A DNA stretch of 64,000 bases from Nitrospirota bacterium (GCA_021840255.1 JAKBYX010000002.1:33325-97324), one strand, 5' to 3'; counted from the stretch's first letter, positions 1-64,000 are shown. The notes: generated by a model from the sequence alone, not told the origin. Translations and numbers: made by a program.

Positions 1-314
1 AGCTCGTACTGAAGACTGAAGCCCAGGACGTCAAAATCCGCAAGCGGCCTTCCGCTTTCAAGGGCGGCAAGCGGCACGGAGTTTTCCCTCAGATAGGCCT
101 CCAGGTCCAGCCACGGGTGGAAAACCCGCTCCGCGGAGGCATAGGGCAGCCGGTTTATTATGTCGTAAAGCACCTTCAGCCCCAGATGGGACATGCCCAC
201 CTCGTACAGGTCGGGAAAGGCAAGGGCTACTTTAAGGGGCGCGTCTTTTTGGACCGCATTGAATTCTTTTCCAAGGTATCTTGACGGTTTAAGGAATCTT
301 TGAAGGTGCATCAT
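1..314 (-). CDS. radical SAM protein, TIGR03960-like (N-terminal part only; gene runs off the window start)
   Basis: Hand translation of the minus strand from the ATG at complement 312-314 gives MMHLQRFLKPSRYLGKEFNAVQKD..LKVALAFPDLYEVGMSHLGLKVLYDIINRL..FDVLGFSLQYEL. This matches the characteristic N-terminus of this family. It is absent from the ORF track because it is truncated. Confidence 0.6.
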   Translation of the reverse strand, partial: MMHLQRFLKPSRYLGKEFNAVQKDAPLKVALAFPDLYEVGMSHLGLKVLYDIINRLPYASAERVFHPWLDLEAYLRENSVPLAALESGRPLADFDVLGFSLQYE

Positions 315-506
315 TTAGGATATCAAACCGTTTGTATAATTTGATAGGGCCGCCTGGATTTTTCATTTTTATTTTGCGAGCGCCTTCAGTAGCGTGCCAG
401 TTTCAGTGAAAGGGGAAACCATCAGACGGGGCGGGTATTTATCAATTGAGACATTACTTGCCCGTCCATAAGTTGCGGGCGGCGCACCGGACAGGGCTTT
501 TCTTTT

Positions 507-536
507 TTGACAAGTCCCGGCATTTAGCCTTATATT
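507..536 (+). promoter_or_regulatory. candidate sigma70 promoter for ugd
   Basis: TTGACA (507-512), 18-nt spacer, TATATT (531-536), about 50 nt upstream of the ugd start. Hexamer match only. Confidence 0.4.
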
Positions 537-588
537 TTATTGTGCGGGTGTCTCTATCTTTCTACTAAAAAGGAGTGTTTCTCCCTCA

Positions 589-1893
589 ATGCACATAGGA
601 ATAATAGGCACAGGGTACGTGGGTCTGGTCACGGGCGCATGTTTTGCCGAGTTCGGCGTAAATGTGGTGTGCGCCGATAAGGACGGCGAAAAGATAGGCG
701 CTCTTAATGCGGGTAAAGTGCCGTTTTACGAACCTGGCCTTGAGCAGATAGTAGAGAAAAACGTAAAAAAGGGTTTTTTGCGGTTCACCACCAAATTATC
801 GGAGGCGGTGAGCCAAAGCCTGGTGGTCTTTATAGCAGTGGGCACGCCCCCTAGGGGTGACGGCTCGGCGGACCTGAGTTTTGTAGAGGAAGTGGCAAAG
901 GAGATCGCCCTTAACTTGGACGGCTACAAAGTGATAGTCACCAAAAGCACCGTCCCTGTCGGCACCGGCAGAAAACTGAAAAGGCTCATAAAGGAAAACC
1001 TGAAAGACGGCGGGGATTTTGATGTGGCCTCTAACCCCGAGTTCCTGAGGGAAGGCTCCGCCATTGAGGACTTCATGCGCCCGAACCGCGTGGTGATCGG
1101 CACGGATAGCCCCCAGGCGGCGGCCATACTCAAGGACCTGTATAATCCCCTCTACCTGCTGGATACGCCCTTTGTCCTTACTGACATCGAAACGGCCGAA
1201 CTGATAAAGTACGCCTCCAACGCCTTTCTCGCCACGAAGATATCCTTTATAAACGAGCTGTCGAGGCTGTGCGAAAAGGTGGGGGCCGATGTGGGCACGG
1301 TGGCCAAAGGAATGGGACTTGACAAGAGGATCGGGCCAAAATTCCTGCATGCGGGCCCCGGCTTCGGAGGCTCGTGTTTCCCAAAGGACACTAGGGCCAT
1401 CTTAACTCTTGCCAGGGAAAACGGCCTTGACCTGAGGCTGATAGAATCCTCCGTGCTGGTAAACGAAGAGCAGAAAATGCTGATGGCCGGAAAGATAAAA
1501 GACGCAATGGGTCCCCTGGGCGGGAAAACGCTTTGCGTCCTGGGGCTTTCCTTCAAGCCAAACACGGACGACATGCGGGAGGCCCCCGCCATAAGCATAA
1601 TAGGCGAGATCATGAAAGAAGGGGCCGCAGTAAGGGCATTTGACCCGGTTGCAACCGGGATGGCAAAGAAGGTCCTGCCGCCCGGCGTCTCCTACTTCAA
1701 AGACCCGTACGAAGCAGCCAATGGGGCGGACGGCCTTATCATCCTGACCGAATGGAATGAGCTCAGGAACCTGGATATGGGCAGGATGAAGGAAATCCTC
1801 GCGGGCGATTATTTCTTCGACTTCAGAAATATCTACGACCCGGCCAGGATGCGCCAGGCTGGTTTTAAATACTTCTCGGTGGGCCGGAGCTGA
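589..1893 (+). CDS. ugd: UDP-glucose 6-dehydrogenase
   Basis: N-terminal Rossmann motif IGTGYVGLVTGACFAEFG and catalytic GGSCFPKD. Length is 434 aa, typical of the UDP-glucose/GDP-mannose dehydrogenase family. Confidence 0.9.
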   Translation: MHIGIIGTGYVGLVTGACFAEFGVNVVCADKDGEKIGALNAGKVPFYEPGLEQIVEKNVKKGFLRFTTKLSEAVSQSLVVFIAVGTPPRGDGSADLSFVEEVAKEIALNLDGYKVIVTKSTVPVGTGRKLKRLIKENLKDGGDFDVASNPEFLREGSAIEDFMRPNRVVIGTDSPQAAAILKDLYNPLYLLDTPFVLTDIETAELIKYASNAFLATKISFINELSRLCEKVGADVGTVAKGMGLDKRIGPKFLHAGPGFGGSCFPKDTRAILTLARENGLDLRLIESSVLVNEEQKMLMAGKIKDAMGPLGGKTLCVLGLSFKPNTDDMREAPAISIIGEIMKEGAAVRAFDPVATGMAKKVLPPGVSYFKDPYEAANGADGLIILTEWNELRNLDMGRMKEILAGDYFFDFRNIYDPARMRQAGFKYFSVGRS

Positions 1894-1956
1894 TCTTTTA
1901 TATTTAAAATTAGAGCCCTTCAGGATTTCTGTGGAGGGCGGACGGCAAAGCTAAAA

Positions 1957-3234
1957 TCAAAAATACTTCTTTTTCTTTTTGAGGTATTCCTGCTCCACTT
2001 TGCTTCCCGGGTAGTCATGGGGATATTTGTAGCCCTCTCCGTGGCCCAAAACTTCCCTTGCTCCCCTGTAGTGGGTGTCTTTCAGGTGGTCCGGGACTTC
2101 CATTGTAGTCTCCTCCGCGACGTCCTTAAGGGCGCGTTCCAGGGCCATGTAGCTGGCGTTGCCTTTGGGCGCTTTTGAGGCGTAGGCAACGGCAAGGGCA
2201 AGAGGTATCCTGCCCTCCGGCATCCCCACGAACTCCACGGCCCGCAGCGCCGCCACCGCAAGCGCCAGGGCCTGCGGGTCTTCAAGCCCAATGTCCTCCG
2301 CGGCAAAGATTATTATCCTTCTTGCGATGAACCGCGGGTCTTCCCCCGCGTATATCATCTTTGCCAGGTAATATATAGCGGCATCGGGGTCCGAGCCCCT
2401 CATGCTTTTTATGAAAGCGGATATGGTGTCATAGTGCTGATCCCCGGCCTTGTCATAAACGACCGCTTTTTTCTGGATGGACTCCTCCGCGACCTCCATG
2501 GTCAAATGTACTTTTCCGTCGGGGGCAGGCGGGGTTGTCATGACCGCAAGCTCCAGGGCGGACAGCGCCTTTCTTGCGTCTCCATCCGAGAGCCTTGCAA
2601 GATGCCGGAGCGCGGCCTCAGCGGCTGAGACCGGCATGGCGCCAAGCCCCCTTTGCCCGTCCCTGAGGGCGGTTTCCATGATCTTAAGCAGGTCTTCCTC
2701 CTTGAGGGGTTTTAACTCGAAGACCTGGCTTCTGGACAGCAGTGCTGAATTTACATAGAAAAAAGGGTTTTCCACCGTGGCTGCTATAAGCGTGATGTTG
2801 CCTTCCTCGACATCTGGCAGCAGGGCGTCCTGCTGGAGCTTGTTCAAGCGATGAATCTCGTCCAGGAACAGGATGGTTTTATGGCCGGCCTTTGCCTGCG
2901 CGCGGGCCCCGGTGATCACCTTTCTTATATCCGGAAGCCCGGCTGTGGCCGCATTCAGCCACTCGAACCTGGCCCTGGTGTGATTGGCGATGACCCTGGC
3001 AAGCGCGGTTTTGCCGGTGCCGGGGGGGCCGTAGAGGATTATGGAGCTTATCTTGTCTGCCTGGATGGCCCGCCTTAAAAGCTTGCCCTCCCCAACGATA
3101 TGCCCCTGCCCCAGGTATTCGTCCAGGTCGCGGGGGCACATGCGGTAGGCAAGCGGTTTTTGCTGTTTTTGGTTTTTTTGCCCGTCTGTGGTGTTTTTGT
3201 TTTCTGGCTGGCTTCCGGAATCGAACAACTCCAT
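1957..3234 (-). CDS. rarA: replication-associated recombination protein A (AAA+ ATPase)
   Basis: Walker A ILYGPPGTGKTALARVIA, Walker B ILFLDEIHR and a MgsA-type C-terminal domain. The track ORF extends to 3312. I prefer the internal MELFDSG start (3234) because the family N-terminus is short. The N-terminus carries a Lys/Gln-rich insert. Confidence 0.85.
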   Translation of the reverse strand: MELFDSGSQPENKNTTDGQKNQKQQKPLAYRMCPRDLDEYLGQGHIVGEGKLLRRAIQADKISSIILYGPPGTGKTALARVIANHTRARFEWLNAATAGLPDIRKVITGARAQAKAGHKTILFLDEIHRLNKLQQDALLPDVEEGNITLIAATVENPFFYVNSALLSRSQVFELKPLKEEDLLKIMETALRDGQRGLGAMPVSAAEAALRHLARLSDGDARKALSALELAVMTTPPAPDGKVHLTMEVAEESIQKKAVVYDKAGDQHYDTISAFIKSMRGSDPDAAIYYLAKMIYAGEDPRFIARRIIIFAAEDIGLEDPQALALAVAALRAVEFVGMPEGRIPLALAVAYASKAPKGNASYMALERALKDVAEETTMEVPDHLKDTHYRGAREVLGHGEGYKYPHDYPGSKVEQEYLKKKKKYF

Positions 3235-3321
3235 TAGAAATTCTACCCCTAAAAGCGGATTATTGACAATCCCACTTGTCCGGTTCCTCCTTGAAATTCG
3301 CTCGCCGTTCACCTTTTTCCC

Positions 3322-3351
3322 TTGACAACTCCCCCATGTAACTGGTAATAA
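3322..3351 (+). promoter_or_regulatory. candidate sigma70 promoter (extended -10) for the EBP-like gene
   Basis: TTGACA (3322-3327), then about 18 nt, then TGgTAATAA (TG at 3343-3344, -10 at 3346-3351). Confidence 0.35.
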
Positions 3352-3429
3352 TTTCCGTCCCCAGAGTTTTTATTTTTCAGGAAAGATCCTCCGGGGGGGA
3401 GGAGACTTTTTGCTTCGTTTCTTGGCAAC

Positions 3430-4815
3430 ATGACCGGCAGAACAGTTCTTCTAATCAGCAACGATACTGCATACGCGGGTTTTTTAAAAAAAAACCTCGA
3501 ACCATCCGGCTATACCTTTGAATTGAGGGAGTCCCTTCCCGCCAATTTAAGGCGGACCGGTTATGAGGCGCGTCCACTGATGATAGACTTGGGAACGCCC
3601 CGTTCGGTCGAGATATTGTCCTCTTTCAGGGCGTACCACCCGGAGGCCAGCATCATAGCGGTCTCGAACGGCGACTTCCAGAAAATGGAGGAAGCCCTGA
3701 AGGCCGGGGCTTCCTACGTGGTCTTCGAGAGAAACGGCGGAGACCCCCATACCCTGAAAGAGACACTTAAGCGCATCTATGAAGGTTTTTCGGCCAGGCA
3801 GGAGCTGGAGGCGCTGAAGGCCCTTACGGAGCCAAGGATCGTGGCGAAAAGCTCCTGCATGAAGACCGCGATGAAGCTGGCCCAGGACGCTGCAACCCTG
3901 CCTTTTCCGAACGCCGATAAGCCGGTGGTTCTTTTCGGACAGCCGGGTTCAGGGCGCGAGCTTGTAGCAAGGCACATCCATCTAAGCAGCCACAGGGCAG
4001 GCATGCCGTTTGTGAGGGTGGAAGATGACGGCAGTCTGGCGGATTCGGTTATGGCCTCAAGGGGCGGCACGCTTTTCATAAAGGAACTGAAGGCGCTGGG
4101 CGAAGAGTCCATCGCCGCCATCAGGGGCCTTATAGGCAAAAAAGAGTTTTACCTGGCTGTTAAAGATGATGGGCCCCGTGAAGGTGATGGCCGCAGTGGA
4201 GACCAAAGCACGTTGCGGGCCGATGTGCGCGTCATGTGCGGCTGTTTTTGCACTGAAGACGTTTCCCTACTGCAGGGCATCGACTATATGGGGATCGAGG
4301 TCCCCTCGATAGAGGAGCGCAAAGAGGACATAGTGCCGCTTGCGAACCATTTTATGGAAGAATTGTCGGCGCTTCTTAAGACCGGGAAAAAATATCTGAC
4401 CAAGAGCGCCCGGGAGGCGCTCGTGGATCGGGAATACCCGGATGGGGTGTCCGGGCTAAAGAAGCTTGTGCACAGGGCCTACTTCCTTGGCACAACGAGC
4501 GCCATAGGAGACAAGGACCTCCTGGGCTCGGAATTCCTGGGAAAATATTCCTTTAAAAACTTTCTGGATGAAAGGCTCAGGCTTTATCTGAGGAAGATGG
4601 CCCAGCTTGAACGCTCAAATCTTTATGACACTGTTGTGGGTGAGGTGGAAAAGGCCCTGATCGAACTGGCCCTAAGCGAAATGAAAGGCAATAAGCTGAG
4701 GGCGGCAAAGGCCCTTGGCATGAACAGGAACACGTTCCGGGCGAAGCTTAAGAGCCTTAAGATCAAGGAAGACGTGAAGCGCACCGCCGCATCTTCCGGC
4801 AAGACCTCAAAGTAA
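3430..4815 (+). CDS. NtrC/Fis-family enhancer-binding-protein homologue with degenerate receiver and AAA+ modules
   Basis: It has a receiver-like N-terminus and an AAA+ core with GQPGSGRE in place of GESGTGKE and TLFIKEL in place of TLFLDEI. No GAFTGA segment is present. The SIEERKEDIVPLANHF sensor region is retained. The C-terminal Fis-type HTH reads KGNKLRAAKALGMNRNTFRAKLK. Confidence 0.8.
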   Translation: MTGRTVLLISNDTAYAGFLKKNLEPSGYTFELRESLPANLRRTGYEARPLMIDLGTPRSVEILSSFRAYHPEASIIAVSNGDFQKMEEALKAGASYVVFERNGGDPHTLKETLKRIYEGFSARQELEALKALTEPRIVAKSSCMKTAMKLAQDAATLPFPNADKPVVLFGQPGSGRELVARHIHLSSHRAGMPFVRVEDDGSLADSVMASRGGTLFIKELKALGEESIAAIRGLIGKKEFYLAVKDDGPREGDGRSGDQSTLRADVRVMCGCFCTEDVSLLQGIDYMGIEVPSIEERKEDIVPLANHFMEELSALLKTGKKYLTKSAREALVDREYPDGVSGLKKLVHRAYFLGTTSAIGDKDLLGSEFLGKYSFKNFLDERLRLYLRKMAQLERSNLYDTVVGEVEKALIELALSEMKGNKLRAAKALGMNRNTFRAKLKSLKIKEDVKRTAASSGKTSK

Positions 4816-4849
4816 AAAAACAAAAACAAAAGTTAAAAGAGTAAAACTT

Positions 4850-5650
4850 CTAAAGGCGGGTGCCGCTCAAGGCGTCCTTGCACGGACAGCCTCTTTGTTC
4901 AGGTATCAGGAAGAATGTTTTCTTAAGCAGCGCCATTACGGAGGCTGTGCTCTTTGCCATTGTCTCCACCACCTCCGTGGTGGTCAGTTTGTTTGCGGCC
5001 GAAACGCCTGCCGCAAAGTTCGTGATCACTGACACCGCGGCGTAGCAGAGCTCAAGCTCCCTGGCCAGTGCGGCCTCCGGCATGCCTGTCATGCCGACAA
5101 TGTGCGCTCCCGCGCGTCTGAAAAACTCGATCTCCGCCCGGCTCTCAAGCCTTGGCCCGTTCGTGCAGACGTACGTTGCGCCGGAAGTAACCGGAATCCC
5201 TTCCGCCTGGCTGGCTTTCAGGATGGCTGCTCTAATCTCCGGGCAGTAAGGATCTGTAAAGTCGATGTGCACCACATCCGGCCCGTCATGGAAAGTGGAT
5301 GGGCGCGCGCCCTGGGTGAAGTCCAGGGCCTGGTCCGGCAGAACGATGCTACCAGGGGGAAGCTCCGGGTCTATTCCTCCCACCGCGTTTATCCCCAAAA
5401 TGCGCTCCACGCCCAATTCCCTCATTCCCCAGATGTTTGCCCTGTAGTTTACCTTGTGGGGAGGGATGGAATGTTTTGTCCCGTGGCGCGGCAGGAAAAC
5501 CACCTGGGTGCCTGCGTCATCCGCGATCCCGGCAATAAGATAAGGTCCGGAGGGTTCCCCGAATGGGGTGCTCACACACTCCTCTTTCAGGTGCAGGAAC
5601 CCTGGGACCCCGTAAAGGCCGCTTCCGCCTATGATGCCCAGTTTCGGCAT
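4850..5650 (-). CDS. mtnP: S-methyl-5'-thioadenosine phosphorylase (purine nucleoside phosphorylase family)
   Basis: MPKLGIIGGSGLY N-terminus, then FLPRHG..H.IPPHKVNYRANIW and GMTGMPEA motifs typical of MTAP. Length is 266 aa. Confidence 0.85.
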   Translation of the reverse strand: MPKLGIIGGSGLYGVPGFLHLKEECVSTPFGEPSGPYLIAGIADDAGTQVVFLPRHGTKHSIPPHKVNYRANIWGMRELGVERILGINAVGGIDPELPPGSIVLPDQALDFTQGARPSTFHDGPDVVHIDFTDPYCPEIRAAILKASQAEGIPVTSGATYVCTNGPRLESRAEIEFFRRAGAHIVGMTGMPEAALARELELCYAAVSVITNFAAGVSAANKLTTTEVVETMAKSTASVMALLKKTFFLIPEQRGCPCKDALSGTRL

Positions 5651-5815
5651 GCTATAATACTAACAAAAGAGCGGTCCCAAATAAAAATTCAAGAAATAAA
5701 CAGAAACAAAACAAAAATCAAGAAAGATCGAAAAATTCCTTCCCTGAACAAACGGCAAATCAGGACAAAAAGATAAAAATTTAAAAAACGATCGGCATAA
5801 GGTAAAAAATTCCAA

Positions 5816-7204
5816 ATGATAGATACCGGACTTATGAAAGAGACGCTTGAGGCGGTTCTTGCCTCAGGCGGTGCGGCATATGCCGACCTTTATGTGGAGG
5901 CCAGCAGGAGCACGAGCATCCAGATAGAAGACAGCAAGGTGGAAAAGCTCCTTGAAGGCACCGATTCAGGGGCGGGACTCAGGCTTATCCGCGACGGCAA
6001 GACTTCCTACGCCTATACGAACGAGCTGGCAAAAAAGGCCTTTCTGCAGATGGCCTCCGGGCTCAGGGCCGCGGCCAGCGAGGGACATTTTTCCGGCAAG
6101 GACCTCGATCTGGTGAGGAGGGCCCCGGCCGTGGAGTACACGGTCAAAATAGACCCGGGCCAGGTGCCGCTGGAAAAAAAAGTGAGCATGCTCAAGGAGG
6201 CGGAAAAAGCCGCGCGGTCCTATCACAGCAGCATAAAGCAGGTGAGCGTAACATACCGTGAGCTCGCCCAGAAGGTCCAGATAGCCTCTTCCGAAGGTTT
6301 TCTGGCGATAGACGACCGCATCCAGACCATTTTCCTGATAAATGTGATAGCCCGGGAGGGCGATGTCGTGCAGACGGGCTATGAGCCTATAGGCGGGGCC
6401 ATGGGTTTTGAGATCTTCGATGATACCCCCGCGGTGGAGGCCGCTCTGAAGGCCGCAAAAAAAGCGGTCATGATGCTTAAGGCAAGGAGGGCCCCGGGCG
6501 GAAGAATGCCCGTCGTCATATCTTCCCAGGCTGGCGGAACGATGATCCACGAGGCAGTTGGTCACGGCCTGGAGGCTGATCTTTCGCAGCAGGGCCTTTC
6601 GATCTATTCAGGCAAAATGGGGCAGAAGATCGCAGCGGATATAATCTCAGTGGTCGATGACGCGACTATCCCCGGGAAGCGCGGGTCTTTCAGGTTCGAC
6701 GACGAGGGTACTCCCGCCCAGAAGACCGTGCTCATAAAAGACGGTGTGCTCACGGGTTTCATGTACGACAGGCTTTCGGCCATGAAGGCCGGGGCCAGCC
6801 CGACCGGAAACGGCAGGAGGCAGTCCTACCGGCACAGGCCCATTCCCAGGATGACCAATACGATGATCAGCCCCGGCAAGACGCCCGCCGGGGAGATACT
6901 TAAAAGTACGCCCAAGGGTCTTCTCGTAAAAAAGATGGGCGGCGGCCAGGTAAACACACTGACTGGCGATTTTGTTTTTGATGTCCAGGAAGGCTATCTC
7001 ATAGAGGACGGCCAGGCCGGCCCCCCGGTGCGCGGCGCCACGCTGGCAGGCAACGGGCCGCGCGTTCTCATGGAAATAGACATGGCCGGGGCCGACCTCG
7101 GGTTCTCGATAGGCACCTGCGGCAAGGATTCCCAGGGGGTCCCGGTTTCCGATGCCCAGCCTACCATCAGGGTCCCTGAATTGGTGGTTGGCGGCGCTTC
7201 CTAA
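5816..7204 (+). CDS. tldD: TldD-family metalloprotease
   Basis: HEAVGHGLEAD metal-binding motif. Length is 462 aa, and the C-terminal GGQV..TGDFVF pattern matches the TldD/PmbA fold. Confidence 0.85.
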   Translation: MIDTGLMKETLEAVLASGGAAYADLYVEASRSTSIQIEDSKVEKLLEGTDSGAGLRLIRDGKTSYAYTNELAKKAFLQMASGLRAAASEGHFSGKDLDLVRRAPAVEYTVKIDPGQVPLEKKVSMLKEAEKAARSYHSSIKQVSVTYRELAQKVQIASSEGFLAIDDRIQTIFLINVIAREGDVVQTGYEPIGGAMGFEIFDDTPAVEAALKAAKKAVMMLKARRAPGGRMPVVISSQAGGTMIHEAVGHGLEADLSQQGLSIYSGKMGQKIAADIISVVDDATIPGKRGSFRFDDEGTPAQKTVLIKDGVLTGFMYDRLSAMKAGASPTGNGRRQSYRHRPIPRMTNTMISPGKTPAGEILKSTPKGLLVKKMGGGQVNTLTGDFVFDVQEGYLIEDGQAGPPVRGATLAGNGPRVLMEIDMAGADLGFSIGTCGKDSQGVPVSDAQPTIRVPELVVGGAS

Positions 7205-7377
7205 GATTAAAAACTGAAGGCAGCAGCCAGGTGGTCTTGCTTGCCTCGATTCCCAAGGGATAAAAAGCGGCCACATTCGGACCTGAGTGGATCAATAGTG
7301 TGTCTTTTTTGCAACGCATGAAGAATATTAACAACATATGCTCATGAGAAAACCCTTTATTTATAGATATTTCCGCC

Positions 7378-7392
7378 TGGCACGTTCATTGC
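7378..7392 (+). promoter_or_regulatory. sigma54-type -24/-12 promoter element immediately upstream of lpxC
   Basis: TGGCACgttcaTTGCA is an exact match to the TGGCAC-N5-TTGC core with correct GG-N10-GC spacing. It is the only such match I found on either strand. Confidence 0.4.
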
Positions 7393-7406
7393 AAGATAAA
7401 GAAGTG

Positions 7407-8300
7407 ATGAGAAACCAGCGGACATTGGAAACAGAAGTGATGATGGAAGGGGTGGGTTTACACACCGGCGCGCAGTCGGCCATGAGGCTTAAGCCCGCAC
7501 CCAATGACACAGGCATAGTCTTTTTTACCAAGGACGGGGAAGACAAAAAAAGAAAAACCATAAGCGCCACGGTAAACGCGGTCTGCGACACGGCGTTTTC
7601 CACAACCCTGGGGGCAGATGGGACGAGCGTTAAAACGGTAGAGCATCTGCTTGCGGCCCTCTCCGGGCTGGGCATAGACAATCTGCATATAGAGATAGAC
7701 GGCCCCGAGGTGCCTATTCTGGACGGCAGCTCCCAGCGCTTCGTTGATTCCATAATAGGAGCGGGCATTGCCATTCAGCCGTCGAAGAGGCCTTACCTCA
7801 AGATAATAAAACCGTTCATATTCAAGGAAGGCGACGCGGAGGCATCGGCGTTTCCATATGACGGAAGGCGGATCTCTTACCGGATATTCTATCCGCACAG
7901 GCTTCTGGGCCGGCAGGAGATGACCTTCGAGTTCGAAGAAGGCCCCTTTATAAGGGAGATCGCGCCTGCCAGGACCTTTGGCTTTCTGAAAGACGTCCAG
8001 TATCTAAGGACGATCGGCCTTGCGAAGGGCGGCTCGCTTGAGAATGCGGTTATCCTGAATGATACCGATGTCCTGAACTCCTCAGGGCTCAGGTTCAAGG
8101 ATGAGTTTTTGCGTCACAAGCTCCTGGATTTCATCGGGGACATGTCCCTGATGGGTTTCCCGGTACAGGGGCATATGAAGGCCAGCAGGACCGGCCACAC
8201 GAGCAACCTTAAATTCGCCAAGGCATTGCTTGCCGCCACCGATTGCTGGCAGATAGCCTACGACGTGGATCAGGATTTAACCAGCCTCAGATACGCCTGA
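7407..8300 (+). CDS. lpxC: UDP-3-O-acyl-N-acetylglucosamine deacetylase
   Basis: MRNQRTLETEVMMEGVGLHTG aligns with the LpxC N-terminus (MIKQRTLK..GVGLHTG). HKLLDFIGD and the GH..N..F C-terminal motifs are present. The track ORF starts at 7338, but homology begins at the 7407 Met. Confidence 0.9.
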   Translation: MRNQRTLETEVMMEGVGLHTGAQSAMRLKPAPNDTGIVFFTKDGEDKKRKTISATVNAVCDTAFSTTLGADGTSVKTVEHLLAALSGLGIDNLHIEIDGPEVPILDGSSQRFVDSIIGAGIAIQPSKRPYLKIIKPFIFKEGDAEASAFPYDGRRISYRIFYPHRLLGRQEMTFEFEEGPFIREIAPARTFGFLKDVQYLRTIGLAKGGSLENAVILNDTDVLNSSGLRFKDEFLRHKLLDFIGDMSLMGFPVQGHMKASRTGHTSNLKFAKALLAATDCWQIAYDVDQDLTSLRYA

Positions 8301-8340
8301 GTTTCTGTTTTGCCCCGGGTTAACTCTTTTAAATAAAAGA

Positions 8341-8398
8341 AGCTGGGAAGAGTTTTAATTTAAGACCGCTTAAAAATCTTCCCAGCTCAGCTTTTTTC
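8341..8398. terminator. hairpin between convergent lpxC and the H1-like gene (candidate bidirectional terminator)
   Basis: An 11-bp perfect stem, AGCTGGGAAGA (8341-8351) with TCTTCCCAGCT (8377-8387), followed by CAGCTTTTTTCC. The loop is long (25 nt), so confidence is moderate. Confidence 0.45.
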
Positions 8399-8417
8399 CT
8401 CAAATCAAAAACTTTTC

Positions 8418-8699
8418 TTATTTCTTCTTCGCTGCTGCCTTTTTTGCTGCCGGTTTTGCTGCTGTCTTCGCTGCCGGTTTGGCCGCTGCCTTTTTCGGGG
8501 CCGCTGCCTTCTTCGGAGCGGCTGCCTTCTTGGTCACTGTGGCCTTGGCTGCTGCCTTTTTCGGGGCCGCTGCCTTTTTCGGAGCGGCTGCCTTCTTGGT
8601 CACCGTGGTCTTGGCTGCTGCCTTTTTCGGAGCCGCCGCCTTCTTCGGGGCCGCTGCTGCCTTTGCTGCCGGTTTCTTCGCTGTCGCCATGTGTTTCAC
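8418..8699 (-). CDS. histone H1-like Lys/Ala-repeat nucleoid protein
   Basis: The 93-aa product is almost entirely AAPKKAAAPKKAAAK(T/A)TVTKK repeats. A strong RBS (AAGGAGG) lies upstream. Composition resembles bacterial H1-like/AlgP/Hc-type proteins. Confidence 0.75.
   Translation of the reverse strand: MKHMATAKKPAAKAAAAPKKAAAPKKAAAKTTVTKKAAAPKKAAAPKKAAAKATVTKKAAAPKKAAAPKKAAAKPAAKTAAKPAAKKAAAKKK
8454..8651 (-). repeat. three tandem ~66-nt coding repeats inside the H1-like gene
   Basis: Near-identical DNA units encode the 22-aa AAPKKAAAPKKAAAKxTVTKKA repeat. Confidence 0.85.
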
Positions 8700-8750
8700 C
8701 TCCTTTCTTTTTTGCCCCAGCCCCCCTCCTCGGGCCGGCCGGAGCAGCGG

Positions 8751-9293
8751 TTAAGCTCTCCCCAAAAGAGGAATCCTCCTGTCAGAAAGTATTTTCTGAA
8801 GGGCGCCGTCTCGCGCTTTTTTCCTCTGGCGGTACTCCTGTTCGCTCATGCGAGTGAGCACCACCCTGCATCCGAAATGCCTGGCGGTTTCCCTGATGGC
8901 CTTTTCGTCGATCTCGCCCGCCGCAACGACAAGGAGGTTTACGGTCTTAACGTCCCGTCCCTCCGCGTACGGCCCGTAGATGAAAGCGCACACGGCGCCG
9001 CCCCTCAGCAGGGCCTTAAGGCTGCCGGCAAGCCCAAGGGATTTCGTTATCAGATTTTTAAGCTCAGAATAAAGGGGAGAGGTTGCGTCCGCCTGGAAGT
9101 ATTTCAGATTGGCGACTTTCTCACTCCTGACAACCCCGATCTTCTCGAGGCTGTCCAACTCTCTTTTGACCGCCGAGGGGTTTTTATCTAGGAGCCTCGA
9201 TATTTCCCTCATATAAAACTTGTCCTCCGGGCTGTTCAACAGCAGCGAGAGGACCTCTGCCCTTATAGCCGATGAAAAAAGCTTTTTTAACAT
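8751..9293 (-). CDS. winged-HTH (ArsR-like) protein fused to a degenerate nucleotidyltransferase-like domain
   Basis: N-terminal wHTH reads RAEVLSLLLNSPEDKFYMREISRLLDKNPSAVKRELDSLEKIGVV. The C-terminal part (FIYGPYAEGRD..VNLLVV) resembles the MNT/NTase GS..DxD strand, but the catalytic residues are replaced. Confidence 0.6.
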   Translation of the reverse strand: MLKKLFSSAIRAEVLSLLLNSPEDKFYMREISRLLDKNPSAVKRELDSLEKIGVVRSEKVANLKYFQADATSPLYSELKNLITKSLGLAGSLKALLRGGAVCAFIYGPYAEGRDVKTVNLLVVAAGEIDEKAIRETARHFGCRVVLTRMSEQEYRQRKKARDGALQKILSDRRIPLLGRA

Positions 9294-9410
9294 CTGGTTT
9301 TATATAAAGATATTTTTCCCCAAATGTCAACAAGAAAATCATTTTTTTGAACATAAGGTGCCTAAAAAGAAACGATTCCTTAAAGTGAACGATCGTTGAT
9401 GAACTTGAAA

Positions 9411-10304
9411 CTATGTTTCGGAGTGGGTCTTTTTACCGCTGAGGAGCTCTCTTGCGGTCCGCATGTTCATGGGGTCATCTTCTTCTTTTTTCTTGGGGGT
9501 CTCCATTATGAGCGGGACGTCCCTGAAGGGAGGGCCGAAGCCCAGGAAATTCCTGAGCCCGTCAAGGCCTATGCCGCCTTTCCCCAGGTGCTCGTGCCTG
9601 TCCAGGCCTGAGCCCAGCCGCCCCCTGGAGTCGTTCATATGGATAAGCCGCACCTCTACGCCCTGCGTCTGCCGGGCAAGGAACTGCATCCCATCGCTTG
9701 CCGTGATATCGTAGCCCGAGGCAAACCCGTGGCAGGTATCAAAGCAGATGCCCGCGGCCCCGGTCTCAAGGGCCATCCGCGCGAGCATCTTTATGGATTC
9801 GGGAGGATGGTTTGGAGCCGGCGCCGCGGCCGTATTTTCAAGCAGCAGCCCGGCCCTGAACTTTTTCTTTTTCTTGTTTTCTTTTTTGTTTTTCGCTCCC
9901 GTGCCCAGAACGCTTTTTACCGCTTCCATGAAAAGTATATTTGCCCCGCTGTCGTCTTCGCCGTCCGTTGCCGCGCGGCCGGAATGGACGATCACATAAT
10001 CGGCCCCTATGATATCGGCCCTCTTCATCTCCTCTTCCAGCATCCAGACGGACTTTTCCCTGAGATCCGTATTTTCGCTGGATAAGTTCAGCAGATAACA
10101 GGCGTGGATGAACACAGGGTCCAGCCCCAGCTTTTCCCTTTCCGACCTGAACTTGCGGGCCTCTTCCTCCGGGATGCCGGAGAGCTGCCAACTCCTGGGG
10201 CTGTGGGAGAATATCTGAAAGGTGGTGCAGCCCAGGGCATGGGCACGCTCCAGCGCCTTTGGGAAACCACCCGCTATAGATACATGCACGCCAAACCGCC
10301 TCAT
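9411..10304 (-). CDS. nfo: endonuclease IV (deoxyribonuclease IV)
   Basis: FGVHVSIAGG..A...A..LGCTTFQIFSHSPRSW, VIVHSG, LLENTA and ETP motifs. I chose the start at MRRFGVHV (10304); the track ORF runs to 10391. It contains an in-frame GAKNKKENKKKKKF insert. Confidence 0.85.
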   Translation of the reverse strand: MRRFGVHVSIAGGFPKALERAHALGCTTFQIFSHSPRSWQLSGIPEEEARKFRSEREKLGLDPVFIHACYLLNLSSENTDLREKSVWMLEEEMKRADIIGADYVIVHSGRAATDGEDDSGANILFMEAVKSVLGTGAKNKKENKKKKKFRAGLLLENTAAAPAPNHPPESIKMLARMALETGAAGICFDTCHGFASGYDITASDGMQFLARQTQGVEVRLIHMNDSRGRLGSGLDRHEHLGKGGIGLDGLRNFLGFGPPFRDVPLIMETPKKKEEDDPMNMRTARELLSGKKTHSET

Positions 10305-10444
10305 TCCATAATTATAGAAGATATAAAGACAGGAAAATCGTTGGAACCTCAGTTGATAAATACCGCCGGACGAGACGGCTTTCGCTTTCACTTAAACTGG
10401 TACACTACTAAATTGTTTTGTAATTTGCTTAAAAAAGGGCGTTA

Positions 10445-11887
10445 TTGCTAAAATTTCACATCTTGGCCACCCTGCTTCTCATATTGATAACCGCCCTTTT
10501 GCTCGTCAACATCTGGCTGTCCCTGAGGGCGGGCGGCAGGGAGCGTGACGGCCGGAACGAAGAGCTTAAAAGCCAGATCTCCTACCTGGAAAAGGGTTTG
10601 AAAGACGACCTGGTCCGGATAAGGGAAGAGTCGCGGACGAACGCGAAGGAGGCCAGGGAGGAACTGGGCAATGGGCTGCGCGGCTTTGGTGACTCCGTGT
10701 CCGCCAGGATGGCCGAGATAGCCCAGCTTCAAAAAAACCAGCTTGACGCCTTTTCCGGACAGCTTGTGAACCTCACAAGGTCCAACATCGAGCAGCTTGA
10801 AAAGATGACCGGCAGGCACACGGAGCTCATTCAAACCGTAGAGAAAAAACTGGAAGGGGTCCGGGAGGCCGTCGAGGCCAGGCTAAAATCCATTCAGGAA
10901 GACACAAGCATGAAGCTTGAAAAGATGCGCGAGACCGTGGACGAGAAGCTCCACAAGACGCTTGAACAGAGGCTTGGCGAGTCCTTCAGGCTGGTGAGCG
11001 AACGCCTGGAACAGGTGCACAAGGGGCTTGGCGACATGCAGAACCTGGCCGTGGGCGTGGGGGATCTGAAAAAGATGCTCTCCAACGTGAAGACCCGCGG
11101 CATCCATGGCGAGATACAGCTTGGGAACATCCTGGAACAGATCCTCTCGCCTGAGCAGTATGAAAAGAACGTGGCTGTCAGGAAGGGATCGAGGGAGAAC
11201 GTGGAATTTGCGATAAGGCTCCCGGGCAGAGACCAGGAAAGAAGCATAGTGTATCTGCCCATAGACTCCAAATTCCCCCTGGAAGTCTATTATTCACTTG
11301 CGGAGGCATATGACAAAGGCAACCCTGCGCTCATAGAGGAAACTTCGAAGCTTCTTGAGCAAGCGATCAAAAAAAACGCGAAGGACATCAGGGACAAGTA
11401 CCTGGACCCGCCAGGCACAACGGATTTCGGCATCATGTTTCTTCCCATAGAGGGGCTTTACGCCGAGGTGGTAAGAAGGCCGGGGCTCTTCGAGGTGCTC
11501 CAGCGCGACTACCGTATTACCATAACGGGGCCAACCACGCTTGCCGCCTTCTTAAACAGCCTTCAGATGGGCTTTAGCACTCTGGCCATAGAGAAAAGGT
11601 CCAGCGAAGTCTGGAAGATACTGGGCGCGGTGAAGACCGAATTCGACCGGTTCGGCGACGTCCTGAAGCGCGCTCAGGACAAGCTGAGCCAGACCAGCAA
11701 GGAACTGGATAACCTTGTCGGGGTAAGGTCCAGGCAGATACAGGTGAAGCTCAGAAAGATCCAGCAGATGCCGGAAGAAAAAGACCTTTCCATTTCTTCT
11801 GTCGGGTCTTCTGGCGGGCTGTCCGATGGCCCGTCCGGCGTGCAGTCCGGCTTGCAATTTGGCGAGGGCGGCCTGGAAGAAAACTGA
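10445..11887 (+). CDS. rmuC: DNA recombination protein RmuC
   Basis: N-terminal TM helix, a long coiled-coil and the conserved C-terminal nuclease-like region (FAIRLPG..IVYLPIDSKFPLE..MFLPIEGLY). TTG start. Confidence 0.85.
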   Translation: MLKFHILATLLLILITALLLVNIWLSLRAGGRERDGRNEELKSQISYLEKGLKDDLVRIREESRTNAKEAREELGNGLRGFGDSVSARMAEIAQLQKNQLDAFSGQLVNLTRSNIEQLEKMTGRHTELIQTVEKKLEGVREAVEARLKSIQEDTSMKLEKMRETVDEKLHKTLEQRLGESFRLVSERLEQVHKGLGDMQNLAVGVGDLKKMLSNVKTRGIHGEIQLGNILEQILSPEQYEKNVAVRKGSRENVEFAIRLPGRDQERSIVYLPIDSKFPLEVYYSLAEAYDKGNPALIEETSKLLEQAIKKNAKDIRDKYLDPPGTTDFGIMFLPIEGLYAEVVRRPGLFEVLQRDYRITITGPTTLAAFLNSLQMGFSTLAIEKRSSEVWKILGAVKTEFDRFGDVLKRAQDKLSQTSKELDNLVGVRSRQIQVKLRKIQQMPEEKDLSISSVGSSGGLSDGPSGVQSGLQFGEGGLEEN

Positions 11888-12035
11888 TCAACGGGAAAAG
11901 TAAAAAGCAAAAAACGCAAAAAATCAAAGGGAATAAAACAAAATAAAAGTACCCGCTGAAAAAGCAAAAAAAGCAAAAAAAGCGAAGAAAACAAAAGAGG
12001 CAAAAAGCCCTGCCGGGCTCATCTTCAAGGTAAAG

Positions 12036-12260
12036 GTGGAGCCCCGAAGCTCCAAAAGGCAGATCGCGGGGCTCCACGCGGACGCCCTCAAGGTAAAGCT
12101 CACAAGCCCGCCGGTCGAAGGCAAGGCAAACGAGGAGCTGATAGAGTTCCTTGCAGAGACGTTCAAAGTAAGGAAATCCGCCGTGAAGATCCTTAAAGGA
12201 AGCTCCTCCAAGCAGAAGCTCGTTCTTATCGAGGGTCTGGAAGAGTTGGAAATAAAATAA
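12036..12260 (+). CDS. DUF167 (YggU-family) protein; the true start is probably upstream
   Basis: LKVKLTSPPVEGKANEELIEFLAETFKV matches the YggU core (KV.[10 protein letters not shown]). In-frame residues upstream of the GTG (GLIFKVKV) still align with the family. See the related finding. Confidence 0.7.
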   Translation: MEPRSSKRQIAGLHADALKVKLTSPPVEGKANEELIEFLAETFKVRKSAVKILKGSSSKQKLVLIEGLEELEIK

Positions 12261-12288
12261 ACTAAGGTAAAGTGAAAAAAATACCCGG

Positions 12289-13284
12289 ATGAAATTCATA
12301 GCAAAGACAAAAGACAATAACACCGGAACACTGTTTGACCTCCTGGCGGAGAAAACCGGGGCATCGGCAACCAAGGTCCGGATGCTCATAAAAAAAGGGG
12401 CCGTCCTGGTGGATGGCAGGGCCGCGCTGAGGCCGGACGCGCCTGTCAGGCCCGGACAAGGCATCGAGATAACGGAGAAAAAAAGCAGGAAGGCCAAGCC
12501 TAAAAAAATAAAAGGCGGTCTGCCGTTACAGGTACTTTATGAGGATGAATACCTGCTGGCGGCGCAGAAGCCCGCGGGGATGCTCTCCATAAGCACGAAA
12601 ACGGAAAACATAAACACCTTCTACAGGGCGGTTTCAGACTATGTTAAGGAAAACGCCGCCCGCGGGGACAGGACAAAAACAAAAACACCCGGGGGCAAGG
12701 GGAAGATATTCATAGTCCACCGTCTGGACCGGGAAGTCTCCGGGGTGATGGTGTTTGCCAAGAGCCAGGAGGTCCAAAAGTCCCTTCAGGACTCCTGGGA
12801 AAAGGTTGAAAAGGTCTACAGCGCCCTGGTTGAAGGCCGTCCGCCCAAGGATGAGGGAACGGTAAAGGGCTGGCTTTGCGAAATCGGAGAAAATCTCATG
12901 CGCTCATGTCCCGCTCCTGCTCCCGGGGATAAGGCATCGAGGGCCAAACTGGCCGTGACCCACTACAGGCTCGTTGAGGCGGGCCCGGTTTTAAGCCTGC
13001 TTGAGGTAAGGCTTGGGACGGGAAGGAAACACCAGATACGGGTGCACCTGAGGGACATGGGATGCCCCGTTGTTGGAGACAAGAAATACGGCGCGCCTGA
13101 TACAAAGGCCGGAGGGAAAACAAAAAACCCGGCTGACCGTTTTCATTCGGGCTTCAAACGGATGGGGCTGCACGCGGCGCGCCTTTCTTTTACCCATCCG
13201 GTCACCGGACGGAAACTGGTCATCGAGTCCCCGGCGCCGAAGGGTTTTCTGATTCCTCTTAAAAAGACAAAAGGAAAAGAATAA
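12289..13284 (+). CDS. RluA-family 23S rRNA pseudouridine synthase (RluD-like, with S4 domain)
   Basis: S4-like N-terminus (KKGAVLVDGRAA.P...V..G..I), catalytic HRLDREVSGVMVFAKS and the GRKHQIRVH motif. Confidence 0.85.
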   Translation: MKFIAKTKDNNTGTLFDLLAEKTGASATKVRMLIKKGAVLVDGRAALRPDAPVRPGQGIEITEKKSRKAKPKKIKGGLPLQVLYEDEYLLAAQKPAGMLSISTKTENINTFYRAVSDYVKENAARGDRTKTKTPGGKGKIFIVHRLDREVSGVMVFAKSQEVQKSLQDSWEKVEKVYSALVEGRPPKDEGTVKGWLCEIGENLMRSCPAPAPGDKASRAKLAVTHYRLVEAGPVLSLLEVRLGTGRKHQIRVHLRDMGCPVVGDKKYGAPDTKAGGKTKNPADRFHSGFKRMGLHAARLSFTHPVTGRKLVIESPAPKGFLIPLKKTKGKE

Positions 13285-13301
13285 AATTTTGCCAAAAAAA
13301 A

Positions 13302-14699
13302 TCATGCCAGTCTGCCAAGCGCCTCGGGTATAAGCTCTGAGAGCTCCGGGAATATGTGCATGCTGCCAGTGATGTAGTCCGCGCTGCCGCCGTTTGCGAT
13401 GGTGTTTGCCACTTCCTGTATGAGAATCGGGGCCAGGGGGCCAAGTATATGGAATCCAAGCAGCTTCCTGTCCTTTTTCCGTGCTATTGCCTTTGCAAAC
13501 CCCACCTTTTCCTGCATGGCGATACCCTTGGCCACATCAGAGTAGGATGCCCTGCCAACCAGCACATCATCCCCATAGCGCCGCCTTGCCTCTTTTTCCG
13601 TAAGCCCCACGCCTGCGATCTGCGGGTGGGAAAAGATGGCGTGCGGTACTGAATCGAAATCCATCCCCATCTTTTTCGTTTCATCATGCGTGGCGTTATG
13701 CCAGGCTATTTCAGCCTCCCTGTCCCCGGCATGGGTGAACATCTGCCTGCCTGTCGCGTCCCCGAAGGCCCATATGTTTTCCACATTTGTCAGAAGGCCG
13801 TCATCCACCCTGATGTAGTTTCTGTCATCCGTTTGAATGCCCGCCGCGGCGGCCCTGATTAGATCCGCATTGGATACCCTGCCCACGGCCACCATAGTGC
13901 TTTCCGCCGTGAATTTCCTTTTTCCCCCGTTTTTGTCCTGGGCGGTCACGAACACTCCTGTCCCCTCGCGCCCGGCCTCGACCACCTTTAATCCCTTGTT
14001 GATCCCGGCGTACCTGGACAGCTCCGTTTCAAAGACGCTGACGATCTCCGGCTCCTCCTGGGATATGAGGCTATCCAGGGCCTCTATTATGGTGACCCTG
14101 GAACCGGCGGCCGAAAAGAAATGGGCGTACTCCACGGCGATATATCCTCCGCCTATTATTATCATGCTTTCGGGAGGTTTCTGGAGTTCAAGGACGGATT
14201 CATTTGTTAGATATCCGGTCTCCCCAAGACCTTTTATGGGAGGAATCATCGGCCTGGAGCCCGAGGCGATGAAGACCTTTTTTCCTCTTATGAGCTGCCC
14301 TTCGAACTGCCCCTCCAACTCCAGCGTGTACGGCCCGGTAAAATGCGCCGGCGCGTGATAGTAATCCAGATTTTTAGAATTTTTCTCTATTTCCTCTCTT
14401 AAAAAAAACCTCCCATGGTTTCTGGCCTTGTTCATCCGGGCCATAATGGAGGCGAAGTTCACTTCATTTACCTGGGCCTTTACCCCGATGCGCCCGGCCT
14501 CCTCCACCTCCCTGATCCTGTCTGCCGGGTAGATGAGGATCTTAGAGGGTACGCACCCTACGTTAAGGCAGGTCCCGCCCAGGTCGTCCTTATTCACCAA
14601 GGCCACCTTAAGGCCCGCCTCAACCGCCTTGAACACTACGTTCAACGCCACACCGGCGCCTATCACAAGCACATCGTAGTCCTTAATATTTTTTGCCAT
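13302..14699 (-). CDS. class I pyridine nucleotide-disulfide oxidoreductase (dihydrolipoyl dehydrogenase/mycothione-reductase-like)
   Basis: VIGAGVA FAD motif, redox-active GGTCLNVGCVPSK and the C-terminal interface motif MHIFPELSE. Length is 465 aa. Confidence 0.8.
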   Translation of the reverse strand: MAKNIKDYDVLVIGAGVALNVVFKAVEAGLKVALVNKDDLGGTCLNVGCVPSKILIYPADRIREVEEAGRIGVKAQVNEVNFASIMARMNKARNHGRFFLREEIEKNSKNLDYYHAPAHFTGPYTLELEGQFEGQLIRGKKVFIASGSRPMIPPIKGLGETGYLTNESVLELQKPPESMIIIGGGYIAVEYAHFFSAAGSRVTIIEALDSLISQEEPEIVSVFETELSRYAGINKGLKVVEAGREGTGVFVTAQDKNGGKRKFTAESTMVAVGRVSNADLIRAAAAGIQTDDRNYIRVDDGLLTNVENIWAFGDATGRQMFTHAGDREAEIAWHNATHDETKKMGMDFDSVPHAIFSHPQIAGVGLTEKEARRRYGDDVLVGRASYSDVAKGIAMQEKVGFAKAIARKKDRKLLGFHILGPLAPILIQEVANTIANGGSADYITGSMHIFPELSELIPEALGRLA

Positions 14700-15091
14700 C
14701 CCTCACCCCCTTCACGGATGTCCTGTATTTAAAAAATCTTATCACAGTATATTCATGCGCAAGACCATAAAACTAAAGAGTAGATTATTAAAACGTCAGG
14801 TGATGCCGGTGTTCGCTTTCAACGCCTTTTTTCTGCCGCTGCATGGCCTCTTTCTGCTGGTCCGTGCAAACTCGCCCTTTGGGCTCAAACATGCACGGTC
14901 CTTTCAGCAGAAATCGCCGGCATCGGCAACGAAAAAAGCCAATGTTCGCTCAATCCGGCATGGCCTGAACGTTCCTGAAATAGCCGGATGTTTTTCAGGC
15001 ATGTTATCATGAAAGACTGTTCCGGCAAAAAAACAAAAATCCTGCTTAGCAATTTTTCAATGCAGAAATAATTCTGGGAGATCAGGTTGAA

Positions 15092-16324
15092 ATGAGTTCA
15101 AATTCTACGGGAGAGTCCAGGACGGGGTTCAGGGTGCTTGGGGCCATAAGCTTCTCGCATTTTCTGAACGACACCATGCAGTCCCTGATCCTTGCGATCT
15201 ACCCCTTGCTTAAAGGCAAGTTCCAGCTTAACTTTGCCCAGATCGGGCTGATAACCTTAAGTTACCAGCTCACGGCTTCCCTGCTTCAGCCCCTGGTGGG
15301 GCTTTATACGGACCATCATCCGAAACCCTATTCGCTTACCCTGGGTATGGGATGCACGCTCGTTGGCCTTCTGCTGCTGGGGGTAGCTCCCAGCTACGGC
15401 TGGGTCCTTTTGGCGGCCGCTTTGGTTGGCACCGGGTCTTCCATCTTCCACCCGGAGTCCTCTCGGGTGGCCCGCATGGCCTCCGGCGGACGGCACGGGC
15501 TGGCCCAATCTTTTTTCCAGGTAGGCGGCAATATGGGCACCGCGATGGGCCCCCTGGCTGCGGCATTGATCGTTATCCCCCATGGGCAGGGCAGCGTTGC
15601 CTGGTTCTCGTTGGCAGCGTTCGTGGCCATATTGGTGCTTTGGCAGGTGGGAGGCTGGTACAAGCGCCATCAAAGGCTTGCCACCCAGAGTTCCACTCGC
15701 TGGGGGCTCCACCCGGATCTGCCTGCCAGAAGGGTGATCTTGTCCGTAATTATCCTTCTGATACTGGTATTTTCCAAGTATTTCTATCTGGCCAGTTTCA
15801 GCAGTTATTTTATTTTTTACCTGATGCGCAGGTTCCACCTCACGGTGCAGGCCGCGCAGGTGCATCTCTTTCTGTTCCTGTTTGCGGTCGCAGCCGGCAC
15901 TTTTCTGGGAGGCCCGATAGGCGACCGCATAGGCAGAAAAAAAGTGATCTGGATATCCATACTTGGCACCGCCCCGTTCGCCCTGGCGCTGCCCTATGCC
16001 AACCTGGCCTGGACGGGCATTCTCGCCTTCATTGCCGGTTTCATTCTCGCTTCCGCATTTGCTGCCATTATCGTCTTCGCGCAGGAGCTGATACCGGGCA
16101 AGGTGGGGACCATATCCGGTTTCTTCTTTGGTTTTGCCTTCGGCATGGGCGGCATCGGGGCCGCTGTGCTGGGTAAACTGGCAGACCGGCATGGCATCGT
16201 ATTTGTCTATCACCTGTGCTCGTATCTGCCTCTGCTGGGAATACTTACGGCATTTCTGCCGGATTTGAGGCGAGGGGGGCGAGCGGCCGCCCGTCAGTGG
16301 GCCGGTCCGGACGCTTCCAAATGA
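15092..16324 (+). CDS. MFS transporter (Fsr/fosmidomycin-resistance-like)
   Basis: About 12 predicted TM helices, with N-terminal FSHFLNDTMQSLILAIYPLLK typical of the Fsr subgroup. Confidence 0.8.
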   Translation: MSSNSTGESRTGFRVLGAISFSHFLNDTMQSLILAIYPLLKGKFQLNFAQIGLITLSYQLTASLLQPLVGLYTDHHPKPYSLTLGMGCTLVGLLLLGVAPSYGWVLLAAALVGTGSSIFHPESSRVARMASGGRHGLAQSFFQVGGNMGTAMGPLAAALIVIPHGQGSVAWFSLAAFVAILVLWQVGGWYKRHQRLATQSSTRWGLHPDLPARRVILSVIILLILVFSKYFYLASFSSYFIFYLMRRFHLTVQAAQVHLFLFLFAVAAGTFLGGPIGDRIGRKKVIWISILGTAPFALALPYANLAWTGILAFIAGFILASAFAAIIVFAQELIPGKVGTISGFFFGFAFGMGGIGAAVLGKLADRHGIVFVYHLCSYLPLLGILTAFLPDLRRGGRAAARQWAGPDASK

Positions 16325-16400
16325 TTTTTTGCGGAGGGTTCCTTTTCCGGACAGTCTATTTCAGTGTAATTTTCCTGATCAACTGGAAACGGGCTTCCAT

Positions 16401-16430
16401 TTGACAGAGACTTCCCGGTAAACGGATAAT
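16401..16430 (+). promoter_or_regulatory. candidate sigma70 promoter abutting the radical-SAM gene start
   Basis: TTGACA (16401-16406), 18-nt spacer, GATAAT (16425-16430). An ATG lies at 16436, which suggests a leaderless transcript. Confidence 0.4.
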
Positions 16431-17380
16431 TGAATATGGCACCTGTCAGGCGTTTCAACTCTTTCGGGGAATATGCCAAAGCCAGATTTGGCGGCAGAAA
16501 ACTTCAGAAGGTAAATATTGACGCGGGTTTTACCTGCCCGAACCGGGACGGCACCCTTGGGCTCGGGGGCTGTGTATATTGCAACAACAACAGCTTCAAG
16601 CCAGGTACCTGCCGGTCCGTCCTGCCGGTCTCAAAGCAGGTGTCCGAGGGTATAGGTTACCTGGGACGCCGGTACAAGGCGGGCCTTTTCCTTGCCTATT
16701 TTCAGCCATATACCAATACATACGCGCCCGTGGAAGAGCTGGAGAGGCTTTATTTGGAGGCCCTGGCCCATCCGCAGGTTGCTGGCCTGGCGATAGGCAC
16801 CAGGCCCGATTGCGTGGACGAGCAGAAGATCGCCCTGCTTGAAAGGCTGGCCGCTAAAAAATACTTCATACTGGTTGAATACGGGCTGCAGTCCGTCTAT
16901 GAAAAGTCCCTGCAATTTATAGAGCGCGGTCATGGTTTTGATGCCTTTTTGAAGGCGCTGGAGCTCACCTGCGGCAAGGGCATACATATAGGGGCGCACA
17001 TCATAGCGGGCATTCCCACGGAGACCCGCGAGGAAACCCTCCTTATGGCAGACAGGCTGTCTGAGCTGGATATCGGTTTTTTAAAACTGCACCAGCTGCA
17101 GGTGGTAAAAGGCACTAAGCTTGCCCGCTCTTATGAGCAAGACCCGTTCCATGTTTTCGGGTATGAGGAGTACATAGATTTTGCCGTTGACTTCCTGGAG
17201 CGCCTGCGGGCGGACATCGTTATCCAGAGGCTTTTTGCGACGGCCCCCGATGAGCTCCTTATTGCGCCCAGGTGGGGATGGGACAGGCACCGCACCCTTA
17301 AAGATATCGAGACAAGGCTTGCACAGAGGAATACCTTCCAGGGCAGGAAGGCAAAGACAGTTAAACAGAGTATGATCTAA
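16430..17380 (+). CDS. TIGR01212-family radical SAM protein
   Basis: KVNIDAGFTCPNRDGTLGLGGCVYCNN matches the family's Cys cluster region. Length is 316 aa. The start may be the ATG at 16436. Confidence 0.85.
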   Translation: MNMAPVRRFNSFGEYAKARFGGRKLQKVNIDAGFTCPNRDGTLGLGGCVYCNNNSFKPGTCRSVLPVSKQVSEGIGYLGRRYKAGLFLAYFQPYTNTYAPVEELERLYLEALAHPQVAGLAIGTRPDCVDEQKIALLERLAAKKYFILVEYGLQSVYEKSLQFIERGHGFDAFLKALELTCGKGIHIGAHIIAGIPTETREETLLMADRLSELDIGFLKLHQLQVVKGTKLARSYEQDPFHVFGYEEYIDFAVDFLERLRADIVIQRLFATAPDELLIAPRWGWDRHRTLKDIETRLAQRNTFQGRKAKTVKQSMI

Positions 17381-17435
17381 CCTGGGAAGCAGCGCTGGTT
17401 TTAAGAGACAAAAGGGAAGGATGGGATGCTCCTGG

Positions 17436-17800
17436 TCATGATTTCATTGTCCAAGAGCCCTCCTGATGGATTTCTTCAGCTCCTTGTTCCAGCCCCTTTA
17501 CCCTGTCGCAGACTGCATCGCGCGCCGTGAGCATGAGAACGGAGGAACGGACGTTTTTTTCGTGAAGGCCCCTCAATATCTGCCAGCCGTCAAGCCCGGG
17601 AAGCATCACCCGCCGCGAATTCATATTCCCTGGTATTTTCACTATGCCACAATATTCATATATGCCATATATTCGCTGTCTGACGGAGCCATGCTTTTCC
17701 CGCAACACGGGTTGGAGCTGAGTCCATGTTGCCTCAGAATCTTTTCAGGACTTATCTCAAAAATGATTCTAAAGCGAAAGAGAGAGGGAATGTGGCAGAC
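17436..17800 (-). pseudogene. decayed OmpR/CusR-type response-regulator receiver fragment
   Basis: The 17436-17708 frame reads VMLPGLDGWQILRGLHEKNVRSSVLMLTARDAVCDRVKGLEQGAEE, compared with the family pattern DVMLPGLDG..PVLMLTARDAVEDRVKGL..GADDY. The N-terminal part (RIIFEISPEKIL...) lies in another frame. The fragment stops after alpha4 and no DNA-binding domain follows. Confidence 0.5.
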
Positions 17801-17889
17801 AAGGAGAAAAGGGAAAAATCGCCCGGAGGCCGGCAGCATTGCGCCGGAAGCGATTTTGAGATGGGTTCCAGGACGCAGCGAAGATTATC

Positions 17890-18951
17890 CTAAAGCTGGC
17901 CCGCGGCCTTTTTAAAAAGCTCATCCAGTCTGGTGGACTCCCTGGCTATTTCCCTAAGCGTCTCAGCCAGCTCCGCCCTGCCTTCCGCCTGGGCCTTTTC
18001 AGCCCATTCAAGATACGTCCTTGCGTGCTCCTCGTTGTGCTCCTTCCAGTGTTCGATAAGTACCTTTAACTTTCCTCCCGTATCGCTCATGTTCTGGTGT
18101 CCTTTCTTTCCGGGTATTGCTCCCGCTTCCTGCGGGACGGCTTTCTGGGCCCTTTCCACTTCGCCCTCCAAATGCTCATGGAAGCCAAAATGGCTGTGTT
18201 TATGCCTGAAGCCTTCATGCCGGTGCGCGTGCTCGTGTATAAGGTTCGCCTTTAAAAGAATATCATTCATTTTAAGTATTTCGGCGGAAGGGCCATCGGC
18301 CAGCACGCGGTGGTCCTCCCCGATCACAATGGAACGCTCCGAGATGTCCTCGATTATATGGAGGTCATGGGTAGCGGTGATTATCGTCTTGCCGGATTCC
18401 TTCAGCTTCATTGCGAGGTCTGCCAGCTCCACCTGGCTTCTGGGGTCCAGTCCGGAGGTGGGCTCATCCAGCAGATAGACATCCGGATTGGTAGAGAGGC
18501 AGGCGCCAAGCGCCACCTTCTTCATCTCCCCGCCGCTTAACTGCCACGGAGAACGGCTGGCCAGTGCGCCTATGCCAAGCAGCTCCATTATGTCTTCGGC
18601 CCTGCCTCTGGCCTCCTGCTCCGAAAGGCCATGCTGGAGCGGGCCGAACATGAGCTCATCCACCACGGTAAGGGAAAAGAGCTGGGCATGCGAGTTTTGG
18701 AACATCATCGCGATCTTTGCCCTTTTGGGCCCTGTAAAAGTTTTTTCACCGAAAACCTTGAGGGAACCTGCCGATGGGGTCAAAAGTCCCTGAAGTATAT
18801 AAAGCAAGGTGCTTTTCCCTGATCCGTTCGTGCCCAGTACGGTCAGCGACTCTCCAAAGGGGAGCGAAAGGTCCACGGAGTCGAGCGCCTTTTGTCCTCC
18901 CTGGTACTCAAAGGATATGTCTTCCAGCTCGAATGCAAAAGAAGAACTCAT
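17890..18951 (-). CDS. nikO: ECF transporter ATPase (NikO/CbiO) with a His-rich C-terminal extension
   Basis: Walker A GTNGSGKST, signature LSGGEMKK, Walker B YLLDEPTSGLD and the H-loop ATHD. I chose the start at MSSSFAFELEDISF (18951). The last ~115 aa are non-ABC: HEHAHRHEGFRHKHSHFGFHEH followed by a helical region. Nickel assignment is inferred from the nikR linkage. Confidence 0.85.
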   Translation of the reverse strand: MSSSFAFELEDISFEYQGGQKALDSVDLSLPFGESLTVLGTNGSGKSTLLYILQGLLTPSAGSLKVFGEKTFTGPKRAKIAMMFQNSHAQLFSLTVVDELMFGPLQHGLSEQEARGRAEDIMELLGIGALASRSPWQLSGGEMKKVALGACLSTNPDVYLLDEPTSGLDPRSQVELADLAMKLKESGKTIITATHDLHIIEDISERSIVIGEDHRVLADGPSAEILKMNDILLKANLIHEHAHRHEGFRHKHSHFGFHEHLEGEVERAQKAVPQEAGAIPGKKGHQNMSDTGGKLKVLIEHWKEHNEEHARTYLEWAEKAQAEGRAELAETLREIARESTRLDELFKKAAGQL

Positions 18952-18982
18952 ATTATGACCCCGGATATGCTCGAATGAGCGG

Positions 18983-19957
18983 TCATATAATGACCGCAGT
19001 GGCCGCCAGTAGCACGAATGCGGCATCGTGCCAGCCCAACCTGAATGCGGGCAGCCCAGGCTCTTTGATCTCATCCGCCGCCCCCCTGGCCTCCATCGCA
19101 AATTTAAGCTCCCGTCTTAACTCAAGGCTTATGATAAGAAGAGAGGCCGCCCGGGCGCCTACCCATTTTCTGTCCAGCCCGGCTTTCCACGTCCCGCCTT
19201 TACCCAAAAAATATTCCGTTCCCCTTGCCTTGCGGGCCAATATGAACTCCTCAAGCCTTCTGACGAGGAAAAACATATACCTGTAGCTCATGGAAAAGAC
19301 TGTCTTCAAAAAACCCGGTATAAAAAAGCTCACGGCCTTTACCAGTTCCGGCGGCCTGGTCGTAAAGCCGGCAAGCAAAACGATCATGAGAGAGCCCGTC
19401 ACCCTGGCCATGAGCCCCAGCGCAGACAGATATCCCTGCCTGCTTATATAGATGGAATGGCCAAACGGCCATAAAGCACACTTGAAGCGGATTATGGTGA
19501 GGACCGGCTCTCCGGGCGTGACCGCCCCAAGGCATGCGGGCAGGGCGATCACCGCGGTAAAGAGCATCCCCGGAAGCAGCCTTTTCAGATACATCCCGGC
19601 CGGTATCCGGGACAAGACGGCAAGGGCAACGCCCAGCGCGATAAAGCGGCACATGCCGGGTAAAGTATGCTCAAGGCTGAGCCCCGCCAGAAGCAAAACT
19701 ATGACAACCAGTTTTGTCCTTGGTTCCACTTTCTGAAGAAGACCCCGGCGGGAAGCCGTTTTTTCGTTAAAGAGCGCATCCTCCACGAAGGAGAGGACCG
19801 CCTTCAGTGTGCGCTCAAGCACCATGCCGGAATTCAGAAATGGGAAAAGCCTTTTCTCTCCGGAGAAAGCCATTTGGCCTTCGTTTTTCTCTTCCTTTAA
19901 AAGCCAGGCCGGCAAGGCCGTCGAAGGCGCCCTGTTATTTTTTTGTTTTTCCGCCAT
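18983..19957 (-). CDS. nikQ: ECF transporter transmembrane T component (NikQ/CbiQ)
   Basis: Multi-TM protein with EPRTKLVVIVLLL and ARGA/ARG motif regions typical of CbiQ. It lies between the N and O genes. Confidence 0.8.
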   Translation of the reverse strand: MAEKQKNNRAPSTALPAWLLKEEKNEGQMAFSGEKRLFPFLNSGMVLERTLKAVLSFVEDALFNEKTASRRGLLQKVEPRTKLVVIVLLLAGLSLEHTLPGMCRFIALGVALAVLSRIPAGMYLKRLLPGMLFTAVIALPACLGAVTPGEPVLTIIRFKCALWPFGHSIYISRQGYLSALGLMARVTGSLMIVLLAGFTTRPPELVKAVSFFIPGFLKTVFSMSYRYMFFLVRRLEEFILARKARGTEYFLGKGGTWKAGLDRKWVGARAASLLIISLELRRELKFAMEARGAADEIKEPGLPAFRLGWHDAAFVLLAATAVII

Positions 19958-20306
19958 GTTGGTCCTTATGTTTAGATATCAGTTTCCCGATCGTATAAGA
20001 AATGGCGGCCACTATCAGGATCCCGGCCAGGGCAGAGGCCAGATAACCCATGTAACCCGCCCCGTAACCTGCGGCAGGCGCCCTCCACAGGCCGTTTATC
20101 CTCTTAAGGCCCGCGGGCGCATACCCTATCGTCTTTTCAAGCTCCCTCCAGCTCCATTCCCCCCAGGCGCCTCCGGCGCCAAAAAACCTGGGCGCCCAAA
20201 GTCCAAGCGGGGTAAGAAACGCGAAGATGAGCAGCGCTACCCATAGTTTTTGTTTCTTTCGCTTTTGTTTTTGCTTTTGTTCTTGTTTTTTCCCCCGCTT
20301 CGTCAT
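19935..20306 (-). CDS. small membrane component, NikN-like (PDGLE-type domain)
   Basis: Two TM segments flank GAWGEWSWRELEKTIGYAPAGLKR. The gene sits directly after nikM. The N-terminus is MTKRGKKQEQKQKQKRKKQK. The family assignment is from memory of the motif. Confidence 0.5.
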   Translation of the reverse strand: MTKRGKKQEQKQKQKRKKQKLWVALLIFAFLTPLGLWAPRFFGAGGAWGEWSWRELEKTIGYAPAGLKRINGLWRAPAAGYGAGYMGYLASALAGILIVAAISYTIGKLISKHKDQHGGKTKK

Positions 20307-20337
20307 GGTTGCTGTTTTCCTTCCGTGCCGTAAAAAA

Positions 20338-21024
20338 TCAGAATATGAGCTCCGGGTGGGATTTAAGCAAATAAGCGAGGGCGAGCACGGTAAAGGCCAC
20401 CTCCGCGAAACCAAAGAGGGTAAGATGCCCTGCCATGAGGGCAGGGATGGTTACCTTCAGCGGGAAAGGGCTGTATAGCGGCCTGCCATCGGCTCCCTTG
20501 TCCAGGATCGGCTGTATGCCAAGTTCAAGCGCGGTAAGGAAGGCCGCCACGTTTATTCCAAAGTAGGCCCCGCATCCCGCGGCAAACAGTATCCTTTTAT
20601 TTTTGTTTTTCTTTTTCTCGATATTTTCTTTTTTCCCGGCCAAAAGCCTGTATAGGGCCCATCCGGCAAAGACCCCGGCAAAGGCCATGTTGAAGCAGTT
20701 CGCGCCATATGAGGTTATCCCGCCGTCCCCAAAAACAAGGGCCTGCACCGCCAGGGCTATGGACATGCATATGAAGGCCGCCCAGGGGCCCAGCACGACG
20801 GCCAGAAGCATCCCACCGGTGGCGTGTCCGGATGTGCCGCCCATGATGGGGACATTGAACATCATGACCACAAAGCTTGCCGCTGCCCCGAGCGCCAGCA
20901 GGGGCGCGTCGGCCGCCTTGAGAGTTTTTTTTAGCTTCCTGCCTGCCACGTACAATAGCCCCAGTGTTACCGCCCAAAAGCTTCCATACGTCTCCGGCCC
21001 CAGGTATCCGTCAGGGATGTGCAT
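20338..21024 (-). CDS. nikM: ECF substrate-capture component NikM/CbiM
   Basis: The MHIPDGYL N-terminus provides the metal-ligating Met1-His2. It has a 6-7 TM CbiM fold and contains a KKENIEKKKNKNK loop insert. Confidence 0.85.
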   Translation of the reverse strand: MHIPDGYLGPETYGSFWAVTLGLLYVAGRKLKKTLKAADAPLLALGAAASFVVMMFNVPIMGGTSGHATGGMLLAVVLGPWAAFICMSIALAVQALVFGDGGITSYGANCFNMAFAGVFAGWALYRLLAGKKENIEKKKNKNKRILFAAGCGAYFGINVAAFLTALELGIQPILDKGADGRPLYSPFPLKVTIPALMAGHLTLFGFAEVAFTVLALAYLLKSHPELIF

Positions 21025-21081
21025 CTGATTTTTTTATCTTTAAAAAAATAAAAAAGTCTTTTGTTTTTTTTGTCCCGGTCT

Positions 21082-21498
21082 TCATTCCAGGCCCTTCCCG
21101 GTGGTTGTTATCGCCAGCTTGCCGTGCTTAACCCCTCTTGTGCCTATGAGCCTGTCCGAGATCGCCCGGAGGTCTCCGGCGGGTCCTTTAAGGACTATCA
21201 CCTCCAGGCAGTTGTGCGCGTCCAGGTGAACATGCATGCTGGAGAGTATCTCCTTGTGGAACTTGTGCTGCAGATCGGTAAGAGTGTTGGCCAGCTCCCG
21301 CGTATGGTGGTCATAAACGAGCGTCACGCTTGCCACCGCTTCCCGCGTCCCTTCCTCCCACTGCTTTTTAACAAGCTCCTCTCTGATCAGGTCGCGGATG
21401 GCCTCGCTCCGGCTTGGATACCCCTTGCCCTCGATAAGCTCATCGAAGTTCTTTAAAAGACCGTCCTCAAGAGAGATGCCAAACCTGGTTATTCCCAT
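21082..21498 (-). CDS. nikR: nickel-responsive regulator NikR
   Basis: Ribbon-helix-helix N-terminus ([35 protein letters not shown]). C-terminal metal site pattern HH..(x)..[17 protein letters not shown]. Confidence 0.9.
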
Positions 21499-21575
21499 TT
21501 AGTGTTATTATTTTCAAAAAAGTGCGAAAAGTCAAGCTAAGGGAAATTGCAAAAGAGCCAACACATTTCGGGAAT

Positions 21576-21604
21576 TTGACATTCATTACCGCTTCTGATT
21601 AAAT
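21576..21604 (+). promoter_or_regulatory. candidate sigma70 promoter for the riboswitch-cbiMN transcript
   Basis: TTGACA (21576-21581), 17-nt spacer, TTAAAT (21599-21604), just upstream of the riboswitch. Confidence 0.4.
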
Positions 21605-21611
21605 GTACGCA

Positions 21612-21778
21612 GACTTACAGGTGCCCTGACGGGCATAAGAGGGAATCCCGTGGAAATCGGGAGCGGTCCCGCCGCTGTAACCGGGGACGAACCTTCAAGT
21701 TAACCACTGTGCTTTTTAAGGGGCATGGGAAGGTGAAGGTAAGGATGAACCGGGAGCCAGAAGACCTGCCTGGAAGTC
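21612..21778 (+). promoter_or_regulatory. cobalamin (B12) riboswitch
   Basis: Conserved core strings: GGTGCC..., AAGAGGGAATCCCGTGGAAATCGGGAGCGGTCCCGCCGCTGTAA, B12-box-like AACCACTG, GGGAAGG, and GAGCCAGAAGACCTGCC. It sits upstream of cbiM. The boundaries are approximate. Confidence 0.85.
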
Positions 21779-21875
21779 ACAGCCTTGAAGACATGTCTTC
21801 TTGTCTTTATGAGAAGCGCGGGCGTGGAAAACCCGTTTCAAGGATGAATTTTCGGGGATGAAGCAAACTGGGTGC

Positions 21876-21915
21876 AATCCCGATGAGCCTAAACGCTCAT
21901 CGGGATTTTTTATTT
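21876..21915 (+). terminator. rho-independent terminator (riboswitch expression platform)
   Basis: A 13-bp perfect stem, AATCCCGATGAGC (21876-21888) with GCTCATCGGGATT (21895-21907), a 6-nt loop, then TTTTTTATTTT. Confidence 0.7.
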
Positions 21916-22015
21916 TGATCAGTCAGGATTTGAAAGAATACCTTGCACTGGTTTGAGAAAAATTAAAAAACAGCTTGAGGATTCTTAACAACTCAATTTT
22001 TCAAAGGAGGTATTT

Positions 22016-22726
22016 ATGCACATCGAAGATGGAATCCTGCCGCCAAGGGCGTGGGGATTCTGGTACGGGGTTGCGATGCTTTTCATTATTCCGGGCATAA
22101 GGGAGATTAAAAGGCGGGTGCGGGAGAACCTGTCATACAAACCGTTTCTTGCCATGGTCGGGGTTGGCGTCTTTGTGATCTCGGCCATGCATCTGCCAGT
22201 CCCCGTGACTGGTTCCTGCTCGCATCCTTGCGGCACGCCGTTGGCGGCTATTATTGTTGGCCCTTTCGCCACTGCTGTGATCTCATTAATCGTTCTCTTT
22301 TTCCAGGCCATCTTTCTGGGGCATGGAGGCATTACCACCATAGGGGCCAACGATTTTTCCATGGGCATAGTGGGAGGGATTTCCGGTTACCTCTGCTGGA
22401 GGCTGATGAGGTGTTTCGATTCTCCCTTATGGCTGGCGGGCGGCATCGCCGGTTTTGTGGGTGACGTGATGACGTACCTGACATCCTCTTTCGAGCTGGC
22501 TTTGAGCCTTCACGGACATATTCCATTGCTGAAACAATGGATGATCTTCTTTGCGGGATATGGTCCCACCCAGTTGCCGTTGGCCGTTGCCGAGGCCGTT
22601 TTCACAGCCGCCGTATTGCAAGTAATGTACAATCGGCGGCCGGATTTATTGCCCGGCATCACGGGTAAAAAGTCCGGCAAAATCGGGAAAATACAGATTA
22701 GGGAGCATGAATATGAGAGCAATTGA
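22016..22726 (+). CDS. cbiM: cobalt ECF substrate-capture component CbiM
   Basis: MHIEDGILPP N-terminus, multi-TM CbiM fold, RBS AAAGGAGG 6 nt upstream, and B12 riboswitch control. Confidence 0.85.
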   Translation: MHIEDGILPPRAWGFWYGVAMLFIIPGIREIKRRVRENLSYKPFLAMVGVGVFVISAMHLPVPVTGSCSHPCGTPLAAIIVGPFATAVISLIVLFFQAIFLGHGGITTIGANDFSMGIVGGISGYLCWRLMRCFDSPLWLAGGIAGFVGDVMTYLTSSFELALSLHGHIPLLKQWMIFFAGYGPTQLPLAVAEAVFTAAVLQVMYNRRPDLLPGITGKKSGKIGKIQIREHEYESN

Positions 22727-23033
22727 AAATGGCGCAGCAGAAACCACTGCCTGGTTTGACCCATTTACGCGCTGGATGCTGATAATCATGTTCGCTATAT
22801 TGATGGCAATTTTCGCCGCCGCAAAATATATGAATATGCACAGCATGCAGGGCGGCGGCACAGACGATACGGTCAACGCCATGGCCTCACAGGCGGCCAA
22901 GGTCAAGGCCCATCCTTTCGTCAATCTGCCCGGGGACGCCCAAGTCGGCGCCTTTTCAGTGGCTAACTTCTTCGCCGGCATGATCGTGGGTCATAACTGG
23001 AAGAGGCTGTTTGAGCGGGAAAAGGTGGATTAA
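22707..23033 (+). CDS. cbiN: CbiN-like small membrane component
   Basis: Two TM segments flank GGGTDDTVNAMA...HPFVNLPGDAQVGAFSVANFFAG, which resembles the CbiN pattern (GGSDG..A......P.F.PL..P.SGEIESLLF). It overlaps the cbiM end by 20 nt. Confidence 0.65.
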   Translation: MNMRAIENGAAETTAWFDPFTRWMLIIMFAILMAIFAAAKYMNMHSMQGGGTDDTVNAMASQAAKVKAHPFVNLPGDAQVGAFSVANFFAGMIVGHNWKRLFEREKVD

Positions 23034-23103
23034 TGTGCAATATGCAGCATTTAACCGGTCTCCAGGCACAACTTGCGTTCACGAAAAAGGAAAACGGCAC
23101 TGA

Positions 23104-23367
23104 ATGAACTACAAGTATTTCGTGCATAGGGACTGCAGTTTTTTCCCGTGCCATGATCTTGCGGAATGGAGATCTTGCCTTTTTTGCTGGTGCCCGCTAT
23201 ACCTACTGGACTGCGGAGGAGACTTCACCTTTAAAACAGGGATAAAAGACTGCTCAAACTGCACTATCCCTCATACCGAAGAAGGATATGATTACGTTCT
23301 TCAAATTATAAACGGCATGAGGCAGGAAATTATCGAGATGCTTTCAATTAACAACGGAAAGGAATAG
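23104..23367 (+). CDS. Cys-rich small-domain protein (cobalamin-context 'cysteine-rich small domain' family)
   Basis: 87 aa with 8 Cys: RDCSFFPCH...RSCLFCWCPLY...DCGGDF....KDCSNCTIPH. I recall this pattern from the zf-like domain found with corrinoid genes. Confidence 0.6.
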   Translation: MNYKYFVHRDCSFFPCHDLAEWRSCLFCWCPLYLLDCGGDFTFKTGIKDCSNCTIPHTEEGYDYVLQIINGMRQEIIEMLSINNGKE

Positions 23368-23371
23368 ATCC

Positions 23372-24136
23372 ATGGCAAGATTCTATAAAAACCTGTGGGC
23401 CTTCTTTTTTCTCGCCGGTTTCTTTCTGCTCCCGGTGCGGGCCTACGCCACGCATCCTCTTATAACGGATGACGCCTTCACTCAGGGCACGGGCAATAAA
23501 GAGACGGAGTTCGACATGGAATACTCGATGAATGAGGACGGGCAGACCAGGCAAGAGGTTTATCAGCTCAAGTCCATAATCTCTTACGGCGTCTCCAAAA
23601 ATGCGGATTTTGTCCTTACTGTGCCCTATTGGTTCCTTCATGAAGCCGGGCAGGAAGCCGATGGCCTTTCGGATGTGACTTTTGAGTACAAATACCGGTT
23701 TTATGGGGAAAGCCATTTTCTGATCGCCCTGAAGCCCGGCATTTCCATTCCCACGGGGCATGCCGGCCTCGGCCTTGGGGCGGGAAGACCTAATTACTGG
23801 ATCACACTGATAAGCACGCTAGAGGCAAAACCAAATTTACTCTTCCACGCTAACGCGCAATTCATTTACCAGCCAAACACTTCCGGATATATAGAGAAGA
23901 CTTTCAATCTCACCCTGGCCACGGCATATGGATTTACGAAAAAAATGAGACTGGTTGGCAACATAGGAACAAGCAACAACCCCGGCACGGTCAGTCTTAC
24001 TCCTAAAAATTTCATCCTTGCCGGACTGGTGTATTCCCCTACCGGAAGTTTTGACGTCGACGGGGGAATAAAAGCGGGATTCAACCGGCCCGGAGCCAAT
24101 TACGGACTGCTATTCGGTCTAACCAAGAGATTTTAG
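23372..24136 (+). CDS. small outer-membrane beta-barrel protein (MetA-pathway/'transporter' OMP family-like)
   Basis: Signal peptide ...LLPVRAYA|THPLITDDA, alternating beta-strand pattern and a C-terminal aromatic residue (..LTKRF). The N-terminal HPLxTDDA motif is as in that OMP family. Confidence 0.65.
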   Translation: MARFYKNLWAFFFLAGFFLLPVRAYATHPLITDDAFTQGTGNKETEFDMEYSMNEDGQTRQEVYQLKSIISYGVSKNADFVLTVPYWFLHEAGQEADGLSDVTFEYKYRFYGESHFLIALKPGISIPTGHAGLGLGAGRPNYWITLISTLEAKPNLLFHANAQFIYQPNTSGYIEKTFNLTLATAYGFTKKMRLVGNIGTSNNPGTVSLTPKNFILAGLVYSPTGSFDVDGGIKAGFNRPGANYGLLFGLTKRF

Positions 24137-24205
24137 ATGACTTGCTGAAGAACCCGGCGTCCATTTCCCGTTCCGGGTCGCAGAAGGCCTTAGGGCAAGC
24201 CTTTT

Positions 24206-24670
24206 TTAAGCCTTGCTCTTGCCCTCAAAGAGGTTTTTAACCTCCTGCATGAGTTCTCCAATGTCCTTGAAATGGCGGTAGACGGAGGCGAACCTTACAT
24301 ATGCCACCATATCCAGGCCCTTGAGGGCGTTCATTACTTCCTCGCCTATAAGCGAGCTGGGGGTTTCTTTTACACCAAGCGCCAGCACTTTTCTTTCTAT
24401 GGAATTCACGGCGTCTTCCATCTGCTGGGTGGAGACGGGCCTTTTGCCGCAGGCCATTTTAAGCCCGTGCAATATCTTATGCCGCTCGAAGGGCTCCCGC
24501 CTGCCGTCTTTCTTCACGATAAGGGGCATCACCTCTTCTATGCGTTCGTAGGAGGTAAAGCGCCGCTCGCACCCCAGGCATTCCCGGCGGCGGCGTATCA
24601 GGTCTCCGTCCTTGCTTGTTCTGGAGTCTATTACCTTGTCTTCAAGATGGCCGCAAAAGGGACATTTCAT
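24206..24670 (-). CDS. nrdR: transcriptional repressor NrdR
   Basis: [17 protein letters not shown] zinc ribbon followed by an ATP-cone. Confidence 0.9.
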
Positions 24671-24766
24671 CTCAATAAAAGTGAAAAACCGGTCAATAAA
24701 GTGAAAAATCGGCGAAATACAAATACCGTTTTATCTATCATAAGGTCATCATAGGCCGGTGGAACG

Positions 24767-26005
24767 CTAATAAACGGGAAAACGCCTCGTCAGCTCCCCG
24801 ACCTTGCCGCTTATCTCCCTGAGCCTGGAATCGTCCTGCCTGTTCTGGAGCGCTTCGTCGATATACTGGGCGATGAGGCGCATCTCGGCATCTTCCATTC
24901 CCCGGGTGGTTACGCAGGGTGTGCCTATGCGTATGCCGCTCGTGATAGTGGCCGGGCGCGGGTCGAACGGAATTGCGTTTTTGTTAAGCGAAATGCCTGC
25001 TTTGTCCAGGGCCGCTTCGGCTTCCTGGCCGGTTATCCCCTTGTTGTTCAGATCAATAAGCATAAGGTGGTTGTCCGTGCCGCCCGAAACCAGGTTGAAC
25101 CCTTTCATCATGAGCTCTCCGGCAAGGGTCTTCGCGTTTTTGATTATCTTTTGCTGATAGACCCTGAAATCCTCCCGCAGGGCCTCCTTCAGCGCAACCG
25201 CCTTTGCGGCTATCACATGCACCAGGGGGCCTCCCTGTATGCCTGGGAATATCATTTTATCTATTGCCTTTGCGTGCTCCTGCCTGCACATGATGAGCCC
25301 GCCGCGGGGCCCGCGCAGCGTTTTGTGGGTGGTGGAGGTGACGAAATCGGCATGCGGCACCGGGGAAGGGTGCAGCCCCGCCGCCACCAGCCCTGCAATG
25401 TGGGCGATATCGGCCACCAGGTAGGCGCCAACCTCGCGCGCTATGCGTCCAAAGGCCTCGAAATCTATGATCCTTGGATAGGCGCTCGCCCCCACAAGGA
25501 TGACCTTCGGCTTATGCTCCAGCGCAAGCCTGTGCACTTCTTCGTAATCTATGCGCCCCGTCTCCCGGTCCAGCCCGTAGGCCACGCGTTTGTAAAGCAT
25601 TCCGGAGAAATTGGCCGTCGCGCCGTGGCTCAAGTGGCCGCCGTGGCTCAGGCTCATGCCCATTATTGTGTCTCCGGGCTTCACGAAGGCAAAATATACG
25701 GCCATGTTGGCCTGGGTGCCGGAATGGGGTTGGATATTCACATGCTCGGCCCCGAAAAGCTCCTTTGCCCTCTCTATTGCGAGCCTCTCCACGATGTCCG
25801 CGTATTCGCAGCCCCCGTAGTATCTTTTGCCCGGATAGCCCTCCGCATATTTATTCGTGAAAACGGACCCCTGGGCCTCCATTACCGCCGGGCTTGCGTA
25901 ATTTTCCGAGGCTATAAGGAGGAGCTTGTCCTTCTCCCTCGCGGTTTCTTTCTCTATCGCGTCAAATATCTCGGGGTCGGTTGCTTTAAGGCTGTCTCGG
26001 TTCAT
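24767..26005 (-). CDS. glyA: serine hydroxymethyltransferase
   Basis: [19 protein letters not shown] and the [17 protein letters not shown]-lysine motif. Confidence 0.95.
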
Positions 26006-26456
26006 CTTGTGAGGTCTTCTCCTCTATGGTCGTTATCTTCATTAGCCTTCCGGCGTGCCTGCCCCCTTCAAATTCCGTATCGAGCCACACGCCCAGGACC
26101 TCGCGTGCCATGACAGACCCGATCATTCTGCCGCCAAGGACGAGTATATTGGAGTCGTTGTGCTGGCGGCTGAGCCTGGCGCTCAGGGGTTCCGAGCACA
26201 GGGCCGCCCTTATGCCCTGGAACTTGTTTGCCACTATGCTCATCCCTATACCCGTTCCGCAGATGAGGACACCCCGGTCCGCCTGGCCCCCGGACACCAG
26301 GAGCGATACCTTCTCCCCGTAATCCGGGTAATCGACAGAGGAGGCGGAGCCGTCCGGCCCCACGTCTATCAGGTTTATTCCTTTGTCCTTAAGAAACGCC
26401 GCAAGCTCTCTTTTAAGATCGGCTCCGGCGTGGTCGGAACCAATGGCTATCAACAT
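25986..26456 (-). CDS. rpiB: ribose-5-phosphate isomerase B
   Basis: [29 protein letters not shown] and NILVLGGR motifs. Confidence 0.9.
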
Positions 26457-26849
26457 GGTCTGTTATGATAAATAAGTTTAAAACCAGTAGTCAAGAAATG
26501 AACCGCGATCAAATAAGAAAGTCCTCACATTCGATGCCCGGCGGGCATAAAATGGATGCCCCGCCTCAGTTTTTAGGTTCTTTCAGAGTTTTATGTGGGG
26601 GGCGGACGGCATTCGCTCCTCTAAGCGCCGTCTCCCCCTGATTGCCCGCATATCGTATATACCGCGCCGGATCTTCCGGGTGCCGCTGTTTTATGTGACG
26701 CGCCCGCAGCCGCCCGCCGCGCTCATACCATCCCCCCCCACTTTGGTTTTCCCGTGGTTTTTGCCCTGGGTTTCACGAACACATTGGGTTAAGCACCATA
26801 CATTTATACATTGATGGCGGGTAGGAGGGAAAATAAAATTCCCATCTGT

Positions 26850-26879
26850 TTGACAAAGGGGACGGGCAAATTTTATATT
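26850..26879 (+). promoter_or_regulatory. candidate sigma70 promoter for the glutamate synthase operon
   Basis: TTGACA (26850-26855), 18-nt spacer, TATATT (26874-26879). The RBS AAGAGG lies before the ATG at 26930. Confidence 0.4.
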
Positions 26880-26929
26880 AAAAATCGGCACTCGCTGCCT
26901 GTATAAAAGAGAAAAAGAGGTATTTACAT

Positions 26930-28042
26930 ATGTGCCGTCTTGCCGCTATAACGGCCTCGGAATACTTTTCACCCATGGAGAACATCCATGCGCTGGAGAC
27001 CATGAAGGAAGGCCACGACGGCTCCGGAATGGGCTTGATGCTGAAGCGCCTTGGCGGGTTTGCCGCAAAGCTTAAGGATTACCCTGTGCTCTCCGGCATC
27101 TGCTCCGCTGACGGCTTGATAGAGCTGGACAGGTTCATGAAGGCAAAGGGTTTTAAAGAGGTCCACATGTGGAACCCCAGGGTAAAGCCCGTTCCAGGCA
27201 TCCGGAAAAAAGACTGTTATTTCGCCAAATTCTACGAATACCCGCCCCAACACAAGGAAAGCCCGCTTAAGGAGAAGGAAGAGCTGCTGCTCCGCACAAG
27301 GCTTGCGCTAAGGAAGATGGGGGAAAAGGACGAATCCATAGTGGTGTTTTCCTTCTACCCGGATGTTCTCACGCTCAAGGAGGTGGGCGACCCGCTTGCG
27401 CTTGGGGAGTTCTTCGGGCTTGAGGACGGAGAGCTGAAGGCAAAGATAGTCCTGGCCCAGGGAAGGCAGAACACAAACTATGACATTAACCTGTATGCCT
27501 GCCACCCTTTTTTCATCCAGGGTTTCGGCTCCATGACGAACGGTGAGAACACGGCCTTCGTGCCGATAAGGGAATACCTTATGAGCAGGGGCGTGCCGGG
27601 GTATACGGGCTACCAGAGCGACAGCGAGGTCTTCACGCACATCCTCCACTACACGGTGCGGGAGTTGGGCTTTCCGCTTTCTTATTACAAGGATATAATC
27701 ACCCCGCTTAAACGCGAGGAGATGGAGGCCAGAATGGACAGGGACGCACTCATAATGATGAGGCAGTCCCTGCGGATGCTCGTTATTGACGGGCCCAACT
27801 GCATCATCGGCTTTACGCCCGATGGCAGCTGTTTCATGGTGCAGGACTCAAAGAAGCTCCGTCCAGGGGCGGTAGGAGGCGTAAAGGGCAAGTACGCGTT
27901 CATGTCCGAGGAATGCGGGCTTGACAGGGCGGTCCCCCAGAGGGACAGGTCCCTTGACGTGTTCCCCATGAAATACGACTTTGTAACCGTGCCCAGCGAC
28001 GCGCCGGAGGTAAAGGTTTGGAACCAGTTAAAGGGTCTTTAG
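26930..28042 (+). CDS. glutamate synthase, class-II glutamine amidotransferase subunit (archaeal-type GltB domain 1)
   Basis: The MC- N-terminus gives a catalytic Cys1 after Met removal (MCRLAAI). HDGSGMG and the Ntn-type GATase pattern are present. It is first in a three-gene cluster with the FMN and GXGXG/GltD subunits. Confidence 0.8.
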   Translation: MCRLAAITASEYFSPMENIHALETMKEGHDGSGMGLMLKRLGGFAAKLKDYPVLSGICSADGLIELDRFMKAKGFKEVHMWNPRVKPVPGIRKKDCYFAKFYEYPPQHKESPLKEKEELLLRTRLALRKMGEKDESIVVFSFYPDVLTLKEVGDPLALGEFFGLEDGELKAKIVLAQGRQNTNYDINLYACHPFFIQGFGSMTNGENTAFVPIREYLMSRGVPGYTGYQSDSEVFTHILHYTVRELGFPLSYYKDIITPLKREEMEARMDRDALIMMRQSLRMLVIDGPNCIIGFTPDGSCFMVQDSKKLRPGAVGGVKGKYAFMSEECGLDRAVPQRDRSLDVFPMKYDFVTVPSDAPEVKVWNQLKGL

Positions 28043-29691
28043 ATCTGAAGGATAAAAACCATCAGCTCACGCTGAAGGAATTCCCATACATAATCAGGTG
28101 GCGGGACGACCGCTGCACCCGGTGTGGCAAGTGCACCGCGGTCTGCCCTGTCAAAGCGATAGTGCCCAATGTCCGCGTGGAACGCGTGGTCAGCTCTGAG
28201 GGGCCTTCTCCCATGCCCAAGGTCACCAGGAACGTGGTTTCCATCGTAAGCCAGGTAAACGACATAGACCGCTACTGCACGGGCTGCGCCATGTGCCAGT
28301 TCGTCTGCCCCAATGCGGCCATAGAGCCCGAATTCAACCCGGAACACAAGTTCCTGCAGTTTAAGAACAAGGGCGGAGACCCATATAAGAGAGGCGGCAG
28401 AAGGAACGACCCCGGCCCCTCCACCCTGGACAAGCTTAAATTCACCCGGATATCCATGCTTACCGACCCGGCCCTGGACGCGGGCAGGCATGAGTTCTAC
28501 CTGAAGACATTCCTCGGCCGGATACTGCCCCCCGAAAACCTGCCGTTGAAAGTGGAAAACGGCAAGCTGGTGGTGGACAAGGGCCAGGACGTATTTGTGC
28601 CGCCCGTGAGGGAAGTCTATCCGATAATGATAGGCAGCATGTCCGTGGGTGCCCTTTCTCCTCCCATGTGGGAGGGGCTTGCAATGGGAGTGGCGTATCT
28701 TAACGAGGAGCTGGGGATGCCGGTCGTCATGGCCTCCGGCGAGGGCGGCATGCCGCCAAGGCTCCTGAAATCACGTTTCCTTAAATATTTCATACTCCAG
28801 ATAGCTTCCGGCTATTTCGGATGGGACGAGATAGTCCGTTCGCTGCCGCACATGGTGGAAGACCCGGCGGCGATAGAGATAAAGTACGGGCAGGGCGCAA
28901 AGCCCGGAGACGGAGGGCTTTTGATGTCCTCCAAGGTCCTAAAACTGATATCGAGCATCAGGGGTGTGCCCATGCTCGTGGACCTGGCCTCGCCCCCTAC
29001 ACACCAGACTAAATTCTCCATCGAAGAGGCCGTGGCCAAGATGATACAGTCCATGTCAATGGCCTGGGGGTTCAGGGTGCCGGTCTATCCCAAGATATCG
29101 GGCACCAAAACCGCGAAGGCGGTGCTGAATAACCTGGCCAGAAATCCCTATGCCGCGGCGCTTTCCATAGACGGGGAAGACGGCGGCACCGGCGCGGCCT
29201 ATAACGTCTCGATGGACAAGATGGGCCATCCCATAGCCTCCAACATCAGGGAGTGCTACCTGGACCTCGTAAAGCAGGGCAAGCAGAACGAACTGCCGCT
29301 GATCGCGGCGGGCGGCATCGGCAAGAAAGGCAACCTTGCGGCAAACGCCGCCGCCCTCATCATGCTTGGCGCTTCCATGGTGTCTGTCGGCAAGTACCTG
29401 ATGCAGTCCACGGCAGGTTGCCTGGGCGACGAGAACAACCGCTGCAACCTCTGCAACACGGGCAGATGCCCGAGGGGCATCACCACGCAGGACCCGAAAC
29501 TCTACAGGAGGCTTGATTCCTCCAGGGTGGCCGAGCGGCTTGTGGATGTGTTCCGGGCCGCGGACACGGAGCTTAAGAAGATATTCGCACCCATGGGCAG
29601 GAGCACGGAGCTCCCCATAGGCATGTCCGACGGACTGAGCGTTAATGACAGGGCGATAGCGGAAAGGCTGGGCATCGGCTATGTCTGCTAA
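28018..29691 (+). CDS. glutamate synthase FMN-binding subunit with N-terminal 2x[4Fe-4S] ferredoxin domain (GltB domain 2)
   Basis: CTRCGKCTAVCP and CTGCAMCQFVCP clusters. These are followed by the GltS FMN barrel motifs (IGSMSVGALS, IEIKYGQGAKPGDGG, PLIAAGGIG). TTG start overlaps the upstream gene. Confidence 0.85.
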   Translation: MEPVKGSLDLKDKNHQLTLKEFPYIIRWRDDRCTRCGKCTAVCPVKAIVPNVRVERVVSSEGPSPMPKVTRNVVSIVSQVNDIDRYCTGCAMCQFVCPNAAIEPEFNPEHKFLQFKNKGGDPYKRGGRRNDPGPSTLDKLKFTRISMLTDPALDAGRHEFYLKTFLGRILPPENLPLKVENGKLVVDKGQDVFVPPVREVYPIMIGSMSVGALSPPMWEGLAMGVAYLNEELGMPVVMASGEGGMPPRLLKSRFLKYFILQIASGYFGWDEIVRSLPHMVEDPAAIEIKYGQGAKPGDGGLLMSSKVLKLISSIRGVPMLVDLASPPTHQTKFSIEEAVAKMIQSMSMAWGFRVPVYPKISGTKTAKAVLNNLARNPYAAALSIDGEDGGTGAAYNVSMDKMGHPIASNIRECYLDLVKQGKQNELPLIAAGGIGKKGNLAANAAALIMLGASMVSVGKYLMQSTAGCLGDENNRCNLCNTGRCPRGITTQDPKLYRRLDSSRVAERLVDVFRAADTELKKIFAPMGRSTELPIGMSDGLSVNDRAIAERLGIGYVC

Positions 29692-32080
29692 AAACGGAAT
29701 GAAGAGCGAAAAAAACGGAAAGATGGTTTTTTCTTTTTTTGAGATAAAGGGAAATATCGAAGGGGCAAGGGTAAGCTCCCGCGTCCTGGAAGAACGCATC
29801 CAGGAGGCGGTGAAAGACGGCGCCAGGGAACTGCATGTGACGGCGGACGGCCAGCACGGCATAGGCGGCCGCATATGGCCCAGGGAGGCCCCGGTGCGCA
29901 TCACCGTGGAGGGCCCGGTGGGCCAAAGGCTTGGCAGCATGGGGATGGAAGGCACGCATATCGTCGTAAACGGAGGCGCTTCGGACGATGTGGGCTGGGT
30001 AAACTGCGGAGCAAAGATCACCGTGCTTGGCGACGTCACCAACGGGGCCCATAACGCGGCGGCCGAGGGCATCCTTTATGTGCAGGGCAGCGCAGGCGCC
30101 CGTTCGGATACTCTCACAAAGCATAACCCAAGGTTCGATCCCCCCCAGTCCTGGTATTTCAGGAATGTGGGCGACTCCTTCGCCGAGTTCAAGGCGGGGG
30201 GCATCTCCGTGGTCTGCGGTGTCGACTCCAGAGACCCGGACAACGTCCTTGGATACCGCCCATGCGTGGGAATGGTTGGTGGTGTTATCTACTTCCGGGG
30301 GCCGATAAAGGGTTTTAGCGCGGCTGACGTAAGGCTTTCCGAACTTGGCGACGAGGACTGGACATGGCTTAAGGAAAACATGAAACCGTTCCTTGAGGCC
30401 ATTGAGCGTGAGGACTATTACGGACCGCTTACAAAAGACAAGGACGAGTGGAAAAAACTCATGGCCCGCACCCCCGCGGAAAAGGCGCAGGCCAAGAAGA
30501 AAAAGGCGGGGTTTGGGGAGTTTTCGAAGGATGTATGGGAGAAAGAGGTGGGCGAAGGCGGCATTTTCGCGCCCTACCTGTCGCATGAAAGAGGCCTTCT
30601 GCCTTACATAACAACGGGCGAGGACAGGCGGAACAGGCCCGCATGGGAGAACGAAAAATACAGCCCGCCCTGCGCTTACAGCTGCCCGACCCATATACCT
30701 ACCCATAAAAGGACCGCCCTCATCAGGGCGGGCAAACTGCAGGAGGCGCTCGAATACGTTCTTCAGTACAGCCCCCTGCCGGCCACGGTCTGCGGACAGA
30801 TATGTCCGAACCTGTGCATGCAAAGCTGCACAAGAGGGGTTTCGTTTGACTCCCCGTTGAGCATAGACAGGCTGGGCAGCCTTTCGCTTGAAATAAAGGC
30901 GCCGAAACCGGCCAAAAAGACGGGCCATAAGATAGCGGTAATAGGCGGCGGCCCGGGCGGGCTCTCCGCCGCCTGGCAGCTTGCGCTGAAAGGCCACCAG
31001 TTGGAGCTCTATGAGGCTGAGGGAAAGCTGGGCGGGAAACTTGAGCTCTGCATCCCAAGGGAAAGACTCCCGCAGAAGATCCTTAAAAAGGAACTTTCTA
31101 GGTTCGAGGAGATAGGGGTGAAGGTCCATCTGAAGGCGAAGGTGGACAGGAAGAAGTTTGAAAAGATCGCGAAGGGCCACGACGTGGTTGTGGTGGCATG
31201 CGGCGCCCACAAGCCCAGGGTAATAACCTTCGAGGGCTCCGGTAACACGGTCACCGCCTATGATTTCCTCCGCGGCATCAACCTGGGGGACAAGCCCAAA
31301 CTTAAAGGGAAAAACGTGGCCATAATAGGGGCGGGCAACGTGGGCATGGACGTTGCCGTGCAGGCCATGAACTGCGGGGCTGTTTCCGTGACCGCCGTTG
31401 ACATCCAGAAGCCCGCGGCATTCGGCAAGGAGATGGAGGCCGCCTCTGCCTTGGGCACGAAGTTCCTCTGGCCAAAGTTCACGGAAAGATACGACAAGAA
31501 GACCAGGACGCTCCACTTCAAGGACGGCTCTTCGATCCAGGCAGACCTGCTGGTCGTTGCGGTCGGTGAGACTCCGATGGTGGACTTCCTGCCCGAAAAT
31601 ATAGACAGGGACAGAAACGGCTGGGTAAAAGTGGACGGCAACGGCCAGACGACCGAGCCGGGGGTTTACGCTATAGGCGATGCCACAAGGCCCGGTCTGG
31701 TGACCAACGCGATAGGGCAGGGCAGGGAAACTGCCGAAGTGATTCATGCGGCCCTTATGCATTACGATTACATGCCGGAGGTAAAATCTCCCATCCCCTA
31801 TGAGAGGATAAAAACGGTCTATTACGAGGCCAACCGGGCAAGCGCAAAAGAAAAAGAATCCGCTTACGACGCAAAATGTGACGCCAACCGGTGCCTGTCC
31901 TGCGGGAGCTGCCGGGACTGCCACATGTGCGAGAACGCCTGCTACTGGGGGGCCATATCAAGGGCCGAAAAACCGGGCGGCGGGTTCGAGTACGTTGTGG
32001 ACGATGAAAAGTGCATCGGCTGCGGCTTCTGCGCGGGTATCTGCCCCTGCGGCGTCTGGGAGATGAAAGAGAACATATAA
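29681..32080 (+). CDS. fusion of the glutamate synthase GXGXG domain (GltB domain 3), a GltD-like NAD(P)H oxidoreductase and a C-terminal ferredoxin
   Basis: The N-terminal beta-helix has repeated G.G..G (VVNGGASDDVGWVNCGAKITVLGDVTNGAHNAAAEGILYVQGSAGAR). The GltD Fe-S region reads CP..IP...GRxCP-like as VCGQICPNLCMQSCTR. Also present are IAVIGGGPGGLSAA, VAIIGAGNVGMD and terminal CLSCGSCRDCHMC / CIGCGFCAGICPC. Confidence 0.85.
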   Translation: MSAKNGMKSEKNGKMVFSFFEIKGNIEGARVSSRVLEERIQEAVKDGARELHVTADGQHGIGGRIWPREAPVRITVEGPVGQRLGSMGMEGTHIVVNGGASDDVGWVNCGAKITVLGDVTNGAHNAAAEGILYVQGSAGARSDTLTKHNPRFDPPQSWYFRNVGDSFAEFKAGGISVVCGVDSRDPDNVLGYRPCVGMVGGVIYFRGPIKGFSAADVRLSELGDEDWTWLKENMKPFLEAIEREDYYGPLTKDKDEWKKLMARTPAEKAQAKKKKAGFGEFSKDVWEKEVGEGGIFAPYLSHERGLLPYITTGEDRRNRPAWENEKYSPPCAYSCPTHIPTHKRTALIRAGKLQEALEYVLQYSPLPATVCGQICPNLCMQSCTRGVSFDSPLSIDRLGSLSLEIKAPKPAKKTGHKIAVIGGGPGGLSAAWQLALKGHQLELYEAEGKLGGKLELCIPRERLPQKILKKELSRFEEIGVKVHLKAKVDRKKFEKIAKGHDVVVVACGAHKPRVITFEGSGNTVTAYDFLRGINLGDKPKLKGKNVAIIGAGNVGMDVAVQAMNCGAVSVTAVDIQKPAAFGKEMEAASALGTKFLWPKFTERYDKKTRTLHFKDGSSIQADLLVVAVGETPMVDFLPENIDRDRNGWVKVDGNGQTTEPGVYAIGDATRPGLVTNAIGQGRETAEVIHAALMHYDYMPEVKSPIPYERIKTVYYEANRASAKEKESAYDAKCDANRCLSCGSCRDCHMCENACYWGAISRAEKPGGGFEYVVDDEKCIGCGFCAGICPCGVWEMKENI

Positions 32081-32086
32081 GCAGAG

Positions 32087-32122
32087 GGGCGGGGTTTTTT
32101 AATTAATCCCGCCCGTATTTTC
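32087..32122 (+). terminator. candidate terminator after the glutamate synthase operon
   Basis: GGGCGGG (32087-32093) pairs with CCCGCCC (32108-32114) across a 14-nt loop, followed by GTATTTTCC. The T-run is weak. Confidence 0.35.
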
Positions 32123-32270
32123 CGCTCGGGCTTCATGCCAGCGCGGCCTTTAAAGTATAGGGCCGAGCCCCATACCCCAAAACGTCAGTAAAATTCAGAT
32201 AGGAACCGGACTACGTCAGAAACTCTTATATAAGCGCAAGTTTGGCGATAAACCCGGCACCCGTTTCTTC

Positions 32271-32312
32271 AAGGTATCCGGCTAGTGCCCGAAGGTATCC
32301 GGCTAGTGCCAG
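32271..32312. repeat. perfect tandem duplication of a 21-nt unit in an intergenic region
   Basis: AAGGTATCCGGCTAGTGCCcG (32271-32291) is immediately followed by AAGGTATCCGGCTAGTGCCaG (32292-32312). Confidence 0.9.
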
Positions 32313-32363
32313 TCTGGCAAAATTCTCAATTGGCGCCCGGTTTGTCCTAAAAAGCAGGCATGT

Positions 32364-33083
32364 CTAACGAAGCTTGGCAATGACTTCAAGTGATGGCCTG
32401 AAGTTTCGAATTGTGGCCCTGAGCGGCAGGAAGCCCAAAGAAAGCAGGAAAACCGCAAGGACTTCAAAAAAAAGGGGAAAATTTTGGCCTCCCAGAACGG
32501 AATGGGCGTCCGACGTAAAACTGTCAAAAAGGGGCTTTGCGCTCCCAAGTACCCTGAATCCTTCAGACTCAAGAAGGTCCTTGAGCGAATCCGGACTGAA
32601 AAAACTCTTATGAGTGGGGTCGGAGAAAAACCACCAGTTTCTCTTGAATACCCGCCGGCTGAGACTGCCACCATCAGGGGTTATTATATAGATGAGGCCT
32701 CCGGGCTTAAGCGCTTTTTTAATCGTCCTTAAGGCGGCGCGGGCGTCGTCAAAATGCTCTATTACATGCACAAGCACGGCAAGATCAAAGAAACCTTCCG
32801 GAAGCGGGGCATCCTCTATGAAGCTATTAAAGAACCTGTCAGGTCCAAGTTTATTCCCGATACCGGGAAGACTCTTGAAACGGTCCACGCCCCAGAGATT
32901 CATAAACCCTGCCCTGAAAAACCTCTCCATCATAAGACCTGTGCCAAAACCCACGTCAAGTATCTGTGCTTCGCTGGGCAATTTGCCCGCCGCCTTCATC
33001 ACTCTGTGAAAGCTGTATTGAAGACGGAGACCTGTAAGTGAGCGGGATGATACAAGATATGGTTTGTTACCCTTATTTCCCAC
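32364..33083 (-). CDS. class I SAM-dependent methyltransferase
   Basis: Motif I ILDVGFGTGLM and post-I/II patterns (FDLAVLVHVIEH, LKPGGLIYI). GTG start. Confidence 0.75.
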   Translation of the reverse strand: MGNKGNKPYLVSSRSLTGLRLQYSFHRVMKAAGKLPSEAQILDVGFGTGLMMERFFRAGFMNLWGVDRFKSLPGIGNKLGPDRFFNSFIEDAPLPEGFFDLAVLVHVIEHFDDARAALRTIKKALKPGGLIYIITPDGGSLSRRVFKRNWWFFSDPTHKSFFSPDSLKDLLESEGFRVLGSAKPLFDSFTSDAHSVLGGQNFPLFFEVLAVFLLSLGFLPLRATIRNFRPSLEVIAKLR

Positions 33084-33500
33084 GGGACAGTAGTACTCCT
33101 TTGCGGGAAAGAGCGATTCTCTCGAAAGCGGGAGAGGTATTTACCATATCGGATGTTTCCGGCCTGATCCTGAAGCGCCTGAACCGGGTCTCAACGTAGC
33201 TGATGCGGGCCGGGGACGGAACTACCCGCGACCCGTAATCCATAAATTTCATAAGCGAGCATCTCACCTCTTATAGGAACATCCGGATTTTTGGCCGGTT
33301 TTGGGCTTCTTTACCTCAAACCGGTTTAAGTAAAGTTTTTTGGGTTTCGCTGCCCTCGGCCCAAAACGTGCGCTGAACTTAAGCCCACTGCGATCAGATT
33401 TTTCTGATCGTATTTCTGCGAAATTATAACAGATATGTAAAGCGCATGTTACGTGGTACATTATTGTATCCTCCGCGTTCGTCCAAAAGTTGGTAGAAAC

Positions 33501-33530
33501 TTGAAATGGGCTTTCCTTTTGCCGTAAAAT
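33501..33530 (+). promoter_or_regulatory. candidate sigma70 promoter for rpmE
   Basis: TTGAAA (33501-33506), 18-nt spacer, TAAAAT (33525-33530). Confidence 0.4.
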
Positions 33531-33566
33531 AAAAGACTAGATGATAAAAGGAGGGATTTAACTGTC

Positions 33567-33779
33567 ATGAAAGAAGGAATACATCCAGACTATAAAGAGG
33601 TCCAGGTGATCTGCGCTTGTGGAAACACCTTCACCACGCGCTCCACTGCCTCTGAGATCCGCGTGGACATATGCTCCAACTGCCACCCGTTCTTCACCGG
33701 CAAGCAGAAGATCGTGGACGCCGAAGGCCGCGTGGAGAAGTTCAAAAGGAAATACGCTGCGGCAAAAAAAGAAAGCTAG
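33567..33779 (+). CDS. rpmE: 50S ribosomal protein L31 (Zn-ribbon type)
   Basis: MKEGIHPDY...CACG...[13 protein letters not shown]. Confidence 0.95.
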
Positions 33780-33797
33780 CTTAAAAAACATTCATAA

Positions 33798-33859
33798 GGG
33801 GCAGCCGGCGGTCTTTTTGGATAAAAAGAAAGATACCTCCGGCGGCCCCTTTTGTTTTT
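33798..33859 (+). terminator. rho-independent terminator after rpmE
   Basis: GGGGCAGCCGG (33798-33808) pairs with CCGGCGGCCCC (33839-33849) with one mismatch. An inner hairpin, TCTTTTT/AAAAAGA, is present, followed by TTTTGTTTTT. Confidence 0.6.
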
Positions 33860-33881
33860 AGCGGAAAACAGAAAAAAGAAG

Positions 33882-34811
33882 ATGCAAATGCAAGAGCACG
33901 AACATAAACAAAAGCATAAACAAAGCGCAATAGGCGGACAGGCGGTAATAGAGGGGGTAATGTTCAAATCCCGCAAGGGCTGGGCCGTGGCGGTAAGGCA
34001 GCCTGGCGGGGGCATAAAGCTGAAAAGCGAACCCCTGAAGACCCATGCGGGTGAGAAGGTACCCTTCATAAGGGGGGTCTTTATCCTCTTTTACACGCTC
34101 CTTCTGGGCATGAAGGCCCTTGAGTTTTCAGCGAGAGTGGCCTCGGAGGAAGATGAAAAGCCCCTTTCTCCCGTCCAGATGGGGTTTACTCTTTTAGCCG
34201 CCCTTTTGGCGGCGGCGGGTCTTTTCCTTTTTCTGCCGCTTTATACGGCGAAACTGGCCGGGTCGTTCATCCCGGCTGTTGCCGGCAGCGGGTTTCTTTT
34301 CAACCTGGTGGACGGCGTTGTCCGCGTTGTGCTGTTTCTTCTTTATATCCGGGCGATCGGCCTCTGGAAGGAGATAGGCAGGATATTTGAGTATCACGGG
34401 GCGGAGCACAAGGTGATACACGCCTATGAGGCTGGGCATATGGATATGGAAAAGATCAAAAAGGAGAGCCCTCTGCATCCCCGGTGCGGCACGAGTTTTT
34501 TGCTGATAGTGCTGGCGCTTTCGATACTTGTTTTCTCTGTTGTGCCCAGGGACTGGCCTTTTTATATGAAATTCCTTTCCCGGTTTGCCCTGATGCCCTT
34601 CGTGGCCGGGCTGTCCTACGAAATGCTCAAGGCGGGCGCAAAGTATGAATCAAACCCCGTTGTGCGCCTCCTTGTGATGCCAGGTCTTGCGCTTCAGAGG
34701 CTCACGACGGGCGAACCGGACGAAAAACAACTGGAGGTATCTCTTAAGGCCTTTGAAGGGGTCATGTCTTTTGAAGAAGACCCGTCCGGATCGGGAGAAA
34801 AGGTGTTTTAA
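33882..34811 (+). CDS. DUF1385-family membrane protein (prfA/prmC-associated)
   Basis: [25 protein letters not shown] and HPRCGTSF motifs. I prefer the ATG at 33882 because the track start (TTG 33852) lies inside the terminator T-run. Confidence 0.8.
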
Positions 34812-34813
34812 AA

Positions 34814-35920
34814 ATGAGACTTATTGAAAATCTGGAGGGCGTGGAAAAGCATTACCTGGAGCTTACGGAAGAGCTTTCCAGGCCTGAAGTCATACAGAAC
34901 AGGGAGCTTTATCAGAAACTCTCCCGTGAGCAGGCGGAGCTCTATCCGCTTGCGGAGGAGATAAAGAAGTATAAAAAACTCCTTGCCGATATGGAAGAGG
35001 CCGAGGGTCTGCTGGCCAGCGGCGACGAGGACCTGAAGAAACTCGCCCTGGAGGAACTGGACGAGCTCAAGCGGGAACGTCCGGATTTCGAAAAAAACCT
35101 GACCCTCATGCTCATTCCCAAAGACCGCCGGGACGAAAGGAACGTTATCCTTGAGATAAGGGCGGGCACGGGGGGCGAGGAGGCGGCGCTTTTTGCTTCG
35201 GAGCTCTTCAGGATGTACTCCAAATATGCGGAAGTCAAACGCTGGAAGGTGGAAGTCATAGACTCCAGCGTCACGGGCCTTGGCGGCATAAAGGAAATAG
35301 TGGCCTCCATTCAGGGCAAGGGGGCCTTCAGCAGGCTCAAATTCGAAAGCGGGGTCCACAGGGTGCAGCGGGTTCCCTCCACTGAGGCATCCGGAAGGAT
35401 CCACACCTCGGCGGCCACGGTGGCCGTGCTGCCAGAAGCTGAAGACGTAGACCTGAAGGTAGAGGAAAAAGATCTCAGGATAGACACCTTTTGCGCGGGA
35501 GGGCATGGCGGCCAGAGCGTGAACACCACTTATTCTGCTGTCAGGATCGTCCATATTCCCACCGGGGTAGTGGTGCAGTGCCAGGATGAGCGCTCCCAGC
35601 TTAAAAACAGGGAAAAAGCCATGAAGGTGCTGCGCGCCAGGATATACGAGATCGAGCAGGAAAAGCTTGAACAGGAGCGCGCCCGGGAGAGAAAATCACA
35701 GGTGGGCACCGGGGACCGCAGCCAGCGCATAAGGACGTACAACTACCCCCAGAACCGCGTGACCGATCACCGGATAGGGCTCACCCTCTACAAGCTGGAC
35801 CGCTTCCTGGAAGGGGAGATGGATGAAATGATAGACAGCCTGATCGCATATTTTCAGACAGAAAAGCTCAAGGAGATATCAGCCCTTGAAGGGCCTTCCA
35901 CAGACGGCCACGGCGCTTGA
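34814..35920 (+). CDS. prfA: peptide chain release factor 1
   Basis: PET/PxT-region, the GGQ motif ([11 protein letters not shown]) and [10 protein letters not shown]. Confidence 0.95.
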
Positions 35921-36824
35921 GGCCCTTAAATACGCCATCGATTTTCTTGCGGGCATTGGGATCAAAGAAGCAAAAGAAGAGGCCCGCGCCATCCTTAAAG
36001 ACGGCCTTGGCATAGACACGCTCATCCTGTACAGGGACAACCCGCCTTTGCCATCCGCAGATGTCCGGAAATTAAACGGGATACTTGAAAGACGAAAAAA
36101 GCGTGAGCCCCTTCAATACATACTGGGGTTTGTCTGGTTTTACGGCCTGGAGATAAAAGTGGGGGCCGGCGCGCTCATACCGAGGCCTGAAACCGAGATC
36201 CTGGTCCGGGAGGCCCTCGCCCTGGCAAAAAAATTCCGCACGGACAAGAACGGGAAAACGCGCATAAACGTGCTGGACCTTTGCACGGGAAGCGGCGCTA
36301 TAGCCCTGGCCCTGGCCAAAAACCTGCCGGATGCAGAAGTTACGGCCGTGGACATCTCCGAAGATGCCCTGGGCTGGGCGGAGAAAAACAGGGAGCTAAA
36401 CGGCGCACAGAACGTCCGCCTGCTCAAAGGGGACCTTTTCGGAGCCGTCTCTAGTGATCAGATGAATGGCTCTATTGGTGATCGTGGGCAGGTGCGCTTC
36501 GGCCTTATCACAGCCAATCCCCCTTATATAAAAGACAGGCTCATAGGCTCGTTGGAGCCGGAAGTAAGCTGCTGGGAACCCAGAGTCGCCCTTAGCGGAG
36601 GCGAAAGCGGCCTTTTCTTCACAGAGGAGATCCTACGCGGGGCCCCGGGGCACCTTGAACCTGGAGGATATCTGCTTTTGGAGATGGCCGGAGGAACGGA
36701 TGCCGCACTTCTTTCCGGGCTGTGCACTCAAGCCGGGCTCCTGGTGGAAAACATAGTCAAGGACCTGGCGGGCTGGGAAAGAGTGTTCATAGCCCGGAAG
36801 CCGGACCCCGCCGGTGTTTATTGA
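35886..36824 (+). CDS. prmC: release-factor glutamine N5-methyltransferase
   Basis: [23 protein letters not shown] and the NPPY motif (ITANPPYI). TTG start overlaps prfA. Confidence 0.85.
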
Positions 36825-36964
36825 CCTTGGCCCTCCAGACTTTATTGACTTTAGCCCTATTGTCATGTAAATTTTTCATAAATTGGCATTAGCCGCCCCT
36901 GAAATCAAAAACAAAAAGCAAAAACTTTGCAAAAAAGACCGGGAAAAAACTTAAAAAGGACCAA

Positions 36965-38074
36965 ATGGCAAAGATAAAAGTCGCTGTCATCGGCGTCGGC
37001 AATTGCGCGAGCTCTCTTATACAGGGGATCGAATATTATAAAGGGCTCGGCCCAGGGCACCCGGAGGCGGACCTTGGCCTGATGAACCTTAAAATAGGCC
37101 CATACGCTCCGTGGGATATCGAAGTAGCCGCCGCCTTTGATATAGACAAAAGGAAGGTGGGGAAACCCCTTTCAGAGGCCATCTTCGCCGCCCCGAACTG
37201 CACCAAACGGATAACCGGCAGCGCTTTTAACAAAAAAGACAAAGAAAAAGACCCCATCGTGAAGATGGGCCATCTCCTGGACGGTTTTTCCGCGCACATG
37301 GAGGACTATCCGGAGGAAAAGAGGTTCATCCCCGCCCGCAGGAAGCCCGCCGGCATAGCAAACGTACTGAAAAAGACAGGCGCGCGGATTTTGATAAATT
37401 ATCTGCCGGTAGGCTCCGAGCAGGCCGTGCGCTTTTACGCCGGGGAGGCCCTCAAGGCGGACGCCGGGTTCATAAACTGCATGCCGGTGTTCATAGCCTC
37501 CAATGAGGAGTGGGCCGGACGTTTCGAGGAAAAAGGACTGCCCATAATAGGCGACGACATTAAAAGCCAGATAGGGGCGACCATAATCCACCGTACGCTT
37601 GCAAAACTGTTTGAGGACAGGGGCGTAAAGCTGGACAGAACCTACCAGCTGAATGTGGGGGGCAATACGGATTTTCTTAATATGCTTAACGGCAACAGGC
37701 TTAAGTCCAAAAAGATATCGAAAACACAGTCCGTCCAGAGCCAGATGAGCGCCCCGTTAAGTGCCGACAACATACATATAGGGCCATCCGATTATGTGCC
37801 CTGGCTTCACGACAACAAGGTCTGTTTCATCCGCATGGAGGCGCGCATCTTCGGCAACATCCCCATAGACCTGGAGCTGCGGCTTTCGGTGGAGGATTCG
37901 CCAAACAGCGCTGGCGTTGTAATAGACGCGATCCGGTGCATGCAGCTTGCCCTGGACCGCAGGGTGGGCGGGATATTGCACGCTCCCTCAGCCTATTTCA
38001 TGAAACATCCGCCAAGGCAGTTTCCCGACGCGGCCGCAAAAACAATGGTCCGGGATTTCATTTCGGGGAAATAA
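36965..38074 (+). CDS. ino1: myo-inositol-1-phosphate (inositol-3-phosphate) synthase, short prokaryotic type
   Basis: IKVAVIGVGNCASSLIQGIEYYK N-terminus, then LPVGSE and GDDIKSQ.GAT motifs. Length is 369 aa. Confidence 0.85.
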   Translation: MAKIKVAVIGVGNCASSLIQGIEYYKGLGPGHPEADLGLMNLKIGPYAPWDIEVAAAFDIDKRKVGKPLSEAIFAAPNCTKRITGSAFNKKDKEKDPIVKMGHLLDGFSAHMEDYPEEKRFIPARRKPAGIANVLKKTGARILINYLPVGSEQAVRFYAGEALKADAGFINCMPVFIASNEEWAGRFEEKGLPIIGDDIKSQIGATIIHRTLAKLFEDRGVKLDRTYQLNVGGNTDFLNMLNGNRLKSKKISKTQSVQSQMSAPLSADNIHIGPSDYVPWLHDNKVCFIRMEARIFGNIPIDLELRLSVEDSPNSAGVVIDAIRCMQLALDRRVGGILHAPSAYFMKHPPRQFPDAAAKTMVRDFISGK

Positions 38075-38078
38075 ACCT

Positions 38079-38690
38079 TTGATATCTTCCAGACTGGCCC
38101 GCCGCATGGAAACGCCGCTTTTGCCCGTCATGAAAAGGATCAAGATAAACCCCAACGCACTGACCCTTGCCGGTTTCTTCGTAACGTCGGCCGGGGCTTT
38201 TGTCATCGCTCAGGATCTGCGGGCGGGAGGGATGGTTATTCTGTTTGGCAGCCTTTTTGACAGTTTTGACGGCATGGTGGCGAGGGCCAACGGCAGGACG
38301 AGCGCCCTCGGGGCCTATCTGGACTCCGTGCTGGACCGCTATTCGGATGCCTTTATCCTCCTTGGTGTGGCATATTTTTTGAGGTCAAATCCGGTTGCAG
38401 TTGCCCTTGCCCTTGGTACGCTCGTAGGCGCTTACCTTGTCAGCTACACAAGGGCCAGGGCAGAGGGGCTTGGGGTGGATTGCAAGGTGGGCCTCATGGA
38501 GCGCCCCGAGAGGATAATCCTGGTTACCGCGGGCGCGATCTTCGGGTTTATGGTCCCCTCCCTGTGGGTGCTTCTGGTACTCTCACATTTTACGGCGCTT
38601 CAGAGGATCATGCATACGAGAAAGGCGCTGTCCGCCTCAAACGCCAAAACGGCCCGCCCTACGGTCACCATAAAAAAAATTCTCCGGTAA
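38079..38690 (+). CDS. CDP-alcohol phosphatidyltransferase (candidate phosphatidylinositol-phosphate synthase)
   Basis: The signature D-x2-DG-x2-AR...G-x3-D-x3-D appears as FDSFDGMVARANGRTSALGAYLDSVLDRYSD. The protein is multi-TM, 203 aa, and starts 4 nt after ino1. Confidence 0.8.
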   Translation: MISSRLARRMETPLLPVMKRIKINPNALTLAGFFVTSAGAFVIAQDLRAGGMVILFGSLFDSFDGMVARANGRTSALGAYLDSVLDRYSDAFILLGVAYFLRSNPVAVALALGTLVGAYLVSYTRARAEGLGVDCKVGLMERPERIILVTAGAIFGFMVPSLWVLLVLSHFTALQRIMHTRKALSASNAKTARPTVTIKKILR

Positions 38691-38839
38691 AAAAGGCAGC
38701 GGCACGGTTTAGGTAAATTTGCTTTTAAAACCCGCGGTATGATATAACTTATGCACGGCTCCTTGCTCCCTGGAGTAGCAAAAACGGGGGCTATGGCCGC
38801 ATTAAGGCGGCCTAATATCCAAAAGGAGGTTTCAAAAGG

Positions 38840-39232
38840 GTGAATTATTACGAAAATATTGTAATCCTCGATGACACGCTTCCAGAAGAAGACCTGCGCG
38901 CCGCAATCGAGAAGATCAAGGGCGTAATGCAGGATGCCGGAGGACAGATAGTAAAAACAGATGAGTGGGGCATGAGGAAACTGGCCTACGAGCTCAATAA
39001 GCACAAAAGAGGGTTTTACGTCCTTTATAACCTTAAGGCCCCTGCGACCGCCATCCAGAAACTGGAGGAGTTCTACAGAATTTATGACCCGGTGATGAAG
39101 CATATGGTTATAAAACTGGAGAAAAAGCAGACCAGGGCCCTCGAAGCGAGCATTCAGGCGGCGGCCGCAGCGGCCGCACCTGCGGCTGCTCCGGTACCTG
39201 CCGAAGCTGCCCCTGAGGAAAAGGCGCAGTAA
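38840..39232 (+). CDS. rpsF: 30S ribosomal protein S6
   Basis: YENIVILD....E......IE....I...GG.I...D.WG.RKLAY. pattern. GTG start with RBS AAGGAGG. The tail is Ala/Pro-rich. Confidence 0.9.
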   Translation: MNYYENIVILDDTLPEEDLRAAIEKIKGVMQDAGGQIVKTDEWGMRKLAYELNKHKRGFYVLYNLKAPATAIQKLEEFYRIYDPVMKHMVIKLEKKQTRALEASIQAAAAAAAPAAAPVPAEAAPEEKAQ

Positions 39233-39243
39233 GAAAATCGAAA

Positions 39244-39648
39244 ATGTTCAACAAGGTAATTTTCGCAGGAAACCTGACACGAGACCCTGAGCTGAGATAC
39301 AGCGGCCAGGGAACGCCGATTTGCAGCTTCGGCCTCGCCGTGAATTCCAGGGTAAAATCCCAGGATGGAAAAGAAGAGGTTCTATTCATAGACATCGTGG
39401 TTTTTGGCAAGCAGGCCGAGCCTTGCAGCCAATATCTTTCCAAGGGCAGGCCCGCTCTCGTTGAGGGCAGGCTCCGCGAGCGGCGCTGGGAGCAGGATGG
39501 CCACCAGAGGTCAAAGTTCGAGGTGCTGGCCCAGACGGTCCGCTTCCTGGGCAGCGGGGGTGGCAAGCGCCAGACGGAAAGCGCACCGGCGCAGGGATCA
39601 GATGCCTATCTTCCTCCTCCGGATGACGCAATCGACGAACCTTTTTGA
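39244..39648 (+). CDS. ssb: single-stranded DNA-binding protein
   Basis: MFNKVIFAGNLTRDPELRY OB-fold N-terminus and an acidic tip ending ..DDAIDEPF. Confidence 0.9.
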   Translation: MFNKVIFAGNLTRDPELRYSGQGTPICSFGLAVNSRVKSQDGKEEVLFIDIVVFGKQAEPCSQYLSKGRPALVEGRLRERRWEQDGHQRSKFEVLAQTVRFLGSGGGKRQTESAPAQGSDAYLPPPDDAIDEPF

Positions 39649-39665
39649 TTTGATTTGATTTGATT
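39646..39665 (+). repeat. (TGATT)x4 pentanucleotide repeat beginning at the ssb stop codon
   Basis: TGATTTGATTTGATTTGATT. The 5-nt period places TGA in all three frames. Confidence 0.9.
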
Positions 39666-39719
39666 TACTCTTTTCAAAAAAGAAAATTTATTTTTTAAAA
39701 GCGATAAAAAGGAGAATAG

Positions 39720-39965
39720 ATGAACCCTAGAGTTAGCAAAGGTCCAAGGAAGTTTATGAACAGGAGGAAGTTCTGCAGGTTCTGCTCCGAGAAGGTCGAA
39801 TTTATCGATTACAAGGACCTGAAGGGGCTGAGGACTTACGTGACGGACAGGGGCAAGATACTGCCCAGGAGGATGACCGGCGTGTGCGCCCTTCACCAGA
39901 GAGAGCTCACCAATGCAGTCATGAGGGCAAGGAACATTGCATTACTGCCCTTCGTTGAAAAATAA
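39720..39965 (+). CDS. rpsR: 30S ribosomal protein S18
   Basis: RRKFCRFC......IDYKD...L..YV...GKILPRR.TG.CA.HQR.L..A...AR..ALLP. Confidence 0.9.
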
Positions 39966-40028
39966 GACAATAAAAGAAATTTATTTTTTTGAAAATAAAC
40001 CGGAAGAGACTTTTAGAGTAAGGCACGA

Positions 40029-40310
40029 ATGAGAATACCCAAAACCTGGGTAAGGCCGCTGACCGAAAAGATCATAGGCAAGCTCGTGAGCGAGAGGCTT
40101 GTGGAGCCTTCGGCCCCGATGGACACGCTCATAGGGGAGGCTGAGGCCATAATAATCGATGAGCTCATGGTGGAAGACAGGCTCAACGACGAAGTAAGGG
40201 GCCTCCTTAAAAAATACGAAAGCGATATTGAAAAAGGGCGGCTGGACTACAGAAGGATGTTCGACCTTACCAAACAGAAGCTTGTGAGGGAAAGGAACCT
40301 GGTGCTCTGA
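40029..40310 (+). CDS. DUF507-family protein
   Basis: A 93-aa helical protein. The pattern I..L....L......L......II.DEL..ED.LN.EVR.LL recalls DUF507. It is paired with a paralogue. Confidence 0.6.
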   Translation: MRIPKTWVRPLTEKIIGKLVSERLVEPSAPMDTLIGEAEAIIIDELMVEDRLNDEVRGLLKKYESDIEKGRLDYRRMFDLTKQKLVRERNLVL

Positions 40311-40585
40311 TGCTATCGGATGAGAAGATAACGCATCTCAGCCACGTGCTGCTCAAGGGGCTTTTGGAAAAGAAGCTGGTAGCGCTGAAAGGGGACGAGG
40401 CTGCGGCGCGCAAGATCATAAAAAGGGTCCTGGCCGCCGAGGTCAAGGCCGGCGAACAGATAGACGCCGTTGTAAAAAAGAAGCTGGAGTCCTATTCCAG
40501 GAAGATCGTAGAGGGCAGCCCTGAATGGGAGATCCTTTACCGGAAGTTCTACCAGGAAGAGGAAAACAAAAGAGGCCGTTCATAG
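40310..40585 (+). CDS. DUF507-family protein (second paralogue)
   Basis: A 91-aa protein beginning LSDEKITHLSHVLLKGL...., with an ATGA overlap onto the upstream paralogue. Confidence 0.6.
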   Translation: MLSDEKITHLSHVLLKGLLEKKLVALKGDEAAARKIIKRVLAAEVKAGEQIDAVVKKKLESYSRKIVEGSPEWEILYRKFYQEEENKRGRS

Positions 40586-40657
40586 TATAGCGAGCGTAAG
40601 CGAACGAATAAAGAAAAAAAGAGGGATTTTTCCACAAGAAGAGCAGGCGTCTTAGCC

Positions 40658-42607
40658 GTGCTCCTTCCTCTTGCGGCAGGTTTTTACCTTCGTTATCCCC
40701 TTTTGCACCCGGCCCTCTGGTTTACCGCTTCCCTGGCCATCTGCGGATATTTCCTTTTCCGGTCTGTTTATTCTGTAAATAAGAACCCGCTGGACAAAAC
40801 CGGCTTTTTCATTTCCATTGCCCTGATTTCAGGTGGGCTTTCCCTCACATACCAGTGGGCTGCATATCTCGACATCCCCCTTGCGGTTGGCACCGCCTCC
40901 TTTTTCGGCGTCCAGGTCTTTGTGCCCGTCTGGGCGGCCATCGCCGCCCTCGGGGCCAGGGACATTATTCTGCACAGGCCGGGGGCCGTCCCTCTTGTTC
41001 TTTTTTCCGTAGGGTCCGGGGCTGTTTCTCATTTTGCCCTCAGGCGGTTCAAGGCCCTGGCGTCCGGCCTTGCGGAGAAGGTTAGCCGTCTGGACGAGGA
41101 GAACAGCGAGCCAGGGCTTTCCACCGGGGACCTGGATGTGCTCGGGGCCGCGGAAAAAGAGTTCTCTCAGGCCCTCCTGCTGGCCAGGGAGCTGCTTGAG
41201 GCGGATTCGGTAAGCGTTTTCCGGGTGGCGGGAGACGATATCGCCGTTAAAAGCTCCACCTCCACGGGGATAAAACTGAGAAGTGAAGGCATAATCAGGC
41301 TTTGTCTTAAAAACAGACAGCCGGTGTGCCTGAGCAAGATGGACCGGGAAGAGCTTTTTTCCCCGGGGTACGAGCATGGTCAGCCTGTCTGCTCCCTTAT
41401 GGCCGCGCCCCTGGTGCTGGGAAGCACGGTTCTGGGCGTCGCCGCCTGCGACAGCCGGCGGACCGGGGCATTCAGCTTGAGGCATCTGTCCGATTTCCAG
41501 AGGTTTTCCGCCTTTTTTGCGGGCATGATGGGCCGGGAGAGGGTCTTTACCGAGATGAAAAGAAACCTGAAGGGCCTTGAGGTCTTCAAGGATGAAAGCT
41601 CAAAAATATTAAAACACCTGTCCAAAGGTGACATTGCTCGGGAAGGGGCGCGTGCGGCAAGGAAGATCGCCCCAATGCCGGCAGCCATTTTCCTTAGATC
41701 AAAAGACGGCTATGAGCTATCGGCGGCCACAGGTTTTTCGGGTGATTTTTCAGATGATTTTTTAGGTCGGGGCCCGGCCGGGCAGGAGAAAAAAACAAAA
41801 ACTTTTTTTAAATCCCTGAAAGGCACGCTCATGGCAAACGCGTTTGCCGGGGGGCAGGAGCCCATATATATATCCGATTGCCGGGATTTCCCGGTTGCCG
41901 CCTTGCCCTTCGATGGCGGGTTCCAGGTTAAGTCCGTACTTCTTCAACCCCTTTCGGGCGAAGAGGGCGTTCTGGGTGTCCTGGGGATGTTCTCAGACAG
42001 GACAAATTCGCTGTCCGCCCATCAGATAGAGCTCATAAAGATGTTCTCAAATCAGTTGGCAGTCTCATTTTGCCGCGCTTTGCTACATGAAAAACTGGCC
42101 GTGCTGGCCGAAACCGACGCCCTTACGGGGCTTTTCAACCGCGGTTATTATGAGGAGGCCCTCTCCAGGGAATTCAAAAGGCTGGTCCGCCACCCAAGAC
42201 CGCTCTCACTGCTTCTTATCGACATCGATCATTTCAAGAAAATAAACGACACTTTCGGCCACACGGCGGGGGATGCGGTGCTTAAAAAAGTGGCTGCCAT
42301 AATCAAAAATGTCATGCGGGACACCGATGTGGCAGCCCGGTACGGGGGAGAGGAGTTCGTGGCCATCCTGGCCGAAACGGACAAAGCGGGGGCGCAAAAC
42401 CTGGCAGAAAGGCTCAGAAAGGCAGTCTTCCTGAACCCTATAGATGCGGGTGGGAATACGGTAACCGTCTCCGTGAGCATAGGCGTTGCCTCCTTTCCCA
42501 GGGACACCAGCAGCAGGGATGGGTTGGTAGAGCTCGCGGACAAGGCCCTGTACAGCGCAAAGAGCGAGGGAAGAAACAGGGTTTGTCTGGCCAAACAGGC
42601 AGATTGA
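40658..42607 (+). CDS. membrane-anchored GAF-domain diguanylate cyclase (GGDEF)
   Basis: N-terminal TM helices, two GAF-like regions and a C-terminal GGDEF domain. The I-site and active site read RDTDVAARYGGEEF. GTG start. Confidence 0.85.
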   Translation: MLLPLAAGFYLRYPLLHPALWFTASLAICGYFLFRSVYSVNKNPLDKTGFFISIALISGGLSLTYQWAAYLDIPLAVGTASFFGVQVFVPVWAAIAALGARDIILHRPGAVPLVLFSVGSGAVSHFALRRFKALASGLAEKVSRLDEENSEPGLSTGDLDVLGAAEKEFSQALLLARELLEADSVSVFRVAGDDIAVKSSTSTGIKLRSEGIIRLCLKNRQPVCLSKMDREELFSPGYEHGQPVCSLMAAPLVLGSTVLGVAACDSRRTGAFSLRHLSDFQRFSAFFAGMMGRERVFTEMKRNLKGLEVFKDESSKILKHLSKGDIAREGARAARKIAPMPAAIFLRSKDGYELSAATGFSGDFSDDFLGRGPAGQEKKTKTFFKSLKGTLMANAFAGGQEPIYISDCRDFPVAALPFDGGFQVKSVLLQPLSGEEGVLGVLGMFSDRTNSLSAHQIELIKMFSNQLAVSFCRALLHEKLAVLAETDALTGLFNRGYYEEALSREFKRLVRHPRPLSLLLIDIDHFKKINDTFGHTAGDAVLKKVAAIIKNVMRDTDVAARYGGEEFVAILAETDKAGAQNLAERLRKAVFLNPIDAGGNTVTVSVSIGVASFPRDTSSRDGLVELADKALYSAKSEGRNRVCLAKQAD

Positions 42608-42785
42608 CCATTTGCCCCCCAAGCTTATTCCCATGACCATCGTTTCTTTGCGGTTGTGACCCTCATCACTTAAAAACTGTTGCAAGTCCGCGAAACTTTT
42701 CATTTTTTTCTTGAAAAAAGAGAAGAGTTTCTGATATTCTTTTGCCAAATGAATAAATAACCTGCGCCGGAGGGTTTAACGGGAC

Positions 42786-44369
42786 GTGCCTGAGGTTGAA
42801 CATTCAAAAGAGTCTTTCCTGCCGTCTCCCGTGAAGATAAAAGACAACAAACTTGCAAAATTTGTCTTTACTCCGGTTTTTGCGCTCATTTTTGCGGGCC
42901 TTTTTTGTGTTTCTTTTGCCCATCCATCCTTTGCAAGCGTAACTTACAGGGTCCGCAAGGGTGACACCCTGGACAAGATCGCCAGACGATACAGAATAAG
43001 CGTAAAAAAACTGAAAAAAGAAAATGGCCTTTCCTCCAACAGGCTTAAGCCTGGCAGGAGATTACGGATAATTGCGGAGGCCGGAAGGCGGAGGCATAAA
43101 AAAGAAAAGGCCCTCCGGTCCCACCTCTTTGCAAAAAAGCATTTTCAACATATCCGGCATACAAAAAAATCTCTCCGGCATTATGCCAGGCGCCGGTACA
43201 GCCATGAGGCAGACGGCCGGGAAAAGAAAATAAGAATTGCAGCTGATGATTCCGCCTCGAATAAGGTGACGGCGTCGCCTCATGGTGAAGTGAAGGATTC
43301 TTTTTCTTTCCCAAATGCCACATCGGAAAAGGAAAAAGCAGAAAAGGGGGAAAACGCTTCCGGCAGCGTGGCCCCGGTAAAGATCGCCTCAAGTATGGAG
43401 ACGGCATCTAATATATCGAAAATTCAGGGTAGCGCTCTTATAAATGCCACAAGCGGAGCCATTTTCAACAGCATACTGGAGAAGGCTGCCCGTTACAACA
43501 GGGAGGCGAGGCTGTCTGCCGCTTCCAGGCAGCGCCTGGTCGTTTATAAAGACCGGTACCATAAGGTCCGGAAAGGCGAAACCCTCTTTTCCATTGCCAG
43601 GCAGTACGGCACCACCATTAAAAAATTAAGGGAATTAAACGGCTTGAGGTCACGAAGGGCGCGCTTAAGGAGCGGCCGGAGACTCCTCATCAGCCAGAAA
43701 GATGCCGTTATGCGGGAGGCGCCCGGCACCTACAGGGTAAAAAGGGGAGACACCTTCCTGAAGATCGCGCGTGAATTCCATCGCGATGCCGAGGAACTGA
43801 TGGCCTTAAACGAGATGGACTCCGAGGACTTGAGGCCGGGGCAGACCATTATGCTGACGGACAAGGATGAAAGCCCGGCCGTTCAGGCTGACGCCAGGGT
43901 ATCGGCCCCCCAGATAGAATCGAAATTGGAAGAATTGCAGGACTCCAAGACCTTGCAGACCCTGAGCATGAAAGACAGGCTTATGCTGTTTGCCAAGGTG
44001 ATGCTCAACATACCATATCGTTTTGGCGGAGACAATTTTTACGGCATAGACTGCTCGGCTTTCGTGCAGAGGGTATTTAAACTCCTCAACATATCCCTGC
44101 CTCGCACCGCGAGGCAGCAGTTCAACGAAGGTGTCCCGGTAAGCCTGGATGATCTTGCCATTGGAGATCTGGTTTTTTTCAGGACCTATGCCTCTTTTCC
44201 CTCGCATGTCGGCATATACATAGGCAAAAACCTGTTTATACATGCCTCTTCGGGCGGTCATAGGGTGAAGATAGGGAGCCTGACGACTCCCTACTTCATG
44301 AAACGGCTGATAGGGGCGAAAAGGCTTTTGTCCGGCGGAGAGCTGCCTATTACCGGAAGCGGCAAGTAA
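42786..44369 (+). CDS. 3x LysM + NlpC/P60 peptidoglycan endopeptidase
   Basis: Three LysM repeats (YRVRKGDTLDKIARRY.., HKVRKGETLFSIARQYG.., YRVKRGDTFLKIAREF..). The C-terminal NlpC/P60 domain has the catalytic GIDCSAFVQ and HVGIY. Confidence 0.85.
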   Translation: MPEVEHSKESFLPSPVKIKDNKLAKFVFTPVFALIFAGLFCVSFAHPSFASVTYRVRKGDTLDKIARRYRISVKKLKKENGLSSNRLKPGRRLRIIAEAGRRRHKKEKALRSHLFAKKHFQHIRHTKKSLRHYARRRYSHEADGREKKIRIAADDSASNKVTASPHGEVKDSFSFPNATSEKEKAEKGENASGSVAPVKIASSMETASNISKIQGSALINATSGAIFNSILEKAARYNREARLSAASRQRLVVYKDRYHKVRKGETLFSIARQYGTTIKKLRELNGLRSRRARLRSGRRLLISQKDAVMREAPGTYRVKRGDTFLKIAREFHRDAEELMALNEMDSEDLRPGQTIMLTDKDESPAVQADARVSAPQIESKLEELQDSKTLQTLSMKDRLMLFAKVMLNIPYRFGGDNFYGIDCSAFVQRVFKLLNISLPRTARQQFNEGVPVSLDDLAIGDLVFFRTYASFPSHVGIYIGKNLFIHASSGGHRVKIGSLTTPYFMKRLIGAKRLLSGGELPITGSGK

Positions 44370-44695
44370 GAAGAAATGGGGAAAAAACAAAAACCCTTTG
44401 AACAAAAGCGGGTTTTGGGCTTTTTTTGCAGATTTTTTTGCCGTCCGGGGCAGTATTAGATTTTGCTTGACTGCCTGCCTTCAATATGCAAATATTCAAT
44501 TAGGAACGTGGTTTTAAAAAACAAAAAAGCAGCAACGCAAAAAATCAAAAATCAAAACTGCTATTTTATTCGCGGAGCTACCCCTTTATGAGGTTCCAGA
44601 AATAAAGTGACCGCATCGATAGAGGAACCGAAGCATCCAAACAAAAATTTTTTAAAAAATGGCCGGAAAGTCAGAAAAACCCGAAAGGAGCCAAG

Positions 44696-45019
44696 ATGGC
44701 GAAGAAGATTTATGTAGGGAACCTCTCTTACGATGTAACCGAAGATTTGTTGCGTGAGACTTTTGCAAAAATAGGGGAAGTGCAGTCCGCAAAGGTGATA
44801 AAAGACGAGATGACCGGACGTTCCAAGGGATTCGGTTTTGTGGAGATGCCATCTGATGAGGATGCCGAGCGCGCCATCTCGACCCTTGACGGCCAGTCGC
44901 TCCTGAACCGGCCCATGAAGGTAAGTGAGGCCAGGCCGCTGGCTGAAAGGGGCAGAGGGGAAGGCAGGCCCGGTGGAGGCAGACCCTTCGGGAAGGAAAG
45001 AGGCGGCCGGTTCAGATAA
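44696..45019 (+). CDS. RRM-type RNA-binding protein with Gly/Arg tail
   Basis: RNP2 IYVGNL, RNP1 KGFGFVEM and an RGG-rich C-terminus. Confidence 0.9.
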   Translation: MAKKIYVGNLSYDVTEDLLRETFAKIGEVQSAKVIKDEMTGRSKGFGFVEMPSDEDAERAISTLDGQSLLNRPMKVSEARPLAERGRGEGRPGGGRPFGKERGGRFR

Positions 45020-45079
45020 AATAATCAGATAAAATAAGGGAAAAGGAAAGACCGCATCAAAAGCACAATCAAATCAAAA

Positions 45080-45134
45080 CAAAAACCGTTTTCAGACGAT
45101 CCTGAAAAGGACTTCTTGAACGGTTTTTGTTTTC
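45080..45134. terminator. candidate bidirectional terminator overlapping the 3' end of the JAMM gene
   Basis: An 11-bp perfect stem, CAAAAACCGTT (45080-45090) with AACGGTTTTTG (45119-45129). T-rich sequence lies on both flanks. The loop is 28 nt. Confidence 0.45.
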
Positions 45135-45550
45135 TCTCCGCAAACCCTGAAGGCCCGCACATGGTTTTTATCTCCGGGACAAAATCCTATTATTATGTAG
45201 ATGACATCCCAGACCGCCAGGAGGACATCTTTTGGTGAGGGATATGCCTGGCCTACGGGGTGGCTGTGATAGATGGCAAGCATCTTCATTCCTTCTTTTC
45301 TCAGCTCTTTTTCGATCTGGAGCTGTTGGCGGGGGTCCAGCTCATAACTGACCGCGGAGCGGTCTGCGTTTTTCCCCTGGAAGATGCGCTCAACCAGATC
45401 AATGCCTGCGCCCACGGGCCGGGAACCGGTGGGATATCCGGCAAGTATGCCACAGACCTCGTTTTGGGCATCTCCTGCGGCATGGCCTACCATCTGCTCA
45501 TAAATGCCTGAGGGAATTAACAGTTCCTCTTTCAACGGGAAAAAACCCAA
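45092..45550 (-). CDS. JAMM/MPN+ metalloprotease (Mov34 family)
   Basis: The complete JAMM motif is present: E (NEVCGILAG) ... HSHPVGQAYPSPKD (HxH-x7-S-x2-D). TTG start in the track; the exact start is uncertain. Confidence 0.8.
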   Translation of the reverse strand: MGFFPLKEELLIPSGIYEQMVGHAAGDAQNEVCGILAGYPTGSRPVGAGIDLVERIFQGKNADRSAVSYELDPRQQLQIEKELRKEGMKMLAIYHSHPVGQAYPSPKDVLLAVWDVIYIIIGFCPGDKNHVRAFRVCGEKTKTVQEVLFRIV

Positions 45551-45652
45551 AAAACAAAAACCTCTTTTCGTTCTTCAAAAGAGAAAAAGGCCGGAAAAAA
45601 CGGCATGGCATTCATGCCCCATAAGTCCCCTTGGGCCCTGTTCAAGGGGGCC

Positions 45653-46456
45653 TCAGCCCATCTGGCAATATCCGGCGTCGTAGTCCTCGAGTTCCGTGAT
45701 GGTAGGGTTTTCGCCGCATACGGGGCATTTGGGGTTTCTTGGGACCTTGACCTTTCTGAATGAAGCGGAAAGGGCGTTGTAGATCAGCAGGGCGTTTTTA
45801 AGAGGCGCCCCCTGTCCCAAGATTATCTTGAGCGCCTCCGTTGCCTCAAGCGCCCCTATCACCCCCGGCAGTACGCCCAACACTCCAGCCTCCTGGCAGG
45901 AAGGAACCAGCCCTGGAGGAGGAGGAGCCTCAAAAAGGCATCGGTAGCAGTGGCCCTCATGCGGAATCAGGGTTGTCACCTGCCCTTCGAAGCGCAATAT
46001 CGCCCCGCTTACGAGGGGTTTTCTTGAAAGAACGCAGGCGTCATTTACAAGGTACCGGGTGGGGAAATTGTCGCTTCCATCTATGACCAGGTCATATTCT
46101 TCGATAATGCCGGTGATATTGTCTTTGTTAAGGCGGCCCTTCAGTGCCACCACATTCACATCCGGGTTCAGCGCCTCGAACGTGCGCTTCGCGGACTCCA
46201 CCTTGGGCATTCCAATGGTGCTGGTGCTGTGGGCTATCTGCCTTTGGAGGTTGGAAAGCTCCACGACGTCGTCATCCACCAGGCCGATGGTGCCCACTCC
46301 GGCCGCGGCGAGATAGTATCCAACAGGGCAGCCAAGCCCGCCCGCACCCACAAGCAGAACCTTTGCCCCGAGGAGCTTTTTCTGCCCCTTGCCGCCCACT
46401 TCGGGCAATATTATATGGCGGCTGTAACGCTGTATCTGGGAATCGGAAAATTCCAT
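45653..46456 (-). CDS. MoeB/ThiF/HesA-family adenylyltransferase (E1-like)
   Basis: YSRHIILPEVGGKGQKKL, VLLVGAGGLGCP, the RQI motif and Zn-site Cys pairs (CYRC ... CPVCG). Confidence 0.85.
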   Translation of the reverse strand: MEFSDSQIQRYSRHIILPEVGGKGQKKLLGAKVLLVGAGGLGCPVGYYLAAAGVGTIGLVDDDVVELSNLQRQIAHSTSTIGMPKVESAKRTFEALNPDVNVVALKGRLNKDNITGIIEEYDLVIDGSDNFPTRYLVNDACVLSRKPLVSGAILRFEGQVTTLIPHEGHCYRCLFEAPPPPGLVPSCQEAGVLGVLPGVIGALEATEALKIILGQGAPLKNALLIYNALSASFRKVKVPRNPKCPVCGENPTITELEDYDAGYCQMG

Positions 46457-46744
46457 CTAATCCTTCTCCTTGCGTACGACTATGATCCATTCCTTGGGTC
46501 CGGTCTGTTCCACCTTCAGCACCTTCTGCCCATGATCCTGCATGGATTTGGGTATGTTGTGCACGGCCTCAGGGTAATCGAGCACTATCTCCAGCACCTC
46601 TCCCAGTTCCATGTCCTCTATGGCCAGCTTGGCCTTAACAAAGGTATAGGGACATACAAGCCCCCTTATGTCCAGATTCCTTTTCTGTCCAGCGTTTTCC
46701 ATGCGTTCTGCTTCTTCCATGGGATTTGACACCTCTTCCGGCAT
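46457..46744 (-). CDS. TusA/SirA-family sulfurtransferase
   Basis: LDIRGLVCPYTFVKAKLAIEDM matches the TusA active-site Cys context (LD.RGL.CP.P..K.K.A). The stop abuts the E1-like start. Confidence 0.75.
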   Translation of the reverse strand: MPEEVSNPMEEAERMENAGQKRNLDIRGLVCPYTFVKAKLAIEDMELGEVLEIVLDYPEAVHNIPKSMQDHGQKVLKVEQTGPKEWIIVVRKEKD

Positions 46745-46809
46745 ACGGCTTAACCTCCAGGCTTAAAATAAAAACAGACTTTTTCTTTTTTTTTACAGCA
46801 AAAATTTGC

Positions 46810-48168
46810 CTACTCTTCTCCCTCAACCCGGATCAGGCAGGTCTTACCCGTCACAACCGCCCGCAGGCTGTCTATTTTCTTGAGGGCCTTTCTTACGTTC
46901 CTCTCCATTGCCTTATGGGTCAGGATGACAAGGGGCACGGCCCCGCCTTCCTTCCTGCCCTTCTGGATGACCGAGGCTATGCTTATGTTATTTTCCCCGA
47001 GCACACCGGATATCTTTGAGAGTACCATCGGGCGGTCCAGCGCGGAGAAGCGGAAGTAGTACATGCTTTCCACCTCGTCCATACGGCGCAGGCCCATAGG
47101 CGGACCGGATTTTTTCATTTTTATCGCGCCAAGGCCGCTTTTTGGCGGCGCGCCGCTCATTATCCTTTGCGCGATACCGGCGATGTCGCTTACCACGGCG
47201 GAGCCGGTCGGCATGTCCCCAGCCCCTCTGCCGTAATACAGGGTATCGCCTGTCTCCTGCCCGTTCACGTAGATCGCGTTCATCACGCCGTCAACCTTTG
47301 AGATAAGGTAATCTTTGGGAAGCATCGTAGGGTGCACGCGCAGCTCCACCTGTCCGTCCGCCGCCTTGGCTATGGCAAGGAGCTTTATCTTGAAGCCCAG
47401 CTCCGAGGCGAAGGAGATATCAAGCGGGGTGATGCCGGTTATCCCTTCCGTATAGACCGATTCATAGGACAGCGGTATGCCAAATGCCAGGGAGGCCAGG
47501 ATAGCGAGCTTATGGGCTGAATCTGCCCCGCCAACGTCCAAAGTGGGGTCGGCCTCCGCGTAACCCAGCTCCTGGGCTTCCTTAAGCACCTTTGAAAACT
47601 CCACCCCCTCGTTTGTCATCTTTGTGAGGATGTAGTTGGAAGTGCCGTTTACGATGCCGTAAACATAGTTTATTCGGTTAGCTATGAGCCCCTCGCCCAG
47701 GGCCTTTATTATCGGTATCCCGCCGCCCACGCTCGCCTCAAAGCCGACGTTTACGCCGCATTTTTTGGCCGCCCCGAATATCTCCTGCCCATGTTCGGCC
47801 AGAAGGGCCTTGTTCGCCGTAACGATGTGCTTGCCGTTTTTGATCGCCCGCATCATGAGCTGTCTGGCCACACCAAGCCCGCCGATCAGCTCCACGACAA
47901 TGTCTATATCAGGGTTGTCCGTTACCTGACGGGCATCGGTGGTGAGTACGTCTTTCCCAAGGGCTATGCCACGGTCTTTCTTGATGTCCAAGTCCGCGAT
48001 CTTTTTGAGAGTAACGGGGAATCCGAGTCTGGCGCTTAAAAGATCTTTGTTTTCAACAAGTATTCGGGCGGTTCCGCTGCCTACAGTGCCGAAACCCAGG
48101 ATGCCTACGTTTACCGTTTTTTTGATCTGCCCGGTTTTTTTGTTCTTGTTTTCTTTTTCTTTTGCCAT
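46810..48168 (-). CDS. hom: homoserine dehydrogenase (with C-terminal ACT domain)
   Basis: VGILGFGTVGSG, the central catalytic domain (GIVNGTSNYIL, LGYAEADP) and an ACT-like tail. The N-terminus is Lys-rich (MAKEKENKNKK). Confidence 0.9.
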   Translation of the reverse strand: MAKEKENKNKKTGQIKKTVNVGILGFGTVGSGTARILVENKDLLSARLGFPVTLKKIADLDIKKDRGIALGKDVLTTDARQVTDNPDIDIVVELIGGLGVARQLMMRAIKNGKHIVTANKALLAEHGQEIFGAAKKCGVNVGFEASVGGGIPIIKALGEGLIANRINYVYGIVNGTSNYILTKMTNEGVEFSKVLKEAQELGYAEADPTLDVGGADSAHKLAILASLAFGIPLSYESVYTEGITGITPLDISFASELGFKIKLLAIAKAADGQVELRVHPTMLPKDYLISKVDGVMNAIYVNGQETGDTLYYGRGAGDMPTGSAVVSDIAGIAQRIMSGAPPKSGLGAIKMKKSGPPMGLRRMDEVESMYYFRFSALDRPMVLSKISGVLGENNISIASVIQKGRKEGGAVPLVILTHKAMERNVRKALKKIDSLRAVVTGKTCLIRVEGEE

Positions 48169-48312
48169 CGCCCCGTTATTCCTCCCGGCTATTCCCCTTT
48201 AAAATCAAAATATTATCACAAACGCCGGGGTTAAGGCAAAAAGGAGGAACGGCAAAAAAGAAATTCAGGGAAGACCCTCCCATGAAGAGCAAGTCATCCT
48301 GGAGCCTCTTGA

Positions 48313-49128
48313 TTGACAAACACAGCGTCCGGTAGCACAATAACCGGAAATTCGGGAGGGGAAAAATTGAAAATCTCCGGTCTTTTTGCCGTGTTTTTTT
48401 TACTGGCAGTTTTTTTTATAAGCGGCTGCGGATGGAAAGTTGATCCCTCCCAGCAGGACGTAAGCAACAATCTGCATATCAACAATAATGACCCTTCCTC
48501 CTCTTCAGTGTCCGTGGCCGGCATATGGCAGGGCACCTATGAAACCGCGAAGGGCCAAATCTATTCCGTCACCGGCATCATAGACTCCTCCGGAGAGGCC
48601 CGGTTTGCCCTTTCAAGCGGCACTAACTTCGTGGGCGGTGTAACCACGTCAAACGCCAGCATCAACGGCCCTTTCAACGTCTATGATCCATCAGGCATGG
48701 TCAATGGCCTCACCTCCCTGAGCGGCAGTTTTTCCAGCGCAGCCATAATAGCCAAATACGCGATGCCCTCCGGCCCCACAGCCTTTTATAACGGCACACT
48801 CAACGTAACACCAAACGCGGTCTATTCAAATCCTGCGGACCTGGCCAGCGTAGGCGGCAAATGGGATAACACCGCCGATGGCCTCTATTTCAGCATCGAT
48901 GGCACTTCCGGCTTGTTCACGGCCAACAATACCCTGAATGGCTGCTTTTATTCGGGGGATATCACTGTGCCGGACTCATCCAAAAATGTCTATGCGCTGA
49001 CGCTTTCGATCAGCGGCTGCGGCAAGGATGGAAGTTACACTGGCCTGGGCTTTATCAACGGGGACAGCTTTACTTATTTAATTTCCAGCCCGCAGCAGGC
49101 ATCTTCCGAAACTCTGGCAAAACAATAA
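48313..49128 (+). CDS. hypothetical lipoprotein
   Basis: Signal peptide with lipobox (..LLAVFFISGC). The mature part shows two similar G.W.GTY/GKWDNT...beta-rich halves. The start may be the in-frame TTG at 48367. No family recognised. Confidence 0.5.
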   Translation: MTNTASGSTITGNSGGEKLKISGLFAVFFLLAVFFISGCGWKVDPSQQDVSNNLHINNNDPSSSSVSVAGIWQGTYETAKGQIYSVTGIIDSSGEARFALSSGTNFVGGVTTSNASINGPFNVYDPSGMVNGLTSLSGSFSSAAIIAKYAMPSGPTAFYNGTLNVTPNAVYSNPADLASVGGKWDNTADGLYFSIDGTSGLFTANNTLNGCFYSGDITVPDSSKNVYALTLSISGCGKDGSYTGLGFINGDSFTYLISSPQQASSETLAKQ

Positions 49129-49159
49129 CCAACCGCAGCCTCTCCTTCCCGTTCCTTTT

Positions 49160-50296
49160 TTGCCTGCAACGGCGGAAGCTGATAGCATTTGGGTGATGAA
49201 CGCCCTTTCCGCCCTGGCCGGTGCGGCCCTTATACTCATTGTTCTTATCGAGGGTTTTGAGACCGTAGTGTTGCCCCACATTGTTTTCCGCCGTGTACGC
49301 CTGACCAGGTTTTTTTACAGGGGCACCTGGAAGGCCTGGTCCTTAATGGTCTGCGGTGCATTTGCTCCGGGAAGGCGCAGAGAAATTTTCCTCAGTCTGT
49401 ACGGGCCGCTCTCACTCATTATTCTCCTTGGCCTGTGGGCCGCTCTTCTGGTTTCGGGTTTTGCGCTCCTCTACTATTCCATAGCCGGAGTTTTTGGGGG
49501 CGCTAAAACGGGTAATGCCGGTTTCTCCGGATGCCTGTATTACAGCGGCACTACCTTCTTCACCCTGGGGCTGGGGGACGTCCTTCCCATGGCTCCCTGG
49601 GCAAAGGCGCTCACTGTGCTTGAGGCCGGTACGGGGTTTGGGTTCCTTGCGATCTTCATAAATTATCTGCCGCCCCTGAATCAGTTTTTTTACAACAGGG
49701 AGACCCCTGTTTCAGCGCTGAGCGCCCGGGTGGGCGCGCCGGTCTCGGCCTTTGCGATACTGGACAGGCACATCGCCGGACAAAACCTGGATGTCCTCCA
49801 TCAATTGCTCTATGACTGGGAAAGATGGGCCTCGGAACTTCATGAAAGTCACCTTGCCTATCCGGTCCTGGCCTATTTCCGTTCAGAGCATGAAGACCAG
49901 TCCTGGCTTATGGCGCTTACCGCCGTCATGGATACCTGCGCCTTCATCATGTCCGGCATGGAGGGGGCGTGCAAATGCCAGGCGGAGCTGACCTTCTCCA
50001 TGTCCATGCATACGCTCACGGACCTGTCCTCGGTCTTTCATTGCCCCCCGGTACGTCCTGATAGCCCCTCTGTACCTGATAGCCCGCCGGTACATGAAAG
50101 ATTATCTCCCGGTGAACTGGACCACATTCGTTTGAAGATGCTGGAGAAAGGTTTTTCGGGGCTGCCGGATGCCGGTGACATGCACAAAAAACTGGCGCAA
50201 TTGCGCCTGCGGTATGAGCCATATGTCCAAGCCCTTGCAAGCCGCTTCCATATGGCCGTTCCTCCCTGGGTCCGTAAAGCGCAGGCGGAAAAATAA
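49160..50296 (+). CDS. two-TM pore-loop ion channel family protein (K+-channel-like)
   Basis: The pore-loop segment YYSGTTFFTLGLGDVLP (filter-like TLGLGD against TVGYGD) lies between TM helices. It has a large soluble C-terminal domain. The start is uncertain (TTG 49160 or Met 49196). Confidence 0.65.
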   Translation: MPATAEADSIWVMNALSALAGAALILIVLIEGFETVVLPHIVFRRVRLTRFFYRGTWKAWSLMVCGAFAPGRRREIFLSLYGPLSLIILLGLWAALLVSGFALLYYSIAGVFGGAKTGNAGFSGCLYYSGTTFFTLGLGDVLPMAPWAKALTVLEAGTGFGFLAIFINYLPPLNQFFYNRETPVSALSARVGAPVSAFAILDRHIAGQNLDVLHQLLYDWERWASELHESHLAYPVLAYFRSEHEDQSWLMALTAVMDTCAFIMSGMEGACKCQAELTFSMSMHTLTDLSSVFHCPPVRPDSPSVPDSPPVHERLSPGELDHIRLKMLEKGFSGLPDAGDMHKKLAQLRLRYEPYVQALASRFHMAVPPWVRKAQAEK

Positions 50297-50352
50297 AAAA
50301 TAAAAGGAAAACAAAAAACAAAAATTTTCCATTTTTGAAATACTAAAGCGGT

Positions 50353-50913
50353 ATGGGAATTTTTATCCGGCATTTATCGATAAAGAAGCGGACATTTACC
50401 AACAACCTGGTCCGCTTGAACTCCCTCGCTTTTGCCAGATGGAAGTTCCTGCCCGGAATGTCTTTTAAAGCGGAGGAAAAGTGGTGGGCCGGAGGCAACC
50501 GGGGCAGGGGCCATAACGGGCTGGATCTGAGGTTTTACGAGACGGCAGACGGGGAGGTAAAAACGCTTTCCGAAGATACAGAGATACCCCTGATCCACAT
50601 GGGTAAAATAATAAAAATAATTCCTGACTTCATTGGGCACAGCCTCTTTGCAGAGCACGTAAAAAACCCTGGCGGCGGGAAACGGCTTTTCATCATTTAC
50701 GGCCATATGACTCCCGAAGCGGGGATAGAGAACAGGCAACTGGAGAGCGGCTGCGTTATAGGAAGGCTTGCTCCTTCCAAAGGTGTCGTCCCCACGCACC
50801 TGCACATCTCCATCGCCCTTGTGCCCGAAGATATCCCCCTTGAAGCCCTCGACTGGGAAACCCTTGACGCCGCGCAAGGCGTGTTGTTTTCAGACCCGGA
50901 AGAGGTTATATAA
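50353..50913 (+). CDS. M23/LytM-like peptidase-fold protein without signal peptide
   Basis: HxxxD (GHNGLD) and HxH (THLHIS) motifs with an intervening IYGHM...G..IG pattern. No N-terminal export signal is visible. Confidence 0.55.
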   Translation: MGIFIRHLSIKKRTFTNNLVRLNSLAFARWKFLPGMSFKAEEKWWAGGNRGRGHNGLDLRFYETADGEVKTLSEDTEIPLIHMGKIIKIIPDFIGHSLFAEHVKNPGGGKRLFIIYGHMTPEAGIENRQLESGCVIGRLAPSKGVVPTHLHISIALVPEDIPLEALDWETLDAAQGVLFSDPEEVI

Positions 50914-50962
50914 ACATCTCCATCTCCTTGACATTTCCCGTTCCTGGCCGTATAAATAAACG

Positions 50963-51427
50963 ATGGTTACATCGGGGGATTTCAGGGTTATCTGGTTTGT
51001 CTTTTTCAATATAACGCTTGCCTTGTGGACGGGGGGCATCGGGATATTCACTTTTCTGGCCACGCCCGCCATATTCAAGTCCTTTCCCAGGGACACGGCA
51101 AGCAGCATAGTGGATAAGCTCTTTCCGCTTTACTTTCCTTATAACCTCATCACATCCTTTTTTGCCCTGGTCTTTTTCCTGGCCTCCGGCGGAGGCGGCA
51201 TTTCCGTTGCCCTTATTGCCGTTGCGGTGCTTGCTAACCTTTTTATTGTCTTTATACTCTATCCCTCCATAAAGAAAACAAAGCGGGAGATCGCCTCTTT
51301 TGAAAAGACGGACCCCTCATTGCCCGCCAGAAAACGGTTCAGCAGGATGCACGCTGTAAGCGCTGTCCTGAACCTGCTTCTTCTGGCCCTTGGGCTTACG
51401 TTGATAGTCATCCAGGCTGCCGGGTAA
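50963..51427 (+). CDS. DUF4149-family membrane protein
   Basis: Four TM helices, with N-terminal LWTGGIGIFTFLATPAIFKSF....A..IV.KLFP.YF typical of DUF4149/TMEM205-like proteins. Confidence 0.6.
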   Translation: MVTSGDFRVIWFVFFNITLALWTGGIGIFTFLATPAIFKSFPRDTASSIVDKLFPLYFPYNLITSFFALVFFLASGGGGISVALIAVAVLANLFIVFILYPSIKKTKREIASFEKTDPSLPARKRFSRMHAVSAVLNLLLLALGLTLIVIQAAG

Positions 51428-51485
51428 TGTTCAATTACCTTAAAAAAATTTGAAAAATAAACCGCATATCTGATAAATTTGAACT

Positions 51486-51962
51486 ATGCTTGAAAAATTC
51501 CCCATAACTCCAGAGGGTTACAAGAAGATGCAAGAGGAGCTGGAGAGGCTCCTCAAGGTCGAGAGGCCCAGGAACATAAAAGACATCGAGGAAGCGCGCG
51601 TCCACGGGGATCTCTCCGAAAACGCGGAGTACGACGCCGCCAAGGCGCGGCAGTCCTGGATCGAGGGCAGGATAGCGGAGCTTAAACAGAAGGTCGCCCT
51701 GGCCCAGGTGATAGACCCCTCCAAGATAAACCAGAGCAGGGCCGCTTTCGGGGCCACCGTAAAGGTCCTGGACACCGCCGCTGACGAAGAGTATGTATTT
51801 TTTCTTGTGGGCACGGATGAGGCGGACGTCAAGCTGGGAAAGATATCCATAAGCTCCCCGGTAGGCAGGGCGCTTCTGGGAAAAGAAGTGGGAGACACCG
51901 TCACTATAAAGGCCCCGGCCAGGACCATCGAGTACGAGATCCTTGAAGTCAACTTCTGCTGA
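51486..51962 (+). CDS. greA: transcription elongation factor GreA
   Basis: PITPEGYKKMQEELERL, GDLSENAEYDAAK and C-terminal ISISSPVGRALLGK..GD.V. Confidence 0.9.
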   Translation: MLEKFPITPEGYKKMQEELERLLKVERPRNIKDIEEARVHGDLSENAEYDAAKARQSWIEGRIAELKQKVALAQVIDPSKINQSRAAFGATVKVLDTAADEEYVFFLVGTDEADVKLGKISISSPVGRALLGKEVGDTVTIKAPARTIEYEILEVNFC

Positions 51963-52725
51963 TACCCGTCTTTTCAGAGCTGCAATCAAGACAAACACAA
52001 GATTAAACGATTCGAATTTCATTTTGGGTTTTTCTGCCCCTGATATTGCGCTCCCCAAGGCCGAACCCGGCCAGTTCTTCATGTTCGGGGTAAAAAACTG
52101 TGAGAAAGACCCGCTTTTAAAGCGTCCCTTCTGCTATTTCAGGAGAAGGGGAAATACGCTGGAGATACTCTATCGCGTGGTAGGCAAGATGACCTCCATC
52201 ATGAAGGGGCTAAGGCCGGGAGATGAGGTTGAGGTCCTTGGCCCGCTGGGCAATGTTTACCCTATGGCGCAGGCCGTATGTAAAACCCCCCTGGTAATTG
52301 CCGGGGGTGTGGGCATAGCGTCGGTCTATCCGCTTATTGAGCGGTTTAAGGGAAGCGCCATCCTTTTTTATGGCGGGCGCAGCAAAAAAGAGATCCTTTT
52401 GCGCAAAGAGCTGAGAGCGATCTCAAAAAAACTTGTTGTCGCAACCGATGACGGCTCCATGGGTTTCAAGGGCACGGCCGTGGACGCGGCCAGAGATTTT
52501 TTGAATGGCAGAAACCCGGATGATTTTGTCCTTTATTCCTGCGGGCCAAACGGCATGCTCAAGGCTGCAAGCGCGCTTGGCATACAGGGTTATATCGCGT
52601 CCGAGGAAAAGATGGCCTGCGGCATAGGCGTCTGCCTGGGCTGCGCCGTAAAGACAAAAGAGGGCTATAAAAGAGCCTGCAAGGACGGGCCGGTCTTTAA
52701 GACGGGGGAGATCATTTTTGATTGA
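51943..52725 (+). CDS. pyrK: dihydroorotate dehydrogenase B electron-transfer subunit
   Basis: PGQFFMF, the RPFC FAD-binding motif, GGVGIAS and the C-terminal 2Fe-2S motif MACGIGVCLGCAV. The start overlaps greA by 20 nt and is uncertain. Confidence 0.8.
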   Translation: MKSTSADTRLFRAAIKTNTRLNDSNFILGFSAPDIALPKAEPGQFFMFGVKNCEKDPLLKRPFCYFRRRGNTLEILYRVVGKMTSIMKGLRPGDEVEVLGPLGNVYPMAQAVCKTPLVIAGGVGIASVYPLIERFKGSAILFYGGRSKKEILLRKELRAISKKLVVATDDGSMGFKGTAVDAARDFLNGRNPDDFVLYSCGPNGMLKAASALGIQGYIASEEKMACGIGVCLGCAVKTKEGYKRACKDGPVFKTGEIIFD

Positions 52726-52769
52726 GAGGCTTGTTCAAAAAAAACGAAAAATGCCAGGAGATCCGTTTT

Positions 52770-53705
52770 ATGCCAGCCCGGGAAAATAATAATAATAAAA
52801 GGCTAGAAGTTAAGCTTGGCAGGCTGAAACTCAAAAACCCGGTGATGACGGCATCAGGCACGGCGGGCTACGGGGCCGAGCTGGCGGAATTTTTTGACCT
52901 CTCAAAACTTGGCGCGATAGTGTTGAAGGGCATCTCGCTTACCCCCTGGCAGGGCAATCCGACCCCAAGAATAACAGAGACCCGCTGCGGTATGATCAAC
53001 TCCATAGGGCTTCAAAACGTGGGCCTGGACGCATTCCTCAGGGAAAAACTGCCTTTTGTGAGGCAATGGGACGTGCCTGTGATCGCAAACATACTTGGCA
53101 CCAGCGCCGCTGAATACACAAGACTTGCAAGCGCGCTGGAGGAGGCGGGTGTGGATGGCATAGAACTTAACGTCTCCTGCCCAAATGTAAAGGAAGGCGG
53201 CATCGCCTTCGGACTGGACCTTAAAAGTTTCGCTTCCCTTGTGCGCGCTGTGAGGGCCAGGGTAAAAAAACCCGTGCTGATAGTAAAACTCTCTCCCGGG
53301 GCGCCCGGCATTGAGGAGTTTTCGCGGGCCGCGGAGGGCGAGGGGGCGGATGCCATCTCCCTTATAAATACCATACCCGCCATGGCCATAGACGTAAATA
53401 CCCGAAGGCCGCTCATTAAAAACAGGATCGGCGGGCTATCCGGGCCAGCCATCAAGCCCATAGCCGTGAGAATGGTCTATCAGGCGTCAAAGGCGGTAAA
53501 AATACCGGTTATCGGCATGGGCGGCATAACGACAGGGGAAGACGCCGTGGAGTTCATGCTTGCAGGGGCCACCGCCGTGGCCGTCGGAACTGCCACCTTC
53601 ATGGACCCGATGGCCGTTTTGAAGGTGGTCCAGGGAATAGGGGCCTGGATGGAGCGCCACGGAATAAAAAAGGCCTCCAGCATAACCGGCGCGATGCTCA
53701 CCTGA
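52770..53705 (+). CDS. pyrD: dihydroorotate dehydrogenase B catalytic subunit
   Basis: LKNPVMTASGT, GAIVLKGIS, NSIGLQN, ELNVSCPN and GGI..G.DA.EF..AGA. I chose the start at the ATG at 52770; the track ORF starts at TTG 52722. Confidence 0.9.
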   Translation: MPARENNNNKRLEVKLGRLKLKNPVMTASGTAGYGAELAEFFDLSKLGAIVLKGISLTPWQGNPTPRITETRCGMINSIGLQNVGLDAFLREKLPFVRQWDVPVIANILGTSAAEYTRLASALEEAGVDGIELNVSCPNVKEGGIAFGLDLKSFASLVRAVRARVKKPVLIVKLSPGAPGIEEFSRAAEGEGADAISLINTIPAMAIDVNTRRPLIKNRIGGLSGPAIKPIAVRMVYQASKAVKIPVIGMGGITTGEDAVEFMLAGATAVAVGTATFMDPMAVLKVVQGIGAWMERHGIKKASSITGAMLT

Positions 53706-53727
53706 TTTTTTAAAAAAATAAATAAAG

Positions 53728-54570
53728 ATGCCCATAACCTTCACAACGGACTTTGGCCTTAAAGACGGTTTTGCCGGGGTGATGAAAGGCGTGGTCCTTG
53801 GCATAAACCCTAAGGCATCTATCGTGGATATAAGCCACGAAATAGATCCGGGCAACATCCGGGAGGCCATGTTCGTGCTTGAAACCTCGGTCAAATACTT
53901 CCCGAAGGGCTCGATTCACGTTGCCGTTGTGGACCCCGGCGTGGGCTCCGGACGCAGGGGGCTGGTCATTCGTTTGAGCGGGCGCGCGGGCGGGTTTCAT
54001 CTTGTGGGGCCGGATAACGGTATTTTCACTCCTTTTTTAGGCGCTGCGGAAAAGATAATAAGCATAGAGCGGGAGAAATTTTCCCTCCGGGGAAAGAAAA
54101 AAAGCAAAAAGGATTTTAATTTTTTTCAGGGGAGCACGTTTGACGGCCGGGACGTCTTTGCCCCGGCTGCGGCATGGCTTTCTAAAGGCGTGAGGGCGGA
54201 GGAATTCGGCCCGGAGGTAAAAGACCCCGTGAAACTGTCCCTCCCGGAGCTTGCCTTTAAAGGCGGAAAGGTCTTCGGCTGCGTCCTTCATGTGGACCGC
54301 TTCGGCAACTGCATAACCAATATAGATGCGGGCTGGCTTTTAAAGCTGGGGAAAGAAAAAGAGCAAATCCGGATAAAGGCAAAGGGCCTCACTTTTGGCA
54401 TCGCGAATTTTTATCTTCAGGCCGGAGACGAAAAAACAAAAACAAAAACAAAAGCAAAAAATCTTTATGGCATCGTTAACTCAAGCGGGCTATTGGAGCT
54501 ATTTGTCCCAGGGGGAAACGCAAGCCGGAGGCTGGGCCTTGCGCCATGGACGCCCGTAACGGTTTTTTGA
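53728..54570 (+). CDS. SAM hydrolase / SAM-dependent halogenase family protein (DUF62)
   Basis: ITFTTDFGLKDGFAGVMKGV, VAVVDPGVGS, GPDNG and HVDRFGN motifs. It carries an in-frame DEKTKTKTKAKN insert. Confidence 0.8.
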   Translation: MPITFTTDFGLKDGFAGVMKGVVLGINPKASIVDISHEIDPGNIREAMFVLETSVKYFPKGSIHVAVVDPGVGSGRRGLVIRLSGRAGGFHLVGPDNGIFTPFLGAAEKIISIEREKFSLRGKKKSKKDFNFFQGSTFDGRDVFAPAAAWLSKGVRAEEFGPEVKDPVKLSLPELAFKGGKVFGCVLHVDRFGNCITNIDAGWLLKLGKEKEQIRIKAKGLTFGIANFYLQAGDEKTKTKTKAKNLYGIVNSSGLLELFVPGGNASRRLGLAPWTPVTVF

Positions 54571-54576
54571 TCTTTT

Positions 54577-54987
54577 TTATTCAGGCTCCAAATGGAGATT
54601 TTCTCTTATGGCTACCAGCAGCCTGTGTGATATGTATCTGTTGCCATCTTCGCCCACCTTTATCGAGAGCTCTGTTGCCCCAGCGGATATGGAGCTGAGC
54701 TCGCTGTTTGCCGCGTCTCCACTGGCAAGCTCGCCCAGGACCACGCCTGAAAGGCTGCCGCTTGCCGCCTTTGTTATTTTTACACCAAAATCCTTATATG
54801 CGGCAACCACGGCGGCCTGCACATCTGCGATGGGCCGTTCTATCCTGGAATTCAGGCGCCCTTCGTTGTAGATCTCGCTTCCGGTCGTCTGCTGGTTTTC
54901 ATATTCGATAACGCTGCATCCGCAGACAAGAATGGCGCAGAAGGCCACGGCAAGAATAAGGAAAAACCTGTTTTTTTTCATTTTCAT
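54577..54987 (-). CDS. small lipoprotein (DUF3568-like)
   Basis: Lipobox ..AILVCGCS. The ...LSIKVGEDGNRYISHRLL.AI pattern resembles the DUF3568 IRVG.fGD motif. Confidence 0.55.
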   Translation of the reverse strand: MKMKKNRFFLILAVAFCAILVCGCSVIEYENQQTTGSEIYNEGRLNSRIERPIADVQAAVVAAYKDFGVKITKAASGSLSGVVLGELASGDAANSELSSISAGATELSIKVGEDGNRYISHRLLVAIRENLHLEPE

Positions 54988-55101
54988 TTGCCTTTTGCCA
55001 GGCCCTCCTTCCAGCCCAATTATTACAGGGATTTAAGGCACAGTCAATTTCTTGGTTTCTTGGTTCGATACCCTGCTAGCTTGCTACAGGGTGATTCATT
55101 T

Positions 55102-56550
55102 TTATTTTTTTGACAGGATTTTTGCCAGGTCTGCGGCGAAAAGGGAAAGCGATTCGTCCCTCGCGCCCATGATAACGAAGCTGTCCCACTGGCCGGCCAT
55201 ATCCAGCACATCCTGCCTGCCGGAGACGGCGGCGGCGGACTTCCCCGTCTCCCGCACCCCGCAGGCGATGTCCTCGCTGGTGATGTCCATGCTCACCGTT
55301 CCGCCCTGGTAAAAAATGGGCAGCAGGACAAGCTGGTCTTCCTTCCGCAGGTTTTGGGCGAAGGCCTCTATGTACTCTTTTTTCATCATCCTGACCGGGC
55401 CGAAACCGTGGGGCTGGAAAACGTAGCATACCCGGTTTTTGACGGCCCTTATGGCCTCCATGAAGCAAGCGATCTTGTGGGGATTATGGGCGTAGTCGTC
55501 TATAACGAGCTTTCCCCCCTCGTTCAGGTGCACGTCGAACCGCCTGTCTATCCCGGTGAACCTGGACATGGGCTCCGAGATCGTACCAAGCGGAACGCCC
55601 AGCGTATAGAGCACGGCGATGGCCGAAAGCGCGTTATAGATGTTGTAAATGCCTGGAAGGTTGATTGTGAAGTCAACTCCGTCAACCGTGAACTGGGAGC
55701 CGAAAGGCCCAAGCCGGATCTGGCTGGCCATGAACCATGCGGTCGAATGGATGCCGAACGTTACCGCCCCTTCAAGAGAAAGCCCGCGCAGATTGCTGTC
55801 ATCGGCATTTATTATCACGTTGCCCCTGGTGTTTTGGGCAAGGGCCCTGAACATAAGAGCGGTCTCCTCTATCCCCTTATGGTCCACGTCCAGATTGAGG
55901 ATGACCGAGTGGAGCGGCCTGTAGTTCACGATGCTGCCATCGGACTCGCACGCCTCCAGCACTAACCACTCGGAGTTGCCCTTGGGCCATTCAGGTTCAC
56001 CTTTGCGCCATTCGGGTTTACATTCGGACATCCCGCCGGTATTCAAAAAATCCGTGTTTGCAAGGGAGTTGCCAGGGTTGCCCCCATTTTTAAAAGCCTT
56101 CACCCTTCCGCCCCCTATGAAATTGGGCCCCAACCCCAGTTCCCTCATAAGGAAAGCCAGAAATCCGGAGGCGGTCGATTTGCCGCTTGTACCTGCTATG
56201 GCGATCGTTTTAAACCCGGCTGCAAGCTCCGCCAGATATTGGGGCCTGGTTTTCAGGAGGACCCCTGTGGAGCGGGCCTTCACTACCTCCGGAGTCCCTT
56301 CCTCAACCGCCGTGCTCATCACCGCAAGATCAAGAGAGCCGTTTATTCCGGAGCCGTTCTGGGGCAGTATCCTGATATTCTTTCCCTTCAGAAATTTCGC
56401 CACAGGGTGTGCGGGGTCTAGGTCAAAGGCCCTGTCCGAGCCGCTTACCTCGTGTCCCCTGTCAGCCATGAAGCAGGCGATGGCCGAAACTCCGCTTCCG
56501 CCTATGCCTGAGAAAAATATCTTCAAGTGATTTTTTGGATTTTTTTCCAT
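55102..56550 (-). CDS. Mur ligase family protein (MurC/Mpl-like)
   Basis: N-terminal FFSGIGGSGVSAIACFMADRGHEVSGSD, P-loop IAGTSGKST, LEACESDGS and a C-terminal Mur ligase domain. I cannot separate MurC from Mpl by eye. It is not in a dcw context. Confidence 0.75.
   Translation of the reverse strand: MEKNPKNHLKIFFSGIGGSGVSAIACFMADRGHEVSGSDRAFDLDPAHPVAKFLKGKNIRILPQNGSGINGSLDLAVMSTAVEEGTPEVVKARSTGVLLKTRPQYLAELAAGFKTIAIAGTSGKSTASGFLAFLMRELGLGPNFIGGGRVKAFKNGGNPGNSLANTDFLNTGGMSECKPEWRKGEPEWPKGNSEWLVLEACESDGSIVNYRPLHSVILNLDVDHKGIEETALMFRALAQNTRGNVIINADDSNLRGLSLEGAVTFGIHSTAWFMASQIRLGPFGSQFTVDGVDFTINLPGIYNIYNALSAIAVLYTLGVPLGTISEPMSRFTGIDRRFDVHLNEGGKLVIDDYAHNPHKIACFMEAIRAVKNRVCYVFQPHGFGPVRMMKKEYIEAFAQNLRKEDQLVLLPIFYQGGTVSMDITSEDIACGVRETGKSAAAVSGRQDVLDMAGQWDSFVIMGARDESLSLFAADLAKILSKK
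55966..56028 (-). repeat. three degenerate tandem 21-nt coding repeats inside the Mur ligase gene
   Basis: The plus-strand units are CCACTCGGAGTTGCCCTTGGG / CCATTCAGGTTCACCTTTGCG / CCATTCGGGTTTACATTCGGA. They encode KPEWRKG-EPEWPKG-NSEW. Confidence 0.7.
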
Positions 56551-56567
56551 TTTCTTTTGTGTTTTTT

Positions 56568-57446
56568 TTACGGAGACGGCTGCTGGTTCTGGGGAGATAT
56601 CTCGTTTATTTTCTGCTGTCCGGCCATGGAAGACGGGCTGGAGGAGGAATTGGATAAAGGAACGTCTGAGTTCGAGACAGCTGCGGGTGATGCCGAGTTT
56701 TGGACGCCGCCCGGCCCTTCCTTCTCCATGACGCTTACCGCCTGGTCCAGCTCCCTGACCACGCCGCGCTTCACCATTATGTCATAGATGGCCTTTGAGC
56801 GGCGCTTTACAAAGCCGGTTGGTCTCAACGGGGAGAACCTGATAGGGTTTGGCAGGATTGATACAAGCCGCGCAGCCTCACTGGGCGTAAGCGCACTGGC
56901 CGGTTTCCCAAAGTAATGGTAGGATGCGGCCCCGATGCCAAAGATCCCGTCGCCCCACTCGGCAACGTTCAGGTAGAGCTCAAGAATCCTTCTTTTGGAT
57001 AAGTCCCTGTTGAGCCTCCATGCCAGTATGGCCTCCTTCATTTTCCTCAGAAGGTTCTTCGATGGCGAGAGGTACAGGTTTCTGGCCAACTGCTGGGTTA
57101 TGGTGCTTGCCCCGAATTTGAACCTGCCCGCCTTGATGTCCTTCACCATTGCGGCCTCCATCGCGTCAAAATCGAACCCGTTATTGCGCCAGAACCGGTC
57201 GTCCTCGCTTATGAGGACCGCCTTTTTCAGATAAGGCGATATCCTTGAATATGGCACCCATCTCTGGACAATTTTTTTATCATAAAGACCCTCTTTCCTC
57301 CACTGCTTTTCCCTGTAGAGCATAAAGGCGGTCTTTCCGGGGCGTTTTTCTTTCAGGGCAGCTACATCCGGGTAGAAAAAATAAACGCATGTGTCCAGGA
57401 CCAAAAGCGCCAGGAGGACACCGATAACAACCTTTATTTTTTTCAT
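56568..57446 (-). CDS. mtgA: monofunctional peptidoglycan glycosyltransferase (GT51)
   Basis: N-terminal TM helix, then ISEDDRFW.H.GFD, STITQQLA.N and RILELYLNVAEWG motifs. The C-terminus is Ser/Pro-rich. Confidence 0.85.
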   Translation of the reverse strand: MKKIKVVIGVLLALLVLDTCVYFFYPDVAALKEKRPGKTAFMLYREKQWRKEGLYDKKIVQRWVPYSRISPYLKKAVLISEDDRFWRNNGFDFDAMEAAMVKDIKAGRFKFGASTITQQLARNLYLSPSKNLLRKMKEAILAWRLNRDLSKRRILELYLNVAEWGDGIFGIGAASYHYFGKPASALTPSEAARLVSILPNPIRFSPLRPTGFVKRRSKAIYDIMVKRGVVRELDQAVSVMEKEGPGGVQNSASPAAVSNSDVPLSNSSSSPSSMAGQQKINEISPQNQQPSP

Positions 57447-57460
57447 GCGTTTTTTCTTTT

Positions 57461-58087
57461 TTAGGACTTCTTTACAAAATCGCCGAAGGCCTTGAGGATT
57501 TCAAGCCCCGTTGCCTGGCTTTTTTCCGGATGGAACTGCACGGCAAATACGTTGTCCTTCCAGACCATGGAGGTGTACTCTATCCCGTATTCGGTGGTCG
57601 TGGCCGTTATGGCGGGGTCTTCCGGAGCGACGTAATAGGAATGGACAAAATAGAAGCTCGCCCCGTCAGGCCCGTCAGGAATGTCCGCAAGTATGGGGGG
57701 ACGTTTTTTAATGTTAATGGTGTTCCAGCCCATGTGCGGGACTTTAAGTTCGGGATTTTCCGGAAATCGCAGGACTTTTCCCTTAAAGACGTCAAGCCCT
57801 TTGTGTATGCCAAATTCGTGGGATTCGGTAAATAACAACTGAAGCCCCAGGCAGATGCCCAGGAAGGGCTTCCCGGCTTCTATGGACCTTACAATGGGCC
57901 CGGCCAGTCCCTGCTCCTCCAGGTTCCTCATGCAGTCCCTGAATGCCCCGACGCCTGGGAGCACTACCCCACTGGCCTCCCGGACGTCCGCGGGGCTGTT
58001 CACCACGCGTGCCTCCACGCCCACCTTGGAGAACCCCTTCTGGACGCTCCTTAAGTTCCCCATGCCGTAATCGATGATAGCGATCAT
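57461..58087 (-). CDS. hisH: imidazole glycerol phosphate synthase, glutaminase subunit
   Basis: IAIIDYGMGNLRSV, LPGVGAF, GICLGLQLL and the VQFHPEKS triad motifs. No other his genes are adjacent. Confidence 0.9.
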   Translation of the reverse strand: MIAIIDYGMGNLRSVQKGFSKVGVEARVVNSPADVREASGVVLPGVGAFRDCMRNLEEQGLAGPIVRSIEAGKPFLGICLGLQLLFTESHEFGIHKGLDVFKGKVLRFPENPELKVPHMGWNTINIKKRPPILADIPDGPDGASFYFVHSYYVAPEDPAITATTTEYGIEYTSMVWKDNVFAVQFHPEKSQATGLEILKAFGDFVKKS

Positions 58088-58280
58088 TACGAACTAATTA
58101 TAACTCAAAGAAGAGGTCTTCCGGCAAATGGCGCTGCGACTGTGTCTTAGATGATAAATGCCAGCAGACCCAGGCGGCTTTCGCTTTTTGGGCTTCTTTT
58201 GGACCAATGCATGGTCTCTTTCTGCAGGCGCGCGCCTTAACTCATGGCGGCGTTTTGTGAAAGAGGGTTATAATTTAGAT

Positions 58281-59117
58281 ATGGCTATATCCAAACAGAA
58301 AAATCTACCAAAAAATCTAAAAGTTCAGGAGTTCATGGCGATAAAAGAGGAGCCCTATTACCTGCCCATGGGCAAGGAAATAAAGCTCTTCGAGGCGGCC
58401 TGCAAGAACATGATACCGGTGCTGCTGAAGGGCCCTACCGGCTGCGGCAAGACCCGCTTCATGCTCCACATGGCGTGGAAGCTTGGAAGGCCGCTGGTGA
58501 CGGTCTCCTGCCATGACGACCTTACCGCCTCGGACGTGGTGGGCAGGTGCCTGGTAAAGGGCGGCGAGACCATCTGGGTTGACGGCCCGCTTTCACGGGC
58601 GGTCAAGGCAGGGGGCATCTGCTATCTGGATGAGATAGTGGAGGCCAGGAAAGACACAACGGTTGTCATCCACCCCCTGGCTGACGACAGGCGCATATTG
58701 CCCGTTGAAAAAAGAGGGGAAACGCTTACCGCGCCGCCAGAGTTCATGCTCGCCATCTCATACAACCCCGGCTACCAGAGCGTCCTTAAGGAGCTTAAGC
58801 AGAGCACAAGGCAGAGGTTCATGGCCCTTGAGTTCAAATATCCGCCGGAGGAACTGGAGGTAGAGATAATAAGGCATGAGTCCGGGGCGGACGAGGCCCT
58901 GGCAAAAAAGCTTGTCATGTTCGCGGGCAAAACGCGGAACCTCAAGGACCGCGGACTCACCGAGGGCGCAAGCACAAGGCTTCTGGTGCACGCCGCAAGG
59001 CTCATAAATTCAGGTATCGAGCCGGTAAAGGCGTTCGAGGCCGCCATCAGCCTGTCCCTTACCGACGACGCGGAGATGCTTGAGACGCTGTCCGAGATCC
59101 TGGACTCAATACTTTAA
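58281..59117 (+). CDS. CbbQ/NirQ/NorQ/GpvN-family MoxR-type AAA+ ATPase
   Basis: Walker A LLKGPTGCGKTRF, Walker B ICYLDEIVEA and the family pattern ..LTASDVVGR......G.T.W.DGPL..A...G. I chose the start at the ATG at 58281; the track ORF begins at 58158. Confidence 0.85.
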   Translation: MAISKQKNLPKNLKVQEFMAIKEEPYYLPMGKEIKLFEAACKNMIPVLLKGPTGCGKTRFMLHMAWKLGRPLVTVSCHDDLTASDVVGRCLVKGGETIWVDGPLSRAVKAGGICYLDEIVEARKDTTVVIHPLADDRRILPVEKRGETLTAPPEFMLAISYNPGYQSVLKELKQSTRQRFMALEFKYPPEELEVEIIRHESGADEALAKKLVMFAGKTRNLKDRGLTEGASTRLLVHAARLINSGIEPVKAFEAAISLSLTDDAEMLETLSEILDSIL

Positions 59118-61643
59118 ATGGGGAAAGACGAAAAACAAAAACCCTCTTTACCTCCCGCAACAAAAGGCGAAGATGAAAATAGATCAGCAGGAAAAGTAAA
59201 AAGCCTGGAAGAACAAGGGAAAAAACCGTTGCCTCAAAAATGCATCCCCACCCCTGTCTACCCTGAACAAAAGCATCTGAAAGAAAAAAGCGGGGATTAC
59301 GCCTGCCTTAAGGACGAGCTGGCCAGGAATTTGAGGCTCAATTTTTTTGAGGAGGCGGAGATAGAAAAACTGCTTGGCGGGATCGACGCCTTCGTGGACA
59401 AAAAACTTTCCCGCAAGGTGGCGGCGCTTTGCTGCCAGCTTTCAAACACGAGCTCCAACCTGGTTGAAAGGACGCTTGGGCACATAAGGAGCGCGCAGGC
59501 CGCGCTGCACGGGGCGGAGCTTGAGACCTGGCTGTCCCGGGCGTTCGACCTGCTTGATTCTTCAGGGCTGCAGCAGGCGGTAAGTTTCATCTCAAAAAGC
59601 GGGCCGGACGATCTGGAAAAGATATTTGGAAACAACTTTGCGGTGAAGCTGGAAAGCGTCTCATCCAGGCTGGAGCTGTACCTGAAGGGCATCTCCGGCA
59701 TGGACTTCCGGGTTGCGGCATCCGGCCTAAAAAACGTCTGCTATACCGATTCTTCCACGATATACCTGCCCGAGCGGCTGGATACGTTCTGCGGGCCCGG
59801 AGAGAACAAAAACCTCCTTTTATACAGGCTCATGGCGGCCCACAAATGGGCGCAGGTGGCCGAAGGCACACTGGCCCCTGGATTTGAAGGCACATCCTCC
59901 CTTGAAAACTCCGGATACAAAAAACCCTCAGCAGCGATGGAGGCGGAAGCGCCCACCAACCCCCTTGAGCGGTTTCTGTTTTTTGCAGCCTTCGGGGACA
60001 GGGATTTTGCCCTGGACCTCTACAATATCCTTGAGGCCATCAGGCTGGATTCCTTTTTGAAAAAGGAGACCCCTGGGCTTTTTGAAAAAGCAAAAAGCCT
60101 GAGGCTGATGCTTCTTGAAAACAGGGACCTTCCCGCTGAGCTGTCGCAAAAAGAGAAAGAGAAAAAAACCTTTATTGAGGGCCTTTTTGAGCTTTATCTT
60201 GCCGAGGGGGCTGAAGACGCTCCTTACAAGATGCCCTCTGACGAAATGCTTTTGCCGCGGAAAATATGGAGTGAGGCCCGGAAACATAGGTACGCCGGGG
60301 AGTCCGCCCTGGCGGCTTTTGAACTCTGCCGGATGGCGGCGGATATTTTTTCTTTTTCCGCTCCCGGCAGCTATGAACCGGCAGACCTGCTTTTTATAGG
60401 CCGGCTAAGGCCTGATGAAGTGGCCCGGGAGGAATACGCCAGGCAGCTTGCCCTTCAAAGGAAGTTTGAGGGGATAGTGGCCAAGATAATGGAAATGCCG
60501 GAGATGCTGCCAGAGCCCGCCAGGTCCGGGGAGAAAAAACGCGCTCCGTTCAAGCCGCCGGAACCGGGCAAGACGTATCTGCTTATAAGGGGAAAGCTAA
60601 TAGAGCTTGAGGAAGAGATGCTGCGGAAGATATCAGCCGGCGGCAGCCCGGCTTCCGGAGGGGTTTTGGTGGACGGGGCCGCGGCCGGTGGCAGGCACGT
60701 CTACAGGCTGTCTGATCTTTTTGATCTTGCCGGGAAGGAGGAGCCCCCCGGGGCCTCCGTGGAAAAGGCAAGTGGCCTTAAATATGATGAGTGGGACTAT
60801 CGGCGCGGCGGATACAGAAAGGGTTGGTGCACTCTTTATGAACAGGATGTCCATGCGGGGCATGGGCCGTTCGTGGAGCAGACGTTAAAGAGATATGGGG
60901 GATATGTCACCGCGCTCAGAAACAAGTTTGAGCTTCTCAGGCGGGAGCCGCGGCTTCTTCGCCGCCAGATGGACGGTGAGGACATAGATATGGACGCGAT
61001 GGTGGAGGCCTTGGCCGACATGAAAGCAGGCCTTCTTCCCTCGGGAGAAGACCTCTTTGTCAGGTACGAAAGGAAGGAGCGGGACATCGCGGCGCTTTTT
61101 CTTCTGGACATGAGCGGATCTACAAAGGGATGGGTGAACCAGGCGGAGAAAGAGTCCGTGGTTCTCATGTGCGAGGCCCTTCAGGCCCTTGGCGACAGAT
61201 ACGCCATATATGGATTTTCAGGCATGACCAGGGGCAGGTGCGATTTCTACAGGATAAAGAGTTTTGAGGAGGTGTTCGGACCTGCGGTAAAAAAGAGGAT
61301 AGCGGGCATAGACCCCAAGGATTACACCAGGATGGGGCCCGCCATAAGACACGCCAACTCAATACTGGAGAAGACCGGTGCAAAGACGAGGCTCCTCATC
61401 GTGCTTAGCGACGGCAAGCCGGAGGACTATGACGCCTACAAGGGGGATTACGGCGTGGAGGACACCAGAAAGGCCCTGATGGAGGCCAGGGAGCGGGGGG
61501 TTCATCCGTTCTGCATCACGATAGACAAGGAGGCCCGCTCATATCTTCCCCGCATGTATGGGGCCGCAAATTATATACTTATAGACAACGTAAGGAAACT
61601 GCCCGGCCGGATACCGGAGATATACCGGAGACTTACTGCATGA
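59118..61643 (+). CDS. CbbO/NorD-like protein with C-terminal von Willebrand A domain
   Basis: 841 aa. The C-terminal VWA has the MIDAS motif (FLLDMSGST), ..LIVLSDGKPED and ..HPFCITID. The gene starts 1 nt after the AAA+ gene. Confidence 0.75.
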   Translation: MGKDEKQKPSLPPATKGEDENRSAGKVKSLEEQGKKPLPQKCIPTPVYPEQKHLKEKSGDYACLKDELARNLRLNFFEEAEIEKLLGGIDAFVDKKLSRKVAALCCQLSNTSSNLVERTLGHIRSAQAALHGAELETWLSRAFDLLDSSGLQQAVSFISKSGPDDLEKIFGNNFAVKLESVSSRLELYLKGISGMDFRVAASGLKNVCYTDSSTIYLPERLDTFCGPGENKNLLLYRLMAAHKWAQVAEGTLAPGFEGTSSLENSGYKKPSAAMEAEAPTNPLERFLFFAAFGDRDFALDLYNILEAIRLDSFLKKETPGLFEKAKSLRLMLLENRDLPAELSQKEKEKKTFIEGLFELYLAEGAEDAPYKMPSDEMLLPRKIWSEARKHRYAGESALAAFELCRMAADIFSFSAPGSYEPADLLFIGRLRPDEVAREEYARQLALQRKFEGIVAKIMEMPEMLPEPARSGEKKRAPFKPPEPGKTYLLIRGKLIELEEEMLRKISAGGSPASGGVLVDGAAAGGRHVYRLSDLFDLAGKEEPPGASVEKASGLKYDEWDYRRGGYRKGWCTLYEQDVHAGHGPFVEQTLKRYGGYVTALRNKFELLRREPRLLRRQMDGEDIDMDAMVEALADMKAGLLPSGEDLFVRYERKERDIAALFLLDMSGSTKGWVNQAEKESVVLMCEALQALGDRYAIYGFSGMTRGRCDFYRIKSFEEVFGPAVKKRIAGIDPKDYTRMGPAIRHANSILEKTGAKTRLLIVLSDGKPEDYDAYKGDYGVEDTRKALMEARERGVHPFCITIDKEARSYLPRMYGAANYILIDNVRKLPGRIPEIYRRLTA

Positions 61644-61792
61644 AAAGCGGAAGATTAATTTCAATCGTCTCAAAACAAGAGGGGTCTGTCTGAAAAACGA
61701 GAGATAAAATAAACAGGAAAATAAAAATAAAAAGATCGGGGAGATTCAAAAATGGCGAAGACACTTTTTGCAAAGAGAAGGCGGGCAGCTTA

Positions 61793-62989
61793 ATGGAGCA
61801 CATCAGGATCGGGAAGACAAAAAGGCTGCTCGCCGGACACCAGTGGGTCTTTTCAAACGAGCTTGCCCAGAGCCCCGCGGGTTTCACGCCGGGGCAGCTC
61901 GTCGAGCTCCATGATAACAGGGACAATTTTCTTGGGGTGGGATATGTAAATCCTCATAGTCTTATCGCCATCCGTGTTCTCACCAGGGAGCGTGAGGAAA
62001 TAGACGCGGCGTTTTTCAGGAAACGTATGCTGGAGGCGGCCCGTTTCCGGGAGAGTTTTTTTGTCAAAGGGGCCAATGCCTTCCGGCTGATCTACAGCGA
62101 GTCCGACCGCCTGCCGGGCCTCATAGTGGACAAATACAACGACGTCCTGTCCGTACAAATACTCACCGCCGGGATGGAGGCGCTGAAGGAGATGGTGCTC
62201 GAAAGTCTGCACGGTCTTTTTTCTCCCAGGGCGATAGTCTTTAGGAATGACAGCCGGATGAGGACGCTTGAAGGGTTGCCTCTTTACAAGAAGGTAGCGA
62301 AAGGGGAACTTGGTCCGTTGCCCGTAATAGAAGAGGAAGGCGTGATGTTCGAGGTAGACCCGCTGGAGGGGCAAAAGACAGGTTTTTTCCTGGACCAGCG
62401 CGAAAACAGGGCCGCCCTGAAAAAGATAATCCGGGAAGGCAGAGGGCTGGACCTCTTTTCATACGCGGGCGGATGGGGGGTGCACCTGGCGCATTCCGGG
62501 GCCCATGAGGTCACCTGTGTGGACGAATCGGAAAAGGCGCTCGCCATGGCAAAAAGAAACGCGGAGCTTAACGGCCTGGCGGGGAAGATGGAGTTCTTGA
62601 AGGCGGACGTCTTTGATTTTTTAAAGGAGAGGGCAAGGGCGGACGGGGAAAAAAAAGACAAGGACAGAAAATATGATTTCGTAGTGCTGGACCCTCCTGC
62701 GTTCGTAAAGAGCGGGAAAAAACTGAAAGAGGCGGTAAAGGCCTACACGACCTTAAACGGCTTGTGCATGCGGCTTTTAAAACCGGGGGGGGTGCTGGCC
62801 ACTTCTTCCTGCTCGTGGCACCTGGGCCAGGCGGAGTTTATGGAGATGCTCAGGGATGCCGCGCACAGGCATGCGGAAGGCAGAAAGATAAACCTGCTTG
62901 AGCTTCGCTTCCAGGGGAGGGACCATCCCGCGCTGCTTTCGATGCCGGAGACGGGGTATCTCAAATGCGCCTTTCTGGTGGCTGGCTGA
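61793..62989 (+). CDS. rlmI: 23S rRNA (cytosine-C5) methyltransferase RlmI-like (PUA + class I MTase)
   Basis: N-terminal PUA-like segment (GHQWVFSNEL), then RLIYSESDRLPGLIVDKY, GQKTGFFLDQRENR and VLDPPAF. Confidence 0.8.
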   Translation: MEHIRIGKTKRLLAGHQWVFSNELAQSPAGFTPGQLVELHDNRDNFLGVGYVNPHSLIAIRVLTREREEIDAAFFRKRMLEAARFRESFFVKGANAFRLIYSESDRLPGLIVDKYNDVLSVQILTAGMEALKEMVLESLHGLFSPRAIVFRNDSRMRTLEGLPLYKKVAKGELGPLPVIEEEGVMFEVDPLEGQKTGFFLDQRENRAALKKIIREGRGLDLFSYAGGWGVHLAHSGAHEVTCVDESEKALAMAKRNAELNGLAGKMEFLKADVFDFLKERARADGEKKDKDRKYDFVVLDPPAFVKSGKKLKEAVKAYTTLNGLCMRLLKPGGVLATSSCSWHLGQAEFMEMLRDAAHRHAEGRKINLLELRFQGRDHPALLSMPETGYLKCAFLVAG

Positions 62990-63029
62990 AGGGGACTTTT
63001 TGGGGATTCATTTAAAAGGCTGTTCTCCT

Positions 63030-63578
63030 TTACCTCACGGGGACAAAAGGCGTGTGATTTTCCTGTCCCCCACCGGCCGGTTTTATGGCAGGGTTAAGCT
63101 CTATCCATGCGCTTACTATCCCTTTCCCCTTAAGCCAGTAGCTTGTGTCCAGGATGTCGCTTATCCCGTAGACGAACGGCTGGTAAAGGGGCCTTATCTC
63201 ATAGCCTATGACCGTGCCATCCGGCCCTAATATCCTGGACTGCCTTGTCCAGAGAAAGTTTGGATTTGTGGCGCTGAAAAAACGCACAACCATATTCAGG
63301 GCTTCCGGCGCGTCCACATCTTTTACGACCCTGTAATCAAACGGCGGGGCATAAGGCACAATTTTATAAGGACCTCCCTCGATGCCCATGATAGCCACGG
63401 TATAGAGGTCCTCCGAGTACCTTCCGCCATAAAGGATCAGGTTATAGCGCAGGTTTTTTTGTATCCGGCCGCCTGGCTCTACCTCCAGCCTTGTCCCTGT
63501 TGCGCACGACTGGAGCGCGCACGCCAGGACCATCAGGGCCGCAGGGACAAGGAAGGCCCGAACGGCTGAGACCTTCAT
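63030..63578 (-). CDS. hypothetical lipoprotein
   Basis: Signal peptide with lipobox (MVLACALQSCATG). No family recognised. Confidence 0.5.
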   Translation of the reverse strand: MKVSAVRAFLVPAALMVLACALQSCATGTRLEVEPGGRIQKNLRYNLILYGGRYSEDLYTVAIMGIEGGPYKIVPYAPPFDYRVVKDVDAPEALNMVVRFFSATNPNFLWTRQSRILGPDGTVIGYEIRPLYQPFVYGISDILDTSYWLKGKGIVSAWIELNPAIKPAGGGQENHTPFVPVR

Positions 63579-64000
63579 TTGCTGAACAGGCCTATGATCT
63601 CCGAATGGGCCAGTATATGCCCTTTCATCGCGGCCTCAAGCTCCTTTTTTCCGCTTCCCGGCGCCAGTGAGAATTTTTCCGTGTCCAGCGCATAGAGCTT
63701 GAAATGATAATGGTGGGTGCCTGAGGGCGGACAAGGCCCGCCATAGCTTCTTTTCCCCCAGCTGTTTACACCCTGTACCGCGCCTCGAGGTACGGAGTTT
63801 GCCTCTATCCTGCCAATGTCTGGATGTATGTTCCACATTACCCAGTGCACCCAGGTGCCGGCGGGGGCATCCGGGTCATCGATTATAAGGGCAAGAGATT
63901 TGGCATCCTTGGGCACGTTCTCCAGGGCAAGCGGGGGGTTTGTGTCATTGCCCCTGCAACTGAACACTTCAGGTATGAACCCGTTTGCCGGAAACGACGG
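63575..64000 (-). CDS. YbhB/YbcL (PEBP/Raf-kinase-inhibitor-like) family protein, N-terminus outside the window
   Basis: DDPDAPAGTWVHWVMWNI and GGPCPPSGTHHYHFKLYAL motifs. The reading frame stays open upstream of the track Met to the window edge (..PSFPANGFIPEVFSC). Confidence 0.8.
   Translation of the reverse strand, partial: PSFPANGFIPEVFSCRGNDTNPPLALENVPKDAKSLALIIDDPDAPAGTWVHWVMWNIHPDIGRIEANSVPRGAVQGVNSWGKRSYGGPCPPSGTHHYHFKLYALDTEKFSLAPGSGKKELEAAMKGHILAHSEIIGLFSK

Follow-up and report, generated by a model that had tools for sequence, protein, structure and literature searches.

A cobalamin riboswitch operon with cbiMN, without cbiQO and with a candidate outer-membrane metal channel, adjacent to nikMNQO in a Nitrospirota bacterium

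CbiMNQO transporters of the group-I ECF type, such as those of Salmonella, Rhodobacter capsulatus and Geobacter/Geotalea, are often controlled by B12 riboswitches (PMC13119186, PMC7689651). M, Q and O have been described as universal operon components of metal ECF systems (PMC2667541). In this study, we analysed an operon in a window of Nitrospirota DNA (the window is the whole 64-kb stretch) that resembles CbiMNQO systems in its CbiM, which has the MH-x-x-DG motif, in its small N partner with two TM segments and in being governed by a cobalamin riboswitch. It differs from them in that cbiQ and cbiO are absent, the N partner is too divergent for PF02553, and a PF04071 protein and an outer-membrane barrel are added. 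Group-I ECF systems have Q and O in the operon of the S unit, and the window operon does not. An initial annotation had read the locus as riboswitch-gated cobalt uptake, and this reading held. We consider the chances about even that the locus as a whole is a B12-repressed system for Co2+ acquisition, composed of an outer-membrane cation channel, a CbiMN S unit most likely acting on NikQO, and an accessory Cys-rich protein. The features are listed in Table 1.

Table 1. Positions of the riboswitch operon, the divergent nickel operon and their regulatory elements in the window
Feature	Position	Strand	Evidence
Candidate sigma-70 promoter, riboswitch operon	21576..21604	+	-35 TTGACA 21576-21581, 17-nt spacer, -10 TTAAAT 21599-21604
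Cobalamin riboswitch aptamer (RF00174)	21602..21787	+	covariance-model match
Intrinsic terminator of the expression platform	21876..21915	+	13-bp stem, 6-nt loop, T-run
cbiM, S component of ECF Co/Ni transporter	22016..22726	+	PF01891, NF006184, TIGR00123
Divergent CbiN-like two-TM partner of CbiM	22707..23033	+	position, topology, weak family-level similarity
PF04071 "cysteine-rich small domain" gene (zf), B12-regulon member	23104..23367	+	77.3 bits vs 27
COG4313/PF13557 12-stranded outer-membrane beta-barrel (predicted), candidate Co2+/Ni2+ channel	23372..24136	+	PF13557 33.9 bits vs 22
NikR-box-like element TTCGCAC-N13-ATAACAC overlapping the nikR promoter	21502..21528	-	read by eye, weak
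nikR, first gene of the divergent nickel operon	21082..21498	-	NF003381 212 bits; PF08753 and PF01402
nikM, CbiM-family S component	20338..21024	-	PF01891 202.8 bits; NF008873 275.7 bits
nikN-like (PDGLE-type) partner of NikM	19935..20306	-	C-terminal part of fused Nik(MN) NF005598; revised start
nikQ, ECF T component, candidate shared scaffold	18983..19957	-	PF02361 60.6 bits; TIGR02454 101 bits
nikO, ECF-type ATPase	17890..18951	-	PF00005 and ECF_ATPase models; revised start

Riboswitch, transporter genes and the divergent nickel operon

A covariance-model search matched RF00174 over its full length (model positions 1-189) at 120.8 bits with an E value of 9e-30, the gathering score being 31.5 bits, and the match was slightly wider than the core first placed at 21612-21778. 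No second Rfam match was found in the 64-kb window, the cobalamin riboswitch being the sole one. The cbiM leaders of three related loci, L001, L003 and L008, showed 72-83% identity to the aptamer. The terminator starts 89 nt after the aptamer and, as initially annotated, consists of a 13-bp hairpin and a T-run. Its stem (21876-21907) has 13 pairs, 7 of them G-C, and is followed by TTTTATTTTG. In the predicted fold of 21788-21920 (-44.7 kcal/mol, z -2.97) the hairpin was intact. The stem sequence AATCCCGATG...CATCGGGATT is common to L001, L003 and L008, and the loops differ. Judged from its sequence, the expression platform could switch the downstream genes, and ligand-dependent switching is predicted. 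The putative sigma-70 promoter was read from the sequence and was missed by a consensus scan because its -10 element lacks the A at position 2.

The four plus-strand ORFs annotated after a ribosome-binding site were all recovered, at or near the positions first given. CbiM was matched by PF01891 (186.4 bits vs 23.1), NF006184 (260 vs 180) and TIGR00123 (184.3 vs 184.15). Its N-terminus is MHIEDGILP, and MHI[EPS][DE]G forms the mature N-terminus in all homologues. The N-terminal Met-His-x-x-Asp-Gly loop of CbiM and NikM serves as a metal ligand (NikM structure, PMC3945884).

The following ORF encodes 108 aa from its first start; an alternative start at 22713 has better RBS spacing and is the probable one. 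The call of a CbiN-like protein rests on position, topology and the L003 orthologue, which is 79% identical and fills the N slot of a complete cbiM-N-Q-O; on the other side, no Pfam or NCBIfam match, PF02553 included, was obtained even at E<=5. Within its 20-member family, PF02553 was the commonest weak match (3/20 members, best E 0.03), and a CbiQ fusion occurs in another case within the family. The protein also aligned with the canonical-looking CbiN of L008 and of a further locus, L094, with the shared motifs G-x-D-[DE] and P-[LF]-[IV]-x-L..GD.

The nickel operon is divergent, and its nikR start at 21498 lies 518 bp from the cbiM start, in agreement with the distance of about 500 bp noted earlier. 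As judged by its linkage to nikR and by an N partner of the PDGLE type, whose PDGLE match is weak (E 0.087), nikM is probably a nickel S component. In the nikO product, a linker is His-rich and the C-terminus is extended by DUF8180, a domain also recorded in orthologues. The nikR promoter (TTGACT-17-AATAAT at 21535-21507) is overlapped by a NikR-box-like element which, by eye, is common to L001, L003 and L008 (GTAGCAC-N13-GTAGCAC). The published type of NikR operator is GTGTTAC-N13/14-GTAACAC (PMC545781), and no match to this consensus was found anywhere in the window, the OMP/cbiMN operon included, even at 2 mismatches.

Energising module for CbiMN

Iterative HMM searches found no Q or O gene after the riboswitch operon, whose downstream neighbour is a convergent nrdR. 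As the initial annotation had stated, the only Q/O pair in the 64-kb window is nikQO, on the opposite strand. The arrangement is conserved. L001 has the same QO-less organisation as the window, with a riboswitch of 122 bits. Writing RS for the riboswitch, zf for the PF04071 gene and OMP for the barrel gene, the order in L008 is RS-cbiM-cbiN-zf-nikR-OMP-nikM-nikN-nikQ, and that in L094 is nikR-RS-zf-RS-cbiM-cbiN-methyltransferase-OMP-nikMNQO, with a single Q/O pair. In all four QO-less loci (window, L001, L008 and L094), cbiMN adjoins nikMNQ(O), and this occurs in three gene orders. In two of the four, L008 and L094, cbiMN is co-directional with OMP-nikMNQ(O) and upstream of it. The CbiM proteins of these loci fall into two subtypes that share 42% identity. 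L003 has a complete RS-cbiMNQO at the same genomic place, and its CbiM is 89% identical to the window CbiM. Because such a close relative keeps cbiQO, the lack of Q and O in the window lineage is not ancestral. The initial annotation had offered borrowing of NikQO as one possibility; the four loci give it comparative support, and we infer that CbiMN is most likely powered by the neighbouring NikQO.

Two observations run against sharing. The two operons diverge from each other in the window and in L001, where a NikR-type promoter precedes nikQO, so that nickel repletion could shut off the presumed shared motor while cobalt is still needed. In addition, two unrelated CbiMN subtypes would both need to fit NikQ. 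Between zf and nikR, L008 has a promoter-like site of its own, a weak hairpin and a NikR-like box, which makes read-through from zf into nikR less certain.

A doubtful alternative is that CbiMN is a solitary S unit that works by itself and independently of ATP. Together with the barrel and the Cys-rich protein, it would then make up a motor-less, low-capacity cobalt route, and the proximity of nikMNQO would reflect merely a shared metal-uptake island. The operon does lack Q and O, and in the window cbiMN is uncoupled from nikQO by being transcribed divergently under a regulator of its own. The presence of two unrelated QO-less CbiMN subtypes is also easier to understand if no specific fit to a T component is required. 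In the Rhodobacter system, basal transport by CbiMN without QO has reportedly been seen, which counts for a solitary CbiMN. However, a chance neighbourhood sits poorly with nikMNQ(O) adjoining four of four QO-less loci and following immediately, in the same direction, in two of them. The L003 relative keeps cbiQO as well, which argues for a module as the usual partner of this CbiM type.

We also consider it unlikely that this CbiMN is served from another place in the genome, by a dedicated cbiQO or a general ECF module, which would make the operon an ordinary split CbiMNQO. The 64 kb analysed belong to a contig of at least 140 kb, and the close relative L003 does have cbiQO, but there the two genes sit in the cbiMN operon itself. 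Moreover, cbiMN lacking Q and O was found four times, each time beside nikQ(O), and a split system would depart from the published description of M, Q and O as universal operon components of metal ECF transporters (PMC2667541).

Outer-membrane barrel, Cys-rich protein and selection on the operon

The last gene of the operon encodes 254 aa with a hydrophobic N-terminal leader ending in ..AYA and a C-terminal ..KRF. The beta-barrel first annotated here was borne out by the PF13557 match and by the AlphaFold2 model, which predicts about 12 long strands (pLDDT 77, pTM 0.74). In Foldseek searches, the model matched FapF (E 5e-10, TM about 0.70) and Pput2725 (4rl8; E 2.6e-8, TM 0.68). No sequence-level match was found among PDB chains, and the TonB-dependent receptor domains PF07715 and PF00593 had no match in the protein. 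The mature N-terminus HPLITDDA is invariant in the family, and residues 12-31 of the model have pLDDT below 50. In net charge the family is acidic, and the His and Asp residues of the HPLITDDA segment are among its invariant His/Asp/Glu positions.

The barrel clade has at least 534 proteins. Metal-uptake loci (nik/cbi S-units, feoAB, CooT/NosL) were found in 10 of the 13 contexts examined, a small sample of this clade, and the ten include all three unbiased samples of it. The OMP homologues of L007 and L092 are closely preceded by canonical NikR inverted repeats (GTGCTAC-N13-GTAACAC and GTGCCAC-N13-GTAGCAC, respectively), the only matches to GTGYYAC-N13-GTRRCAC in 93 loci. Homologues also occur inside nik operons, and paralogues occur in feoAB operons or fused to a FeoB-associated domain. 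No metal link was seen in contexts L005 and L091, and L006 showed a weak one. An outer-membrane cobalt or corrinoid channel had been proposed initially. The linkage of homologues to cobalt, nickel and B12 loci across genomes supports a role in metal uptake, but that role is not cobalt-specific, most relatives being NikR-controlled or within nik operons and others belonging to feoAB operons. These results suggest that the clade is an undescribed family of dedicated outer-membrane metal channels. It looks like a family of divalent-metal channels, of which the window lineage alone has been brought under the B12 riboswitch, and Co2+ would be the substrate of the window barrel.

It appears improbable that the barrel passes a hydrophobic or amphipathic molecule in the manner of classical COG4313 channels, or a corrinoid or its precursor, and has metal genes as incidental neighbours. 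Control by a B12 riboswitch would also fit corrinoid salvage, but BtuB, which is used for corrinoids, is a 22-strand barrel, and a plugged 12-strand barrel is much smaller, far too small to admit one. Among the homologues examined, the most distant adjoins an alpha/beta hydrolase and a patatin, which fits a hydrophobic substrate; the 10 of 13 metal-uptake contexts, with NikR operators directly upstream and feoAB operons among them, point the other way. All characterised COG4313 members, TcpY, SphA and Pput2725, are tied to hydrophobic substrates and set a family precedent, yet the vestibule of Pput2725 is electronegative, and ions pass through this channel in vitro (PMC4493636).

The 87-aa Cys-rich protein is a clear member of PF04071, with all 8 Cys and the 2 conserved His kept (C11, C16, H17, C25, C28, C30, C37, C50, C53 and H57). 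In 9 of 80 species loci the homologue directly follows an Rfam-confirmed riboswitch, the domain is fused to CbiG in L045, and neighbours of homologues include CbiJ, CobT and CobU; most neighbours are unrelated to B12 (141 families among 129 neighbours). No cbiM was found beside the homologues in the same 80 species loci. Co-occurrence across genomes was thus seen with B12 loci, through the riboswitches and the CbiG fusion, and not as a general linkage to cbiM. The PF04071 gene is a B12-regulon gene in its own right, and its linkage to cbiMN is specific to the window lineage. The structure model was poor (pLDDT 64), and no fold match was found for it. Our literature search found no paper mentioning the domain. 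The protein is probably metal- or Fe-S-binding.

Omega values computed between the two closest QO-less loci, the window and L001, were 0.085 for cbiM, 0.105 for the cbiN-like gene, 0.088 for zf and 0.084 for omp, at dS of 0.7-1.4. The QO-less operon is under strong purifying selection. That cbiMN is a decaying remnant in a non-functional operon after loss of cbiQO, as the absence of Q and O despite their presence in a close relative might suggest, is barely credible: the four ORFs are intact, the MH-x-x-DG N-terminus, riboswitch and terminator are all conserved, and omega of about 0.08-0.10 between two QO-less lineages effectively refutes it.

Proposed role and comparison with known systems

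We propose that the operon would serve B12-repressed cobalt acquisition in a host that would be an anaerobic diderm bacterium, probably related to Nitrospirota or Thermodesulfovibrionia. When adenosylcobalamin is scarce, RNA polymerase would pass the terminator and the four proteins would be made. The COG4313-type barrel would pass Co2+, and probably Ni2+ too, across the outer membrane, and at the inner membrane Co2+ would be captured by CbiM and its divergent CbiN-like partner. Since T and A components are both missing from the operon, the most likely docking site of CbiMN would be the NikQ-NikO2 module encoded next door by nikR-nikMNQO. Two S units would then be powered by one module, an arrangement that resembles group-II ECF transporters but is confined to a single locus. 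The PF04071 protein may be a cytoplasmic B12-regulon accessory, for cobalt handling or anaerobic corrin synthesis.

A broader reading, which we hold tentatively and with somewhat less than even confidence, joins two proposals. Small (about 230-residue) COG4313-type barrels of anaerobic diderm bacteria (Nitrospirota, Desulfobacterota/Syntrophales and Acidobacteriota) may be dedicated outer-membrane channels for divalent transition metals, with paralogues wired to each importer: NikR/nikMNQO for nickel, feoAB for Fe(II) and B12 riboswitch/cbiMN for cobalt. NikQO, for its part, may power both NikMN and CbiMN in these loci, thus serving two S units under two different sensors. If true, NikQO would be the first module shared between metal ECF transporters.

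The barrel has the same predicted 12-strand fold and acidic character as the COG4313/PF13557 channels (Pput2725, PDB 4rl8; TcpY; SphA) and FapF, and its conserved N-terminal segment stands where that family has a plug. Whereas the known COG4313 members are associated with hydrophobic substrates, the window clade is associated with nik/cbi/feo transporters, NikR operators and a B12 riboswitch. The TonB-dependent receptors FrpB4 and NikH also provide an outer-membrane Ni/Co step under NikR or a B12 riboswitch, the B12-riboswitch receptor of Novosphingobium being a predicted one (PMC11247825, PMC7689651). These receptors are 22-strand, energy-coupled and probably take metal chelates, whereas the window barrel has 228 residues, would be passive, and has neither a TonB box nor a TonB-type plug domain. 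MnoP is an outer-membrane Mn2+ channel of Bradyrhizobium that is co-regulated with mntH. Francisella FupA functions in outer-membrane ferrous-iron uptake, and MnoP and FupA represent the same concept of a metal-regulated, dedicated outer-membrane channel with a specific inner-membrane importer (PMC9653421, PMC6011978, PMC4905997). Their likeness to the window barrel is one of concept; they act on other metals under other regulators, and probably belong to other barrel families.

In group-II ECF transporters, several S components share one EcfAA'T module. The window locus would be alike if NikQO serves NikMN and CbiMN, with two S units competing for docking. The sharing that we infer here differs in that the module is of the metal-type Q/O and not EcfT/EcfAA', and in that it lies in the adjoining S-unit operon, or in the same co-directional cluster as in L008 and L094, rather than at a separate housekeeping locus.

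The riboswitch-led cbiMN operon and its relatives

The initial annotation described an operon under a B12 riboswitch with cbiM and a cbiN-like gene, lacking the ECF T component (Q) and ATPase (O), and followed by genes for a Cys-rich protein and a small outer-membrane protein. As listed in the table, the riboswitch was confirmed as a full-length match to RF00174, the only Rfam match in the 64-kb window. The terminator hairpin with its T-run, the four plus-strand ORFs and a cbiM without Q/O partners were all present as described, and family searches placed the 87-aa and 254-aa proteins in PF04071 and PF13557, respectively. The expression platform folded at -44.7 kcal/mol (z -2.97), with the terminator hairpin dominating the fold. 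Upstream of and divergent from the operon lie nikR, nikM, a PDGLE-type nikN, nikQ and nikO.

Features of the cbiMN operon and its leader in the window
Feature	Position	Strand	Basis
Candidate promoter before the aptamer	-35 21576-21581, -10 21599-21604	+	By eye; not reported by promoter scan
Cobalamin riboswitch, full-length	21602-21787	+	Rfam, 120.8 bits (gathering score 31.5)
Terminator, 13-bp stem and T-run	21876-21915	+	Sequence scan
cbiM	22016-22726	+	PF01891 186 bits, NF006184 260 bits, N-terminus MHIEDG
108-aa ORF (CbiN-like)	22707-23033	+	Position; no curated-model match
PF04071 protein, 87 aa, 8 Cys	23104-23367	+	PF04071 77 bits
Outer-membrane barrel, 254 aa	23372-24136	+	PF13557 33.9 bits
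nrdR	24206-24670	converges on the operon from downstream	Gene neighbourhood

The arrangement was then compared with relatives, which are ordered here by barrel identity. L001 (GCA_021813765.1; 82% identical) has the layout of the window, with a riboswitch of 122 bits and no Q/O. L003 (67-68%) represents an alternative state, in which a complete riboswitch-cbiMNQO operon converges on a solitary barrel gene located 138 bp from nikR-nikMNQO, and the PF04071 gene is absent from the locus. L008 (46-48%) carries riboswitch-cbiM-cbiN-PF04071-nikR-barrel-nikM-nikN-nikQ on one strand. L094 (39%) reads nikR-tRNASec-riboswitch-PF04071-riboswitch-cbiM-cbiN-methyltransferase-barrel-nikM-nikN-nikQ-nikO, with a single Q/O pair for the whole cluster. 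Between the window and L001, omega was 0.085 for cbiM, 0.105 for the cbiN-like gene, 0.088 for the PF04071 gene and 0.084 for the barrel gene (dS 0.7-1.4). Because omega is low between two lineages that both lack Q/O, these results indicate that the unit is kept by selection, and a decaying remnant was ruled out by this dN/dS comparison.

The CbiM of the window was 89% identical to that of L003. A CbiM subtype with a signal peptide occurs in L008 and L094. Comparison of window positions 22016-23033 with L008 5790-6811 gave only 42% identity for CbiM and 24% for CbiN, whereas the PF04071 protein, NikM, NikR, NrdR and SHMT were 70-81% identical between the two loci, and the riboswitch leader was 72% identical with the same terminator stem. 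Divergent CbiMN amid conserved neighbours and a conserved leader suggests an in-place replacement of cbiMN. Both CbiM subtypes ended without Q/O, beside nikMNQ(O).

The ORF labelled CbiN-like was found, but its 108-aa product matched no curated model, that of CbiN included. An exhaustive search of 1.84 billion representatives returned only 20 relatives, among which PF02553 was the commonest weak match (3/20 members, best E 0.03). An orthologue (79% identical) lies between cbiM and cbiQ in the complete operon of L003, and the family aligns with the canonical-looking CbiN of L008 and L094 over TM1, G-[TV]-D-[DE], P-[LF]-[IV]-x-L..GD and TM2. We call the protein a putative divergent CbiN equivalent, a designation short of demonstrated PF02553 membership. 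One homologue, P0203 (266 aa), runs on into a CbiQ domain (PF02361, E 2.8e-6); it could be a genuine N-Q fusion or two genes joined by a frameshift.

Several leader features were also observed. About 80 extra nucleotides (21916-22000) separate the T-run from the cbiM RBS in the window, unlike L001 and L003, where the RBS lies within about 25 nt of the T-run. In L094 (2897-3910), a tRNA-Sec gene (54 bits) stands between nikR and two tandem, mutually unrelated cobalamin riboswitches; the first is of the terminator type and controls the PF04071 gene, and the second, whose aptamer abuts the RBS, controls cbiM. L003 also has a fluoride riboswitch (51.9 bits; 984-1072) upstream of crcB, unconnected with the finding.

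Energy source for CbiMN

All four cbiMN loci without Q/O (the window, L001, L008 and L094) adjoin a nik operon, and in two of them cbiMN is co-directional with and upstream of barrel-nikMNQ(O). A terminator search between the genes of L094 gave nothing convincing, with matches at chance level. On this adjacency, orientation and lack of a convincing terminator, we favour use of the neighbouring NikQO by CbiMN, to which we give an even chance. Two observations count against sharing: the window operons are divergent, with nikQO behind a NikR-type promoter, and nikR in L008 follows a promoter-like site, a weak hairpin and a GTAGCAC-N13-GTAGCAC box of its own. Two other readings, CbiMN acting alone without a module and a cbiQO module encoded elsewhere in the genome, are each less probable. 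Across the 64-kb window, iterated HMM searches started from Q and O sequences found no T or A component besides the nik pair.

The published NikR consensus had no match in the window, and a lineage-specific NikR-like box at 21502-21528, recognized by eye, is weak. NikO (17890-18951, minus strand) has a stretch rich in His, HEHAHRHEGFRHKHSHFGFHEH, and is extended at its C-terminus by a region annotated as DUF8180 in the orthologues of L001, L003 and L094. This tail of the ATPase could sense metal or have a regulatory role.

The outer-membrane barrel

The AlphaFold2 model of the barrel, built with 15 homologues (pLDDT 77, pTM 0.74), showed about 12 long strands. Foldseek matched it best to two 12-strand barrels, FapF (E 5e-10, TM 0.69-0.70) and the COG4313 channel Pput2725 (PDB 4rl8; E 2.6e-8, TM 0.68), and the barrel profile had no meaningful match among PDB sequences. 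The mature N-terminus, A-x-HPLITDDA-x-T-x-G, is invariant, as are H28, D33, D34, E46, D79, D101, E105, E151 and D230, and the family is acidic (net charge -1 to -22). In COG4313 barrels, the N-terminal segment plugs the lumen, the vestibule is electronegative and ions pass in vitro (PMC4493636).

A profile search found 534 relatives at E<=1e-10 in Deltaproteobacteria, Syntrophales, Nitrospirota, Thermodesulfovibrionales and Acidobacteriota, and 13 distinct genomic contexts were inspected. A nik or cbi S-unit gene lay within two genes of the barrel in 7 of the 13 (the window, L001, L003, L008, L007, L092 and L094). Two more were feoAB operons: L095, with the order FeoA-FeoB-FeoB_associated-barrel, and L010, in which the barrel is fused to a FeoB_associated domain. 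In one context (L096), the barrel lies amid CooT, three NosL genes, a TonB receptor and a NikA-like binding protein, and in another (L006) near HycI. The remaining two, L005 and L091 (lipases), showed no metal link. The three contexts looked up last were chosen by a fixed rule (the first unexamined matches on contigs no shorter than 90 kb), and each was a metal locus. Fe2+ passage across the outer membrane is mostly credited to general porins or a few TonB-dependent receptors, and we found no prior description of outer-membrane barrels in feo operons in a literature of incomplete coverage.

L007 and L092 each have a -35 TTGACA close upstream of the barrel start, with GTGCTAC-N13-GTAACAC or GTGCCAC-N13-GTAGCAC after it, repeats that fit the delta-proteobacterial NikR consensus (PMC545781). 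The pattern GTGYYAC-N13-GTRRCAC occurred in only these two of 93 loci. The barrel gene of L003 has a perfect sigma-70 promoter of its own. The contexts and NikR-type repeats suggest that the barrel is mainly a nickel-regulon or metal-importer companion. In the window lineage it has come under the B12 riboswitch. We infer a divalent-cation channel, here passing Co2+ and Ni2+. The initial annotation had proposed a cobalt or corrinoid channel; the metal-importer contexts agree with its metal part, but a corrinoid is implausible as the substrate of a presumably plugged 12-strand barrel, and the company kept is mostly that of nickel and metal importers.

Two of these neighbourhoods had further features. 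In L096 (6866-9475), the three NosL paralogues adjoin the barrel homologue, with CooT, DUF3842, the TonB receptor and the NikA-like protein on the other side; one paralogue (466 aa) has a faint PF13557 match and is possibly a NosL-barrel fusion. In L006 (235-2560), from a Dissulfurispiraceae MAG, DUF2325, PccH and the hydrogenase maturation protease HycI come after the barrel homologue, an arrangement that may be a nickel link.

The PF04071 protein and comparison with known systems

Eight Cys and two His of the PF04071 protein are conserved across phyla. Among 80 species-representative loci, cbiM was nearby in none, which ruled out a general companion of cbiMN lacking Q/O. An Rfam-confirmed cobalamin riboswitch lay upstream on the same strand in nine of the 80, mostly immediately upstream; among these nine are L011-L013, the nearest homologues in Nitrospirota, and several Clostridia. 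In a Lachnospiraceae MAG (L045 7962-9383), a full CbiG (cobalt-precorrin-5A hydrolase) carries a fused PF04071 domain at its N-terminus, a Rosetta-stone connection with the anaerobic B12 pathway. A ChlI/ChlD-type chelatase operon led by a riboswitch contains one copy, and several copies are close to class II ribonucleotide reductase; immediate neighbours include CbiJ, CobT and CobU, and most are unrelated. These associations mark PF04071 as a recurrent B12-regulon gene. At a guess, the protein is an accessory that binds metal or Fe-S and serves cobalt handling or the anaerobic synthesis of corrins. The structure model was poor (pLDDT 64), and no PDB fold matched.

In L011 (7793-8231), L012 (7765-8210) and L013 (1461-1912), a lone PF04071 gene directly follows a cobalamin riboswitch of class B. 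The 3' end of the riboswitch adjoins the RBS, which suggests translational control; the window leader is of the terminator type. In the Nitrospirota genomes L020 (3801-6029) and L030 (5514-7742), the gene is immediately preceded by a class II (B12-dependent-type, TSCPD-containing) ribonucleotide reductase, and in the window and L001 the reductase regulator gene nrdR converges on the operon. Four cobalamin riboswitches occur within 7.5 kb around the gene in Anaerovoracaceae (L085 7024-14479), where they also surround a 1685-aa surface protein with a DUF4430 domain. The MFS gene beside PF04071 in L011 and L030 had no specific similarity to that of the window (15092-16324), and their identity was ruled out.

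The initial annotation holds in its observations and in part of its interpretation. The results of greatest value are the prediction of a family of small metal channels and the recurrence of a Co/Ni cluster with a single module. If true, widespread regulated small metal channels would fill the outer-membrane passage gap for anaerobes, and part of a family now annotated 'phenol degradation/transporter' would be reassigned. A Q/O module that served both the nickel and the cobalt S unit would make the line between group-I and group-II ECF transporters less sharp and raise the question of how a NikR-controlled motor is coordinated with a B12-controlled S unit. PF04071, as a recurrent B12-regulon gene, deserves biochemical study.

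No paper linking PF13557/COG4313 or PF04071/COG2158 to nickel, cobalt or B12 was found within incomplete literature coverage. Outer-membrane passage of Ni and Co has been credited to porins or TonB-dependent receptors (PMC7689651, PMC11247825), and a 2021 review listed no confirmed cobalt-specific outer-membrane component (PMC7689651). Control of canonical CbiMNQO by a B12 riboswitch is a familiar arrangement (PMC13119186, PMC7689651), and surveys treat M, Q and O as universal components of such systems (PMC2667541), whereas the cobalt S unit of the window lacks its own Q/O module. COG4313 channels have so far been tied only to hydrophobic substrates (PMC4493636), whereas most of the inspected contexts of the window barrel's clade are metal-importer loci. 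Compared with these systems, the locus combines a cobalt S unit of the ECF type that lacks a module of its own, an apparently repurposed barrel family and a putative B12-regulon accessory.

Follow-up and report, generated by a model that had tools for sequence, protein, structure and literature searches.

In Wolinella succinogenes, the HcyS/HcyF/HcyD/MetY system, which we take to be a 'type 4e' neighbourhood, yields homocysteine, and its JAB peptidase trims the carrier. As defined by Iyer, Burroughs and Aravind in 2006 (PMC1779556), 'type 4e' denotes a sulfur-assimilation neighbourhood that combines ThiS/MoaD, JAB, E1 and SirA genes. According to the same survey (Iyer et al. 2006, PMC1779556), the E1 proteins without a rhodanese domain in ThiS/MoaD-JAB sulfur-assimilation neighbourhoods are always accompanied by SirA (TusA), the derivatives consisting of JAB and E1 only form type 4b and bear a rhodanese fusion, and the operons for thiamine and the molybdenum cofactor (Moco) never contain a JAB gene. 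For Streptomyces albulus, a homocysteine route that starts from O-phosphohomoserine and employs MetO, Mec, MoeZ and MetM has been described (Hasebe et al. 2024, as relayed in the GapMind 2026 preprint, 10.1101/2024.10.14.618325).

Here we analyze a block of four genes in a 64-kb stretch of DNA (64,000 nucleotides, hereafter the window) from a Thermodesulfovibrionales (Nitrospirota) bacterium, where ORF calls place homoserine dehydrogenase (hom), a TusA-like protein, an E1 adenylyltransferase and a JAMM peptidase head to tail on the minus strand. We consider it likely, with a probability of about 0.72, that the block represents one half of the known O-phosphohomoserine/thiocarboxylate pathway to homocysteine, of the MetM/MetO/MoeZ/Mec kind, namely the half that supplies the precursor and activates the carrier, with the carrier encoded elsewhere.

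Organization of the locus and identity of the four proteins

The first gene of the block, hom (positions 46810-48168, minus strand), encodes a 452-aa homoserine dehydrogenase with a C-terminal ACT domain, recognized by the Pfam model Homoserine_dh (7.5e-63) together with NAD_binding_3 and ACT, and by NCBIfam PRK06349 with 539 bits against a cutoff of 205. It is followed by an A/T-rich spacer of 65 nt (46745-46809) that carries a GGAGG ribosome-binding site 12 nt 5' of the tusA ATG; a terminator scan found no terminator-like match in this spacer, and hom is presumably co-transcribed with tusA. The 95-aa TusA-like sulfurtransferase (46457-46744, minus strand) matches PF01206 (2.3e-22), has TM0983 (1JDQ) as its top PDB match (2.8e-16) and contains the active-site motif GLVCPYT. 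Its TAG stop codon is directly followed by the ATG of the 267-aa E1 (45653-46456, minus strand), an adenylyltransferase of the MoeZ/MoeB type without a rhodanese domain. A spacer of 102 nt (45551-45652), with a terminator-like hairpin at 45618-45602 and an AAGAGG site upstream of a TTG start, leads to the 152-aa JAMM/MPN+ (M67) zinc peptidase (45092-45550, minus strand); this spacer is not conserved, E1 and JAMM abutting or overlapping in several relatives. The original prediction had described four consecutive minus-strand genes, the abutting TusA stop and E1 start, the 102 nt between E1 and JAMM and a complete JAMM motif, and it proved accurate in all of these details.

The CPYT cysteine of the TusA-like protein is invariant, both in 34/34 orthologues and in every tusA of the MetM-linked contigs described below. 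One related locus (L019) has a separate, canonical CPMP TusA adjoining NifS/NifU, and two others (L025, L036) show TusA-like matches in the corresponding NifS/NifU region. We propose that the CPYT protein is a dedicated paralogue that acts as the persulfide donor to the E1. In the JAMM protein (Pfam Prok-JAB, 6.9e-19), the metal site consists of EVCG and HSHPVGQAYPSPKD, the latter corresponding to H-x-H-x7-S-x2-D, and the ExCG and HxHx7SxxD motifs are intact in 32/32 orthologues. The top PDB match is 2KKS (7.5e-16), followed by PfJAMM1, and the NCBIfam desampylase model gives 75 bits, under its cutoff of 130. Identity to the JAMM of a Nitrospira MetM-MetO cluster is only 25%, and the nearest relatives outside the order (47%) adjoin argC and a deacetylase-like gene. 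The proposed role of the peptidase is to trim the residues past the Gly-Gly of the carrier, and it possibly also releases carrier-amino-acid adducts.

The E1 matches PF00899 (ThiF, 2.1e-86, 289 bits) and contains no rhodanese domain. It passes the cutoff of the MoeB subfamily model PRK05690 (317 bits against 266) and falls under the equivalog cutoffs of MoeB PRK08762 (400 bits; cutoff 449), UbaA (353 bits; cutoff 450) and MoeZ (325 bits, along the E1 portion of the model), as well as scoring 242 against the cutoff of 377 of the MoeB model TIGR02355. The motifs GAGGLG, SCQEAGV and CYRC...CxxC are invariant in 34/34 orthologues. The C-terminal tail, NPTITEL-DY--GYC, matches the linker that in two other loci (L049, L064) runs on into a rhodanese domain, and it is thus a MoeZ linker truncated before that domain. 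In neighbour-joining trees, built without support values, the E1 lies in a clade whose members are found in clusters containing CysK/CysM, MetM and carrier genes. The original prediction had named a grouping with bona fide MoeB as evidence that would speak against it; the E1 stands apart from E. coli MoeB (45% identity), which, like ThiF (41%), is placed far outside its clade in the neighbour-joining tree.

The carrier and its partner enzymes are not encoded at the locus

The window contains no plausible ORF with a terminal GG, and at E<=0.1 none of the 72 small ORFs outside the large genes gives a match to Pfam ThiS or to any of the Ubl families. Custom HMMs for ThiS and for MetO/CysO/MoaD retrieved nothing at E<=10, whether in the window, in the 10 kb that flank it on both sides, or up to 10 kb from the E1 of 33 relatives. 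Genes for a PLP sulfhydrylase, a ThrC-like or MetM-like protein or a NIL protein are likewise absent from the window, its 10-kb flanks and the 10 kb on either side of the E1 of the 33 relatives, and neither sulfate-assimilation genes nor an O-acetylhomoserine sulfhydrylase occur in the window or the related loci. The ORF scan, Pfam and custom HMMs thus agree with the original prediction that a ThiS/MoaD/CysO-like ORF ending in GG is missing here, and the sulfhydrylase gene that it had failed to see is found neither in the window nor in the 10 kb beyond each end. The carrier gene has probably moved elsewhere in this genome, which presumably encodes both a carrier and a MetM.

Conservation across the Thermodesulfovibrionales

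Among 33 species-level genomes of the order, the TusA-E1 pair is present in 33/33, with the TusA stop and the E1 start between -1 and +2 nt apart in 30/33. The JAMM gene directly follows the E1 in 31/33, and two genomes have no adjacent JAMM; the 31 linked genomes run counter to the unlinking of JAMM and E1 in relatives that the original prediction had offered as a ground for abandoning it. The gene order recurs across the order, so we dismiss a chance juxtaposition of the four genes, and since the flanks differ from genome to genome, the block itself is the conserved unit. The suggested linkage to hom is frequent and falls short of universal, as hom immediately precedes TusA-E1 in 14 of the 31 informative genomes and is missing in the other 17.

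The decisive evidence comes from contigs of the same order in which the block runs straight into MetM-like, MetO-like and NIL genes. A metagenome scan yielded 13 contigs with TusA(CPYT)-E1, with or without hom before it and JAMM after it, followed immediately by genes for a MetM-like and a MetO-like protein; hom is upstream in 11/13. The added genes, all on the same strand, encode in order a threonine-synthase paralogue (MetM-like), a 92-aa carrier of the ThiS family (MetO-like) and a NIL-domain protein, the last being present after the MetO-like gene on most of the 13 that are long enough to show it. The E1 proteins of these contigs are 68-80% identical to that of the window, and the best matches of their TusA (76-83%), hom (64-75%) and upstream aminotransferase (76-79%) are from Thermodesulfovibrionales; by these sequence matches the contigs appear to come from the same order. 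In one of them (L127), hom-TusA-E1-JAMM is joined to a ThrC paralogue, a ThiS-family carrier (11246-11524; ThiS 8.9e-18), NIL, ThrC, HomK (TIGR02535, 572 bits against a cutoff of 446) and aspartate kinase (635 bits), so that the MetM-like gene of the relatives occurs beside a second, canonical ThrC. In the neighbour-joining E1 tree, the L127 protein is the sister, or nearest outgroup, of the clade of the window, and the other MetM-linked contigs branch basally within the TusA-coupled clade. Both sets of loci are biased by the manner in which they were retrieved.

The MetM-like proteins score as threonine synthase, NCBIfam having no MetM model, and their putative assignment as MetM-like draws on context and literature. 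The MetO-like carriers match the SAMP1 and MoaD_arch models below the equivalog cutoff (60). In this clade they mostly end in AIAGG followed by 1-10 residues, and this extension past the GG would therefore make them substrates for the JAMM peptidase. At least eight further contigs, with a MetM belonging to the same clade (identity of 75% or more), carry MetM-MetO-NIL with no E1 in at least 2.5 kb upstream; one such cluster is found in cultured Thermodesulfovibrio species and another in Thermodesulfovibrionales MAGs. Because MetM-MetO-NIL is thus found as a separate locus without E1, the split arrangement exists in the order.

A proposed split pathway for homocysteine synthesis

Since relatives either join the same block to MetM-MetO-NIL or keep the latter separate, we read the block as the half of the pathway that activates and matures the carrier. 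The biochemical steps and the direction of sulfur flow that we infer would be as follows. Hom would produce homoserine, and a kinase encoded elsewhere (HomK or ThrB) would convert it to O-phosphohomoserine. A MetO-like carrier of the ThiS/MoaD fold, its gene also lying elsewhere, would be made with a few residues past Gly-Gly, which JAMM would remove, and the E1 would adenylate the exposed C-terminal glycine. The translationally coupled TusA-like protein would then supply persulfide sulfur to give carrier-COSH, standing in for the fused rhodanese of the MoeZ type, and a MetM-like threonine-synthase paralogue would make homocysteine out of O-phosphohomoserine and carrier-COSH. An adduct of carrier and homocysteine may be a second substrate that JAMM hydrolyses. 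The E1 may, in addition to this role, act on further carriers, for example MoaD, ThiS or a CysO-like protein. The original prediction had proposed that homocysteine is made with the help of a carrier encoded at another site and of TusA as donor, a scheme that the linked and split loci of relatives support, the carrier of this particular genome being one that we infer. The partner enzyme that the relatives indicate is of the MetM type, which uses O-phosphohomoserine, in place of the MetY or CysM for which that prediction had suggested a search.

Other functions for the block are conceivable. The E1 could be a housekeeping MoeB that mainly thiocarboxylates MoaD for the molybdenum/tungsten cofactor (and perhaps also ThiS or a tRNA-thiolation carrier), with a TusA relay as in E. 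coli, hom being adjacent by historical accident and JAMM being a minor accessory. It is publicly named MoeB, has E. coli MoeB as its top PDB match (220 bits) and passes the PRK05690 cutoff; E. coli TusA affects Moco synthesis, MoeZ of M. tuberculosis works on CysO as well as on MoaD, making dual use plausible, and hom is missing in the 17 genomes noted above. We nevertheless regard this reading as unlikely: no moa, moe or thi gene adjoins the block in the window or in any of the 33 genomes, the neighbour-joining trees place the E1 inside the clade of cysteine and homocysteine thiocarboxylate clusters and far from E. coli MoeB, the sister lineage joins the block to MetM-MetO-NIL-ThrC-HomK-LysC, and JAMM is kept in nearly all genomes, in contrast to the lack of JAB in thiamine and Moco operons (Iyer et al. 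2006, PMC1779556). Thiocarboxylate-dependent cysteine synthesis of the CysO/CysM type, in which a ThiS- or CysO-like carrier activated by the triad would serve a CysK/CysM-like enzyme from another locus, is suggested by the nearest E1 outgroups, which adjoin CysK/CysM-like PLP enzymes and ThiS-family genes: CysK-like, E1 and a ThiS ending in GG+AEKR in L046; ThiS, PALP and ThiF in the Nitrospira loci L048 and L093; an E1 adjoining a CysK-like gene in L050 and L053; and CysM and JAB in L049. The partners of the TusA-coupled clade itself are MetM-like and MetO-like genes with hom, thrC, homK and lysC, not a cysteine synthase, and the ThiS-like query from L046 matched only L046-like and Nitrospira proteins, making a cysteine pathway in place of the homocysteine pathway very unlikely, even if a cysteine role could coexist with it.

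Conjugation to proteins, raised as an alternative in the original prediction, found no support. If the system resembled sampylation or TtuB, a Ubl activated by the E1 would be attached to target proteins and JAMM would be the deconjugase, and the best named NCBIfam relatives do include UbaA (353 bits) and desampylase (75 bits), with SAMP1 and MoaD_arch matching the MetO-like carriers; all of these scores are under the equivalog cutoffs (450, 130, 60), no E2- or E3-like gene is present and every relative has a biosynthetic context, so that we hold it to be highly improbable, although the sequences leave room for some conjugation on the side. An anti-phage E1/JAB module resembling CBASS Cap2/Cap3 or Bil, or an E1 acting on a non-Ubl substrate in the manner of MccB/PaaA, is effectively refuted by the genomic context: in PADLOC, the E1-E2 models reach at most 74 bits, on the Rossmann part of the E1, and the JAB models give weak matches to JAMM of at most 20 bits, far under ThiF (289 bits) and the MoeB type (400 bits), no E2 domain, cyclase, effector or other partner gene occurs in the window, and the block is kept in a housekeeping context across the order, not in a variable island. 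A broader and quite unlikely scenario is that, in lineages where the block is separated from metM-metO, the TusA(CPYT)-E1-JAMM triad is a general hub that activates unlinked β-grasp carriers (MetO-like, ThiS-like for cysteine, MoaD), with JAMM processing or deconjugating them, as the bacterial equivalent of the UbaA/SAMP/JAMM network of archaea, possibly extending to protein modification, the stand-alone NIL protein being a component of homocysteine synthesis. If this were true, the NIL-domain protein would be a previously unrecognised part of thiocarboxylate-dependent homocysteine synthesis.

Comparison with known systems

The split homocysteine pathway that we favour has its closest counterpart in the MetM/MetO/MoeZ/Mec system of S. 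albulus, as far as the account available in the preprint goes. On the basis of that account, the shared elements are an E1 of the MoeZ lineage and a Mec-type JAMM peptidase needed to mature the carrier, both found here, the latter with an intact metal site, and, in close relatives, a carrier of the ThiS/MoaD fold adjoining a threonine-synthase paralogue plus hom, and HomK for O-phosphohomoserine; the MetO carrier and MetM are present in relatives and in neither the window nor the searched flanks. The MetM-like and MetO-like proteins are likened to S. albulus MetM and MetO by context and by the description given there. Differences from the system as described there are the lack of a rhodanese domain in the E1 and its coupling to a dedicated CPYT TusA, the stand-alone NIL gene that accompanies the carrier on most sufficiently long contigs of relatives, the unlinking of carrier and synthase genes from the activation genes in this genome, and the host, an anaerobic member of the Nitrospirota and not an actinomycete.

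With the Wolinella HcyS/HcyF/HcyD system and type 4e, the block shares the rhodanese-less E1 together with SirA/TusA and JAB that characterizes that type; it differs in that sulfate-assimilation genes are absent, the carrier is missing from the locus and relatives have, as the partner, a ThrC paralogue for O-phosphohomoserine instead of an O-acetylhomoserine sulfhydrylase. The M. tuberculosis CysO/CysM/MoeZ/Mec system likewise combines E1, JAMM, a β-grasp carrier and a PLP enzyme acting on an O-phospho-amino acid, and E1 outgroups adjoin CysM/CysK-like genes; here homocysteine is the most likely product, TusA would take the place of a fused rhodanese in trans and the locus has no cysM. The E. 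coli MoeB-MoaD (with its IscS-TusA relay) and ThiF-ThiS systems have in common with the block the E1 fold, zinc site, P-loop and catalytic cysteine and, presumably, the feeding of sulfur by TusA, and differ by the low identity and tree position noted above, the JAMM gene here and the absence of a moa or thi context. The archaeal UbaA/SAMP/HvJAMM1 system also has a rhodanese-less E1 and a small JAMM, and the relatives have carriers similar to SAMP1 and archaeal MoaD, but the scores stay below the equivalog cutoffs and the context is bacterial and biosynthetic. The block is thus best read as a variant of an already known system, with TusA in place of the rhodanese domain.

Results

The block consists of four consecutive minus-strand genes, found at exactly the positions of the original prediction and with identities supported by Pfam and NCBIfam: a homoserine dehydrogenase (hom, 46810-48168, 452 aa), a TusA-family protein (46457-46744, 95 aa), a ThiF/MoeB-type adenylyltransferase (E1, 45653-46456, 267 aa) and a JAMM peptidase (45092-45550, 152 aa). 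Finer details of the prediction hold as well, in that the E1 start codon directly abuts the TusA stop codon, 102 nt separate E1 from JAMM, and the JAMM metal motif is complete (ExCG and HSHPx7SxxD). The TusA cysteine is part of an unusual motif, CPYT. The E1-JAMM spacer is not conserved, the two genes abutting or overlapping in several relatives; in the window, a terminator-like hairpin (45602-45618, minus strand; GGCATGAATGCCATGCC and then a run of T) lies within it, past the end of E1 and ahead of JAMM, and could partly uncouple JAMM expression or could be nothing.

The window E1 lacks a rhodanese domain according to Pfam and NCBIfam. It scores 400 bits against the NCBIfam model PRK08762 (MoeB), 353 bits against UbaA and 325 bits against MoeZ, each below the respective equivalog cutoff, and, at 317 bits, clears the 266-bit cutoff of PRK05690, a model of the MoeB subfamily. 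Its C-terminal tail, CPxCG-NPTITEL-DY--GYC, is common to relatives in which the tail runs on into a rhodanese domain (related loci L049 and L064), which identifies the window enzyme as an E1 of the MoeZ type terminating at the linker. The portion NPTITEL-DY--G(Y/F)C is conserved in the window (45653-45724, minus strand) and in loci L013-L053, and includes an invariant cysteine approximately 20 residues past the second zinc CxxC. This residue could, by its position and conservation, relay persulfide between TusA and the adenylate, a role of which we know of no prior description. In neighbour-joining trees, computed without support values, E. coli MoeB and ThiF (used as outgroups only) fall far outside the TusA-coupled clade, with 45% and 41% identity to the window E1, a distant placement with which a PDB search agrees. 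The nearest outgroups of this clade all reside in thiocarboxylate-type clusters: CysK-like, E1, ThiS ending in GG+AEKR, NifS, NifU and MnmA in locus L046; ThiS, PALP, ThiF, ThrC-like, ThiS family, NIL, ThiF and JAB in Nitrospira, an order confirmed in a complete genome by precomputed Pfam labels; and CysM, JAB, ThrC-like, ThiS family ending in GG+N, NIL and E1-rhodanese in Thermodesulfobacteria.

The window comes from a MAG of the Nitrospirota order Thermodesulfovibrionales. Conservation was assessed in 33 species-representative genomes of this order, a set biased by its retrieval with peptide patterns from the window E1. The TusA-E1 pair is present in all 33, with a distance of -1 to +2 nt between TusA stop and E1 start in 30 of them, and JAMM directly follows E1 in 31. 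Linkage to hom is not universal in the order, the gene directly preceding TusA in 14 of the 31 informative genomes, distributed over both major E1 clades. The flanks of the block vary, with an aminotransferase and LipA possible upstream of hom and HtpX, an RRM protein or others downstream, and the catalytic motifs of TusA, E1 and JAMM are all invariant among the aligned relatives. JAMM diverges much faster than E1 (34-40% versus 73-79% identity between the two clades). The window JAMM is only 25% identical to that of the Nitrospira MetO cluster, so that orthology is unsupported and the E1-JAMM synteny with Nitrospira is not used as an argument. Beyond the clade of the window JAMM, its closest counterparts (47% identity; locus L008, 8001-8402, and locus L011, 8001-8408) have no E1 nearby and sit in the order rplM, rpsI, argC-like, JAMM, histone-deacetylase-like. 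In locus L001, whose E1 protein is identical to that of the window and of locus L002, the block is kept and the region immediately upstream of hom differs: at 5630-8194 (window counterpart approximately 48313-50913) a protein with HTH_23/28/29/32 matches, likely a transposase, and other genes replace the window's neighbours, so that the block here borders on a rearrangement breakpoint.

The absence of a carrier or sulfhydrylase gene in or beside the cluster, noted originally, was borne out by every search of the 64-kb window, 10 kb past each of its ends, and 10 kb either side of E1 in the 33 related genomes. No ThiS/MoaD-type gene was found there among ORFs ending in GG, among 72 small ORFs outside large genes scanned with Pfam, or with custom ThiS and MetO/CysO/MoaD HMMs at E<=10. 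Likewise, phmmer queries with MetM, NIL, ThrC, HomK and LysC returned nothing, no PLP sulfhydrylase was found across these regions, and the E1-JAMM and hom-TusA spacers of the relatives contain no unannotated ORF. TusA itself is ruled out as the E1 substrate, as its C-terminus, (I/V)(R/K)K(E/D/A)(K/R)(D/E), lacks Gly-Gly. At E<=1, Rfam detected no riboswitch for methionine or SAM close to the block. Only one riboswitch is present in the entire window, of the cobalamin class (RF00174, 120.8 bits; 21602-21787, plus strand). It precedes a gene for CbiM-like cobalt transport (22016-22726), and two genes run divergently on the minus strand, one for a NikR-like regulator (21082-21498) and the other a further CbiM-like gene (20338-21024). 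Elsewhere in the window, three consecutive plus-strand genes (26930-32080) resemble a split glutamate synthase of the archaeal type; contig L133, which is of Thermodesulfovibrio type, carries counterparts of the first and second with 68% and 78% identity.

The missing partners appear in relatives. Scanning metagenome contigs with an alignment of ThrC-like (MetM-like) proteins yielded 80 loci, a set biased by its retrieval with MetM patterns, of which 35 make up a clade whose MetM shares at least 75% identity with that of contig L127. In 13 contigs of this clade (hom)-TusA(CPYT)-E1-(JAMM) lies immediately upstream of MetM-MetO, in 8 there is no E1 in at least 2.5 kb upstream, and in 14 the upstream sequence is too short to tell. 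The linked contigs encode E1s 68-80% identical to that of the window, and their best matches are Thermodesulfovibrionales genomes for TusA (76-83%), hom (64-75%) and the upstream aminotransferase (76-79%). By exact look-up in public records, linked E1s are labelled Thermodesulfovibrionales, Dissulfurispiraceae and Nitrospirae MAGs, one stand-alone MetM cluster cultured Thermodesulfovibrio species and another Thermodesulfovibrionales MAGs; the same look-up of E1s, aimed at same-genome co-occurrence in cultured Thermodesulfovibrio, returned clusters without cultured strains. The L046 ThiS-like carrier as a query matched only L046-like and Nitrospira proteins, and a database query with the Nitrospira MetM-like protein was swamped by Nitrospira sequences and is uninformative for Thermodesulfovibrionales.

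The fullest arrangement is an aspartate-family and thiocarboxylate super-operon of ten genes on one strand of L127, a 120-kb contig (7009-15368): hom, TusA, E1, JAMM, a ThrC paralogue with a zinc ribbon, a 92-aa ThiS-family carrier ending in AIAGG+VF, a NIL-domain protein, canonical ThrC, HomK (TIGR02535, 572 bits) and aspartate kinase (lysC), two ThrC paralogues thus lying near each other. In the neighbour-joining E1 tree the clade of the window has L127 as its sister, with the remaining linked contigs basal. This is most simply explained by an ancestral linked operon whose physical continuity beyond JAMM was lost in the window lineage. Most MetO-like carriers of the MetM clade have 1-10 residues after Gly-Gly. 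Such extensions, seen in L046 (10828-11040), L049 (9431-9709) and the MetO-like genes of L106-L153, vary in length and sequence (GG+AEKR, GG+N, GG+VF, GG+SF, GG+IMRRGFYEKTR), and Nitrospira carriers stop exactly at GG. In Thermodesulfovibrionales, Nitrospira and Thermodesulfobacteria alike, the gene after the MetO-like carrier nearly always encodes a stand-alone NIL protein of approximately 80 aa (L127 11561-11797; L133 11540-11788; L049 9734-9973; L093 8523-8762; L046 6980-7249). NIL domains are also part of MetN and, in methanogens, of the NIL-ferredoxin protein from the homocysteine pathway, and the stand-alone protein may be an unrecognised pathway component or a methionine sensor. NCBIfam scores the MetM-like proteins as threonine synthase; their assignment draws on gene context and on the statement, in the GapMind 2026 preprint (bioRxiv 10.1101/2024.10.14.618325), that MetM is often annotated in this way.

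Some genomes encode an additional, canonical TusA next to NifS/NifU, with a CPMP motif read in locus L019, which indicates that the CPYT TusA is a dedicated paralogue. In L019 (1308-4076), and in the same region of L025 and L036, NifS, NifU and this second TusA-family gene (a weaker match in L025 and L036) lie 3-6 kb upstream of TusA(CPYT)-E1-JAMM, NifS/NifU being transcribed divergently from the second TusA-family gene and, in L019 and L025, from a GYD-domain gene; the region could be an upstream sulfur source for the triad. In other taxa (L098-L105, L111-L113, L126) the order is CysK-like, TusA, MetM, MetO, E1, NIL, with a TusA of another subfamily, approximately 45% identical where compared (L100). 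TusA therefore repeatedly accompanies MetM/MetO clusters, not only in Thermodesulfovibrionales.

Discussion

From the gene content, motifs and linkage observed, together with published work and what is established about E1/β-grasp sulfur carriers, we infer each chemical step of the following sequence. Hom, with a homoserine kinase or phosphotransferase, would provide O-phosphohomoserine; JAMM would trim the 1-10 residues after the carrier Gly-Gly; E1 would adenylate the carrier; the coupled TusA would deliver persulfide sulfur, replacing the lost rhodanese domain; and a MetM-like enzyme would produce homocysteine. The central proposal of the original prediction, carrier-dependent homocysteine synthesis, is upheld, since in relatives hom-TusA-E1-JAMM runs into MetM-MetO and split loci exist in the order.

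Other roles have to be weighed against this one. A pure MoeB function of the E1, the role its public name implies, is less well supported, E. coli MoeB lying far outside the clade, and MoaD or ThiS may be additional partners of the enzyme. The use of the same enzymes for cysteine synthesis, or for Ubl conjugation, is also less well supported than homocysteine synthesis. A phage-defence reading of the E1 and JAMM was rejected.

The homocysteine reading places the recently described O-phosphohomoserine/thiocarboxylate route in Thermodesulfovibrionales, an order of anaerobic Nitrospirota that reduce sulfate or disproportionate sulfur, and the route also appears in Nitrospira and Thermodesulfobacteria. 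In public records JAMM is named an M67 metallopeptidase, E1 molybdopterin-synthase adenylyltransferase MoeB and the MetM-like protein, in cultured Thermodesulfovibrio too, threonine synthase; metabolic reconstructions of these MAGs are therefore likely either to overlook the pathway or to show a spurious gap in methionine synthesis. The block is a clear-cut natural case in which a TusA paralogue stands in for the rhodanese domain of MoeZ-type E1s, and the split of a biosynthetic operon is a way for a "carrier-less" E1-JAMM cluster to arise.

We found no paper dealing directly with a TusA-ThiF-JAMM triad in Nitrospirota. We take the Wolinella HcyS/HcyF/HcyD system to belong to the type 4e neighbourhoods. 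The working proposed here would be that of these neighbourhoods, which are SirA-containing with a rhodanese-less E1 (Iyer et al. 2006, PMC1779556), and of the MetM/MetO/MoeZ/Mec pathway (Hasebe 2024) as outlined in the GapMind preprint. None of these results overturns current understanding, and the cluster is a variant of a known system rather than one new in kind. It differs from the known systems in the coupling of a rhodanese-less E1 to TusA and in its split genomic arrangement and, as seen in the relatives, in a ThrC-paralogue partner instead of MetY and a NIL protein alongside the carrier.
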